DNA of 62,342 bases, the filler included, from Hausera hauseri (Eukaryota), in NCBI GenBank assembly GCA_046269625.1. It is 11 parts of 11 records of this genome, joined end to end, with 100 filler letters (N's around TTAATTAATTAA, not from the genome) between each part and the next. Parts side by side here need not be neighbours in the genome. Positions count along the whole stretch, not along the records: positions 43,326 to 48,227 come from JBJURY010397812.1; positions 48,328 to 58,043 come from JBJURY010303277.1; 9 more parts are not named here. The stretch is one strand, 5' to 3'. Of this stretch, positions 1 through 62,342 are shown one piece after another. Made by a program: the position numbers and the translations under genes. How positions within the stretch are numbered: the first letter of the stretch is position 1; each line of letters starts with the position of its first letter. Below the pieces are notes generated by a model. It was not told where the DNA came from, did not search any database, and saw only the letters and a list, made by a program, of their open reading frames with translations.

Positions 1-13334: not shown

Positions 13335-14465
13335 GTGGTAATAGAAATTACTTTACTGAAACGTATGATGTCATTTTATGACAATTATTGGTGGCTGCGG
13401 CAGCTAGGCACACTGCTGTGGTGCCCCTTTTTATTTTTCATTTTTTTATTTTTAGAAATGATTTCGTCTAGTTTAACCAATAACTCAAGCGCATCCCATT
13501 CACCTTTCAAATTTTGTCTCCCTAATTCGTATGATCGAGACCTTGAATTTCTAAAAGCACAGTTCTATCCTCAATCATACTCAACATTCGCTGATGCTGC
13601 TACTTTTACTTATGGAATGCGTATGATTGATTGTGCTATTTAGACTTCGCAACTGGCATGTTTATCTACAACACCTATATTCAATTACCAAACACATTTA
13701 CCTTCGGATATAATGTTTGAAGTTCAACGGCCCCGTTCCGTCTATAAGTCCATCACTGCTGAAGGACGAGTACGCTCTTCCTTATTCATCCGTCCCTAAT
13801 AAATATAAAGGAAACAGTATTACAAACCGTTTGATTCTCATCCATCGTTTTACTCAGAGAACGAACTTTGCATTACGCGACTTTATCGAAACCGTACATA
13901 AAAAACCACGTTTTCCCAAATATTCCTATACATTTTTGCTCTCAGTCGCCGATGGTTCTCTAACCTTTTATATGGATGGCATGTGTCAATCTGATCAAAG
14001 CATTAAAATTCCGAATCAGAAATCATTGTTGTTATCATCCAAAATCTGGGTTGACAAGCACCCTCATATTTCCATCACTTCCGTGCCCACCGTTATTTAT
14101 CTCGAACTTGAATACAATGACCCCCGCCCGTGGATTGTTTATTGGGAATCTCACTTTCAAGGACGAATGGGCTTACCCAATTTTGATCAATTGCCTTTCC
14201 CTCCTTTTGACTCTTTGGACCGTTCGTATATGCGTGTTGCACGTTATCCTGTGGATGATGATATTTTATTACTTGGTTACTCTGTTGCATTGTCCGGTTC
14301 TATATCGGTGTGTATAGCCGTTACTTTGTATAAGTTTCTTCGGGGCTTACCTTATCTCCGTTATCAGACGTTCATTAATCCGCCCGTAAAGGTTGCAAAT
14401 TGTGAATCGCACCGCCATGGAATTACGCTATATGATCTTGATACAGCACCTGATTTTGACATTGT
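13335..14465 (+). pseudogene. Second putative membrane protein ORF (broken by one stop and one frameshift, runs off the contig)
   Basis: Hydrophobic N-terminal stretch LLWCPFLFFIFLFL, then a 250-aa open frame with TM-like ILLLGYSVALSGSISVCIAVTLY. Confidence 0.45.
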
Positions 14466-15134
14466 NNNNNNNNNNNNNNNNNNNNNNNNNNNNNNNNNNN
14501 NNNNNNNNNTTAATTAATTAANNNNNNNNNNNNNNNNNNNNNNNNNNNNNNNNNNNNNNNNNNNNGCAAATATATCGATCAACTCAATGTTTACTCTTCT
14601 ATGGAGCGTTTTCAGGGTGTTCGGGTTAACTATCGATGAATTTGGTTTGTCAAACTTGTGGACTTTTCCTGGTGGGTATTGCAAAATGATACAGTCTCGA
14701 CTTTATAAGTTACGTATATCCAGCTATTTTAAATACATTTTTATGTTTGGTTTCACCAATTTTTGGTTACTGTAATAAAATCTACTAAATTCATACAAAA
14801 AACGTTATGAACAACGAAAATAATAGAAAAAGGATCACTTATTAATGTAAAATACTTAATGAAGAGTTCATAGTCACACATATGGAATTATTTGTACTGT
14901 TTAACGCATCAATAATAGTAAAATTTATAGTATTATAAAAAAAAGTGCAGAGCGCTGTATACTGTATTTAACCAACAGATTTGTACCCATAATTCACAAA
15001 ACAAATCAGCAGTTTGACTGATAATCATTATAAAATGACATACCTAAAGTTAATACTTGTTATCTCTAGATATGGGATTATATTTAATTTTTTAAATTTA
15101 AAGTTAACATTTACTTTAACTTGTTTAAATTTAG

Positions 15135-18100
15135 AAATATAAGCAATATTCCATGTATTGCGTCTCGCGCATACATGTGGGGGATCAGTTCCATCAACTT
15201 ATGGCGAAATATTACACAATTGGCACGAACACGTATGTGTGTCCAACGTGTGATATTTCCTCCAAAGGCCCGTACGCCGACTTTTATGAGGTGCAGTAGC
15301 ATAATCTTGGACCGTTTACTAGGTCTAAGAAGATCATGGTTATGCATTGCCCTACATGCCCACGCTACTGCAATACTAAAGGGCACAACGTTAGTGGTTG
15401 TAATAGTGAAATGGAGCAGTACTATGGCACCACAACGCTGCACAATAAGCGGGCCTGCGTTTGCTCCGGTTGTTCAATAGTTGCTGAAATCAACTATGAA
15501 CAATTTTATAATCTGCACAAGGACCACTTAAACCAGTTTAAGAGGTCCAAAAAACAGATATTTATGGACTCAACTAAAAGCAGCAGCAGCAGCCCCTCAA
15601 CAACTAGTAGGAAACGCCAGGCTTCAACAAGTCTTGATGACTTAATCAGAAGCAGTGCCGAGCAGCAGCAATAGTAGCAGCAGGATATTACAGTCCCAAT
15701 ATTACAGTCAAGTACGATCTGAACAGATCGTACGTGGACATAAAAATAAAAATTTCGTGGAAAACAACAACGCAATTGAGACATATTCCGCAAAATGTGC
15801 GCAACCGGTTGAAATCAGAAGTGGAGAAATACCAACATCACTGCAGCGTGCAATATTATGCACTTGCAGAATTCGAAAACGTACAAGGTGACAGGAAACA
15901 ATGGTACCTGTCACATCGAGCTGTACCATACGCCGAATATTTTATTGTTGATGTAGACGAAAAGCTCGAGGAGAAAATCGCCAACTACACAAAAAAGAGT
16001 AGTAGATAGCGAATTATAAAAATTGCCACCCTCGACTTTATTATAACAAAGTCGAGTGACATAATATATTTTTCTGGCCAATCATTCATACCGACACCTG
16101 TACCTTTAAAGCAGTCCTTGACGATAGTGAATGTAAAAAATACTAATGATGAATACTGTTGTCTTTACAGTATTCTGGCGGTATTGAAATGTGACAAAGT
16201 GGACAGACATAGTGTATATCGTCCAAAACAGTATCAGAAATATTTTTCCAAATTAAATTACGATGGATGTTGGATGCCGATGAAACTGAAATCCATTCCG
16301 GCGTTTCAAGGACATAATCCGACACTGGAAATAAATGTGTTCCGGTACAACATAGTAATAGAAATACGGGCGGATAAAGAAATTTCCAAAAATGCTCATG
16401 AGGATATAATCTATCGTAGTCTAAACCCAAATGGCCGCTCAGTAAATTTTTTGTTATTGGAGCAAAAGGAAAAATTCCATTAAGTGGCCGTGACAAATCT
16501 GGACAGACTATTGAACATGGAACATGACGGGTTCATAAAGAAGCGTATGCAGTGTAAATGGTGTCCCGTATGTCTGTACGGATTCAGGTCAGAAACAACA
16601 TGAGAGAAACATGTGACTCTGTGCAGACAAAATTTGCTAGAAACCAAAATGTACGTCATGCCAGTCAAAAAGCAGCTGAGATTCAGTGACTGGTCAAAAT
16701 CCGACAGTCCGACATACGTGATATTTGCAGATATTGAAGTCGTTCTACCACGGCACAATGTATATGATCAAAAGCACGTTCCAATCGTTGTCGGTATGTT
16801 GAAAGTCCCAATAAAAGCCACTGGTCAACTGCAGTATTACGTTTTCCACGGCTGAAACGGTATCCGTGACTTTCCGCATCAGTTAAAAACAGTTGTAGAA
16901 ACGGAAGTTGCATCCTGGTACAGTAATAATAGTAATAAAACCTTGATGTGGACAGATGAATATGAACCTCTGATGTTTGCAGCCACCGATCAATGTTATC
17001 TTTGCCACAAAATATTACCGTTCGATTCAGAGGAACGGCTCGTATCGGATCATGATCATTTCACCGGTCGATATCTCGGAGCCGCGTGTAATTTATACAA
17101 TTTGGCAAGGCGTGTGCAGCCATTCCTACCGGTAATATTTCATAACTTCAGTGGTTATGATTATCACCATAATTCGAAATGGGCAATAAGCAGATTTCCG
17201 CACTGGGAAATATCCGTAATTCCGACTACGATGGAGAAAAACCTGTCACTGTCTGCTCATATAAAGCGGTTCCAGGTACGCTTTTCAACTCTTTGCAATT
17301 ATTGGCAAAGCTGGTAAATACCTTGGCAGATGTGCCACTAACATTGACTCAGTTCCCTGTACATACTGCACGTAGCAAAGTCATATTCCCGTATGACTTT
17401 GCGATATCGTACGAGAGGCTACAGACGACAGACGAATTACCACCGCAATGGCCCAGTATCACAGAAAAAGAATGTTTGATGCTGGTATTCGTGACGGCAT
17501 GACATTTGTCAACAAGTATCACGTAACCAGTGATGATACCACATCACTTTTGTATATCGACAATAATAATCCGTATGGCTAGGCGTTTTCATAACCCTTG
17601 CAGTATGGTTCATTCAAATGGATTGCAGACAAGAAAGAGCTTGACGCAATAATAGAAAACCTGCCGAGAGCGGACACAACAGAAAACAGCTAAATCGCAT
17701 ACCTGATGGAAGTCGATCTCGTGGTACCGGATGAGCTGTATGACTTTCTGGATGAACTGCCGGTCGCATCAATCAACCAATGTCCACCGGGCTCAAAGAT
17801 AAAAAACCTGCTTATTATGCATGAACCTAAACAAAATTACATAGTTCATTGGCGTCTGTTGCAAGTTTACATGCAACTCTATGTACGCGTCGCACAATTA
17901 CATGGCGCAATCAGATTCGCACAGGCTCCGATATTCAAGGCGTATATGACTCGGTATTTGGAAAAACGAGTTGGAGCTTGTACGAAGTTTAAAAAGACTA
18001 TTACAGACCGAAAAATAATACTCTATACGGAAAAAGACTAGAGAATCTAAAAAGGTGGCTTAATATACGCCTGTGCAATAGCGAAAAGCGGTTAATAACA

Positions 18101-18770
18101 TACACCAGCAAGGCACAGTTCAAGCGATCAATGTACATTGCCGACAGATTGGTTGCCGTACTATTAAACAGGGAAGAAGTCGTACTGGACCGGCCAAGTT
18201 ATATTGGACAAATGGTATTGGATCTGAGCAAGTTAAAATGTATGAGCTGTAGTATCGCGATTTTGCACAATACCAGCAAATTTACGGCAGATGAAAGATC
18301 AATATAATTTCCGGTGACACATATAGTTTTTTCTTGGAACTGAAAAACATCAATCGCGAACAACTACTGCGGCAAATGATGGCAGAATGATTACTGGACA
18401 CGTCCATTTACCCACAGAATCATCCATTGTACAGCAACACCATAAAAAACAAAATCGGCTGCTTCAAGGATGAAAGTGATGGTCGGCTTCAGTATTGGGA
18501 ATGGGAATTTCTACGGCCAAAATGTTATAGCCTTTTAACTAAAGGTGGATCGAAAATACTCGCCAAAGGAGTTCAGTCGGCCCATACGGAAATAAACTAC
18601 AGTGATTATCGTCGTATCTATGAAGGAGGAGCAGAAAATGGTGGAGCAGAAGGACAATCAAAGACTGTTGTGTCTCAAACGTTCATCCGATCTATTGAGC
18701 ACCAGCTGTATACGGTGACCAATACAAAAGTCGCTTTATCATGCAGTGATAAGCATAAGTCGGTGGGGTG
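15135..18770 (+). mobile_element. Polinton/Maverick-type protein-primed DNA polymerase B, decayed
   Basis: IVNVKN.DEYC, exonuclease I FADIE, endonuclease-VII-like DHDHFTGRYLGAAC, FHNFSGYD, IFPY, NNTLYGK-like region, GCFKDE, LRPKCY, KGV. Many frameshifts and an internal deletion near 17470. Confidence 0.92.
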
Positions 18771-19986
18771 NNNNNNNNNNNNNNNNNNNNNNNNNNNNNN
18801 NNNNNNNNNNNNNNTTAATTAATTAANNNNNNNNNNNNNNNNNNNNNNNNNNNNNNNNNNNNNNNNNNNNTCACTTAACTCATATTCTCCAAACCAGTCT
18901 AGTCAGATGTATCCCGTTCATCAGCCTTCATTAGTATCATCACATGGATCTTCATCATTATCAGCAACATCTCCAAATTCATCCTATCAAGGTAGTACAA
19001 CGTTACCTTCACAACAACCGGTGTATCAGCTAGGAGTAGTCTTTTCTGATTGATTTTTTTATTTACAATAAAATTTTTTGAGACTGACAAATTTATTCCA
19101 AACAATTATCCGTGGTTTTCTAAAACAAAAGCAGACTGTCTTGCAACATGAAATGGCTTTGTCTCAGATAGACAATATCAACGATAAAATGAAGAAAACA
19201 TAGGGAGAATTAATAGTTGAATTTGATGCCCTATTGGTGATGAGATATAATAATCTCAATGAATTAGTACAAACAATGAAATGGCGAAAACGAGTTTATG
19301 AGAAGTTTATAAAGTTTGACGAGGAATTAACCATTTCAAACAATAAAAATACTGTTCTGTCAAAATGGATAATCGAAGTAAAGAACAGAACTTGTTTCAA
19401 ACAACACTCCAAAGATATGCAATGACACTTGACAGTTTTAAAAATCTACTGAATTTTTATAAGGGCCTTTGTAATACGAATTTGTATGCTTTAGAGGATT
19501 TGCACGATTTTCTACGAAAAATTACCTTACCTGAAAATCGCGCTCTTCGGGATAAGTACCGTGCAGTAATCAAAAAATTACGACAAATTAGTACTTGCTT
19601 GTAATGAGTATGGTGCTTCTGATTTGAAACCAAAAGTTTCAATGGTTAGGGTATCGATTGGCCGTAAAACCGTGATTGGCAGTAAATTAAAACAAAGTCT
19701 CATTCATGCTATTAACGAAGCCATGAGGGACGAAACGACGATTGAATCTGAAGATGATAATTGTCTATGCAGCTCTGGATGCTCTCAAACGTTTACCGAT
19801 AAGAATGGTATACGACTAGACTAGAAAACCAAATGATCTGTGATTGATAAAGACCATAATACATTCTATTGTCTTAAAAAAATTGTTTTAATAATACATT
19901 ATTTTCAATTTTTTGAATTAAAATCGTTGTTACGCCATATTTTGATTTTGTGTCATTTTAGCAACTTTTGAAATTTCTTTTATTAG

Positions 19987-20100
19987 GTTGATTTTGATTT
20001 TGTGATAGTGTTAAAAAAGATCATTTGAAAAGATCATGTTGACAGAACGTAAAAACAGAGGAACAGTATGCCATAAAGATTCTTAAAAAGGATATTATTT
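19987..20100 (+). pseudogene. Classical protein kinase C kinase-domain fragment
   Basis: Translation across two frameshifts gives DFDFVIVLKK/SFEKIMLTERK/EEQYAIKILKKDII, matching the cPKC pattern DFNFLMVLGKGSFGKVMLA.RK.TEELYAIKILKKDVV. Confidence 0.75.
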
Positions 20101-20214
20101 TTGATAGTAATATTAACCTATGTAATAGTTACTTAGTTTTACTTGGCCTTTTTTTATATTTCACATTGCTTGATCAAGAAGACAACACGGTATTTCTATA
20201 CAACATTTATTAAA

Positions 20215-23200
20215 CAAAAGAATAACAGTGAATAACAATGTCAACAATGCCACATGTCCATGAGATAGTGTTTGGATTCCATCGCTTAGGATCTGCCTCT
20301 TATCGTCCATCCAATCTAGGCTTTTCTTACACAGAGTTACAGTTTGTATGTTATGATCCCTATACTGGATTCGTCTCATCTCTGAAATGATGTGAGTCTG
20401 CTCCTGCAGAACTGTCACATAATATTCAAAACTGATCGTCTTGGCCAATGTAGTCCTTTGAACCCCTTTGGCCCGCTTCTTTACTTGACCGCATACGTTT
20501 AGGGCATACATTTTAGATTTGAGAGCTACAAATCTCGATATTATTGTCCCATTCACCTCGTCTTTGAATTTCCCAAGGACCTTTTTGTTGGCAATTGAAT
20601 AGTTGGGATGATCCTTTGGATAGTCCGAGGTATCCATGTGTTGAGCCAACTTGGCAAAGTCCTCATAAGTGTCTTCTGTATGGATCTGATAGATGAAACT
20701 ATCAGTATCCATATACATCAGCTGCATGGACTTGAACTTGATGTCGTAGTGGCAGTGATACATCATGGTCTTTGACAGGTCGAGGATTGCCATACCCACA
20801 TATGGGCTTATTGAATACCAATGCTGTTTTCAGCATATGGATACTGACCAAGTTCTCAGAATATATGATGCTGCTATGGAAGTTAGGCTTGGAAATAAGC
20901 TTCTTTGTTCGCTTCCAGTCACATACCAGTTCGATGATGATCCTGTTCTGGATATTCTCCATGGTCTTGCCAAAGACCGAATTGTTGTAAAGCTTGAACT
21001 GATCATTCTCAAAATCGTTCTTGGCATTTGTCAGCAGCTTGGTATTGAAATCTATGTAGGGTCTATCAGTATCCATATACATCAGCTGCATGGACTTGAA
21101 CTTGATGTCGTAGTGGAAGTGATACATCATGGTCTTTGACAGGTCGAGGATTGCCATACCCACATATATGGGCTTATTGAATACCAATGCTGTCTTCAGC
21201 ATATGGATACTGACCAAGTTCTCAGAATATATGATGCTGCAGTGGAAGTTAGGTGTGGCAATGAGCTTCTTTGCTCGCTTCCAGTCACATACCAGTTCGA
21301 TGTTGATCCTGTTGCGGATATTCTCCATGGTCTTGCCAAAGATGGAGTTGTTGTAAAGCTTGAACTGGTCCTTCTTAAAATCGTTTTTGGCATTTGTCCG
21401 CAGCTTGGTATTGAAATTATGTAGGGTTGCAGCCACATGGACTGGCTGAAGTTGAGAGCTCTATGGAACTTGGTAATAGGAAGTTTATGTCTAACTGCCT
21501 GCTGGAGATTGATGTAGTGAACTACATACCTCTCCATATTACCCACATGGCAGAGCAGCTTCTTATGCTTTCCATGGAGCGGAGGTCTGCTCTCAGGGAG
21601 GAAAGGCAGATGATGATGCCTTGCATGGATGGAAGTAGGTTATTTATATCCACTTCCAGTATGGATCCCGTATCTCCAGTGGGATCCAGGTCCAGTATAG
21701 GGATGTTTTCAGGATTCTCGACCCATTTGAAGTTATCATACGGCAATGGGGCGCTCATTGCATGTCCATACAAGTTGTTGGCATACAGGTATGATATATA
21801 TGAGGATTCCTTGGATAAATCATACTGGGTCATATACTTGTTGTCGGCCTCGCTATATCGGTGAATGTCCTGGCATATTCCGCATCTAATGCCCCTCTCG
21901 ATCATAAGGATCATGCCGTAATCCTTAATGATCTTTAGCCTTATGCCGGTATATCTCAGCATAGCTGCCCAGCTAATCCTTGGAGCTGTAAAGAAATGAG
22001 CCGGATCCAATGCATGGATCTTCATTGTGACATCTCTGAAACTGTCAAAGACATCTGTGAGCAGCACGTCCGTCTTGAGGTATATGTCGTTGTATTCCCA
22101 TATTGTTCGGCATTGGAATGCATGCCAGACGTTCTGGGCATGGTGGTAGTCAGCATCACTGATATCGCAATCAGCGAGGATACTGTAAAAGTCCTTCTTG
22201 TCCGGCAATGAGGTCTCATCCAGTGTTTTCCATGAGGTTATGTAGTCATAAGGAAACGCCTTTCCTGTTGACGAGATCAAATGCAGTGGGAACGAACTGA
22301 TTTGTCTGTTTGAGTTCTTCTGCTGAGAGAATCTTTATTAAACTGTGCAGTGAAGACGACATGAAGCGGTAGCTGTCTATGAAGCGAAGTCTGATGCGGC
22401 CCACATGCTTTGTGAAAGTGATGTACTTTTCCTCATTGTTTGGGATCACATCAATGTTTCCTTCAATGTTGCGTAATTCTCGGTCTATGAAATGGGAATG
22501 ATAGCCACTGAGATTATGGAACACTACAGGCTCATGTGCATGTTTTGCAGCGAAGATTGCAGTTGTTACATGCTGCACATCGATGTTTGCCTGTAAAATG
22601 GCAATGATCCTTGACTTTATGATTTTCCTTGGTGAATGACTTGTCGCACAAGTAACATGTTGTTGCCTTGCGCCATTCTTATGCATGTTTCCACGACATG
22701 CTCATATTATCCTTATGCTGCTGGACCATGTGTTTAGGGTTATAAGCCATATCTTCAAGTCGTTTCATGAACTTTTCTCCTGCACATGGACCTCTGAATA
22801 GAAATAGTTCACTGTCCAGTCCTTTGGCATACATGCAAAACGATGATGGTTCATGATATTGGTATGCCGTTGTGCTGCTATGTTGAAGACTGGGAGTGCA
22901 TATCTGAACTGGCCTGAGAATAGCTTCAAAGTCGCTATAGACGACCATTGGGACCTTGAGCTTCTTTTCAAACTCCTTGAATTCAATGTAGTCCTCCTTC
23001 GGAAATTCTGGTCTAATACAGTAATTGTTGTTGCAGTACATCTTATGCTCTGCAAGCTTGTCCACTGCTGCATCATCATTGAAATGGGAAAAGCATCGTT
23101 TGCATATTTCGATTTTTGTTGTGTGTTTTGTAATTTGGGATCTGACTAGACACTCAAAGTTCTTGATCCTTACGTAATGTTTTTTTTCTCCATCGTCTAG

Positions 23201-24580
23201 TAGGAGCAGATCCCTATGATCTTCCAATTCAGTATCATATATCTGCAGGAGTTAAAATTTTTCCTCATCATCCAATCCAATGATGTGAATGGATATATTG
23301 TTGATTTGATTGAATTTCTTTACTTCATCTATGGATGGTGGGAACTTAATACATTGTAAGTCATAGTTGTGCTTCAGATCATTATATAACCAAACTCGAT
23401 CTGCTACATGTCTTTGATCGCGTACGAGTTTACATAAAATGGCATACATAAAACACATGTTGTCATTATTATGGACATTGACACGTGCAATTTTATTAGG
23501 GATCCATTCCGGAAGCTAAATATAAGAACTGCCCAGAATTGGAGAGTACTTGTGAACATACACAAGCAATCTCTTGATGGTTGCCAGAGTCCATCCACTC
23601 TTCTTATCCTGACTCCCCTCAGCTTCACGGATTAGCTTTGCATGCTCTTCATTCAGCCACTCTGCTATATTGGCGTTTTCCAATATGGGCCTATTTTTGG
23701 TGTTAAAGGCCCTATTGGATTCTTCGACATCAACATTGATGTATGTGGCCTCCAGTTTTATATTAACCTTAAGGGCCTTGAGCTCAGCTATATTATTCCG
23801 GAGATTTCTCTCTGTTTCTTTCTTTGTATATTCCAGGAACTCCTTGACGGTCGTTTCGTCAATTGCATCAATAACATATCTGCGGCATTTTCTCTTTAAT
23901 GCTGCCGCATTATCTGGCAGCTGTCTTTGACTTTTGTTGGAGCCGCTGCGCCTGATGGGTTTAATACGCGTGATAGACCTGATGCGCCTGATGGGCCTGA
24001 TGCGCATGATACGGCTACGAGTTTCAATTCTCTAAGATGTTTCGCAGCTGCTGCACCAGATCCTGCAGCATAATGCCAGGCAGAATTCTGCGAAGTATCC
24101 TAATGGGAAGCATCACACTGCAAAGCAGATGCATCAATAATATGTTGCTCATTATAAATGGCCTTCTTGGACTTTGGTGTGAAGTGACTCAAATGATGTT
24201 TGTAATCATAATAGAACTGTATGTAATTTGCACCGAATACAGTCTCGCATCCCGAACATGTATAATATTGGATAGTTTTAGATTTGTATCCATAATACTG
24301 CTGCATCGTTTCATGACACTGTTGCAGATTATATGCTTTGGATGTGCAATAAGCATAGAACCGCACATCTGATTTTCTTTTGGGATACTTGTTGTCATTG
24401 GCATATTATTGTTGAATATTTCTTCCTTCGATTTTTTGAACAAATCCACATGCTGTTTATGTTAGTTGTAAAATTCCTTGTAACCGGTCCAGCACACAAC
24501 CTCACATACATGACATACATAATATTAAGTTCTATTGTGCTGGTATCCAAAATAAATCTGCATTACACCGTGACAAGTCT
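20215..24580 (-). mobile_element. Polinton/Maverick-type protein-primed DNA polymerase B (second clade), decayed
   Basis: KKSGW, GSSYI, CFMYAIL, KHYVRIK, YSDFE, VVFHNLSGY, RFIDSYRFM, FPYDY, YLKTDVLL, ANNLYG, KLYNNSIFGKTMEN, KPIYVG, YMDTDS, KFKDE, KSKMY, AKGV, DDKR. Confidence 0.95.
20699..21427. repeat. Diverged tandem duplication (~364 bp x2) inside pPolB
   Basis: 20699-21062 and 21063-21427 are near-identical, with scattered substitutions and small indels. The unit covers the KxxxNSxFGK to YMDTD motifs. Confidence 0.95.
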
Positions 24581-25451
24581 GTTCTTCATGTTTCTGCGCC
24601 ATGCAAAATTTGAGGAAGTTGCAAATCTAAACAAATTAATTATTTGAGGAGCACAAATAACAAAACTTACCATTCTTGAAAGCGAATTTGGAAATAATGA
24701 AATATGTAGCCGTGTGAATGCATACTTTCTTGCTTATGGATTTTTTCGAACATTCTAAAACACTTTGTTTTAATGCATCATTTACATGAACTTGTTTAAA
24801 TGATGCAATTGACTTGCCAATGTCATGCATAAATATACCAAAATTTGTTTTAATGCATCAAATACATAAATTTCTGGGCGCCAAATTTAAAATTCCATCA
24901 AGGTTTTCATATGTGGAAAATCTATTGAACTCGTCAGCTTCTTCAAATATCGTACACTTTATCGATTTGTTAAGTTCGGATCGATAATTATTTGATTTCG
25001 AATAATGTATTCGAATATCTAAAACCAGATTCAAATTTATCATATATTGCTTCCTATCTACATGCACTATTAGAATTAGAAACATTGATTTTGTATCTAT
25101 ATAGTATATTTTNNNNNNNNNNNNNNNNNNNNNNNNNNNNNNNNNNNNNNNNNNNNTTAATTAATTAANNNNNNNNNNNNNNNNNNNNNNNNNNNNNNNN
25201 NNNNNNNNNNNNGGTCTTGGGCAGAGTGCCGATTAAAATTAGAACAAATGGCCATAGTTCTTAAAAGAACTTGGCTGGATACTAGAGAGATGGAGAACCG
25301 AAAATTGAAGAGTTTCAAAGATTTGGAAAGTCACTGGATAAGGAAAGAAGAAAGTCTCGCTATCCAGGTAAAAAGAGTTATGGAAACGAGTAGGTGTGAA
25401 TATGGAAATACTAAGGAAGTCTCTACAGAAAAGGAGAAGGATGCTAGGTTT

Positions 25452-25673
25452 AAACAGGTCTATATAAGAGTTAAGGAAGGCGTTTTGATCCTATTAGGTC
25501 TAGGAAACGTTGAATCTGTATGCGACCTTATTAGCAAAATAGAAAGCAAATTGAAAATACCAAAAAAGCTGTTGAAGTTGATTTGTTATAGTAAAAGGAT
25601 AATAGCAGACAAGGATATGTAGGAGTTAGTTCATGGGACCACTATACATCTAATTTTTGGATTAAAAGGAGGG
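25452..25673 (+). other. Ubiquitin-like domain in BEL gag N-terminal region (one in-frame stop)
   Basis: KQVYIR..ESVCDLISKIESKLKIP..KLICYSKRI..*ELVHGTTIHLIFGLKGG (74 codons) aligns end-to-end with ubiquitin (QIFVK..DTIENVKAKIQDKEGIP..RLIFAGKQL..STLHLVLRLRGG). Confidence 0.85.
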
Positions 25674-26806
25674 GGCAAAAAGTCAAATAAAAATTACGAG
25701 AAGAAACTTAAGGCGAGCTCGGAGAGTGCAAGGCGATTAAAAAAGGAGTTTGAAACAAGGTTTTTAAGGAAAGACAAGTTGAAGTCTCGGTTGGAGAATA
25801 TACACGGAAGATTACATGTCGACAACTCTGAAGAAGGAATTCGGAAAACCTATGATGAATTCTGTGCAATCTATGAAGAAACCGTCTCAGAATTATTGGA
25901 ATTGCAGATTGAGGCAAAACAACAAAACAGGCTCGACGAATTAGAAGACCTAATTCAAGCAGAGAGGTCTTAAGTCAACTAAATGCCGATATAGTAGCAG
26001 GATTACGAGGAATGGCTGCCATTTGGAGCGACCAAGAGAGAAATCGACAAAAATTCGTGGAGAATACAGTTACTGACAATTTGTGTCCCCGATTGAGCAG
26101 GATAGAATTGCCGAAATTCAGCGTACACGTTGCAGACTATGAAAAATGGCGACAAACGTTTGAGGTTTGTGTGCACCGATCACCAATTTCAGCGGTGGAA
26201 AAACAAATAAAGTTGGAAGCCTGTCTCAGTGGCGAAGCAAAGAAGTTAGTAGAAAATTTTGGAATTAGTGAAACATCGTATGAGGCAATACTGCAGAAAC
26301 TTGAAAGGTTTTATGGCGGGAAGCAAAGAAATTTCGCTGCGTTGATAGAAAAAATCCGAAAGTTCGAAAAAGTAAGTGTAAATAATGTCAAGCAGATAGA
26401 CAACTTAGTGATATTATTGAAAGCTTCTACCGTGCGATTGAAAAGTATGAATACAGAGAATGATCTTGATAGTGGGCTACTGTATAAAATTGTTTTAGAG
26501 AAGCTACCAAAGACATTAATTAGTCAATGGGAAAGACATCGTAGAAGTTATAGAAAAGATGAAACAGTCGGCTATTTGAAGAATTGGTTAGAAGAAGAAG
26601 CTGATATTCGCCGTGTATCTGCAGAATCCGCGCATGGAATAGACGTTCTAGAGAAAAAAGAGCAAAGAAGTCTGAAACCCAATGACTATCGACATAACCG
26701 AGGTAATGACTACCGTTAAAAACATAATTCGGAAGAAAAAAGAGTAAATCAGTATCACAACCATTTTACTGAAGTCAAGGAGAAGATCCCAAACGCTGAA
26801 GGAGAG

Positions 26807-26959
26807 TGTTGGGCGTTCGCAAAAGGGCATTGTTCCTTCGGGAAGAAATGTAAATATTCCCATAAAGATAAGGTAGAAAAGAATGAAAACAAAATTAGAG
26901 TCTGCAGATATTACAAACAGGGGAACTGCAGAAATGGAGATAAATGTCAGTTCCTGCAC
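26807..26959 (+). other. Two tandem CCCH zinc fingers in BEL gag
   Basis: CWAFAKGHCSFGKKCKYSH and CRYYKQGNCRNGDKCQFLH (C-x7-C-x5-C-x3-H), in the same frame as ORFs 26012 and 27032; missed by the ORF track. Confidence 0.9.
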
Positions 26960-29900
26960 ACAATTCTAACAGGAACAGATTCACAGAAAAGTGAAAGGCA
27001 GCAAATTGGACGGACTAGTAATCAGAGAAATGTGTCAGATAATATTAATCAAGGAAAGCTAAGAGAACCCTCTCTAAGTGGAAATGAAAGAAGCGTAAAT
27101 GAGTCAGACAAGCCCAAGAATGATCAAAACAGAAGTTATATCACAGGAAAACATGATACAGTAGAACAAGACGAAGTGTCGTTGAGAACCATTCCAGTGA
27201 TAGTGAGCAATGGAGAGTATGACGAAAGAATAAATATCCTCTTAGATGATGCTAGTACCGATAGCTATATTAGTACGTCGGTAGTAGAAAGATTGCAGCT
27301 AAAGAGCGTTTCGCAGGAGATCACGGTGGAGGTTTTAGGTGGTGAAAAAAGGCGAAGAAGTGCAGCACGGGTTGAATTTCACCTCTGCAGTTTAAATAGA
27401 AAATTAAGTATGAAGATAGCAGCATTAGCAATCGACAATGTTGTAGGGAAACTAAACGCTAATGACTGGAACATATCAAAAAACAGATGGACTCACTTAA
27501 AAGAAATACCTTTCCCAAAGGTGATAAAGTCGGGAAGGGTCGATGGGTTAATAGGATTAAATTATATTCAACTTCACCAGGCAATCAAAGAGATATCCGG
27601 GAAGGCATGAGAACCTGTGGCTAGATTGATACCACTAGGTTGGACCTGCATTGGTCCAACAATAACAACGAGACCATTACGTAAACGCTCCAATTTTATT
27701 CGATGTTTTTTCTCGGCAGAAGCGGAACTGAAGGATGATTTAGAACGGTTATGGATCCTTGAAGATATGTTAGAAAGGAACCAACCGTGGAAAAAGGAAG
27801 AAGAAAGAATAATAAAGAAATCCAAGGAAGATATGAAATATATTAATAAGAGATATGAAGCTAGTATTCCATGGAAGAGGAATCCGCAGGAATTACCAGA
27901 CAATAACCGAGTTGCTAAACGACGATTATCATTGTTGGGGAATAAATTACAAAAGGATCTAGAATTGAGAGAAGGGTATCAATAGCAAATAGATGAACAC
28001 AAGAGGAAAGGATATATAAAAGATGTCACAGACGAACTGGAAAACAATACGACCGAATGGACTCTACCACATTTTCCGGTTGTGAGGAGGGATGCCGAAA
28101 TGACAAAGATTAGAATCGTGTTCGATGCAGCCTCCAAGTGCATGGGACTTAGTTTGAATGATATGATTCATCAAGGACCAAAATTACAGTTAGATCTAGT
28201 AGATATATTAATCAGGTTCAGAAAATACGACATTGCTATGGTATGTGATATTACAGAAATGTTTCTACAAATTGTGGTGGCACAGGAAGACCGAAGATAC
28301 TTAAGATTTCTCTGGAAAGAAGGAAATATTGAGAAAGTGTACGAGTTTCAAAGATTAGTATTTGGTCTAAATACATCTCCATATCTAGCCCAATTAGTAA
28401 GTCGCATAAGCGCCGAGAGACACATGGAATAAAAGTTGGACAAAAGATTTCGACGGCGTTAGAATACGATAAAGATAAATTGTGCTATTGGAGCGATAGT
28501 ATGGATGTACTCTACTGGGCGAGGCAACATGGAAAACTATATAAGACCTTCGTGGCAAATAGAATTAGCTATATATAAGAACGGTCAAAAGGAAGTCAAT
28601 GGAGGTACATTCCGACTAAAATTAACCCAGCAGACATTTTAACTAGGAGTTTTACAATAATTCAATTAGTTGAGAATCAGTTATGGTGGCAGTGGCCGGA
28701 ATTTTTAGTAAAGACCCAGGAAAACTTGCCTATACAACCAACTATAAAAGATGTATTCGATAAAGAGAAGAGAAAGTTGACGTTGCATACAAGCATTTTT
28801 TCCGAACGAACTAACTTAGAAGAACCAGAGCACGAAAATTCCCGATGAAGTCAACTTATAAATAAAAAGGTCGAAGAATTGAAAAGTAACCAAACAGGAG
28901 GTCGAAGTGATGAAGATGAAAGACGGTTATTCAAAATAGCTAGAGTACTGATATTGAAGGAAAATCAACAGAACGAATTAGCTGAGGAGTTGAAAGCATT
29001 GAATAAAGGAGAAGAACTAAAAGGAAGAAACTTGTTTCAAAAAGCCAACCCAGTAATCACAGAAGATGGACTAATTAGGAGCAATAACCGGCTGGTAACG
29101 AGCGAATTCTTGCTGTGGGAGTTTAAATATCCAGTAATCTTATCAAACAAGAGTAAAATAGCCAGACTCCTCGTGGAACATTACCACATGAAATTAAAAC
29201 ATTGCGGAGGAATAAACCATCAAATAGCGGAGATTTCACAAAAGTATTGGATCCCCAGGTTAAGGAAGTTGGTCAAAGGGTACAACTCGTATTGCAAGAG
29301 ATGCAGAGGATATAACGCTAAAGGGATAAAGGTGCAAATGGCCCCAATTCCAGAGATTCGATTGCAAGAACCGTTAAGAGCCTTCGATAAAGGAGGAATA
29401 GATTACGCCGGTCCCATATTTACGAAACAAGGACGAGGTAGACCTAGAGAAAAAAGATATATCTGCTTATTTAGCTGCCTAATGAGCAGAGGAGTGCACT
29501 TAGAAGTAGCTACAAACTTGGAGACAGACGCCTTTATAAGGGCCTTTCAAAGATTCATGGCCAGGCGAGGAAAACCATCTCTTGTGATAACAGATAACGG
29601 AACCAATTTTGTAGGCGCCAACAAAGAAGTTGTAGAAATACGGGTCGACTCATATCGAATAAAGCAGGAGTTAGAAAAAGGGGAGATCAGATGGATATTT
29701 AATCCGCCTTCAGCACCACATTTTGGAGGAGTATTTGAAGCGATGATAAAAGCTACCAAAAGAGCACTATATAAGGTACTGTCAAATGCAGACGTTAATG
29801 ACGAAGAGTTAAACACGGCATTGATTGAAGTTGAAGCGATTTTGAATTCAAGACCCCTAACTGTATCGTCTGGAGATGGAAAGGATGACGTTCTTTTATC

Positions 29901-30331
29901 ACCCAATCATTTTATAATAGCGGGATACCAAGGGTAGATGGGTGATAGCTTAACCGGGACTACAAAAGCACAGATGAATAGACGGTGGAGATATATACAG
30001 AGTTTAGTAGATCCATATTGGATAAGATGGCAAAATGAATTGCTAACGAAGTGGAGAGATAGGACAAAATGGAATTCTGGTGGCAAAAGCCTAATTGTAG
30101 GGGACGAGGTTTGGCTACTAGATGGAAAAAGTAAAAGAGGGCACTGGCCAGTAAGAAAAATAACAAGAATATTCCCGGGAACGGATGGACAGGTTCGGGT
30201 CGCTGAGTTGAAATTTGGAGCAGAAACGATGATAAAACCCGTGAATAAAATGTGCAGGATCGATCAGAAACAAGAAGATTGGATAGATGGTGATATATTT
30301 AAAGTCCGGATTACTCCAAGGAGGGGAGAAA

Positions 30332-30627
30332 TGTTGAAACCCGACTGACTATTTGGGTAATCCGGAAAGCAGGAGAAAGATAAAGGGGTAGGGGATGCAT
30401 ATAGTGTATATATGTGTATATACGTATATAAATGTATGAGTGTTCATATGTTGGTTGCGTTGTGCATGATGATTGTATTAAAAATTGGATTGTTAAAGGT
30501 TAGATTGTTGAATGAGTGCGCAAAATAAATGTGAGTGTGACATGATCCCTGGCAGGGTTCGGCTGAGGGGGAGAGCAGGAATAACCATGGTTCACCGAGA
30601 GATGAAAGCCGTTAGACGGGCTTTACA
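30332..30627 (+). repeat. Putative 3' LTR of the BEL element
   Basis: Purine tract AAGGAGGGGAGAAA immediately precedes TGTTG; internal AATAAA near 30523; ends TTTACA. The second LTR is not on the contig, so the 3' boundary is inferred. Confidence 0.7.
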
Positions 30628-30653
30628 AAACTATTGTTTTATAATTGCATGAA

Positions 30654-30998
30654 ATGTCAGATTATGATGATATGGATGATGGTGAATTGTCAATAGAATA
30701 TTCATCCGAAGACAATTCCGAACCCGATGTTGATTTAGAAAACCAATATTATCATGCAAAGTCGCTGAAAGAAGGAAATCTTTCTTTAGCAATCGATGAA
30801 TTTAAAAAAGTTCTTCAAATCGAGTCTCAGGGTGAAAGAGGTGAATGGGGATTTAAGGCTCTGAAACAGATAATTAAAATTAACTTCAAACTGAACAATT
30901 CCGACGAAATGATGAAAAATTACGTTCAGCTCTTGACTTATATTCGGTCGGCTGTGACAAGAAATTACTCGGAAAAGTCCATAAATTCCATTCTGGAT
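30654..30998 (+). pseudogene. COPS2: COP9 signalosome subunit 2, intronless N-terminal fragment (~115 aa)
   Basis: [53 protein letters not shown] are near-invariant CSN2 sequences; similarity stops abruptly after SILD. Confidence 0.93.
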
Positions 30999-32030
30999 AA
31001 GAGCAAGAATAATTTATATATTTGGAATCAACGTAACAATTAATATCAGCTGAAAGCAAAGTGACTTGAAGATAGTTTAAAGCACTTTAAAAAGGAAGAT
31101 TGGGAACAGGGTGTCGATGTTTGCAAAGAACTAATCAATGGCTACACGAATTTCGTTGTCGATTTTGTCAAACTGAGTGAAGCTCATCACCATATGTCTG
31201 AGCTTTTGAAAAAGATCATCTTCGAAGACAGATTGGAACCGAATTTCTACATCATTTTTTACTTTGATAAAAGATTTCCCAAGTTTATAACCGATCTTCC
31301 TCATCCGAGCATAATTATTCAAACACAACGGAAGCTCGACGATATTGCTTTAGATTTAAGTGCCCAGTTTAAAGATATTAAAGTGGAACGAAAGTTTCCC
31401 GATTCGGACGAGTTCGAAAATCCCGATTCCAGAAGTTTTTATAACGTTGTTAAACCGTCGAAATTTAAATTACCCGATAAGTATTTTGGGGAAAATGTCA
31501 AACAGAGAATTCTCCGGTATTATGAAACGAATCATATTGCTGAATTTGTATATAAAAAGTTACTTAATCCAACTGAAGAAGACGCTAGGGAAAAAATCAA
31601 TTCAAGGCAATTTTATGATTACCGAAGGTAAATTGCCGAATATTTTGTCCATCACACCAGTCCATGCTATTCATCGAGAAGCTATAGATCCGTTCATAGA
31701 GGCCATGAGTGATTTGGAAAATCAACTTCGAAGAGACGAAATGCTTCTCCAAGATTATAAAATGTCATCAACTGAAAAATGGGAATCGATGAAACAAAAA
31801 AATGAAAGACGGAATAATTAAGTATATATCGCCGGTGTCTGGTGGAGTGTCAAGAATTGTAGAAATGGTACCAAGAAACAACTCATCGCAGTTGGGATAT
31901 GCAGCAGATTTCGTAACACAAGCATTTTCATTGGTCTATCAGATTCTGAATATTTTCAAAATCTACGACTCCAAAAACACGTATTCAGTATTTTTGGAGG
32001 AATTCAATGTAAATATTTTACTAGAACAAT
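30999..32030 (+). pseudogene. DOCK-family GEF DHR-2 domain fragment, intronless, decayed
   Basis: QLK..HFKKEDWEQGVDVCKEL..Y..DF.KLS, RLEPNFY..Y..KRFPKF, RILRYYETN..EFVY, LPNI, and SPVSGGVSR (cf. AVNGG catalytic loop) follow DOCK-A/B DHR-2 order; two stops and two frameshifts. Confidence 0.75.
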
Positions 32031-32244
32031 TTTGTCAAAGCCGCCTAATCAATGTTCCGATTGGAGTAAGACGGCTGAGTGTTACGGTTAAAGTCGACGA
32101 AAATCATTTCACGTTACGACGAATTAGAGCAACACATTTACAAACCCCAGCAGATGAAAATGCAGAACGACTCAGTATTAATTCAGACGATGTCACAATA
32201 ATGAGTACATTACCTCGTGGAGCGTCATCTGATAATACATTAAT

Positions 32245-32480
32245 AGTAGTAGGAATGGAGGACTTGGCCCCAAACCCCCCCCCAGGGAAGGAAAGAAACC
32301 AATAGGAGGAGAACACGTCATCGTGGGGAAGGAAAACTGGCGAATGGGAAGAGGACACGTCATCGGGGGAAATGAAATTGACCAATGGGAGATTGACCAA
32401 TGAGAGAGCATTGGGGCCAAATGGGTTTCACTATTCCCACCCCGGAACAAAGCGGTTTTGAACAAAGCAAGGCATAAGAA
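32245..32480. repeat. Putative Polinton terminal (TIR) region beginning AGTAGTAG
   Basis: Base composition shifts sharply at AGTAGTAG (32245). It contains duplicated ACACGTCATCG and ATTGACCAATG motifs and lies directly beyond the pPolB stop and AATAAA signals. Confidence 0.6.
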
Positions 32481-32496
32481 ATAAAAATTTATTTAT

Positions 32497-33159
32497 TTAC
32501 ATAAGCAATGAATAATATCCATAGGCGACACTGTGGTTTTTATCAACCCAGTGTCGTTTATCGTCAAAGGGATCCAGTGCCTTCTTTTTTGATGTGATGG
32601 TCATGAGCTGGTGGTTCTTACTGCCAATTCGCTCTTGGTCTACCATTGTGCTGCAACCGGATTCATACGCCTGCAAGTAGTTATTGAATTGCAAGTCTGT
32701 TTGCCTGAGGTTGATTCCTTTGCACTTGAGCACTGGTTTGGATTGGGTTTTGAGAGCGTATGATTTTGGGCGTAAGAAAATGGCTTCTTGATACTGGACA
32801 CTGCCCTTGCTCTCATCTTTGAATTTGCCAATGACAGAAGCGAAAGCAGTAGAGTACAGCGGATCACTTTTATCATAGTTAGATGTATCTAACTGTTCAT
32901 TTGCTATCATAGCAGGTAGCAGTTGGGATTGTAAGTCCACACCATGGCATTCAATGAAGAAACTATCAGTGTCACCAGCAACAATATTTAACTGACAATG
33001 AAACTGTTGCCTATAAGACTCCAACTCGATATAATTAAGCTCATACATTCTCAATTTAGATAGATCAAGTACAGCCTGACCAATGTATGAGGGCCTATCT
33101 AATGTGACCATGTCTTTATCGAGGAGAACAGCAACCAGATCATTATCAATAATAATGCT
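32497..33159 (-). mobile_element. pPolB C-terminal part (open frame to the contig edge)
   Basis: DRPSYIGQAVLDLSK, AGDTDSFF, LDTSNY, GKFKDE, LRPKSY, CKG, DDKR; same family as 38530-41439. Confidence 0.93.
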
Positions 33160-33291
33160 NNNNNNNNNNNNNNNNNNNNNNNNNNNNNNNNNNNNNNNNN
33201 NNNTTAATTAATTAANNNNNNNNNNNNNNNNNNNNNNNNNNNNNNNNNNNNNNNNNNNNTGTACATTTTTTGATTTATTTTATTTTTTCTC

Positions 33292-33361
33292 AAATGTATA
33301 CCATAATTTCCGGACAACAAAAATCGCTAAAATGTATACCATATTTCCGGACGGAGGGAGT
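33292..33361. mobile_element. Tc1/mariner-type (Stowaway-like) MITE terminus
   Basis: GGACGGAGGGAGT terminal motif preceded by two AAATGTATACCAT..TTTCCGGAC sub-repeats; only one end is present. Confidence 0.55.
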
Positions 33362-33777
33362 GCACAATTATGATTAAATACGTTTAATCAACTTTTTCAT
33401 TACAATACAAAGCGAAGCAGAAAATACAAGTCCAATGAAAAAATTAATACGTTGCCGTTTTCGTTTCCACTCATCTTTGATACGTTTTACGAAGAGAAAT
33501 CGGACTATTAATTCAATTTACTATTGCCTGCTCATTATCCTCGTTTGTGTCAGCTCACATAGATGCTGAACGTCAAATACATGTGCAGTAATTATTTTAT
33601 GTCAATTTCTGAATTTCACTCTCAACGTACTCTTCCATGCAAGTTTTAATATGTAATATGGCTGATATGTTTATACCTACCTAAAAGAAATAAGTTATTG
33701 CATATCAATTTATTATGCAACTGTATTTAATATTTTTGATTTAAAGTTAACATTTACTTTAATTTGTTTAAATTTAG

Positions 33778-36700
33778 CAATGTTCACAATATCCCATGTA
33801 CTGCATCTCTCGTATACATGAAGTGGATCAGTCTCATCAAGAGATGGCGAAATACTACAAAATTGGCATGGACACGTACGTGTGTCCAACATGTGATGTT
33901 TCAACCCGCTATCCGTACCCCAATTTTTATGAGGTTCACAAGTATCATCTCGGGCCGTTTACTCGGTTTAATAAGATGATGGTTGTGCATTGCCCCACAT
34001 ACCCGAGATACTGTAGTAGTAGTAGAGTGCATGACGTTGATGGTTACCATAGTGTAATGGAGCAGTACTAGGCGCCACAGCGGTGCACGGTAAATAAGCA
34101 CAATTGTTTGTCCCCATTGGTATTCTATAGTAGATGAAATCAACTATGAACAATTTTATAGTCTACATAAATGCAATTTCAACCAGTTTAAGCGGTCGAA
34201 AAAACAACTAGTTATGGACTCAACCAGCAGCATCAGCAGCAGCAGCATCCCCTCAACAACCAGTAGGAAACGTCAGGCCGCAACAAGTCATGACGACTTA
34301 ATCAGAAACAGTATGAAGCAGCATCAGCAACAACAGGAGCAGCAAGAAGAACAACAACAAAAATAGAAGCGACGGGATGCCAATATTCCCAATATTACAA
34401 TTAAGTACTATCTGAACAGATCGTACATGGACATAAAAGCGAACATGTCGGCGGAAAAAACGAAAACAACGCAATTGAGACATTTTCCGCAAAATGTTCG
34501 CAACCGGTTGGAATCAGAAGTGGAGAAATTCCAATATCACCACCAACAATGGAAAGTGCAATATTATGCACTTGCAGAATTTGAAAACGTTGAAGGAGAC
34601 AGGAAACAATGGTACCTGTCACATCGAGCTGTACCATATGCCATGGATTTTATTGCCGACGTAGGCGAAAAAAAGTCGAGTGACATAGTATATTTGTCTG
34701 GACGATCATTCATATTGACATCTACAGCTCTGAAACAGTCTCTGGCGTTAGCGAATGTGAAAAATACTAACGATAAATACTGTTTTCTTTACAGTATCTC
34801 GGCGATATTGAATAGTGACGAAGTGGACAGACATAGCGCTTCTCGTCCAAAACAGTATCAGAAATATTTTTCCGAATTGGATTTCGATGAAAGCTGGATG
34901 CCGATGAAACTGCAAGTCATTCCGGCTTTTGAATGGCGTAATCAGACATTGGTAATCAACGAGTTCCGGTACAACACCATCGTAGAAATACCGCGGATGA
35001 AGAAATTTACAAAAATCCTCATGTGGACATAATCTGTCGTAGTCGGAACCCAAATGACTGCTCAGTAAATTTGTTGATACTGGAACAAAAAGAAAAGTAC
35101 CACTATGTTGCAGTAACAAATCTGGACAGACTGATAAACATTGAACATAACCGTTTCCTCCAAAAACGGATAGTGTAAATGGTGTCCTGTATGTCTTCAG
35201 GGATTCAGGTCGGAAACAACATTGGAGAAACATGTGACTCTGTAGACAAAATTCGTCAGGAATCATAATGTATATCATACCCGTCAAACAGGAACTCAAG
35301 TTCACTGATTGGTCAAAAACATACAGTCCGGCATATGTAATATATGCCGATATCGAAGCTATCTTACCACGGCACAACATATATGACCAAAAACATGTTT
35401 CAATCGCCGTTGGTATGTTAATTGTCCCAATAAAAGCTGCAGGTCAACTTCAATATTATATTTTCCACTGATGGAATTGTGTACGCGATTTTCTGCAGCA
35501 GTTGCAAACCATAGTGGAAACTGAAATCGCACCCTCATATAGTGGAAGTAGCAATAAATCCTTGATGTGGACAGATGAAGATGAACGCCACACGTTTGCA
35601 GTAACAAATGAATGTTACCTGTACCATAAAATATTACCCTTTGACGCACTGGAACGGCTCGTACCGGATCACGATAATTTTGCCGGTCTATATCTCGGAG
35701 CCGCATGTTATTCATGCAATTTGGCAAGGCGTGTGCGATTATTCCTACGGCAGGTGTTTGATAAATTTATGTGTTATGATCGTCACCATATTTTGAAATG
35801 GGCCATAAAGTGGGAACTATGCATAATTTCGACTACGATGGAGAAATACCTGTTACTGTATGCTCGTATAAACCGGTTCCAGGTACGCTTCCTTCACTCA
35901 TTGCAATTTCTCAATGAATCTCTGGCAAAGCTGGCAAATGCCTTGCCAGATGTGCTGATATCACTGACGCAGTTCTCTGCATATATTGCACGCAGCAAAG
36001 GCATATTTCCACATGACTTTGCAACATAATATGAGAGACTCCGGACATCAGAGGAATTATCGCCGCGATGGACAAGTATCACAGAAGATTAATATTGGAG
36101 AGCACAAGAACCTTAGACAGAACTGGGCTGTAGAAACATAATGCATTACATGTTCCAGTATCTTAAACTGGACGCGTACTTATTAGCCGATGTGTTCCAG
36201 GCGTTTTGAGCGAAAGCCTTGGCGGAAGATATGCTAGAGCCACTCAACTTTTATTCCATACCTGGAATGAGTTCGGCATCAGCTCTAATGTCACTGGATA
36301 GAGACATTGAGCTGCTGTAAGACCCGAAAATTTACCAGCTGTTTATGTTGTTATTCGCGGTGGCATGACATTTGTCAATAAGCATCAGGTAAGTGCTACC
36401 GATACCACATTGCTGCTGTATACTGATATCAATAACCTATACGACAGGACGCTTTCGCAACCCTTGCTGTACGGTTCATTCGAACGGGTTGTCGACAGAC
36501 AAGATCTGGACGACATAATTTTCAACCTACCACGAGAAGACACGGTAAGCTCAGTCGCATACCCGATTGAGATCTGTTTCATGGTGAGACGAGCTGCATG
36601 ACGTTTTCGACGATTTACCAGTCGCACCATTTAATCAATGTCCGCTAGGCTCAAAAGTGAAGAAACTGCTCATGACGCATGAACCGAAGCTGAATTACGT

Positions 36701-37419
36701 GGTTCATTGGCGTCTGCTACAGTTCTACATGCAGCTTGGTGTACGTGTCACACAACTGCATCGTGCAATCCGATTTGCCCAAGCTCCAATATTCAATGTG
36801 TACATAGATGGAAATTCGGAGAAACGAGGCGCAGCTTGTACAAAATTTAAAAAGGACTACAAGCTAAAAAACAATTCTCTCTACGGAAAAACGGCGGAGA
36901 ATCTGAAAAGCCACTCAATGTGCGCCTACGTAATATCAAAAAATGGCTGGTCACGTACACGAGTAAGGCACAGTTTTTGAAGTCAATGCAGATTGCCAAT
37001 GTATTGGTTGCGGTGCTGTTAAAAAGAGAAGAAGACGTTTTGGACCGGCCAAGTTACATCGGACAGGTGGTATTGGACTTGAGCAAGTTGCAGATATATG
37101 AGCTACAGTATCGCGATTTGGCACATTACCGGCAAATGTATGACAGCTGTGACATTAGTATAATTGCAGGTGCCACAGACAGTTTTTCCTGCGGCTGAAA
37201 AAAGACAATTGCGAACAGTTACAGCAGCAAATGCAGTTAAATAAATTACTGGACACGTCCAACTATCCACAGGATCATCTTTTGTACAGAAGGTCGATCA
37301 CTAACGAAATCGGCTGCTTCAAAGATAAAAGTGAAGGTCAGGTTCAGTATCGGGAATGGGTATTTCTACGGCCAAAATGCTATAGCCTTTTAATTGACGG
37401 TGGACCGAAAATCATTTAA
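33778..37419 (+). mobile_element. Polinton/Maverick-type pPolB, decayed; close relative of 15135-18770
   Basis: Colinear nucleotide similarity with contig 4; YADIE, DHDNFAGLYLGAAC, KGIFP, YLKLD, INNLY, KLKNNSLYGKT.EN, AGATDS, GCFKD, LRPKCY; truncated at the 3' end. Confidence 0.93.
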
Positions 37420-37535
37420 TTTATTTATATACATTTGTGTATTTAACATAATGTGACGAGAAAAAATATGAAAAACAAAATCAATAAAAATTATTAATCA
37501 TCATAAGCTAAAATCAAGAAACAAAGTAAGTCAAA

Positions 37536-37865
37536 TCAGCGTAAACTTTCCAAACTTCCATATTTTGGTGATTTAACGCCGTGCACATACTTGTACCCTT
37601 TCAACTTCAACGTTAGATGGCCTTTAGCTCCTTCTGGTGGCAAAACTGCTTTTGCTGCTGTTTCTCCGCCATGTGAACTGACAATTTTCGCCATAGTTCC
37701 TTTGAGAAAAATCGACGATGTATCTCGAATATCTTTAGTCAACACTAAATCATTGTCAACTTTTCTAATTGTGTCTTCTACTGTATCCAAATTATCATCG
37801 CTGATCTTTTTCACCAATAGACCATATTTCACCGGTTTGATTTTGACCGTTTGCGCCAATGGCAA
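37536..37865 (-). CDS. Small unknown ORF convergent on pPolB (5' part frameshifted)
   Basis: 109-aa open frame with protein-like composition; family not recognised. Confidence 0.35.
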   Translation of the reverse strand: MPLAQTVKIKPVKYGLLVKKISDDNLDTVEDTIRKVDNDLVLTKDIRDTSSIFLKGTMAKIVSSHGGETAAKAVLPPEGAKGHLTLKLKGYKYVHGVKSPKYGSLESLR

Positions 37866-38529
37866 TTGAATAGCGTCGCGCAGATAATGAAAGTTGTATC
37901 CATTATACTACCGGGAATTTCAGAGCAAATATTCGTGTACCTTGGCTTTTATGAGAAACTGTCACCTGCTGAATTGTTTTCTAAAGACATTGTTTAAATA
38001 AGACAAACGTGGACTGAAATCGTATCTCTATTTATATCAAATGTTTGTCTTCATTGTAAACAAGATATTTACTTTGTGAGTATTGTCTCATATTACAATG
38101 ATACAAATTACTTCCATGTTATTGAAGTCATTTGTAATAGATGTGTACAATTTCGATTATAGTCAAACATTATTCTTATAATCTATCCGTATTTATGGTT
38201 TTTGAATTATCCAACTGACTAATGCTGCTAAACATGACATGAACATTATTTANNNNNNNNNNNNNNNNNNNNNNNNNNNNNNNNNNNNNNNNNNNNTTAA
38301 TTAATTAANNNNNNNNNNNNNNNNNNNNNNNNNNNNNNNNNNNNNNNNNNNNTCACATAAACAAAAACGCTAAAGAAACAAAAACTGGAAAAGACTATAA
38401 TACAAGTATACAGAATTGCTAGAGTTACAGCTACACGTAAAATTTCTAAAAGTGTAGTCACATGGTGGAAAAAGTCCCCTCACAAGTGCGCTAACCCCTC
38501 CAGTGCGACCACGCCTTAAAGTCCATTAC

Positions 38530-41439
38530 ATTATTTGTCTGGAAAATCATATCTTCCAGCATCTGAAGCTTTACGAAATGCAAAGGCCGTTGTTAATGTT
38601 CAGAATGAGGGCAATTTGTGTTCTTATATTCAATTTTTGCAGTGTCAAAGTAGATGTAGAATTAGCAATTACATTCCTTTCTTAGCTGAGTTTAAATATT
38701 CCTAAGATGATATGCCTATGAAAATCTGTACCATAGGTAAATTTAGGAAACAAAATTCACAGCTGTCAATTAGTGTATTTCTGTTTCACGACGATGAGGA
38801 TGATGTTGACTTTGATGTGAATATAGTGAAAAATCCATTCCTTGATATTTTGTATCAAAGCAAAAATCCGACTGGTTCTGTAGTTAATTTGCTGATTTTT
38901 GAGAAATGATGATAAGTTCCGCTATGTTACCGTTCCCAATCTTAAGCGACGGTTAAATATGGACAGTAAGAAAATTCGTACTCAATGTAAACATTGGTGT
39001 GAAAAATGTCTATATGGCTTTAGGTACGATACGGCATACTTTAAGCATTTGCCAATGTGTATGTCTTCTTCCAAGTGCATGACATTGTACAAAATGCCAG
39101 AAAATAAGTTGTGTGAATTTAGGGACTGGGCAAAATCCATAAATCCGCATTTCGTTGTATATGCCAATTTTGAATCAGTTCTGTGTCCTGACGATAAAGT
39201 TAAACATTAATTTGCATGCTGGAGCCGGTCTCTTGTTAGTTTCATCAATAGGTATTGAATATAGGCAATTTGTGGGCGAAAATTTCATAGTTTATTTCTT
39301 GGCATATTTAGAAGAAATTGTTAAAACCGTAGTTTTCCCTTGGTATGAAAATGCGAAAAAAAACCATAATCCCGTTAAAATCTGCTGAATGGTATAGGTT
39401 TATAAATGCCACTGCTTGTTATCTCTGCCATGAAAACGGTTCTGACTTTGAAAACTGTTTTGTTTGTCACGCTACGGGTAAATTCTTAGGCCCTGCTTGT
39501 AACAAATGTAACTTGATCGTAAGATTAGGTATAATTTGCCCATAATTTTCCATAATTTGGACGGATATGTTCACCATCATATTTTAAAACACGCACTAAG
39601 TAAATTCGGTACTTTGAATTTGAGTGTCACCCCTCAAACTACTGAAAAATTCCTGACTATGCAGGCAAATATATTGTTTTCTTTTAAAAAGTCTGTTTCT
39701 ATTAAGTTTCTTGACTCGTTGCAGTTTGTACCGGCTTCACTTAAAACTTTAGCTTCTAACTTAGACAACTACCCATTTACTGAATCGGCTTTTCCATCTG
39801 ATATCATTACGGGAAAAGGGATTTTTCCATATATGGCAGCCAAATCATTAATGACTTGCAGTCGATTACTGAATTACCGCCAATATGGGATGGTGTTAGC
39901 GATAGTAAGTATGAGGAAGTACATCTTACCTGGTCGAAATATAGACCTAGCTATTTGTTAGATTACGTGTAAGTATAGATAAAACTCGATGTATACTTGT
40001 TAGGTGATGTTTTCAAGCGGTTTATAAAGGAATTTAAGTTGCAGAGTGATTTAGAGGCGGTTAACTTCGTTTAAATTCACGGTTTATCATGGGTGACACC
40101 AGTAAAATCAAGTCCTTTTAAGATTAAGCTGATTCAAGATCCCGAAATGTATAGTTTCTTTCAATCGGGAATTTGCGGTGACATGACTTTTGTAAATAAG
40201 CATAGAGTTACCACTGATGAACGCACCAGTCTCTTGTATATGGATGTAAATAATTTGTACCTTTGCCCTTTGCGGATTTAGTATGGATTTATGATGAGGA
40301 GAAATTAGACAGTTTGATTGAACAATTACCCTTCATTGACACTGTTAGGGAAAAACGAGGTTTAAGCATCCCATCGGACAAGCATGATAAATTAGACCAA
40401 CTACCTTTAGCTCCTATCAACAAATGTTCTCCTGGTTCCAAAGTAAAGAAATTGTGGCTGACACGTGAGCGTAAGTCCAACTATGTTATTCACTATAGGC
40501 TCTTACAGTTGTACATCAAGTTAGGCGTTGTAGTTGACAAAGTACATCGGGCTGTTGAGTTTGACCAGGGTTATGTCTTTAAGGATTACATCGATTTAAA
40601 TACTGCTAAGAAGGCTGCAGCGAATAATCCTTTTGAGAAGGACGTCTTACGCTGAAGAATAATAGCTTATATGGAAAACAGTTGAAAATCTGCAGCAAAG
40701 ATCAAACATAAGACCATGTAATAATGCTAAGAAGCTTATTACTTATGCTAGCAAAGCACAGTATAAAGAAAGTATTATTATAGCCCATGATCTCGTTGCC
40801 GTTCTTCTAGATAAAAACGTGGTTACATTAGATAGACCCTTATACATAGGACAGGCTGTTCTGGATCTTTCAAAGTTGAGAATATATAAGCTGATTTATA
40901 TAGAGTTAGAGTCTTACAGGGAACAGTTCAATTGTGAGCTAAATATTATTGCTGGTAACACAGACCGTTTCTTCCTCGTATGCCGTGGCGTTGATATAAT
41001 TGAACATAGCTCTTGACAGAAATGATAGCCAATGAGCAGTTGGACACTTCTAACTATGATAGCAGCGACATGCTTTATTCTACACTTATCTTATTGTACA
41101 TTTATCTTACTTTCATCTACACAGGATGAAGGTAAGGCTTGCGTTGAATATCAAGAGGCAATTTTCTTGACACCAAAATGTTATGCACTGAAAACTCAAA
41201 GCAGACCTGTCCTCAAATGCAAAGTAAAGAACCTCAAACAAACAGACTTACAGTTCACCAACTATCAACAGGCTTATGAAAATGGGTGTGGGACAACAGT
41301 TGACCAGGAGCGTATCGGGACAAAAAGTCACCAGTTAATGACGATCAGCACAAAAAAGAAGGCAATAGATCCGTTCGATGACAAAAGATACGGTATAACC
41401 AAAAACAAAAGTGTCGCATTTGGACATTATTGTATTTAG
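38530..41439 (+). mobile_element. Polinton/Maverick-type pPolB, decayed
   Basis: CEKCLYGF, YANFES, CHATGKFLGPACNKCNL, FHNLDGY, FLDSLQF, KGIFPY, DVNNLY, KNNSLYGK, LDLSK, AGNTD, PKCY, DDKR. Confidence 0.93.
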
Positions 41440-43499
41440 TTTGTATATTTCATGCCAATAAATATTTTTATCCTTCTATTTTTTCTTTCATCCTATTCAG
41501 TTTATAAATTTCACTTATAATACATTAACATTTATCACTAAGTAAAAACATTTATTAACGTACAAATCTTGATAAAAATATTACAAGCGATCCCACAAGG
41601 ATACTACACACAAGTAAAACGTTTCTCTGTCTTCATTTAAATTCTTCATTAACATTTGTTACACATATTGTTCGAATTACAAGTTCTACATAGTCTTCCT
41701 TTGATAAAAAACTTTGATTCTGTATTCCGTTTAGGAATTGAATACAATCTAATTTCACATTCCATATTTCTTCTGTCAGTCGCTTAATTTCACCTTCTAA
41801 ATCTAATTTGCAATGATACATATGGAATTAATTTAGGTGAGCAGAATTATAAAAAATTACCATTCGCTTAAATGATTATTCTAATTGGCTTTCCTTCCAT
41901 TTGACACAGTAATATTCATATAAACTTTGTAAAATTAAAACAAAATATACCGAAATTTAAACAAAAAAATTTTGGTACGAAATTCAAATTTTTAATTCCG
42001 CCTACAATCCATGCAGTGCACGTGCTTGTGTGTATCACTTTCATAACTGTGAGCCTCCTATCTCCACCATATTAATCGTGCCTGTGTGTATCACATTTTC
42101 TACCCCGTGATTCATCCGCGAACCACATCAATAGTATAAAAAGGCCGGTTCTGGATCACCCCCCGTGCAGCCAATACGAAGCGTGCTTGATGCGCACACA
42201 GGTACTGGGTTTATCAATTTGGCGACGGAGATTTCAAAAATCACACCGCCAAAGGCGCACGGTGCACCCCGAAAGCAGGCGAAGTGCACGAGAAAATGCG
42301 GATGTTAGAAGGAAGTGGTATACGGTCATGTGTGGCGCATAGAAATGATGGGCAAGTGATGGCGCATCGAATGAGGAAGGAACGAAGGCGATCAGATGAA
42401 ACACAGAAGCACGGGGTGATGGAAAAAAAGTGATCCAGAACGGGCCTATGCTTCATGAGAAACTGGGAAGCGTTATCGACCAACGGTTGATGGTCCATAA
42501 CCGTAGGCCTGTGAATAGGCGAACGGCACCGGAAAGAAAGGTACACGATGCACCGATGACGAAACAGACATCCATGTGTGTGTACTGATGATGGAATCCA
42601 GTATCGTGTAGTACAGGAAACGGAAGCCCATGACTAGCGCTATTTGATAATGGTGTTCGAATGGAAAGAACCCATTCCCGAACCGAAGTGCGATGAGAAA
42701 CGTCGAAAATCGGCAAAGGTATCCTTTTGAAACGGGAAAATATTTCATCGAAGTTCAACATAACCGGATTCAATCGATCGGTCGTTGGTTACTGATTATG
42801 GATATGTGTGTCGGAAAGTTTTTAAGCGCGTCCATCAACGTATAGCAAAGGAGAACGAATTTTCTATGTACATGTGAACTTTGAACACATGAACTTTTAT
42901 ACGGTTTTAGGTAAATACCTTCGAAAAATATTGATTTTTTACTTAGGTTTTATGGATGACTTTGTTCTATGTTACATAAAATTTGTTTCATATATTAAGA
43001 AAGTCATTGGATTTTTAATAACCATCATACATACACAAACATAAAATGTATATAAGGCATAAAAAAGTAAATTTAAGCAATATGATATCAATAATAAATT
43101 ATAGGGGTTATATACGTGGAACAGTCGCACATTTACAATTCAATAAATGGAAACCGCAATAATATGTACTGCAATTAGACAAATATAGTTTGGTTATTTT
43201 CGAAAATGGTAAATGTAGAGTAATGNNNNNNNNNNNNNNNNNNNNNNNNNNNNNNNNNNNNNNNNNNNNTTAATTAATTAANNNNNNNNNNNNNNNNNNN
43301 NNNNNNNNNNNNNNNNNNNNNNNNNTATGTGCAAAATCGATCTATCGATTACCGCCCCCCCGGGAGCTGGGCCAGAACAGCCATTTTTACACTACTGGTC
43401 GTTGTCCTGCTGACGCTATATCATCTGCCTCTCCTAACTTTTCTTGCACAGACTTTTTTCCTTGACAAAACTAATTCGAGTCGCACCTAGCTACAATTC

Positions 43500-46400
43500 C
43501 ATTTTCAATGGCTTAAAGCCAATCACACCACAGTTTCTTTCTTGCAGACGAACAGCTTGCTGCTTTTTCCAGCAAATATCAAGCAGAAAATTAATAATCT
43601 TGCCGATATACTTACCTCTTTTAATCATATGACATGCTGTATGAATCAGACCCTTCCATTGACAGCATAATACAAAAATACTTTAATGAACATGCTATCG
43701 GAACTCAGAAGCCGTCTGATTTCCTTAAAACCGCTATTTCTCAATTGAGTTCCTTAGGCGTCACTCCTACGATCAATGCCGATCGTCTTCGTCAGTATTT
43801 TTTTCTTCCTTGTCCACCTCTATCAGAGCGTTTTTTACTGTCGTAGACAATTCAACGGCACTCGAGAAACTCGCCTTACTGGCAGATAGAAGTTACGAAA
43901 TCTTACAATTAAATAGCTCACAATCAGTAGCTGCAGCAACCGCTCACACATCATCAAACACATAACATTTTATTTTTACAACAACTGCAAATGATGCAGA
44001 AAAAGTTCGACACATTCCAACAGGCAATTTCTGCGATTACAGCCCAACTTAGTGATTTATCTGTGCCTCGAAGAAGCAAAAACCGTGTCTCGCGTAATCG
44101 TAGCCTTTCCAGGGATTCCTTTCGATCCAAATCTCGAGATGGATGAATAATTTGTTTTTATCACAACAAATTTGGCAGTGATGCAAGGAAGTGTCTTTTG
44201 GGCTGTCGATTTTACGATGAACGTTATGCAGTAGACAACCAAATCTGCATTTATCACACAAAGCATCAGTCCAAGGCTAGGTCGTATGTGCCAGGATGCG
44301 AATATTATAAAAAGAATTCCAGTTTTTCTCCATCTTCTTCGCCTCCTCCTACTCATCATTCCTCTTCTTTTTACCAAAAAGCCTCAAAAACTAATAACGC
44401 CGCCAGATGCCACGGCACATTCTGGTGTAGGCAATATCGCTCAATCCTCTGGCCGTTTCAACATCGCCTCTGCAGTCTTTCTGTTGAAAGCTGAACTGTT
44501 ATTTGGAGACACCTCACACAGATTTCCTTATCGATTCAGGAGCTGCCTTTTCACTTCTTCCTTTGTCCTTCGCTCCTACATCTAACATGTTTCTCTCCTC
44601 CACTCTTTACTGCCTGTGGTCAATCCTTAAACATTGTACGTACCACAAAACTGTCCTTCACATTCTCCAACCTACCAAGGAAATTCTTTTGGAAATTTCA
44701 CATAGCCACTATTAGATCGCCCATAATAGGATCCGATTTCCTGACTGCATACGATTTGTTAGTCGACTGTAAGCATAGATGACGCCTGCGCAGAAACTCC
44801 GTTGCAAATACCAACAAATGCTCACCAGACAACCAGTCACACACCTTGTCCTCCTCTGTTCATTCAAATGTCAATTTGACATGCTGTTCATCGGCTAATA
44901 ACAATAAGTTTAATAATTCATCCACATTTTCAATTTCGTCAAGTGGGAACAAAACAATCTTGAAACGATCGGTTGAACCGAATGTAGTTAATGAAGTGTT
45001 TACTCATTCTACATCAATTACAGCCACTGACTCATCATTTTTATCGTTGAAATCCAATCTTAAATCCTACATTAAAACTTCTTGTTTCCGCACTCTCAAG
45101 AAGGACGTCAATTTCAAGCCGCATTCTACAACTTATCATTACATAGTTACCGAACACCAAAGACCTATCAGACAAAATGTCAGATCACTGTCACCTTGTA
45201 GGTGAAAAGCCGTTGAATATGAGTTCAATGAACTCGAAAGGCAGGAATTATTCGAAGATCCAAATCTCCAACGGCTTCACCTTTGCATATAGTGATAAAG
45301 AAAGATTGCACTTACAGACCATAGGGTGACTGTCTGCAGTTAAACAACCTAACAGCTCTGGATGCTTAGCCTTTACCTCTCATAAAGGACATACTGCACA
45401 GTCTTACCAATACTAATACGTACTCCACAATTTACTTGCATAAAGCTCATCATCATATTCCGGTTGCACCCGATGATATTCCAAAAACTGCTGTTACTAC
45501 TCCATTTGGCCTCTATGAATATATCTTTATGCCATTTGGTTTACGCAGTGCTTTCCAAACTTTTTAACGACACATTGATACCGTCCTCTAATGTCTTGAC
45601 TTTGCTCATCCATACATTGATGACATATTAGTTGCCTCCACATATGTTAAACAACATCAAAAACACCTCCGTATTATCTTTCACAGACTACATCACAGAA
45701 ATTTGCAAGTCAATTTTTCTAAGTGTCATTTTTTCAAAATTGTGTTAATTTCCTAGGCCACATGATCACTCCTAATGGCCACTCCCCACAACTGGATTGA
45801 TTACAACAATTGAAAAACATAATGCTGCCAACGACCACGACGGATACGAGGAGTTTCTTAGGCACACTCCGCTTCATCCATAAATACGTACCTCATTGTT
45901 CTGAGCTCATGGCACCTTTCGCACATCTTTCTTCAGGAAAGAAGAGGCAATTAATCCACTGGACTCCTGATTTAGTCGCCAAATTTGAACACTTATGCGA
46001 AGGCCTAAAAACCGTAGAAACACTGGCCTATAGGAAACTCAAAGCAGATCTTATACTTACAACCGATGCCTCTACCACAGCTACCGGTGCAGTGCTACAC
46101 TAGATTTCTAACGGCGTCGATGAATTATTAAAATTTTACTACAGGAAACTGACACAACTCGAAAGCCGTTACTCAGCATTTGACCGTGAGTTACTTGCAA
46201 TAGTTCTAGGAGTAAAACATTTCAAAGAGCTACTTCTTTCTCGTGCATTTGTTATTCAAACTGACCACAAGCCGTTCCTGCACATCATGTCGTTAAAATA
46301 ACCATGGCCGAGGGAAGAGCGACATATATCACACCTGTCTAAAGTTCAGTTTTGTTTTGGAATACATCTCAGGCACAGATAATTTGGTAACAGATTTTCT

Positions 46401-47985
46401 ATCAAGGTCGGTGGGCTCCATTATAGTTGAGCCGACTTTTTCATCCGAAGTCTTAAGGGCAAATCTACCGTCTGCTTACTTTCTTAGTTCCTTCAAATCC
46501 TTCGAGATCATTGATGGCATTGTTATTGATATGTCGAAAAACGATAATAAAAAGATCATTCTAGCACCACCTTTACAAAAGCCAGCTTTTGTTCATACGC
46601 ATTCATTCAATCATCCAGGTTCGAAAGCAACCTTTCGCCTACTTCAACGTCATGTAGTTTGGCAATCAATGCGCAAAGATGTACAGAGCTGGGTTAAAGA
46701 ATGCGTAGCCTGTCAAAAATACAAAATAAACACATACCTTAAACCTCCGCTTTACCATTTTCCCTGTACATCAAGCTTTCATACAGTTCATCTTAATCTC
46801 GTTGGCCCTTAACTCCTTACTATAATGGATCGCGCTTCTCGCTGGCCTGAAGCCGTTCCTTTTCGTTCAATGAACACTGATTCAGTAGCTGACGCCTTTA
46901 TAAAAATCTGGATCAGTCGTTCTGGTTCCCCACGTTACATAATAACGGATCAAGGTCAACAATTTAAATCAGAACTCTTCACATGGCTTGTAAAACACTT
47001 GGTGATATCCCATTTCCATAGAACTCCATTTCATTATAAAGCAAATGCCATCCTTAAAAGATTCCATCGAACAATGAAAGTTTCTTAAAAAATCTTAGCT
47101 GACACTCATCGTAAGTGGATGTCAATTCTACCATTAGTTCTACTAGGTTGGCGCAACAAACCTTCTATCACTACCGGTTGTGCTCCAGCCGAAGCACTCT
47201 TTGGGACTCCAATTCGGATCTTATTTGAACTTTCTGATCTCGACGACAACCCCACAGACGAAAACATTAGTGCAGCGCAATCTCACTTCGTCGAGGTCAG
47301 CTCAGATTTATTCTGTCGTCTCTTTAACAACAATAAATCCTATATTCCATAGTATTTATACTCCGCCAAGTTTGCGTGGCTTAAGGATCAATCGCCTACA
47401 GGTTTTCGACCTCAATATGTTGGTTTATACAAACTGATGAATCTCTAATCTCATACGCATTTCGAATCTGAAGCCCGCTTTCTTCACTGATGACAATCTA
47501 GATGCCAATTTTACCTCCAACTCAAACTCAACTTCTACTCCTACGGATTTTCTAAATAGCTTTGTGCCGTTGCAGCAATCACTATTCTGTCACACTCAAG
47601 CATCATCATGTCTTCCATTCATCTCACCCCCTCTCCGTCATCATGCTCATTACCTTCTTTACTTCCTTTACCTACATCGACTGTTTCATCACCTCTAACT
47701 GCATCGCCTTTTTTGCTTGACTCGTGTTCTCTATCATCTCCATCATAAAATATCACTCAACAGCCTAACACAAACCAATCGAGTAAAAAACGCAAAGTCA
47801 CTTTTAGCACCTACAGCAAAGAAAAGTTCTTTGATGGTACACAACGCCTAACTCATACTAAAACCGAATAGGCTCCAAACATTGTTTCTTGTTGCGACTC
47901 AATTTCCTTATACATATTATCTTCATCATTCTTTTTTCGCCTTTACATAGCTTCTTTTCTGCCACGGCGGGTGATATGGTGCCGC
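43500..47985 (+). mobile_element. Ty3/Gypsy element of CsRn1-like lineage, decayed (gag-PR-RT-RH-IN, PPT)
   Basis: Gag QKPSDFL, two CHCC-type motifs (CFYHNKFGSDARKCLLGC; CIYHTKHQSKARSYVPGC), protease LIDSGA, RT PFGL/YIDD, TTDAS, FDRELLA, integrase RWPEA/TDQG.QF, S/T-rich tail, G-rich tract at ~47965 followed by an LTR-start-like TATGGTGCC. Confidence 0.92.
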
Positions 47986-48449
47986 GGGCGCGGGCGCGAA
48001 TCGTGTTCTCATATCAAAAGAGGCAGCAGATTACGAGGATTTTTGACCTTTCAAGGTCGGTGTTCAAGGAGAAAATCATTTGCTCAAAATTGATCAGTAA
48101 TTTAGTGGTTAGATGTCTTGCACTTCGTTCCAAATAAAAATTTGCATCATTTTACACTTCTACAGTGTTCTCTTCCAGCAGACAAAAGCATATAGACAAA
48201 AATTTCGTCTCAAGTCAAAATTTACGTNNNNNNNNNNNNNNNNNNNNNNNNNNNNNNNNNNNNNNNNNNNNTTAATTAATTAANNNNNNNNNNNNNNNNN
48301 NNNNNNNNNNNNNNNNNNNNNNNNNNNGAAAAAATCCTTAATCTGAATACAATTAAATTATTTTAATATTTTTATTATTTTAATTTACATATTAATTTTT
48401 TTTTGAAAAATTTTATTTACGCATAGCTAAGACAGATTTACCCCACTAT

Positions 48450-51400
48450 TTAATCCAATCGCCTTTTACGCTCGAGGATATGGGATTGCACGTAAGGCAG
48501 ATCCTGACAAAATCCTCGCGAACGAGTAAAAGGGCGATTACGAGTATCTAAATCATCGACCACAACAACGTCCCCACTAACATTTAAATTATGAGAGTGT
48601 ATATCGGAACTTGTCCCGGAGTGTACAGGAGTGTTTACGACACTTGTGTCAATGATATCGTCCCCATGCTCGTCGACAAAGCCTTCGAAGTCCAAGGCTC
48701 GATCTGCAAACCCTTCAAAATCACGGTTTGGGTCCTCGAAACCTTCGAAGTCTTGACTTAAATCTGAGAAACCACCAAAATCTTCCCATTGTAAAGACGA
48801 AATATCCGACTCTAAATCATCGGAAAGAGAAACCCAGTCAACCAATTCCGAGAAACTTACTTTCTTTGGACCTCCAGGTGACTCTGGAGACCTCTTCCCG
48901 GAGGGAAAAATCGGCGGAAACGCGATGTCATATCTCCGCAGGAAGGAAGAAAGATCAGGTGATCCTGTTGGAGTCAACGGAATTGTTTCGCTTTGACTGG
49001 AACCGCTGAAAAGCGTAAACGTCTTCTGAGGACTGGTAAGATCTGCAATAACCGTTGTTAACTGGCTAATAGTGCGCAAAATACTCTGCACTTTTGCTAG
49101 GGACGTACGTGTCTCTTCATCCATTACAAAACCTTCGAAATCATCATCATCCTCTGACTCCAAAGATGGACCGACGTCACGACGAATATACTCGCGTTGA
49201 CCATCGATGAGAGGATCCGATGTAGTGGAACTGGTTATCACCGGTACTTCTTGCATAGCCTTGGCACTGAACTCTTCATGCTCCTGCAAGTACATTGGAG
49301 GAATCTGCCAACGCTTGACCTGGCTATGATGAACCCGGTAAACGCGACTTTCCTGAAGAGATTGAACTTCGTAGGTGACCTTATTTGCGTTTGCCCTGAT
49401 GATCTTCAAAGGGCCCAAATACCTTGGTAACAATTTATTTGTAACCAGGTCACCAGGAAATGGTCGCTTCATGCCCACTAGATCACCGACTTTAAAAGTG
49501 GTAAACAAAGGATGACCAGGCTTCCAGTAAGATTCAACGTTCTGCACTGGAAGGCCAAAAGACGATTTGTGGGCCTTTTCCATAATGCTTTCGCACGGCG
49601 TCAACAACGTCTGGGCATGCTGAGTATGGTTGTATGTAACCAGTATATGGGGTAATTTAGTATCCCAGTTAGAACTGGTTGCTAGCGATACTCGCAAATA
49701 CTGAAGAAGCGTTCGATTTACACGCTCGACTACCCCATTGGATGAAGGTTTATATGGTGTTGTAACTACATGTTTTATGTTATACCTATCTAATAAGTTT
49801 TGGAATTCATTTCCAATAAATTCTTTCCCATTATCAGTTAATAACCTCTCGGGCAGTTTTGGCAATAAAGGCAAAACATAACGTTGCAATGCCAGCGCTA
49901 CCGTAGAGGATTGCTTATTACGCAATGGGATGGCAGATACCCATTTAGAGTAATGGTCCACCATAACTAATAAATACTTATTCCCTAAACTTGATACCGG
50001 CAATTGCATTAAATCAACTGCGGTAAGCTCAAAAGGCCTATAGGTAACAATCTTGAACATCGGAGGGACAGCCAACATATTCGATAATTTGGAAGACTGG
50101 CACACATGACAAGTAGTTGGCACGTCATGACAAATCTTATATAAAGACGGATGCCAGATTTGCTTCTCCAATAACGCGGTTAACTTGTTCCTCCCTAGGT
50201 GAGCATATTCCAAATGGCTTTTTACCACTACATCTACGGCAAGTGAAAAAGGTACTACAGCGGGATGATTACCCTTAGAAGTTTTTCTACGTAAAATATT
50301 TACACAAAAATTGTAGTCCTTTTTGAACCTTAAGAAGGACTTCATCTCCCCTGATAAACGTCCTTCAATGCGCCTGGGGTTTTTAATAAATTTCACGAGG
50401 TTCCGGACGGTCCGATCCGCGAACTGAGCTTGCCGAATAGTGTCATCCGACAGCATGGAATCCTCGAACAGGATTTCCTCATCCGCTGACTCGTCCAGTC
50501 GGATGCACATTAACTGGATATTATTCGATACCGATACCAATACTTGTGATTCCGATTCCGATCTCGTTAATTCCGAGTTAGATTCTCGTACCACCGAAAC
50601 CGATACCTCCCCACCAGACCCGAACTCGGTTTGACCGCTAAGGTTAGGCTTATTACCTGTTGATTCTTCTTTTAACTCAAACGACTCATCAAGGAGATTA
50701 AAAGAAACAAAATTTCCCTCAATCTCCCCATGATGTCGTGTGTCTTGTAGTATACAAGGTTCGGAGTCTGGTGAAGTACCCAGTAATAAATTGTAATGAA
50801 CACCCCCCAAACACAATAATCTACACAATTTTTCGCCTGTGATTGGGCCGAATCTCAATGGTTCACCACTGCCGTAGTATACCCAAATCCTAGAATTATA
50901 TAAATTCGCGAACGCTTCGATGGCTTCGGTGATGGGTAATTGGCCTCCTTGCTTCATTAGCTTGAGCAATTTGGTCACCCCCACGTGATTTCGTCCGCTC
51001 AATAAGCCATACTTTTGCTTATGATCCAGAAGCTCTTGGATAGCTTCCTCCCGCAACTGGAAATGCTTGTCCATCGCCCCAAATTGCCAAAGCGCTAAGC
51101 ACATAAACAGAGAATCACCTCCTCCGGGAACTTTATGTTCAAAACATCCCGGAGGTAACTCGACCTCGGGAGGCGACGTGGAAATCTCTTGTGCTGGCGT
51201 CACTGGGGACCTAGACAAGGCATCCGCGACTACGTTTTGTCGGCCCGGAATATACCGAAGTTCATAATCGATATCGTTGATTTCTTCCAACGTCCGGGCG
51301 ACACGCTGATTTACGAGAGACATACTGTTTAAATAGATCAAGGGTTTATGGTCAGTATGAATAATGACCTTAATACCATACAAAAATGGCTTAAGGGACT

Positions 51401-53648
51401 TAACCGCCCATCGAATAGCCGCGACTTCCTTTTCGGTTGTACTATATTTTACCTCGGCTTTCGAAAAGGTTGTGGAGATATACGCGATCGGCTTGAGCTC
51501 CCCTTGTTGCTCCTGAGCAAGGCAGGCTCCCGCTCCTACGTTGGAGGCATCGACAAACAACATGAGCGGTGGCGCATCAGGCTGACGATTGGGATAAACC
51601 AACAAGGTGGGATTGGTTAACTCCTTTTTCAGCTGGTCGAACGCATTCTGACATTCTAACGTCCAGCTTAAAGTCCGCTTCCCCAAAATCTCAAACAACG
51701 GCTTCGCTATCTCTGAACAACGCGGAATATGCCGACGATAAAAATTAACCATGCCAAGGAATTGGCGTACTTTCCGTATCGTAGTTGGAACGGGAAAGTC
51801 TTTAATTCCTTGTAGGCTTTTCTGTAACGGGATCATTCCGCTTTCCGAAACAATATGGCCCAGGTATTGTACCTCTTTCCTGAGCAAAAACGTTTTACTG
51901 GGCTTTATCTTAAACCCAGTATTGGAGAATGCTTCTAGCACCTTTTCTAAAATAATTAAATGCTCCTCAAACGTTTTGCTGACTATTAAGACGTCGTCCA
52001 GGTACACCATGGCTTCCGTCCACGGAATATGAGATAGAGCGTACCTCATGCCCCGTTGGAAAGTAGCGGGTCCATTTTTAACCCCAAAAGGCATCCTAAG
52101 AAATTCCCAATGGGACAGGGGAGTAGTGAAGGCGGTTAGCTCAATGCTATCCTCCTCCATCTCTACTTGATAGTACCCCTTGACCAAGTCAAGGGTAGAA
52201 AAGTACTTCACCCCCTGTAAACTAAACAGCATGTCTATCAAGTTGGGAATAGGGAAACTATCTCCCTTCGTGATCTTGTTGAGTTCCCTGTAGTCAATAC
52301 AAAGTCTCATCGATCCATCCTTTTTCTTGATAGGCACTACAGGAGCGGAATATGGAGATTTGCTCAGTCTATTGATCCCTTCGGATTCCAACTTTTTGCA
52401 GCTATCTTCGACCTCGCGCAAAATCGGGCCTTGTAATCGGCGGACGGGCAACTGCACGGGAGTGTCATCGATAATTTCAATTCGGTGCTTTATGACCGAC
52501 GTGCATCCAACATCCCCATCGTGCAGGCTTAGAGCATCCGGATATTTTAACAACAGAGTCAGAAGCTGATCCCGCTGATCCTCGGTTATATCCGAATCCT
52601 CAATTCTGAAGTCAGAATTCAATTTGTCCACCGACCAAACGACTCCTTGTTCGGCATTGTGAGTTTCTGGCAACTCTACGACGTTTGCCTGAACCGATTC
52701 CGATTCCGTGAATTCAATAACTCCGACTCTTTGACCCTTTTTGCATTTTAAATACCCTGGACCTTCATTGTAAGCCAGGATATAAGCCCGATCTTCTCGG
52801 AGCTGCAAAATTGCGCATGGCGAAACGAATTTACACTGTGCATCACATGAGAATATTGAAATCTTATCCCTATCTAAAAATTGGTTAGGTATAACTATTT
52901 CTACTAATTTACCCATATAAGGACCCAAGGAAAAAGATTCGGCTAAAAAGCAACTAATACTTTCTTTTTCCTCCAGTCGTGTATCAAACGCGACTGGTTG
53001 TACGAGATTGCCTGTACGAAGGACTAATTCTCGCTCCCGCAAGTCAGGTAACAAATGTTCTGACTGCAAGATGTCAAATCCTAAGATAATATCATGATGA
53101 GTAAGCTCATCCGGTATTATCACAAAAGTGTGAGCTTCCAGAATATAAGACGCTGAAAAACCCAACTGTAAATCCACGGCCCCTATAATAGGATATCTTA
53201 CTCTCCCTATGCCGCTAATACTGCGATATATCGTAGTCCTAAGAGGAAATAATCCAGTTTCCAACTGATCATAACAACGACGAGTGATCAGGCTCACAGT
53301 GGCTCCTGTGTCGACGAAGGCAACAAACGAAACGTTTGGTTGGTCAGGCACACGCACCTTAACCAACAAGGCGTCCGACGACAATGCTGTCAACCCAAAC
53401 TCAATGCTGGGCTGCCCATCTAAATTGTCGACTTCACCTGCTTCTTCATTGTCGACGGGAATATCAGACGGGTGATCCGCTGACTTGCCTTCTAAGAAGT
53501 CTAAATCGGCCGCTGTTAAAATAGGATCGATTCCTAATAGATCCTGGATAATAGGTATCCGTTCCTCCGATGAGGGCGATGTCAAGACATCATTGACCTC
53601 ATCCTGCTCTGTGTCGAGGACTTCTGACACAGGCGGACTCAGTTTCCC
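48450..53648 (-). CDS. pol: Pol polyprotein: protease, RT, RNase H, OTU-like domain, integrase, acidic tail (expressed by -1 frameshift)
   Basis: FVDTGA, CIDYR.LN, MPFGVKNGPATFQ, YLDD, VDAS, TDHKPL, ADALSR, H..HLG..CHVC, VDL, TDNGKEF, NG.VERVN; the ORF track frame is open from 53771. Confidence 0.96.
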   Translation of the reverse strand, partial: GKLSPPVSEVLDTEQDEVNDVLTSPSSEERIPIIQDLLGIDPILTAADLDFLEGKSADHPSDIPVDNEEAGEVDNLDGQPSIEFGLTALSSDALLVKVRVPDQPNVSFVAFVDTGATVSLITRRCYDQLETGLFPLRTTIYRSISGIGRVRYPIIGAVDLQLGFSASYILEAHTFVIIPDELTHHDIILGFDILQSEHLLPDLRERELVLRTGNLVQPVAFDTRLEEKESISCFLAESFSLGPYMGKLVEIVIPNQFLDRDKISIFSCDAQCKFVSPCAILQLREDRAYILAYNEGPGYLKCKKGQRVGVIEFTESESVQANVVELPETHNAEQGVVWSVDKLNSDFRIEDSDITEDQRDQLLTLLLKYPDALSLHDGDVGCTSVIKHRIEIIDDTPVQLPVRRLQGPILREVEDSCKKLESEGINRLSKSPYSAPVVPIKKKDGSMRLCIDYRELNKITKGDSFPIPNLIDMLFSLQGVKYFSTLDLVKGYYQVEMEEDSIELTAFTTPLSHWEFLRMPFGVKNGPATFQRGMRYALSHIPWTEAMVYLDDVLIVSKTFEEHLIILEKVLEAFSNTGFKIKPSKTFLLRKEVQYLGHIVSESGMIPLQKSLQGIKDFPVPTTIRKVRQFLGMVNFYRRHIPRCSEIAKPLFEILGKRTLSWTLECQNAFDQLKKELTNPTLLVYPNRQPDAPPLMLFVDASNVGAGACLAQEQQGELKPIAYISTTFSKAEVKYSTTEKEVAAIRWAVKSLKPFLYGIKVIIHTDHKPLIYLNSMSLVNQRVARTLEEINDIDYELRYIPGRQNVVADALSRSPVTPAQEISTSPPEVELPPGCFEHKVPGGGDSLFMCLALWQFGAMDKHFQLREEAIQELLDHKQKYGLLSGRNHVGVTKLLKLMKQGGQLPITEAIEAFANLYNSRIWVYYGSGEPLRFGPITGEKLCRLLCLGGVHYNLLLGTSPDSEPCILQDTRHHGEIEGNFVSFNLLDESFELKEESTGNKPNLSGQTEFGSGGEVSVSVVRESNSELTRSESESQVLVSVSNNIQLMCIRLDESADEEILFEDSMLSDDTIRQAQFADRTVRNLVKFIKNPRRIEGRLSGEMKSFLRFKKDYNFCVNILRRKTSKGNHPAVVPFSLAVDVVVKSHLEYAHLGRNKLTALLEKQIWHPSLYKICHDVPTTCHVCQSSKLSNMLAVPPMFKIVTYRPFELTAVDLMQLPVSSLGNKYLLVMVDHYSKWVSAIPLRNKQSSTVALALQRYVLPLLPKLPERLLTDNGKEFIGNEFQNLLDRYNIKHVVTTPYKPSSNGVVERVNRTLLQYLRVSLATSSNWDTKLPHILVTYNHTQHAQTLLTPCESIMEKAHKSSFGLPVQNVESYWKPGHPLFTTFKVGDLVGMKRPFPGDLVTNKLLPRYLGPLKIIRANANKVTYEVQSLQESRVYRVHHSQVKRWQIPPMYLQEHEEFSAKAMQEVPVITSSTTSDPLIDGQREYIRRDVGPSLESEDDDDFEGFVMDEETRTSLAKVQSILRTISQLTTVIADLTSPQKTFTLFSGSSQSETIPLTPTGSPDLSSFLRRYDIAFPPIFPSGKRSPESPGGPKKVSFSELVDWVSLSDDLESDISSLQWEDFGGFSDLSQDFEGFEDPNRDFEGFADRALDFEGFVDEHGDDIIDTSVVNTPVHSGTSSDIHSHNLNVSGDVVVVDDLDTRNRPFTRSRGFCQDLPYVQSHILERKRRLD
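53609..53648 (-). promoter_or_regulatory. Programmed -1 ribosomal frameshift signal
   Basis: G GGA AAC slippery heptamer (53648-53642) immediately before the gag stop, in the correct phase to enter pol; followed by a CTGTGTC/GACACAG stem (53632-53609). Confidence 0.85.
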
Positions 53649-55366
53649 TGCCGATTTGTGCAATTTATGCCCAAGTGAGGCCCTTGACAGAAGGGGCATT
53701 TGGGCTCGTCGGGGCGGTCTCTCGACGGACAGTCGGGAGCCAAATGTCCCCGCTCTTTGCAAATCGCACACTTATGAAGGGCAATGTAGCACTCTTCATA
53801 AGTGTGCCCACGCTTACCACAATAGTGGCACAAGGGTCGCTTGTGGCACTGTCCCATTTGGTGGCCCTTCTTCTTACAGAAGGAACACTTCTGGGGCGAA
53901 CCCTGCGGCTGGCTCCTTGGTGGGTCTCGCGGAGGCGAGTTCGTCGGCGTATAAACACGACGAGGAGACTGCCGCTGAGACTTCGGGCTCGGCGGAGTCC
54001 CATTCTTCCTCTTGGGCGGACTAGGCGGCGGGCTCGGCTTCTTCCTCTGCCCCGTCCTATTTGGCGACTTAGGAGGCGAAGCTGGGGCATCCGACCTCCT
54101 ATACGCAGAATTATAATAATAATTATTTCCACTGTTTGTCTTCGGCCTCGCACCTTGAGCAGCTTTGGCATAAGAACGGGGAGGAGTCGGGTACAAGGGA
54201 GCAGGCAATGGGGCTGATGGCCCAGGCAACACTTGATATGCCTCCGGTTGTTGAGCAACCCGAGGTTGGTGCTGCCCATAACCACAAGAACCACACTGGT
54301 TGCACCAGCCCCCTGCTGGCGTCACCGCGGCCAGATCTATGACCTCGGGCGCATGATTCATCCCTGTTGGAGGGTGTGTCAATGACGGCATATTCGAGTC
54401 CACCAAGGACACGAATCTCTCCCAAGACATCTTCCTTCCCATGGTCCTTTCATAATCCCTGCGAGCGTTTTCCACATGAAAACGGATTGCAGGGGGGACA
54501 CTCGCCAAAAACCGTTGACGGACCAACGGTAAGTTCTCAACGTCGCACTTGGGAAGCGCTCGTTGGGCTAATCCCAACAAGCGAATGGCGAACACCGACA
54601 TGGGTTCGTCATCATGTCGAGCTGCTTCCAAGAAACGTGTGGAGTGCATTTCCTCCTCACGGTCCAACTCGTCCTGAGACCACTGAAGAAGAATTTCCTT
54701 CATCTCTTCATAAGATGCAACGGATCTCAGGGCCACGAGATAAACTTGGAGGACAGGACCATCTAAATGCTGTCGCAAGAGATGCAGGTAACCGGTGGTA
54801 TCGTCACCAGAATACATCTCCTGACAATGTGCTTCGAATCGCCGGAGGAACGCAAAGACAGGTTCTCCACTCTCCGGCGAATAAACTCCCAAAGGTTTGG
54901 GTCGGCGTCTAGGATTTATCATCGATGCCTGGAGTAACTCGGACATACGCTGGACAAGAATCTGGTTTTGTCTAACCAGATCGTTGACCAGAGCTGCCCA
55001 ATCTCCAGGTGAAGACGCTTGAGGTGTGCTTACAGGTGGCAAACCCGAAACTTGAGGCATTTGTTGCGGCGTTGACGTCGCAGTCGTCAACGGCGGCAAA
55101 TTACAAGACGCTGTTGTGGTCATAGTCATTTGATTGTTCAAATATACTTTATTATTATTGTCACTTGGATTTGGCCAGTTTATATTAGACATGAGCATTG
55201 ATGCTTGCAAATTATCAGGATTAGTAGTTATCAACCGCTGTGTATAGGGGTTAGTAAGTTGGGGAGGCTTAGCCTCCACTTGTGATGATTCGGCGGAACG
55301 CATAGGCAAATTGAGCTCATCCACACTATCATTTAGCAAATTCGTTGCTCCTTGTACACCGTCCAT
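53639..55366 (-). CDS. gag: Gag, 575 aa, four CCHC zinc knuckles
   Basis: Capsid-like region (FLRRFE, RHDDEPMSVFAIRL), P/S/R-rich linker, then CSFCKKKGHQMGQC, CHYCGKRGHTYEEC, CAICKERGHLAPDC, CPFCQGPHLGINC. Confidence 0.95.
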   Translation of the reverse strand: MDGVQGATNLLNDSVDELNLPMRSAESSQVEAKPPQLTNPYTQRLITTNPDNLQASMLMSNINWPNPSDNNNKVYLNNQMTMTTTASCNLPPLTTATSTPQQMPQVSGLPPVSTPQASSPGDWAALVNDLVRQNQILVQRMSELLQASMINPRRRPKPLGVYSPESGEPVFAFLRRFEAHCQEMYSGDDTTGYLHLLRQHLDGPVLQVYLVALRSVASYEEMKEILLQWSQDELDREEEMHSTRFLEAARHDDEPMSVFAIRLLGLAQRALPKCDVENLPLVRQRFLASVPPAIRFHVENARRDYERTMGRKMSWERFVSLVDSNMPSLTHPPTGMNHAPEVIDLAAVTPAGGWCNQCGSCGYGQHQPRVAQQPEAYQVLPGPSAPLPAPLYPTPPRSYAKAAQGARPKTNSGNNYYYNSAYRRSDAPASPPKSPNRTGQRKKPSPPPSPPKRKNGTPPSPKSQRQSPRRVYTPTNSPPRDPPRSQPQGSPQKCSFCKKKGHQMGQCHKRPLCHYCGKRGHTYEECYIALHKCAICKERGHLAPDCPSRDRPDEPKCPFCQGPHLGINCTNRQGN

Positions 55367-55479
55367 TCCACTTGTATTCTACAAAAAAGGGACGACAGTA
55401 AAAGGAAAAATGAAAAATGAGGATGGGTGCTTCAAGCACAATTAAAGAATGTGCAAAGTGCACGGCAGCGAAGAGCGGG

Positions 55480-55497
55480 AACTACGCTCTGCTACCA
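55480..55497 (-). promoter_or_regulatory. Primer-binding site, initiator Met tRNA
   Basis: TGGTAGCAGAGCGTAGTT, 4 nt after the LTR end, is complementary to the ..CTCTGCTACCA 3' end of animal tRNA-iMet. Confidence 0.88.
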
Positions 55498-55501
55498 AAT
55501 A

Positions 55502-55780
55502 TGTAAAAGGAGGGTGTCGTGTCGTTGGTGTTGGTCGTGTCGTGTGGGTGTTATGTCACCACGTTAGTAGGGAGGATTGTGTTCCTATCCTTACTAAGCA
55601 CACGCTCTGGTTAGCTCGGGTAAAACCCTACCAAGGTTAAGCAGGTATTCCTGACAACGCACGCAAGTTCTCCCTGTTAATCCTATCGTTCCCACTCTCG
55701 CATGCAGCTCTAATAGCACTTTTACTCTCTCTCAACTCCCCACTATTGCGCTCAATTTTCCCCTTTACTATTCACTTACA
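55502..55780 (-). repeat. LTR (collapsed single copy, 279 bp)
   Basis: TGTAA...TTACA termini on the minus strand, preceded by purine tract GGGGAATAAAAAG (55794-55782) and followed by the PBS. Confidence 0.78.
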
Positions 55781-56481
55781 ACTTTTTATTCCCCAAACGT
55801 ATAATTACTAATTTATTATTAAAGAGATTATATAATGGAAACCGAATTATTTACCTGCATTATAATATTAACGAAAACAAACTTCGGATCAAATGTCTTC
55901 GTGATCTTGAAGCCGTATGGGGCCCCTTGACTTCACAATATGATCCAAGATATTTCTTGTGTTTTCCATCATTAATACCATGCCGAACATGAAAATATAA
56001 AACAAATCAATACATGTTTCGGCTAGGGGTTACAACTAATTAATTAATATAAATAATAAAAACATATATCAAATATATATATCAATTAGATATCATGACT
56101 TATATGAAATAAATTCATACCGGGTGTTTTACCCGTTGACTGAATAGTCGATTTAATTAGTTTCCCGTATGGAATTTTTATTTACTTTGAAATGCCTGTT
56201 TGTATTTTATTTATAATTTTATTATTAAAAAGAAAAAAAAAACAATTAAAAAAAATTCATCTCACCATTATATAAAGAAATATAAAAATAAACAAAATTA
56301 GTTTGTTTCCGAGATTTCCCAGAGAAGGGAATAAAATCAGCAACTCCCCTGGGCGGACCGGACTGGAACCTCACCAATGGCCGTCCCCCTGCACTCCTCC
56401 CCACCCGCCGAGTAACGGCGGACCAAGTCGCAGTGCCGCAGGGGACTCCAGTGAGTGTCCGCTCCAGGTGCTGGATAGCTA

Positions 56482-57957
56482 TTACTCCCAGGCATCCCAG
56501 AGAAACTGACGCGCTTCTCCGGGAGCTGGGTAGTAATCAAAGGCGGCCCAGTAGCCCTCTAAACGTGAGACCGCCGAATTGATTTCTTCACGTAGCTCTC
56601 CCCAAAGACGTGGAGGAATGAAACCTGGGGGCGCCATACCTCGGGTAGATGAATGAGGCCTACGGTGTGGTAGTCGGGGAGCCCCCGAAAATCTGGGGAA
56701 TCTCCCGGGTCCGACTCGACGGAAACCCCTGCGCCCCCGACCACGGAAACCTGGCTGAGCACCGGGATAGGCTGCAGCCGCGGGAACTGGAGGGCGAAAA
56801 CCCCTTCCCAGCCCCTGAAGTTCCGGCAATGTCATTGGGCCAGGCTGACCCAAAATAACATCTCCAGATGTTCCTCTTTGAGGAGAAACTATCGGCTCTG
56901 TTGTCTCAGGGGCCGAGCGTTCGGTACCCCTGGCAGATGGAACTCGCCTTCGTTGCCGACCCTTCCCCTTGTTAGTCAGTCCCCTCCCCCTTGTGGTGTT
57001 AGTGCCACGTGGCGGATTCGCCACCCCGGATGGACCAGGTAAAGAATCAGAGAGATTTGGAGGGAGACCTCCCAACTCCTGGGAATCAACGGGCTCATCA
57101 GGGAAATGTAGGCGGGATTTAAGAGAGGCCCTCGACGAAGCGGCTCTATCCGAAGAGGATGAACTCTGGCGTGACGCCTGGGTTTTAATACCCAATCGGC
57201 GACTCACTCCAAGCTGTGAAAACAGCTGATTGAAAATGAGCCGGCAAGCCAATTTCGTAGGGTGGACCCCATCCCGTAAATAGCCTTTTCCTCGAAGGGT
57301 ATGACTGTGCCCGGAGAGAAAATCATCCAGAGCACGGTGATAAGGAGCGTGTCTACCAAGGATGGAAGACCCACTAAGACGCTCCCCTTCGGTGATACAT
57401 CCCCCGATCAGCTGTGAGGTAGGATCTATTATATCCAAATACCTCTTAACGGTGGATGTATAAAGTTTTAGTTCATCTAAATCAGGCATCTCTTTGTATT
57501 TTTGTTTAATCGCCGACGGCGCTCGACGAAGATCTCGCTGGTTCTTAAAGTTCAAGTCAAGAGGTGGTGGTATAAAAATATACACCTTAGCGTTGGGAGC
57601 TATTACTTTGACTCTTGACTTGAACGTAAAGTAATCCAGGACGAATGTGTCTAAATTAAAGTCCGGGTTAGGCCGTATGGCAAAATAGTTTCTTTTGCTA
57701 TCAGGGCCGCTTAAACTGTGCCTTTGAAATGCCTCCGTTATCAGGGAGAACAACACGACATGCGTGATGTCATCCTTGAGAACTTGGGGTAAAGAAATTA
57801 CCAGTTGTTTCAAGGAAGCCCCGGGATAAGGAGCAAAGGTCACTTGCGACTCTGATATTCCATGGTCTTTGCTGGAGAAGGAATCTCGCAAACAGCTAAC
57901 CCAAGAATGACCGATGATTAAGATCTGAAAAGACAACATAAAATCTGGTAAGAACAC
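56482..57957 (-). CDS. ORF3: SGNH/GDSL hydrolase domain plus R/G/P-rich disordered tail
   Basis: Block I ILIIGHS, block II YPGA, block V DGVHP; block III Asn absent. The first ATG is at 57939. It lies ~130 nt after the pol stop once the contig is circularised. Confidence 0.85.
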   Translation of the reverse strand: MFLPDFMLSFQILIIGHSWVSCLRDSFSSKDHGISESQVTFAPYPGASLKQLVISLPQVLKDDITHVVLFSLITEAFQRHSLSGPDSKRNYFAIRPNPDFNLDTFVLDYFTFKSRVKVIAPNAKVYIFIPPPLDLNFKNQRDLRRAPSAIKQKYKEMPDLDELKLYTSTVKRYLDIIDPTSQLIGGCITEGERLSGSSILGRHAPYHRALDDFLSGHSHTLRGKGYLRDGVHPTKLACRLIFNQLFSQLGVSRRLGIKTQASRQSSSSSDRAASSRASLKSRLHFPDEPVDSQELGGLPPNLSDSLPGPSGVANPPRGTNTTRGRGLTNKGKGRQRRRVPSARGTERSAPETTEPIVSPQRGTSGDVILGQPGPMTLPELQGLGRGFRPPVPAAAAYPGAQPGFRGRGRRGFRRVGPGRFPRFSGAPRLPHRRPHSSTRGMAPPGFIPPRLWGELREEINSAVSRLEGYWAAFDYYPAPGEARQFLWDAWE

Positions 57958-58143
57958 TAAGATCCCGAAAAAATCCTTAATCTGAATACAATTAAATTAT
58001 TTTAATATTTTTATTATTTTAATTTACATATTAATTTTTTTTTNNNNNNNNNNNNNNNNNNNNNNNNNNNNNNNNNNNNNNNNNNNNTTAATTAATTAAN
58101 NNNNNNNNNNNNNNNNNNNNNNNNNNNNNNNNNNNNNNNNNNN

Positions 58144-61100
58144 TTCACTCCCGCAAACAGTACTTTACACCATGTAGTTACACAGCATCAACGACCAATA
58201 TTCCAAAGGATACGGCATATGTCACCTCGTCGTAGACAGGCCGTAGAAGCCGAATTTCTTAAACTAGAACGTTCCGCCATAGTACGCCGTTCCAAATCTA
58301 CTTGGTCATCACCTTTATACGTTGTACAAAAAAGGACGGTACTTTTAGACTATACGGTAACTACGGACAGCTGAACAACTTGACTATCATGAATGCGTAC
58401 CCTTTACCACTCATCAAGGATATCTTGCATCGTCTTAATTCAACCACCATCTATTCGACTATTGATTTAGCTAAGGAATAGCATCAAATATCTGTAGCAC
58501 CCGAAGACATAAAAAACTGCTGTAACTACTCCTTTTGGTCTCTACGAATACTTGTTTATGCCATTCGGTTTGAGGAATGCCGCACAAACTTTTCAGCGCC
58601 ACATTAATTCAATTCTTTTAGATTTATCGTTTACACATCATTATATCAATGATATTCTAGTCGTTTTATCTTCGGCCAAACAACACTAGGAACACCTTCG
58701 CGCAATATTCCAACGCCTTAACCACCATAATCTCCAAGTCAATTTTGACAAATTCCATTTCTTCAAAAATCGCATTAGCTTTTTAGGCCACGTTATTACA
58801 CCAGACGGTCATTCTCCCCAACCAGACCGAGTCGAAGCTCTTAAAAATATAAAGTTGCTACGAATAACCACTGAAATGTCAGTTTCATTGGTACACTACA
58901 CTTTGTAAATATATATGTACCATATTGCTCCGAATTGACAGCATCATTCGTACACCTAAGCGGTGGCAAAAAACATCAGCCAATCCAGTGGACACCTGAA
59001 TCGATCGACAAATTTGATAAGCTACGCGAGGGAATTAAGACCGTCGATATACTTGTTTTCCCCAAGCCTGATGCAGAACTTATCCTTACTACAAACGCGT
59101 CAGCCATTGCAGTAGGCGTTGCAGTACAATGGAAAAAATCAACCACTAGAATTTTTCTCTCGCAAGCTGACATCCAATGAAACCAGATATTCAACGTTCG
59201 ATCAAGAACTATTGGCCATCGTTCGCGTTTTAAAGCATTTCTCACACCTACTTGTTGCTCGTCATTTTACTATACAAACCGATCACAAGCCCTTACTTAA
59301 CATCATGGCTATGAAACACCCTTCCACACACCAAGAACGCCAGATATCATACTTATCGACATTTAACTTCGACATTAAACCTATTAACGGGGTTAACAAT
59401 TTGGTTGCCGATTTTTTATATAGGTCGGTTAGTTCGATTAATTTTTTACCGATTTTTACGCAAGATCAACTTCAACAGAAACAGTCACCTCAGGACATGT
59501 TTAATTCTTTTAAGTCTTGCACAATCGTTGACGGCGTGGCTTTAAACACTTCAAAACTAGGCAATTCCGAAATAATTCTAGCATCATTATTGCAAAAGCA
59601 AGTATTTCACAGCGTGCATTCATTACACCATCCCGGTGCTAAAGCCACTTTTCGTTTACTCCATCGACAAGTAATTTGGCCGTCAATGCGTTCTGATATG
59701 CAGGCATGGGTTAAGGAGTGTGTGGCTTGCCAAAAATACAAAACAACTAAGCACTTAAAGCCATAACTGCTCCACTTTCCCTGCACATCGCGTTTCGAGC
59801 CCGTGCATATTGACATCGTTGGCCCTCTTCCCCTAGATAACGGTCATCAATTCATTCTTACCATAATGGACCGTTCCTTGCGATGGCCAGAAGCCATCCC
59901 TCTGCGGAGTACGAACACCGATAGAATAGCTGACGTTTTCATTCGTACATGGATTAGCAGATTTGGATCACTCCACAGTTTGAATCCAACCTGTTCAAAT
60001 CCCTTGTTAAACGATCGTGAATCCATCACATACACACTACGTCTAACCATCCCCAATTAAATGGCCTCCTAGAACGCTTCCACCGAACATTGAAAACGTA
60101 ACTAAGAATCCTTTCATAGTCTAACACCAGTCGGACGAATCTTCTTCCGTTTGTTCTGCTCGGCTGGCGGAACACTCCGTCTATTTCTACGAGATGCTCA
60201 CCCACTGAAGCCTTATTCAAAGCTCCAGTACCATCATTTTTCGAACTAACTGCCCTAGACGACACCCCTACAGATGAAACGATACGGGCGGCCCAAATCA
60301 CTTCGTTACGGTCAGCAAAGATTCGTTCTCTAGGATACTTCACAAAGACAAAACATATTTACCCGAAAACTTGTATTCGGCAAAATTCGTATGGCCAAAA
60401 AATCAGACGCCGTGCGGTTTTCAGCCGCGGTATCTGCAGCCCTATAAACTGATACAGCTGCATTAACATAATGCTATTATCTCTAAAGACGGCAAAGAAC
60501 TTACAGTACATATTACCAACTTAAAGCCCGACTTCTTTGTCGACGATACTTCACCAATCGACACGTCAACCTCTTTCCTCACTTTTACACTTCCTGTTGT
60601 TCCTTTATCTGTTGCTACATCAGTTTCACCTCCTCCTTCTGCTTCTAGTTCTACTTCATCATTCTCCACACCTTGTACTTCTATTTCTATCTCTTTTTCT
60701 TTCTCTACCACTCCGTCTGTCTCATCTTCTACTTCTACTCTTCCGCCTAACACAATTCCAATTTCTACTTCAATTTTCGTCTCTCCTCCTTTATCCGCTA
60801 CTTCACCTTTTGTCACTCCTTCGCCTTCTAACACTCTCTTGAATACCTTTACCCTTCTGTCTCCAACAATCTCTCCCTCCTTCACATTCTTCTTCTTTTC
60901 GTTCTGACTCGTCTTTGCACAACGCAACACTCACAACAAAATCTGACAATTTTTCCCCAACTTCAACCTCTGCAAGCAAACACACCGCATACAGACAAAA
61001 CATGCAGAGTCATATTTAGCAAGTATAGCAGGGAAAAATCAGTAGAAGGCACTCAATGTCTTGTTCACACTAAGATCAACTGATACAGACACTTTTCGTT

Positions 61101-61171
61101 TAGCGATTTTTTCTTTCCGTCTATGTTGTTCTTTATAGCTTTCACTTTGCCACGGGGGTTGATGTGGTGCC
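58144..61171 (+). mobile_element. Ty3/Gypsy pol (RT-RH-IN), decayed; same family as 43500-47985
   Basis: WSSPL, MPFGLRNAAQTFQR, FDQELLA, TDHKPL, HHPG..CVACQ, HIDIVGPLP, RWPEA, S/T-rich tail, GGGGG tract then TGTGGTGCC (LTR start ~61163). Confidence 0.93.
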
Positions 61172-61494
61172 CACTGCGGCCGGTGCCCTTTGGCCTATTT
61201 GGTCGGACGCGGCCGGGCGTCCGTTGCCGCCTCGTCGGATCCATAGTCGCGCCTGATTTCCCGACTCGAAATTTCACAATACGATCCACCGGATTTGATA
61301 CTGGAAAGTTTTGATGACGTCAGTGAAGAGAATAAAAAACCGATAAAAATAAAGCTGTTCAAATTGTCTAATGATGAATACAGTAAATCTTCGAGGAATC
61401 CTTAAAAAGCCAGGTGAAAATTATGTTCCAACGACTGTGTGCTTCGACGAAAAAAGAAACGATTTTGAACAATTAATTCATAAATTCGTCGAAT

Positions 61495-62342
61495 ATGCAA
61501 GATGATGAAGAGGTGGAATTAAGTCAAAAAATTCTACATCTTTGTGCAAACCTGCATGATCAAGATCCAGGAATTTTGCAAGTCAAAATCATCAAATTTA
61601 TCATAGTATCAGAATGGAATGTGCATTTATTCTTACTCTGTCCCACAGAAATATGGAAGTTGTCTGCAAGGCACTGGACGATAAGGTATTTGACCGTGAG
61701 AAGCGATTTACCGTGAAATCGTCGGTATTTGAACGAGTAATTCATGATAATACCTGTCTACAGATACAAGACCTCCCCATAGAAAGAATATCACAAATGG
61801 AACAACTGACCATTTTGAAATGGCGATCATTTCTCTGTGTACCCATTGTTAATCAAGCCGACTGTACAGTTAGCGCCTTGGTTTGCCTTATAAATAAAAT
61901 GGGATCTGATAGATTTTCCGAAAAAGACATTTTCATAACCAAATTAGTGTTTCGGTATACTGCAGCCGTGTTAACAAGCAGCGTTTCATTTCAAAACAAA
62001 AGAAAACTCAAAGTTCAGATTGAGACTATGATTCAAGTGGCAATGAATATTTTCCGTAAGCTGGAAGATTTGACAGTACTGATGAAGGAAATCATAACGG
62101 AAGCAAAAAAGCTTACGGATGCAGAATAATGCTCTGTATTTCTCGTCGACAATGACTCGAAGGAGTTAGTTGCAAAGGTTTTTGATGGATTGACTACAGT
62201 TTCCGATACTTGTCAACATCCAAAGGAGATATAATCCCAACTAACCAATGTGTGGCAGGCCATGTTGCATGTACTAAAGAGATGCTAAATATATCAGATG
62301 CCTACAGTTACCCCTTGTTTTATCGGAAAGTTGATGATGAAA
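61495..62342 (+). pseudogene. PDE2A: cGMP-stimulated phosphodiesterase 2 GAF-A/GAF-B region, intronless and disrupted
   Basis: KIL.LC..L.D.D...LQ.K, LCVP+V, YT..VLTS...FQ...[44 protein letters not shown]; frameshift at ~61610, stop at 62127, frameshift at ~62230. Confidence 0.88.

Follow-up and report, generated by a model that had tools for sequence, protein, structure and literature searches.

The contig at positions 48328 to 58043 holds an intact Ty3/Gypsy (Metaviridae) retrotransposon whose Pol contains an OTU-fold domain devoid of the catalytic cysteine and ends in an integrase tail bearing FxGF motifs. The architecture, the fold, the loss of the cysteine, and the lineage-wide enrichment of the motif are established directly. 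From these sequences, it is rather probable that the OTU-fold domain is a ubiquitin-binding pseudoenzyme and that the tail binds a LEDGF/JASPer-type reader, steering insertion. The broader proposition, to which we give about even chances, is that a Gypsy lineage of animals, not described before and comprising hundreds of clusters (woodlouse and bdelloid hosts included), independently invented the HIV tether by copying FxGF, alongside a serine-OTU ubiquitin trap and, mostly, a second aspartic protease in Pol.

To our knowledge, insertion-site choice is unknown for most animal Gypsy elements. If the proposition is true, the pairing of FxGF with LEDGF/JASPer would show that a tether of the lentiviral type arose a second time, independently, and the motif, being short and cheap to test, offers a direct experiment. 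Given the lineage-wide Cys-to-Ser replacement, the OTU-fold domain is an obvious candidate for a pseudoenzyme that traps ubiquitin, which would tie LTR retrotransposition to ubiquitin, and the presence of two proteases per Pol in most relatives departs from the textbook polyprotein.

Architecture of the element and closure of its contig

The window (the whole 62,342-nt stretch analyzed, from Hausera hauseri) consists of 11 contigs joined by N linkers, and the element occupies one of them, of 9,716 nt. Its features are as follows.

48328-48404 = 57967-58043, no strand: 77-nt overlap; joining the ends gives a 9,639-nt cycle whose junction lies between pol and ORF3
48450-53771, minus: pol frame, 1773 codons, no stop
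48453-48527, minus: conserved C-terminal TRSxG...LPxVQ..LE motif, lineage-wide
48678-48779, minus: four tandem DFxGF motifs, 10-residue spacing
49128-49139, minus: first FxGF motif, preceded by an acidic stretch
49272-50252, minus: integrase, with HHCC finger, DDE core, and GPY/F-type region
50772-51170, minus: OTU-fold domain with Ser in place of the catalytic Cys; His and Asn of the triad present
51207-52331, minus: reverse transcriptase (RT, with YLDD) followed by RNase H; among solved structures, closest to Ty3 RT
52677-53009, minus: possible, weak, degenerate dUTPase-like stretch between protease and RT
53052-53360, minus: aspartic protease (PR), DTG
53606-53648, minus: predicted -1 frameshift signal, with G GGA AAC ahead of the stop of gag and then a hairpin
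53639-55366, minus: gag, 575 aa from the first ATG, four CCHC-type knuckles
55480-55497, minus: primer-binding site (PBS), 18 nt that can pair with the 3' end of a tRNA
55502-56393, minus: single, collapsed LTR, 892 bp if taken to its most likely 5' end at 56393; 3' end at 55502 (TTACA)
55780, minus: alternative LTR 5' end, 279 bp
55782-55794, minus: alternative polypurine tract (PPT) candidate
56394-56406, minus: PPT, 12 nt common to that of L001
56482-57939, minus: ORF3, 485 aa, SGNH-like domain followed by a Gly/Pro/Arg-rich tail

Three minus-strand frames are free of stops (gag, 55378-53639; pol, 53771-48450; ORF3, 57996-56482), and Pol follows the order PR-RT-RNase H-integrase, with the OTU-fold domain between the last two. 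When compared with retroviral and caulimoviral RTs, Ty3 is the best match (E = 3.8e-78; 266 bits versus 163 for the next). The GPY/F-type region of the integrase reads GPL here and GPY in the nearest relative, L001. The dUTPase-like stretch is weak (E = 0.73, with dUTPases as 3 of 3 matches; Herpes_ORF11 at E = 0.004 in 1 of 5). L001 retains the frameshift signal as G GAA AAC and a stop, with a hairpin that differs in sequence (z = -5.8), and Gag-Pol is probably made by -1 frameshifting.

Both PBS and PPT adjoin the LTR, as in other Metaviridae, and are common to L001, as the earlier note's single LTR flanked by the two signals had it; the PBS region is identical to that of L001 over 19 nt. 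The cognate tRNA is presumably initiator Met, which would then serve as the primer. A tRNA search of the whole window found none, and an Rfam search over the LTR region gave no match. The 5' end of the LTR could lie at either of two places. The PPT that is also found in L001 (56406-56394) yields an LTR of ~892 bp and a full element of ~10.5 kb, and the other candidate (55794-55782) yields 279 bp and 9.9 kb, the length originally proposed. In L001, directly after the same PPT, the two ends of the LTR match as an inverted repeat at 9/10 positions, and 56393 is most likely the true end. The earlier claim of an intact element with all three modules holds: gag, frameshift signal, pol, ORF3, PBS, and PPT lie on one contig.

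Only this one of the 11 window contigs has a terminal overlap, exactly 77 nt long as first reported. Its position between pol and ORF3 rules it out as an LTR or target site duplication, and it is likely an assembler k-mer overlap, making the contig an assembler cycle. Recent activity had been read from the overlap and the collapsed LTR, but a terminal overlap shows no such thing, and the ends of the L001 contig likewise join. Most of the OTU-bearing relatives looked up also lie on element-sized contigs, as would be expected if the low-coverage flanks of a multicopy element get clipped. The contig most likely represents several genomic copies collapsed into a cycle.

It is unlikely that the contig is instead a true extrachromosomal 1-LTR circle or an LTR-sharing tandem array, produced by current activity. 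Such a product would account for the single LTR and for closure at an AT-rich spot outside it, and a bdelloid scaffold that is circularly permuted provides a precedent (available text of PMC5408684). The earlier note had pointed to read depth and LTR ends as a check; in run X1, depth is not doubled over the LTR, a poor fit to collapsed two-LTR copies, and none of the run X1 ends listed at the candidate LTR ends is flank-like, but this run comprises filtered contigs alone, with holes over the LTR, and contig depth is not copy number. Nor does any of the eight run X1 pieces listed (77 more exist) bridge the pol-ORF3 join, which proves nothing either way. A young element is plausible, given its intactness and the differences in run X1 (14 listed at full depth versus the main form), though a collapsed cycle precludes any measurement of LTR-LTR identity.

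A serine-bearing OTU-fold domain across a Gypsy lineage

The earlier note's OTU-like domain stands as a fold, but it lacks the catalytic Cys. The profile match is to OTUD3 (E = 7.6e-6), and the model (pLDDT 94.9) superimposes on OTUD3 with Z 18.5 and rmsd 2.2 over 131 aligned residues. Foldseek returned 57 matches at E <= 0.001 with this model, and the 37 listed are all OTU domains, with TM values of 0.80 to 0.82 against OTU structures. A Pfam search missed the domain, and therefore annotation never flagged it.

The combination of three modules in one element had been put forward as an undescribed system, to be set against a survey of elements sharing the architecture. That survey, an OTU profile search, recovered 409 clusters at E <= 0.001 (222 at 1e-10), so the system is no singleton: the OTU-fold domain and FxGF occur lineage-wide, and ORF3 is optional. 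Among the best 150 of the 409 clusters, at 24 to 49% identity, 129 carry Gypsy Pol domains; RNase H lies just upstream of the OTU-fold domain in 113, integrase lies downstream in 82, and both do in 72, with no other domain order among these 150. Judged from the sequences, this lineage numbers hundreds of clusters, and both the OTU-fold domain and FxGF are ancestral to it. A second aspartic protease lies inside Pol in 64 of 84 relatives and is absent from the present element. Two OTU-bearing relatives come from bdelloids (Rotaria), and the other four Gypsy fragments of the window have no OTU domain. Searches of viral_contigs with the OTU region and with the PBS gave no matches, and that of metagenome_contigs gave 1 locus from 88 candidates.

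At the catalytic site, the best 150 of the 409 clusters have Ser in 128, Ala in 8, Thr in 3, Cys in 3, Tyr in 2, and a gap in 6. The triad partners are His in 140 and Asn in 136 (Asp in 5), the extra Cys of a CLGGxH hairpin is kept in 133, and Gly stands in 140 where the OTU D-G-x-C loop has Asp. The domain is classed as OTU-fold, and not as a deubiquitinase, for want of the catalytic Cys.

Strong conservation of the serine, together with that of His, Asn, and the hairpin Cys, at such low identity could mean catalysis, by a Ser-His-Asn enzyme or through the CLGGxH Cys, directed at ubiquitin, at a ubiquitin-like modifier, or at the polyprotein of which the domain is part; the site is occupied by Cys in two Pol members, and OTU proteases travel in Ginger1 and Helitron transposons (available text of PMC2836005). 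Against this, the loop Asp is Gly almost throughout, and the sole Cys member in an RT-RNase H tree (P0013) is nested among Ser members. The tree was built by a quick method and is unrooted, with 65 rows and without named clades; it omits rows lacking 370 aligned RT-RNase H residues, and P0168, from the same cluster, stands in for P0007, as L001 does for P0001. Moreover, several of the Ala, Thr, and Tyr variants occur in long intact frames, and because Ala and Thr sit in long Pol frames, the nucleophile seems dispensable and the pocket kept. An active enzyme is thus improbable, and a ubiquitin-binding pseudoenzyme is the likely reading of these alignments. This pseudoenzyme would, at roughly even odds, bind and cap ubiquitin on Pol products or chromatin without cutting it.

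FxGF motifs in the integrase tail

The FxGF repeats reported earlier are confirmed, with five motifs in this element and a frequency far above chance across the lineage. In 64 integrase tails, all from OTU relatives (so that FxGF may be wider than this lineage), the motif occurs 70 times, in 43 tails, versus 0.8 expected (maximum of 5 in 1,000 shuffles); the remaining 21 tails lack it. Control orders are scarce in the same tails (FxAF 0, GxFF 1, FGxF 3), and the bodies of these proteins contain only 8 FxGF motifs in 86,679 residues. An FG-nucleoporin or adaptor-type order is thereby rejected as the main signal.

The motifs lie in disordered acidic sequence, as do TND-interacting motifs. Upstream of FxGF, CK2-type sites are present in 30 of 60 cases versus 15.3 expected, acids number 22 versus 13.0, and K/R are depleted (18 versus 30.2). 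A hydrophobic-aromatic pair 5 to 18 residues upstream, where a helix would lie, is found in 12 of 60 versus 4.3 expected. A review describes the upstream helix as obligate in LEDGF-type motifs and the spacing as 8 to 16 residues (available text), and the 6-residue spacers of the four tandem motifs here fall below that range.

FxGF is required by all known partners of the LEDGF/HRP2 TND, and TNDs form a protein family (available text of PMC9987994); in Drosophila, the region of JIL-1 holding DFxGFDE binds the LEDGF domain of JASPer (available text of PMC6877644). The tail is probably a chromatin tether, as its sequence suggests. We rate as somewhat better than even the prospect that it would mimic the TND-interacting motifs of host proteins, its affinity being adjusted through CK2 sites; the acidic FxGF would bind a host LEDGF/JASPer-type reader, and insertion would be steered to transcribed, H3K36-methylated chromatin. 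The C-terminal TRSxG...LPxVQ..LE motif is present in 45 of the 64 tails versus 0.5 expected. Going by resemblance, this end might add a second anchor, one that faces the nucleosome, though we rate this as less likely than not.

Short aromatic motifs are recognized by many domains, TNDs are several, and many tails lack the upstream helix (for TNDs, available text of PMC9987994). FxGF might on these grounds bind another TND (IWS1, TFIIS, ELOA, or MED26), an FG-type transport receptor, or a trafficking adaptor, serving nuclear entry or transcription and not site choice. We hold this to be fairly unlikely, since the F-x-G-F order is specific and the acidic, CK2-rich context agrees with that of LEDGF partners.

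ORF3 and comparison with known systems

ORF3 had been called an SGNH protein. The assignment draws on motifs, one homologue (P0003), and language-model neighbors, and with the block III Asn absent, ORF3 is termed SGNH-like only. With blocks assigned against the SGNH consensus, the block I Ser, block II Gly, and block V DxxH are kept in ORF3 and P0003 (GHSW, PGA, and DG[VI]HP; DGVHP in ORF3), while the Asn of block III GxND is Thr at the likely position in both. ORF3 has no transmembrane stretch. Profile searches of Pfam, PHROGs, NCBIfam, and PDB gave no match, a second search with the two-sequence alignment gave 0 of 3,634 candidates (lengths 130 to 433), and the single-sequence model (pLDDT 37) and its fold search were uninformative.

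The empty profile searches and the Asn missing from both known copies would suit a degenerate SGNH-like or unrelated accessory protein that acts through its basic RG-rich tail and is not an esterase. Such a protein is doubtful, given that GHSW and YLRDG[VI]HP are retained at 25% identity between ORF3 and P0003 and that its Atlas language-model neighbors hold Lipase_GDSL members (0.91, 30% of members; 0.87, 22%). An SGNH-type fold is likely, an esterase role less so. The esterase would be optional in the lineage, as suggested by its absence from L001 (82% identical in RT-RNase H), probably spliced, and would act at membranes or on acyl marks by analogy with proposals for bdelloid ORF3s.

The earlier note's claim of an undescribed system divides in two: no OTU- or FxGF-bearing Gypsy element was found in the literature (Repbase Reports and subscription journals lay outside the search; the term OTU is absent from PMC6338049, PMC8556966, and PMC5718144 by term search), but an SGNH ORF3 is known from bdelloid Gypsy. 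According to the available text of PMC5408684, bdelloid Vesta elements carry an SGNH/GDSL ORF3 downstream of pol. Vesta and Juno also share gag, a frameshifted pol, and an SGNH-type ORF3 that lies between pol and the 3' LTR, has no transmembrane domain, and is patchily distributed across families. Between PR and RT they have a dUTPase, of which the present element may keep a weak remnant. They differ in having esterases that keep S, G, N, and H (the block III Asn is missing here), and one or two gag knuckles (four here), and that text mentions no OTU, FxGF tail, or second protease. In Ginger1 and Helitrons, too, an OTU fold is fused to a transposon protein, be it a Gypsy-type integrase or another, but they are DNA transposons and not LTR retrotransposons, and in Ginger1 the OTU is C-terminal to integrase, whereas the present one follows RNase H, precedes integrase, and has Ser for Cys (available text of PMC2836005 and PMC6431247).

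Yeast Ty3, the closest solved RT (E = 3.8e-78), has the same domain order without an OTU, ORF3, or FxGF tail. It is primed by iMet and targets Pol III genes. Lentiviral integrase binds LEDGF through folded domains; unlike HIV-1 integrase, the present element would rely on a mimic in the form of a short linear motif within its disordered tail. As with HIV-1 integrase-LEDGF, use of the same reader pocket would bias integration to active genes (available text of PMC9987994). In JIL-1, MLL1, JPO2/CDCA7L, and IWS1, as here, FxGF follows an acidic Ser-rich linker in disordered sequence (available text of PMC9987994, PMC6877644, and 10.1101/2023.01.30.526367), and the DFxGF repeats match the DFxGFDE of JIL-1 (PMC6877644, available text). 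Unlike these partners of LEDGF/HRP2/JASPer, the predicted motif sits on a retrotransposon integrase, in up to five copies, with the helix partly evident.

The Gypsy element and its termini

The element is an intact Gypsy retrotransposon. It occupies one of the 11 unrelated contigs that, with N-linkers, make up the window, and its Pfam matches fall in Gypsy order (protease, RT, RNase H, HHCC finger, integrase), with no Pfam match for either the OTU region or ORF3. Among solved RTs, that of Ty3 is the nearest. The gag, pol and ORF3 frames contain no stops, in agreement with the earlier note, which called all three intact. Features of the contig are as follows.

48328-58043, minus strand: element contig, assembled in the order ORF3, single LTR, PBS, gag, pol
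55502, minus strand: 3' end of the LTR, fixed by the adjoining PBS
56406-56394, minus strand: tract identical to one in the relative L001, then TG
about 57946 (ORF3) and about 55379 (gag), minus strand: AG sites in pyrimidine-rich sequence immediately 5' of each start codon, resembling splice acceptors

The exact 77-nt terminal overlap reported for this contig was confirmed, and it is the only one among the 11 contigs. Assemblers run at k=77 typically leave a 77-nt overlap on a cycle. Closing the overlap places ORF3 between pol and the LTR. Such closure is normal for these elements, since L001 likewise closes, through an overlap of about 125 near-identical bases, and element-sized contigs carry most of the relatives looked up.

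A near-identical form occurs in X1, a public sequencing run, from which 84 contigs aligned to the element at a depth of about 15 to 30 across its genes. The main X1 form has 14 listed differences from the window at full depth, some non-synonymous; low-depth diverged variants are also present, and all 9 changes listed for one of them in RNase H are synonymous. In one X1 variant, 115 nt at 55862-55978 are either skipped or exchanged for other sequence. The proposed position of ORF3 between pol and the 3' LTR is upheld on the PPT side, where a single X1 contig spans 56316-58043 unbroken, but no piece bridging pol and ORF3 was among the X1 matches listed. Doubled depth over the LTR was not seen in X1, where LTR cover has holes, so integrated copies, a tandem array and a 1-LTR circle are all compatible with these data.

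The LTR ends of L001 form a 9/10 inverted repeat directly after GGGTGGGGAGG, and the window holds the identical tract, followed by TG, in a region otherwise unalignable with L001. On the basis of this shared tract, the LTR is reasonably likely to be 892 bp, giving an element of about 10.5 kb, rather than 279 bp, which corresponds to the ~9.9 kb first estimated. At the end of gag, four knuckles precede G GGA AAC with a stop and then a hairpin (z -2.7); in L001 the corresponding site is G GAA AAC, again with a stop, and its hairpin (z -5.8) is a different one. The presence of slippery site, stop and hairpin in both supports a predicted -1 frameshift yielding Gag-Pol.

Elsewhere in the window (25213-33159, 14566-25112, 33260-43225, 61560-62129), four degenerate Gypsy pieces lie alongside a broken BEL/Pao-like element, fragments of Polinton-like DNA polymerase and exons resembling host genes. 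The exons include a GAF domain; the other family names were assigned by eye.

An OTU domain within Pol

A three-sequence profile of the OTU region matches human OTUD3 (E 7.6e-6) and OTUD5, and a model built from 55 sequences (pLDDT 94.9) aligns with OTUD3 at Z 18.5 and an rmsd of 2.2 over 131 residues. The OTU-like fold suggested earlier is thus borne out, but not as a deubiquitinase: the catalytic Cys is Ser. A search of 1.84 billion representatives with the OTU profile retrieved 409 clusters at E<=0.001. Other Pol domains accompany 129 of the best 150 matches, and the remaining 21 are mostly short fragments, with one host-type OTU. RNase H lies upstream in 113 (median distance, 17 residues), integrase downstream in 82, and both in 72, with no alternative order of the three domains among the best 150.

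In these 150 matches, the catalytic Cys position holds Ser in 128, Ala in 8, Thr in 3, Cys in 3 and Tyr in 2 (gap in 6), and the other triad residues are largely kept (His in 140, Asn in 136). The one Cys-bearing Pol in a quick unrooted tree was placed among Ser members. The element's OTU is predicted to act as an OTU scaffold but falls outside the deubiquitinases. It may instead act through serine catalysis, but the tolerance of Ala at the Cys position favors binding and points to a predicted binding role. Of the 150 relatives, 133 keep a second Cys, which lies in a CLGGxH hairpin (about 50820) five residues N-terminal to the His, at a position occupied by Tyr in host OTUs.

FxGF motifs downstream of integrase

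The FxGF repeats noted previously are present in the window and recur across the integrase C-terminal regions (tails) of its relatives, with 70 occurrences in 43 of 64 tails (window and L001 included) compared to 0.8 in 1,000 shuffles; permuted motifs in the same tails stayed at chance level. Upstream of 60 motifs, each the first of its run, CK2-type sites number 30 (15.3 expected), the stretches are rich in acids and poor in basic residues, and a hydrophobic-aromatic pair occurs in 12 of 60 (4.3 expected). PogZ, a domesticated pogo transposase that the literature names among LEDGF partners, binds LEDGF through a motif of this type, so a transposon precedent for LEDGF binding may exist.

A make-up of this kind is described in two reports for motifs binding the TND of LEDGF and HRP2 (PMC9987994; bioRxiv 10.1101/2023.01.30.526367). 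The window's repeats (DFEGF-ED, -AD, -VDE) also resemble the DFxGFDE within the stretch of Drosophila JIL-1 that binds JASPer's LEDGF domain, as excerpted from PMC6877644. Together, the enrichment, its context and this resemblance suggest that the FxGF tail is likely a LEDGF mimic and a putative tether, which would hold the element to H3K36-methylated chromatin via a LEDGF/JASPer-type reader. Against a tether, 21 of 64 tails lack FxGF, the helix signal upstream is weak, and the motif was tallied in this lineage's tails alone.

A C-terminal [TL]R[SA]xG...LPxVQ..LE motif (48453-48527) occurs in 45 of 64 tails (0.5 expected), 37 of them with the full motif. We take it to resemble arginine anchors, motifs by which proteins contact the acidic patch of the nucleosome; a literature search for the motif or this likeness returned no match.

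ORF3, the lineage and known systems

ORF3 encodes 485 aa without a transmembrane stretch. Its assignment as SGNH is favored by GHSW and YLRDG[VI]HP, both kept in one homologue (P0003; 25% identity across the N-terminal domain), and by language-model (Atlas) neighbors that include clusters with Lipase_GDSL members; however, the block III Asn is absent, and neither profile libraries nor structure confirmed the fold. P0003 and two members of Pol cluster P0007 each sit on a 10,028-nt contig, probably the same one, which would then represent another element with this architecture.

The nearest relative, L001 (82% identity in RT-RNase H), lacks ORF3. This sister (378-6757) has the same PBS, an OTU domain, a pair of FxGF motifs and an LTR about 1.4 kb long, and its cluster holds Armadillidium vulgare fragments. 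Named hosts of the OTU relatives are A. vulgare (fragments in clusters P0001 and P0007), Rotaria socialis and R. magnacalcarata. A second aspartic-protease motif, D[ST]G, lies between OTU and integrase in 64 of 84 proteins with both domains and is missing from all 11 short-spacer proteins, the window's included; a branch of support 100 sets off the six of these in the quick unrooted tree.

With ORF3 absent from L001 and hundreds of OTU clusters known, the three-module combination, once singled out as the best candidate for an undescribed system, gives way to the lineage as the main interest, a lineage whose Pol contains a Ser-OTU, ends in a likely LEDGF-mimic tail and often has a second protease. 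Within the searchable literature, to which Repbase and subscription journals do not belong, we found no description of an OTU in LTR retrotransposon Pol and, in the text accessible there, none of an element-borne FxGF motif. The accessible text on bdelloid Vesta elements describes GDSL/SGNH ORF3s downstream of pol (PMC5408684), a position matching that of the SGNH-like ORF3 here. OTU domains are reported, in the portions consulted, from Ginger1 transposases and Helitrons (PMC2836005, PMC6431247), that is, in DNA-transposon proteins, in contrast to the OTU inside an LTR retrotransposon Pol described here.

Follow-up and report, generated by a model that had tools for sequence, protein, structure and literature searches.

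Organization of the element

The window, i.e. the whole 62,342-nucleotide stretch of Hausera hauseri DNA that was analysed, consists of separate contigs with N spacers between them, and one of these contigs carries an intact Gypsy element on its minus strand, and the Pol protein of this element includes a 132-residue domain of OTU fold between RNase H and integrase. The principal features are the following.

48328..58043, minus strand: whole element, one contig between N spacers
53639..55366, minus strand: gag, with three CCHC knuckles (translation and Pfam)
48450..53771, minus strand: pol open frame, protease–reverse transcriptase–RNase H–OTU–linker–integrase, 1773 codons from stop to stop
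53064..53330, minus strand: aspartic protease (DTGA; Pfam)
51849..52331, minus strand: reverse transcriptase (YLDD; Pfam)
51210..51665, minus strand: RNase H, ending in ADALSR (Pfam RT_RNaseH, Pol 702–853)
50766..51161, minus strand: OTU-fold domain without the catalytic Cys, Pol 870–1001 (profile, AF2, Foldseek, VIA)
50424..50765, minus strand: acidic linker, in which a hydrophobic stretch (read by eye) precedes integrase
49746..50252, minus strand: integrase zinc finger and core (Integrase_H2C2, Pol 1173–1227; rve, Pol 1244–1341)
55480..55497, minus strand: primer-binding site (19/19 nt common to the relative L005)
55502..56345, minus strand: probable single collapsed LTR, ends approximate (from the primer-binding site, purine tracts and contig breaks)
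56482..57939, minus strand: third ORF, placed after pol as an env gene would be when the contig is read as a circle, with an RG-rich tail

The Pfam order of protease, reverse transcriptase, RNase H, integrase zinc finger and core, together with the order of gag then pol, is that of Ty3/Gypsy, to which the element belongs; Pfam on the whole Pol found nothing between Pol 853 and 1173. The pol frame lies at −1 relative to gag and a GGGAAAC heptamer is present at 53648–53642, just before the gag stop, where a frameshift would probably lead from gag into pol. Both ends of the contig have 77 identical bases in common, and it is most simply read as the circular assembly of a collapsed LTR element. 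The primer-binding site presumably pairs with initiator-Met tRNA. Motif scans gave 27 loci, of which only two (L005 and L008) encode the OTU domain, the other 25 being chance matches; L005 has a 125-nt terminal repeat and no third ORF, and L008 ends inside pol. An LTR starting directly after pol and enclosing the third ORF was also considered, but is disfavoured by flat depth and by contig breaks near 56316. By eye, the third ORF displays the SGNH-like motifs GHSW and DGVHP, and profile searches with it against Pfam, NCBIfam, PHROGs and PDB gave no match. It has no membrane helix (highest 19-residue hydropathy 1.2) and in this differs from an env-type, errantivirus-like product.

An OTU fold between RNase H and integrase

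From the sequence alone, an earlier note had read an OTU-like domain with Ser in place of the catalytic Cys at this point of an intact ORF. The motifs that it quoted, the Ser and the His are all present in the minus-strand translation, where HKVPGGGDSLFMCLA begins at codon 51137–51135, the Ser is TCT at 51113–51111 and the His is CAT at 50798–50796; the placement is correct too, the folded domain being slightly larger (51161–50766) and separated from RNase H by a Pro-rich spacer of 16 residues.

The predicted fold bears out the OTU assignment. A family profile of 54 sequences matched OTUD3 in the PDB with an E-value of 2.9e-9 and OTUD5 with 3.1e-7, followed by OTUD2, yeast Otu1 and OTUD1, and eight of its nine PDB matches were OTU domains. 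The AlphaFold2 model of the domain (pLDDT 95, pTM 0.88) found OTUD5, OTUD1 and OTUD3 as its top Foldseek matches (E 7e-9 to 2e-8, TM 0.76–0.83), and VIA superposed it on OTUD3 with Z 17.8 and an rmsd of 2.4 over 128 of the 132 residues. In addition, the Atlas model of a relative matched OTU clusters (TM 0.71–0.76), and a profile built from 85 relatives, excluding the query and its 17 closest relatives, scored the real Pol at 102.5 bits and 200 shuffled versions at 3.2 or less. These data clearly show that the domain belongs to the OTU fold family. With the compact eukaryotic OTUs of PF02338 (OTUD3, OTUD5/DUBA, OTUD1 and yeast Otu2) it has in common the fold (Z 15.5–17.8, rmsd 2.2–3.1), the order of Cys, variable and His loops and the His-x-Asn/Asp signature. 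It differs from them in lacking the catalytic Cys, in having Gly for the Cys-loop Asp, in the loss of the aromatics that clamp the ubiquitin tail, in its basic arm and in being embedded in a retroelement polyprotein, with an identity of 16–24%.

On its own, the query sequence is a weak match: OTUD3 was its sole PDB match at E=1.2, Pfam OTU was reached at E=0.15, below the curated cut-off, and folding from the lone sequence gave an unusable model (pLDDT 46). Even within the family, PF02338 matched only 17 of the 54 members at E-values up to 1 (best 4.8e-6). Annotation pipelines thus miss the domain because a lone sequence matches so weakly, and OTU is absent from the precomputed Pfam lists of the listed Pol relatives and of the profile-search matches. 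A complex prediction of reverse transcriptase–RNase H with the OTU domain, in which the alignment was not used, scored 0.00, a value that speaks neither for nor against an association. Contigs of run X1 span 50766–51161 with no difference among the rows listed, this run being possibly the source sample itself; no RNA data sets with the element are listed.

Distribution, selection and a second protease

A search with Pol 470–1400 returned 1386 proteins at E<1e-20 among 8000 scored, 120 of them being listed. The OTU domain is found at the same place in 102 of these 120 relatives, and the 18 that are without it are all entries from Cordylochernes scorpioides. In reverse transcriptase–RNase H trees, made of search matches only, these 18 lie across a fully supported branch from the domain carriers. 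As they are the sole outgroup, a single origin of the domain would be the simplest reading of the trees. The 102 carriers and the present element make up the 103 rows to which the counts below refer. In all 103, the distance from the end of RNase H to the Cys loop is 27–37 residues, and the distance to integrase varies between about 110 and 290 among the measured rows.

The profile search, which used a word index and scored 7998 candidates, gave 54 matches with 43 new clusters among them; all carry retroelement Pfam domains and none is stand-alone. At 90% identity, the family amounts to at least 146 protein clusters. Among the listed matches, the isopod Armadillidium vulgare is the sole named eukaryotic host and has numerous long copies on contigs the size of chromosomes; most other listed carriers are metagenome contigs, some of them labelled as bacterial MAGs, which are likely to be eukaryotic DNA binned with bacteria. 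The OTU stretch alone, searched against full-length proteins with the word index, matched none of 155 candidates, and a related-locus scan of viral contigs found no loci.

Sequence comparison indicates that the domain is under purifying selection. Against L005 it displays pN 0.34 and pS 0.91, values to be read qualitatively because synonymous sites are saturated, and its pN is similar to that of integrase (0.31) and protease (0.36) and below that of the linker (0.49). Mean identity to 15 close relatives is 43% for the domain; the integrase zinc finger reaches 41% and the linker 25%. A dead captured domain persisting in frame as a neutral relic, as the missing catalytic Cys and the decay of the pocket in one sub-clade (see below) might suggest, is thus largely refuted and very improbable: pN is far below pS, conservation equals that of the integrase zinc finger, and all 103 clade members retain the domain across reverse transcriptase distances that exceed one change per site.

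In one clade of the listed rows, with a support of 99–100 in the reverse transcriptase–RNase H trees, a second aspartic protease directly follows the OTU domain. By profile it is present in 73 of 73 members and in none of the 30 other listed rows, this element included; 68 were picked up by motif, of which 63 read DTG or DSG. Compared over few columns, the second proteases form one group, separate from the first. Gain in one lineage would be the simplest explanation of this pattern, and loss elsewhere may have occurred, as the 30 rows without the protease are not resolved as a clade. Its look-alikes are retroelement proteases, and the sole protease match in the PDB was ASPRV1 (E 0.2). A Ddi1 origin found no support, there being no Ddi1 cluster among the Atlas rows listed. 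In the literature searched on LTR elements, we found no description of a second protease between RNase H and integrase.

The pocket at the OTU active site

The two loops that form the catalytic site of OTU enzymes were located by alignment.

51111..51122, minus strand: Cys loop, with Gly883 aligned to the OTU Asp, Asp885, and Ser886 aligned to the catalytic Cys
50790..50813, minus strand: His loop, with Cys986 aligned to the OTU aromatic residue, His991 and Asn993

Among the 145 domain copies that have a residue at the catalytic position (one fragment lacks it), none has Cys: 126 have Ser, eight Thr, eight Ala, two Met and one Phe. The Ser is therefore not a private mutation of this element, a possibility that the earlier note had left open, and its label of ‘pseudo-DUB’ stands. 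The Asp three residues before the Cys in OTUs is Gly in 103 of 103 listed rows and also in 42 of 42 further copies, and the first His-loop residue, a Tyr in OTUD3 and OTUD5, is aromatic in only two of 103. As in active OTUs, a His with Asp/Asn at +2 is present: His991 is kept in 94 and Asn/Asp993 in 93 of the 103 listed rows. Judged by its sequence, the domain is outside the active OTU deubiquitinases, three of whose defining features it lacks, and we infer that canonical isopeptide cleavage by it would be impossible.

Cys986, five residues before the His and present in 81 of 103 listed rows, is a second conserved candidate nucleophile, which the earlier note had missed. Asp885 is present in 91 of 103. 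In a sub-clade of ten listed rows, the domain and its basic arm (+2 to +6) are kept, but His is found in two of ten, Ser886 in one of ten, and Ser replaces Cys986 in all ten; the domain has thus been retained there without the pocket. In the 93 listed rows outside it, His is conserved in 92, Asn/Asp in 92, Ser886 in 85 (Ala or Thr in the other eight) and Cys986 in 81. The serine variant that the earlier note had suggested may still be right, but Ser is not invariant.

Such conservation would suit a rebuilt hydrolase in which a His991–Asn993 relay serves Ser886, Cys986 or a His-activated water as the nucleophile, with a substrate other than the ubiquitin isopeptide, perhaps an ester, ubiquitin linked through an ester, or a junction within Pol. 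His, Asn/Asp, Ser and Cys986 are all highly conserved in the 93 rows and all four decay together in the sub-clade. Cys986 and His991 could be neighbours, as they lie at the two ends of a predicted beta-hairpin (model strands 111–118 and 122–128). Ser886 or Cys986 is kept throughout the 93 rows, the exception being one mis-ended protein, which keeps Ser; however, chance alone would predict approx. one double loss in 92 rows, and its absence is thus not significant. Moreover, neither residue is invariant, with Leu, Trp, His, Asn or Ser in place of Cys986 in 11 listed rows that keep His and Asn, and the site is missing in ten relatives with long open Pol frames.

Hydrolysis of ubiquitin esters without a catalytic Cys is described in a 2026 preprint, weakly for the pseudo-DUB OTULINL, but there a Ser variant was approx. 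10^4-fold less efficient and Thr, the residue of eight rows here, abolished activity (10.64898/2026.10.20.760496). A Ser40-dependent activity of fly Otu has been reported, but is disputed (PMC12012553), and the fly Ser-OTU CG3251 did not cleave any ubiquitin chain, nor Nedd8, SUMO or peptide (PMC4654579). Papain-like families with Ser have been called rare and poorly explored (PMC10318531). We consider a rebuilt hydrolase possible, though a minority explanation, and the strongest rival to the reading favoured below. An extended version, which we regard as unlikely, is that the nucleophile moved to the His loop (Cys986–His991–Asn993) or became Ser, creating a fifth Pol activity on the reverse transcriptase, and that a sub-clade then added the second protease (PR-RT-RH-OTU-PR2-IN).

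The same residues might instead serve a structural role, the domain being a folded spacer or an aid to dimerization of reverse transcriptase or integrase in which Cys986, His991 and Asp885 bind a metal. Their joint conservation (81, 94 and 91 of 103 listed rows) and the fixed tether length would be in keeping with this. We nevertheless think it improbable, since the 11 substitutions of Cys986 noted above leave His and Asn in place, and an Asn two residues after the His is the usual OTU relay and not a metal ligand.

Ubiquitin-tail residues and the basic arm

Two further features bear on what the domain might bind.

50934..50939, minus strand: variable loop, Leu944–Pro945, where solved OTUs have an aromatic and a small residue (alignment)
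50943..51020, minus strand: basic helical arm, Pol 917–942, net charge +6 in this element

In OTUs, the aromatic/small pair of the variable loop helps to hold the ubiquitin tail, and the helical arm forms part of the ubiquitin-binding surface. The aligned pair is F-A in OTUD3, H-G in OTUD5 and W-G in OTUD2; in the 103 listed rows the pair is mostly Leu-Pro, position 944 being aromatic in six, and position 945 Pro in 85 and Gly in none. The arm has a median net charge of +5, at least +1 in 103 of 103 listed rows and at least +3 in 91, and K/R occupies five positions of one helix face in 72–82 of the 103. The aligned stretches carry −4 in OTUD3, −3 in OTUD2 and +1 in OTUD5. The whole domain is close to neutral (median net charge +1), the rest of it without the arm having a median of −4.

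These results bear on the suggestion of the earlier note that the domain is a binding module for ubiquitin or nucleic acid, the second half of which is favoured by the basic arm and the first half of which fares poorly. A pseudo-DUB that binds ubiquitin or a ubiquitin-like protein might shield Pol from degradation or read marks on chromatin or the particle. Ddi1 is a shuttle protease directed at ubiquitinated targets, and in the two-protease sub-clade the domain might similarly aim the second protease at such targets. The fold is complete and all top matches are ubiquitin or ISG15 enzymes. Small residues at the Cys position permit ubiquitin binding in another DUB (10.64898/2026.10.20.760496), and OTU/Ulp1 domains carried by other transposons have been suggested to target the ubiquitin system (PMC2836005). 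However, the fit to the ubiquitin tail would be poor, because changes at the Cys-loop Asp, at the variable-loop pair and at the His-loop aromatic extend across the clade, and the charge of the arm is reversed relative to OTUD3 and OTUD2. The His-loop aromatic contacts the ubiquitin C-terminus and its loss has been tied to the Ser-type fly OTUs (Louis et al., PMC4654579); in the same study CG3251, with a similar His-loop change, also did not bind ubiquitin chains, the binding result being given as ‘data not shown’. The second protease resembles retroelement proteases, with no Ddi1 cluster among the Atlas rows listed, which also speaks against this role. We therefore regard ubiquitin binding as doubtful, and a function built on it as unlikely, ranking just behind the rebuilt hydrolase.

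The architecture and its fixation across the clade are solid, and for the function we offer a ranked guess, headed by a non-proteolytic module on the C-terminus of reverse transcriptase that would probably grip nucleic acid, a tentative reading to which we give somewhat less than an even chance. It is favoured because the fold and the basic helix are common to all members, the pocket-less ones included. An ancestor of this Gypsy lineage would have captured a compact OTUD1/3/5-type or mobile-element OTU once and then repurposed it. A protease site is likely in the hydrophobic stretch ahead of integrase; the protease of the element would cut after the domain and not before it, leaving a mature reverse transcriptase–RNase H–OTU protein inside the particle. 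That the domain would stay on reverse transcriptase after processing is suggested by the short fixed tether and by a hydrophobic stretch, as read by eye, only before integrase. The least certain steps are that the basic helix would contact the RNA or DNA substrate and that the old pocket (a Gly-rich loop where a helix begins, with Ser, His, Asn and Cys) may hold a phosphate or small polar group. What speaks against the nucleic-acid reading is that the pocket of 93 rows shows the conservation of a catalytic site, for which a pure nucleic-acid clamp has no need; OTUD5, an active enzyme, is also basic at the end of the aligned arm. As the whole domain is near neutral, the partner of the arm could also be an acidic protein or the acidic linker.

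Comparison with known systems

LTR elements have a very stable Pol architecture, and here a diverse lineage keeps an extra folded Pol domain under selection, with intact multi-copy members in an isopod genome and with a second protease in most sampled members. We found no OTU domain described in the literature searched on LTR elements, although an earlier record, e.g. a Repbase entry, is possible. Plant Tat elements carry an extra RNase H. In bdelloid rotifer LTR elements the third ORF is a GDSL/SGNH esterase or DEDDy (PMC5408684). The present element resembles such module-bearing Ty3/Gypsy elements in its gag, its PR-RT-RH-IN order and its extra ORF in the env position, and would also have in common with them the primer-binding site and a probable LTR.

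OTU domains, described as cysteine proteases, are known from Ginger1 transposases, which are related to Gypsy integrase, and from Helitrons/Helentrons (PMC2836005, PMC6431247). These carriers are DNA transposons with the OTU domain C-terminal to the transposase or in RepHel, whereas here it lies N-terminal to the integrase of an LTR retrotransposon and is without its Cys. In the old proposal that transposons use ubiquitin-system domains, the present case is one in which the fold has been kept and the canonical chemistry has not.

The Drosophila Ser-type OTUs (Otu and CG3251) and the pseudo-DUB OTULINL likewise have Ser at the catalytic position and keep the His, and CG3251 also has a non-aromatic first His-loop residue (PMC4654579). 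These proteins, however, retain the Asp, belong to the host and have evolved several times in a family that bears Cys, whereas in the element domain the loss of Cys is fixed over a mobile-element clade, with no Cys-bearing member among the 145 copies. The family offers a natural series on the function of Cys-less OTUs: approx. 145 variants bear Ser, Ala or Thr and either have or lack the His-loop Cys, a further sub-clade is without the pocket, and the domain, at 132 residues, lends itself to expression.

Viral OTUs (nairovirus L, flexi/tymo-like replicases and iridovirus) and baculovirus VP80 are also part of a viral polyprotein or virion protein, but the nairovirus OTUs, unlike the element domain, are active Cys enzymes against ubiquitin and ISG15. 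Among the top ten BFVD matches, seven named rows are models of baculovirus VP80.

Domain architecture of the related Pol proteins

Among the listed relatives and the window's own Pol, 73 of the 103 OTU-bearing rows (relatives within P0023-P0121) were found to carry a second aspartic protease (PR2) between the OTU domain and integrase, i.e. the Pol architecture PR-RT-RH-OTU-PR2-IN, of which a related locus, L008, provides an example:

L008:1924-2304, second aspartic protease, between OTU domain and integrase

The PR2 catalytic motif is intact in most copies, Cys residues are invariant at two columns (68/68) and a C-x-H often lies ahead of it; these Cys residues and the C-x-H perhaps form a metal site. 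In the relatives P0108 and P0110, Pfam labels and sequence place an SH3 domain between the OTU domain and PR2, and this junction has captured a further domain.

In a sub-clade of ten relatives (P0027, P0028, P0029, P0032, P0047, P0052, P0055, P0066, P0072 and P0100) the former OTU active-site pocket has decayed, with His present in 2/10, and the same ten rows still have both the OTU domain and the basic helix. P0047, P0052 and their cluster members are eukaryotic-type Gypsy Pol proteins deposited under Bacteroidota and cyanobacterial MAGs, labels that are likely to reflect binning contamination.

Structural similarity to baculovirus VP80

When BFVD was searched with the AlphaFold2 model of the OTU domain, the top viral structural matches were baculovirus VP80 proteins, with a lowest E of 3.5e-9 and a highest TM of 0.81, which implies that VP80 holds an OTU-fold domain. 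A literature search on VP80, OTU domains and the baculovirus nucleocapsid found no papers.

Third ORF and other features of the window

The OTU-bearing element in the window has a third ORF in the env position:

56482-57939 (-), third ORF

It displays SGNH-like motifs as judged by eye (GHSW and DGVHP) and an RG-rich tail, gave no match in profile searches and has no counterpart in L005, the closest full locus.

Further features in the window are as follows:

25913-29934 (+), broken BEL/Pao-like element with DUF1759, DUF1758 and integrase
9486-11227, 45235-47217 and 58168-60248, further broken Gypsy pol pieces
61560-62126 (+), ORF whose similarity to a GAF domain is weak (E 4e-4)

Tandem CCCH zinc fingers lie directly ahead of the protease in the BEL/Pao-like element, and none of the three Gypsy pieces scored with the OTU profile (0/3). 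The contigs at 15000-18600 and 32500-37400 form a related pair, with blocks 70-86% identical; they show weak matches to type-B DNA polymerase and are probably decayed Polinton-like elements. Apart from the ORF at 61560-62126, its contig contains retroelement remains.

Follow-up and report, generated by a model that had tools for sequence, protein, structure and literature searches.

FxGF motifs in the integrase tails of a Ty3/Gypsy clade: candidate ligands of LEDGF-type host proteins

How animal LTR retrotransposons without chromodomains choose their insertion sites is largely an open question, and the locus described here puts it in a specific form: what might five copies of an acidic DF[E/G]GF motif do in the tail behind an integrase? 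The window, that is, the whole stretch of DNA analysed (62,342 nucleotides from the Hausera hauseri assembly), consists of contigs joined by N spacers, and the motif-bearing contig occupies positions 48328-58043. The two ends of this contig overlap by 77 nt, from which we infer that the assembler collapsed an LTR element into a circle; such a contig holds one LTR only, and paired LTRs and a target duplication are not visible in it.

The element and its integrase tail

The features of the element are the following.

48450..53771, minus strand: pol frame, stop to stop, 1773 aa, a single unbroken frame of 1773 codons
48450..53771, minus strand: order within pol of protease, RT, RNase H, OTU-fold insert, integrase and tail (Pfam and model)
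50772..51140, minus strand: OTU-fold insert between RNase H and integrase (model pLDDT 95)
49344..50252, minus strand: integrase with H2C2 zinc finger, DDE core and SH3-like C-domain (Pfam)
53639..55378, minus strand: gag frame, 579 aa, with zinc knuckles (zf-CCHC, E 0.003)
55486..55508, minus strand: likely 3' end of the LTR and primer-binding site (from sequence)
56482..57996, minus strand: third ORF, 504 aa, in env position, between pol and LTR on the circularly collapsed contig

By its sequence, the element has an intact Ty3/Gypsy pol, with domains in the order PR-RT-RH-IN and gag upstream, the two frames overlapping by 133 nt. Within the integrase, Pfam gives PF17921 for the zinc finger (aa 1174-1228, E 3e-7), PF00665 for the core (aa 1245-1342, E 3e-17) and a weak PF24626 match for the SH3-like domain (aa 1444-1476, E 0.03); it finds no chromodomain after the integrase in this pol, which thus lacks the mark of a chromovirus. 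We take the primer-binding site at 55486-55508 to pair with initiator tRNA-Met, and candidates for the LTR start lie near 55780 and 56033. The third ORF gave no Pfam match and no homologue among proteins of 416-2000 aa, and its single-sequence model reached a pLDDT of 35; its C-terminal half is Arg/Gly/Pro-rich, and its N-terminal half contains GHS and DGVHP motifs that, judged by eye, presumably resemble those of an SGNH hydrolase.

Among 20 clusters of relatives examined, three (P0047, P0023 and P0361) include proteins of the isopod Armadillidium vulgare, and none names another organism. Since these three join the window element's own branch (support 96, FastTree), their sequences make a crustacean host likely. 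A contig of public run X1 spans 48443-49480 with 0 differences, X1 being possibly the window's own source and so non-independent. This locus occurred in one sequencing run, with no RNA run among the matches listed; the reads of that run held no clear LTR-host junction and hence gave no insertion sites. No related loci were found in viral contigs.

The window also holds other elements. A BEL/Pao-type element lies in pieces at 25913-29937 on the plus strand, with DUF1759, protease and integrase, and a CCCH zinc-finger pair in its gag-protease region. Two decayed Gypsy pol copies, at 43326-48227 and 58144-62342, are ~70% alike over 211 nt, and the contigs at about 15071-18557 and 33714-37412 have long repeats in common (71-89%).

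The tail itself contains the features below, with the motif copies placed by frame translation.

48453..49283, minus strand: acidic, Ser-rich integrase tail, 277 aa, likely disordered judging from composition
49128..49151, minus strand: motif copy 1, DDDDFEGF, aa 1541-1548, with DFEGF from aa 1544 at 49128-49142
48768..48782, minus strand: motif copy 2, DFGGF, aa 1664-1668
48738..48752, minus strand: motif copy 3, DFEGF, aa 1674-1678
48708..48722, minus strand: motif copy 4, DFEGF, aa 1684-1688
48678..48692, minus strand: motif copy 5, DFEGF, aa 1694-1698
48465..48527, minus strand: conserved end motif from TRSRG, aa 1749-1769, then basic residues (tail comparison)

An initial annotation of this DNA had placed five DF[E/G]GF motifs behind the integrase; we recovered all of them at those positions, in a 277-aa tail on the minus strand, and the exact 10-aa period described for the last four copies (aa 1664, 1674, 1684 and 1694) holds. 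PFTRSRG (aa 1747-1753), which had been read as the terminus, turned out to be followed by 20 more residues and to belong to the longer conserved end motif. No domain was recognized in the 277-aa tail (no Pfam match below E 0.08 and no usable ESM Atlas match), and a comparison with PDB sequences gave one match at E 0.3, which was disregarded. When the tail was shuffled 20,000 times, the number of FxGF motifs reached at most 2 (49 times) and never 3, so the five copies are not due to chance. The four 30-nt repeat units have just 11-18 of 30 bases in common, and pairwise codon differences among the five motif copies are 25 synonymous to 4 non-synonymous, which argues that it is the protein motif and not the DNA that has been kept and excludes recent slippage. 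No other open frame of more than 150 codons in the window contains FxGF.

Read with the residues that follow, the repeats are DFEGFED, DFEGFAD and DFEGFVD, and within 20 residues around each copy there are 5-10 D/E residues. The acidic or phosphorylatable linker adjoining FxGF that characterizes ligands of TFIIS-N-terminal domains (TNDs) is present at the window copies. Copy 1 (DDDDFEGF) also has an amphipathic helix predicted downstream from the residue pattern, and P0001 and P0023 carry a similar acidic motif plus a helix-like stretch at the same place; the other four copies are without it.

Conservation of FxGF among related tails

A first homologue search gave 104 proteins. The alignment of the best 54 extends through the SH3-like domain, and in a quick tree, where 12 of the remaining 50 served as outgroup, they group with the window element in a single clade (support 99). 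Of these 54 relatives, 46 have FxGF in the tail, with 82 copies compared with 1.09 after shuffling (maximum 5 in 1000), and the motif ranks first among all 3-residue patterns in the tails, ahead of the TRS motif. Upstream of the tails, 77,766 aa of the same proteins hold 13 FxGF compared with 6.5 after shuffling. In the Aedes protein P0097, a DDFEGF was set aside for its location between RNase H and integrase.

A second search, returning at least 150 proteins of which 139 were new, served as replication; after exclusion of 27 (24 with tails shorter than 150 aa and 3 with an incomplete match) and of one near-copy, 111 were kept, one of which (P0357) is a long-branch outlier. FxGF was found in 63 of the 111 tails, in 102 copies compared with 1.86 after shuffling (maximum 6 in 500), so that the excess over shuffles is ~55- to 75-fold across the two sets. 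At position 3 of F-x-x-F in the second set, Gly occurs in 102 cases and any other residue in at most 5, and at the end positions Phe occurs in 102 and any other residue in at most 9. Both Phe residues and the Gly are strict in the relatives.

The tails that carry the motif are otherwise mostly unalignable: in the first set, 74 of 1485 tail pairs align over at least 80 aa, so FxGF persists in sequence that has been turned over around it. The initial annotation had offered lack of conservation in relatives as grounds for giving up its proposal, and we find the motif in 110 of 166 tails. Given this pattern, we regard FxGF as a real, selected motif on sequence grounds, kept in two-thirds of a large clade. 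It is absent from the other 56 tails, and 30 gains or losses are inferred on the FastTree phylogeny (46.7 with shuffled labels), which indicates that the motif is dispensable in many lineages. Outside the clade, 2 of 50 other hits have FxGF past the integrase, a count that depends on crude boundaries and includes ~20 rows that are near-copies of one element.

The five copies of the window element are the highest number among the 166 tails, and its four-copy array with an exact 10-aa period occurs in no other of them. The multivalency suggested at the outset describes this element well but is not the rule, as 54 of 109 motif-bearing relatives have a single copy.

The TRSxG-type end motif is commoner than FxGF, being found within the last 70 aa of 127 of 166 tails, and independent of it (81/110 FxGF-bearing and 46/56 FxGF-less tails). 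After it come V, LP, VQ and LE[YR]K at conserved positions, a sequence that might possibly serve as a nucleosome- or histone-binding motif. The CHZ histone-binding motif (PF09649) was sought in 30 proteins, the last 116 aa of the window pol among them, and none gave a match even at E 10, in a search where HMMER filters drop weak matches.

Likeness to LEDGF ligands and a candidate host reader

Known LEDGF-ligand motifs have the order helix-linker-FxGF, and a longer form of them is [ED]xExFxGF. According to PMC9987994, TND-interacting motifs have an obligate helix and an acidic linker of 8-16 residues that is often CK2-phosphorylated; FxGF is optional among them, yet it plays a part peculiar to LEDGF and HRP2, none of whose known partners can do without it. 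The initial annotation had suggested a ligand of LEDGF and of TFIIS-N-terminal domains at large. The link to LEDGF fits this literature and the wider claim does not, since a role unique to LEDGF and HRP2 in the account of PMC9987994 points to LEDGF-type readers rather than to all TFIIS-N-terminal domains. The FxGF partners of LEDGF listed in PMC11910589 include POGZ, JPO2, ASK and IWS1. In the fly kinase JIL-1, a 44-aa region required for binding to JASPer contains DFxGFDE, nearly the same as the window repeat; the interaction requires the LEDGF domain of JASPer, whose PWWP domain brings the JIL-1 complex to H3K36me3 gene bodies (PMC6877644). Extracts of PMC11910589 add that dP75 is able to remain on chromatin without H3K36me3.

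With the TND-interacting motifs of KMT2A (MLL1), JPO2, POGZ, IWS1, ASK and JIL-1, the present tail has in common a strict FxGF in an acidic, Ser/Thr-rich and, judging from composition, likely unstructured setting and, as in known TND-interacting proteins, several copies per protein. It differs in that the motif sits on the integrase of a mobile element, and in that neither the window's copies nor most relatives have the helix anchor. We treat it as a candidate member that resembles LEDGF-type TND ligands in sequence.

The flanks add to the likeness. At position -1 of 189 motifs, D/E account for 43% and S/T for 32%, with basic residues nearly absent, and around the first 87 motifs acidity is 2.6 compared with 1.3 and CK2-type sites number 1.07 compared with 0.66, in agreement with the description of TND ligands in extracts of PMC9987994. 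The form seen most often in the relatives is FSGF in a Ser-rich context, where acidity would depend on phosphorylation. Of the first 87 motifs, only 2 fit the longer form, [ED]xExFxGF.

In metagenome contigs, a motif scan found 77 loci. PWWP and LEDGF domains occur together in 14 of 19 long frames scanned (metagenome, plankton-like transcripts), and a search with one such frame returned 53 proteins, including a Tigriopus californicus homologue (P0194) that matches the human PSIP1 and HRP2 structures. By these sequence matches, crustaceans have LEDGF-type proteins; those found are copepod-like stand-ins and not the gene of the element's own host. The equivalents of human residues 359, 360, 363, 399, 402, 403 and 406, which we take to line the FxGF pocket of LEDGF, are hydrophobic or basic as in human in most of 29 aligned rows. 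In the crustacean-type proteins L004, L024, L058 and P0194, an SRSGRxIKPKKF-like motif separates the PWWP from the LEDGF domain, and a further conserved region lies immediately N-terminal of the latter.

Other integrases offer three comparisons. Lentiviral integrases bind LEDGF through their folded catalytic core, and short targeting modules in integrase C-tails include those of Ty5, with Sir4, and MLV, with BET proteins. Extracts of PMC9987994 describe the lentiviral use of LEDGF as hijacking, and the Ty1 integrase C-tail has a short targeting module for AC40 (PMC7459421). The likeness to lentiviral integrase with LEDGF/p75 and HRP2 is that the integrase is likely tethered to active gene bodies through a PWWP-TND reader; here a linear copy of a host motif, in place of the folded core, would be a convergent route. 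The Ty1, Ty5 and MLV tails likewise evolve fast behind the integrase core and carry a short motif that binds a host protein. Motif and partner are others there, and the present motif is repeated up to five times and often gained or lost within the clade. With chromovirus integrases and their C-terminal chromodomain, the element shares a Ty3/Gypsy pol and a likely chromatin-directing element past the SH3-like domain. It differs in having no chromodomain, and none is found in the 54 first-set relatives (precomputed Pfam lists), the eight without the motif included, so that an action of the motifs in place of one, as suggested earlier, is no more than a possibility.

In a fly study of 2023, 46-56% of de novo LTR insertions fall within H3K36me3 peaks; its authors suggest LEDGF as a possible cause and state that an interaction of LEDGF with LTR integrases is not backed by any data (PMC10018349). 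In the literature searched, which is mainly open-access, FxGF is nowhere reported for the integrase of a retrotransposon, and all the literature on FxGF and LEDGF among the matches listed concerns host proteins.

Proposed role and its alternatives

We propose, with a probability of roughly one half, that the five DFxGF copies bind a host LEDGF/JASPer-type TND and would so keep the integration complex tethered to chromatin that is transcribed and H3K36-methylated. Taken singly, a LEDGF-type partner is the part that we hold to be rather probable on sequence likeness, and site selection as the purpose of the motif is about an even chance. The tail would stay on the mature integrase, the two Phe residues of a copy would enter the shallow pocket of the LEDGF-type domain, and the acidic or phosphorylated flanks would meet its basic patch. 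Several copies on a multimeric intasome may add avidity, which in this element could compensate for the missing helix anchor. The PWWP domain of the reader would then hold the complex on transcribed chromatin, and integration would be biased towards active genes.

The alternative that survives best, and that we nevertheless consider unlikely, is a real host-binding motif for another pocket, that of TFIIS, Elongin A, MED26, PNUTS or an unrelated acidic-aromatic peptide reader, since two Phe and one Gly carry little information. It draws on the helix data. We defined an upstream anchor as hydrophobic-x-x-hydrophobic-F, 6-17 aa before FxGF, a pattern chosen from the helix-linker-FxGF order of known ligands and after a test for downstream helices. 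Of 189 motifs, 17 have the anchor, compared with 4.1 when permuted (maximum 11 in 2000) and with 2 for its downstream mirror; they lie in 13 tails, those of P0047, P0053 and P0046 among them, some of the 13 being kin, and this excess speaks for the LEDGF-type reading. On the side of another pocket, the anchor was absent from all five window copies and from 172 of the 189 motifs, and downstream of FxGF a helix pattern is commoner than expected (58 of 183 motifs, compared with 21 upstream and a background of 14%), which the order in known ligands does not predict. A Trp motif, [DE]W[DES], frequently with VS after it, occurs in 35 of 110 FxGF-bearing and 4 of 56 FxGF-less tails (P0001-P0363), which suggests a larger module; the window tail has DWVS at about aa 1644. 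Two named alternatives were tried and rejected. The hydrophobic motif of AGC kinases, a PIF-pocket ligand with the consensus FxxF-[S/T/D/E]-[F/Y], was sought as FxGF[STDE][FY] and occurs at 0 of 189 motifs, and the gamma-adaptin-ear consensus, [D/E]FGx-hydrophobic, has 3 matches in 166 tails, DFGGF being the sole fit among the window's five. Against any other pocket also stands the unique tie of FxGF to LEDGF and HRP2 in extracts of PMC9987994.

Less likely again is that the motifs bind a LEDGF/JASPer-type protein for another purpose, either as a decoy that displaces, for example, a JIL-1-like kinase, or by recruiting the reader to the chromatin of the element and so resisting silencing. Fly JIL-1 needs JASPer for its stability, and expression of some transposons is supported by the complex (extracts of PMC6877644); dP75 supports piRNA-pathway genes, and transposons are derepressed upon its loss (extracts of PMC11910589). 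An array this dense and free of anchors would fit the role of an avid competitor. However, Pol is likely scarce, given the 133-nt gag-pol overlap and the low frameshift yield that would go with it, and this fits a tether better than a sponge; moreover, tails behind integrases are the known site of targeting modules, as in Ty1, Ty5 and MLV.

We consider it improbable that the motif serves the element itself, be it by helping Pol to fold, in packaging, in docking of the protease or through contact with Gag or the OTU-fold insert. FxGF is largely confined to one clade that shares this insert (53 of 54 first-set relatives), with just 2 of 50 outside hits bearing it past the integrase, but the tails differ freely in the number of copies (0-5) and in their position, and the insert is kept where sister lineages have no motif, which a host-facing motif fits better. 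In Foldseek the model of the insert matches OTUD3 (4bou, TM 0.82, E 4e-7) and DUBA (E 2e-7). The site that we take to be that of the catalytic Cys in OTU enzymes is Ser in the window element, Ser in 43 of 54 relatives and Ala in 1, the pattern being unmatched in 10, and the His is invariant in the 36 aligned; the insert is likely an inactive or altered deubiquitinase. OTU domains have been described for Ginger1 and Helitron (PMC2836005, in extracts), and no description of one in a Gypsy pol was found in the literature searched. A neutral low-complexity repeat, to which the exact 10-aa array peculiar to this element might point, is very improbable, being contradicted by the ~55- to 75-fold excess in two sets and by the synonymous-heavy divergence between copies.

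We return to tethering through a LEDGF-type reader. Short targeting motifs in integrase tails and the lentiviral use of LEDGF are known already; FxGF on a retrotransposon integrase is apparently new. In its broadest form, to which we give slightly less than even odds, a crustacean Gypsy clade would mimic the host's FxGF dock in zero to five copies and ride LEDGF/JASPer into active genes, in a second, independent hijacking by integrase that is linear where the lentiviral one is folded. Within the clade, a specific motif comes with a specific candidate partner and with motif-less sister families as natural controls. Should some other protein be the partner, the motif is still the sign of a contact with the host that has not been described before and that two-thirds of a large clade have kept; if the proposal is true, integrases would have hijacked LEDGF on two occasions, through different means.
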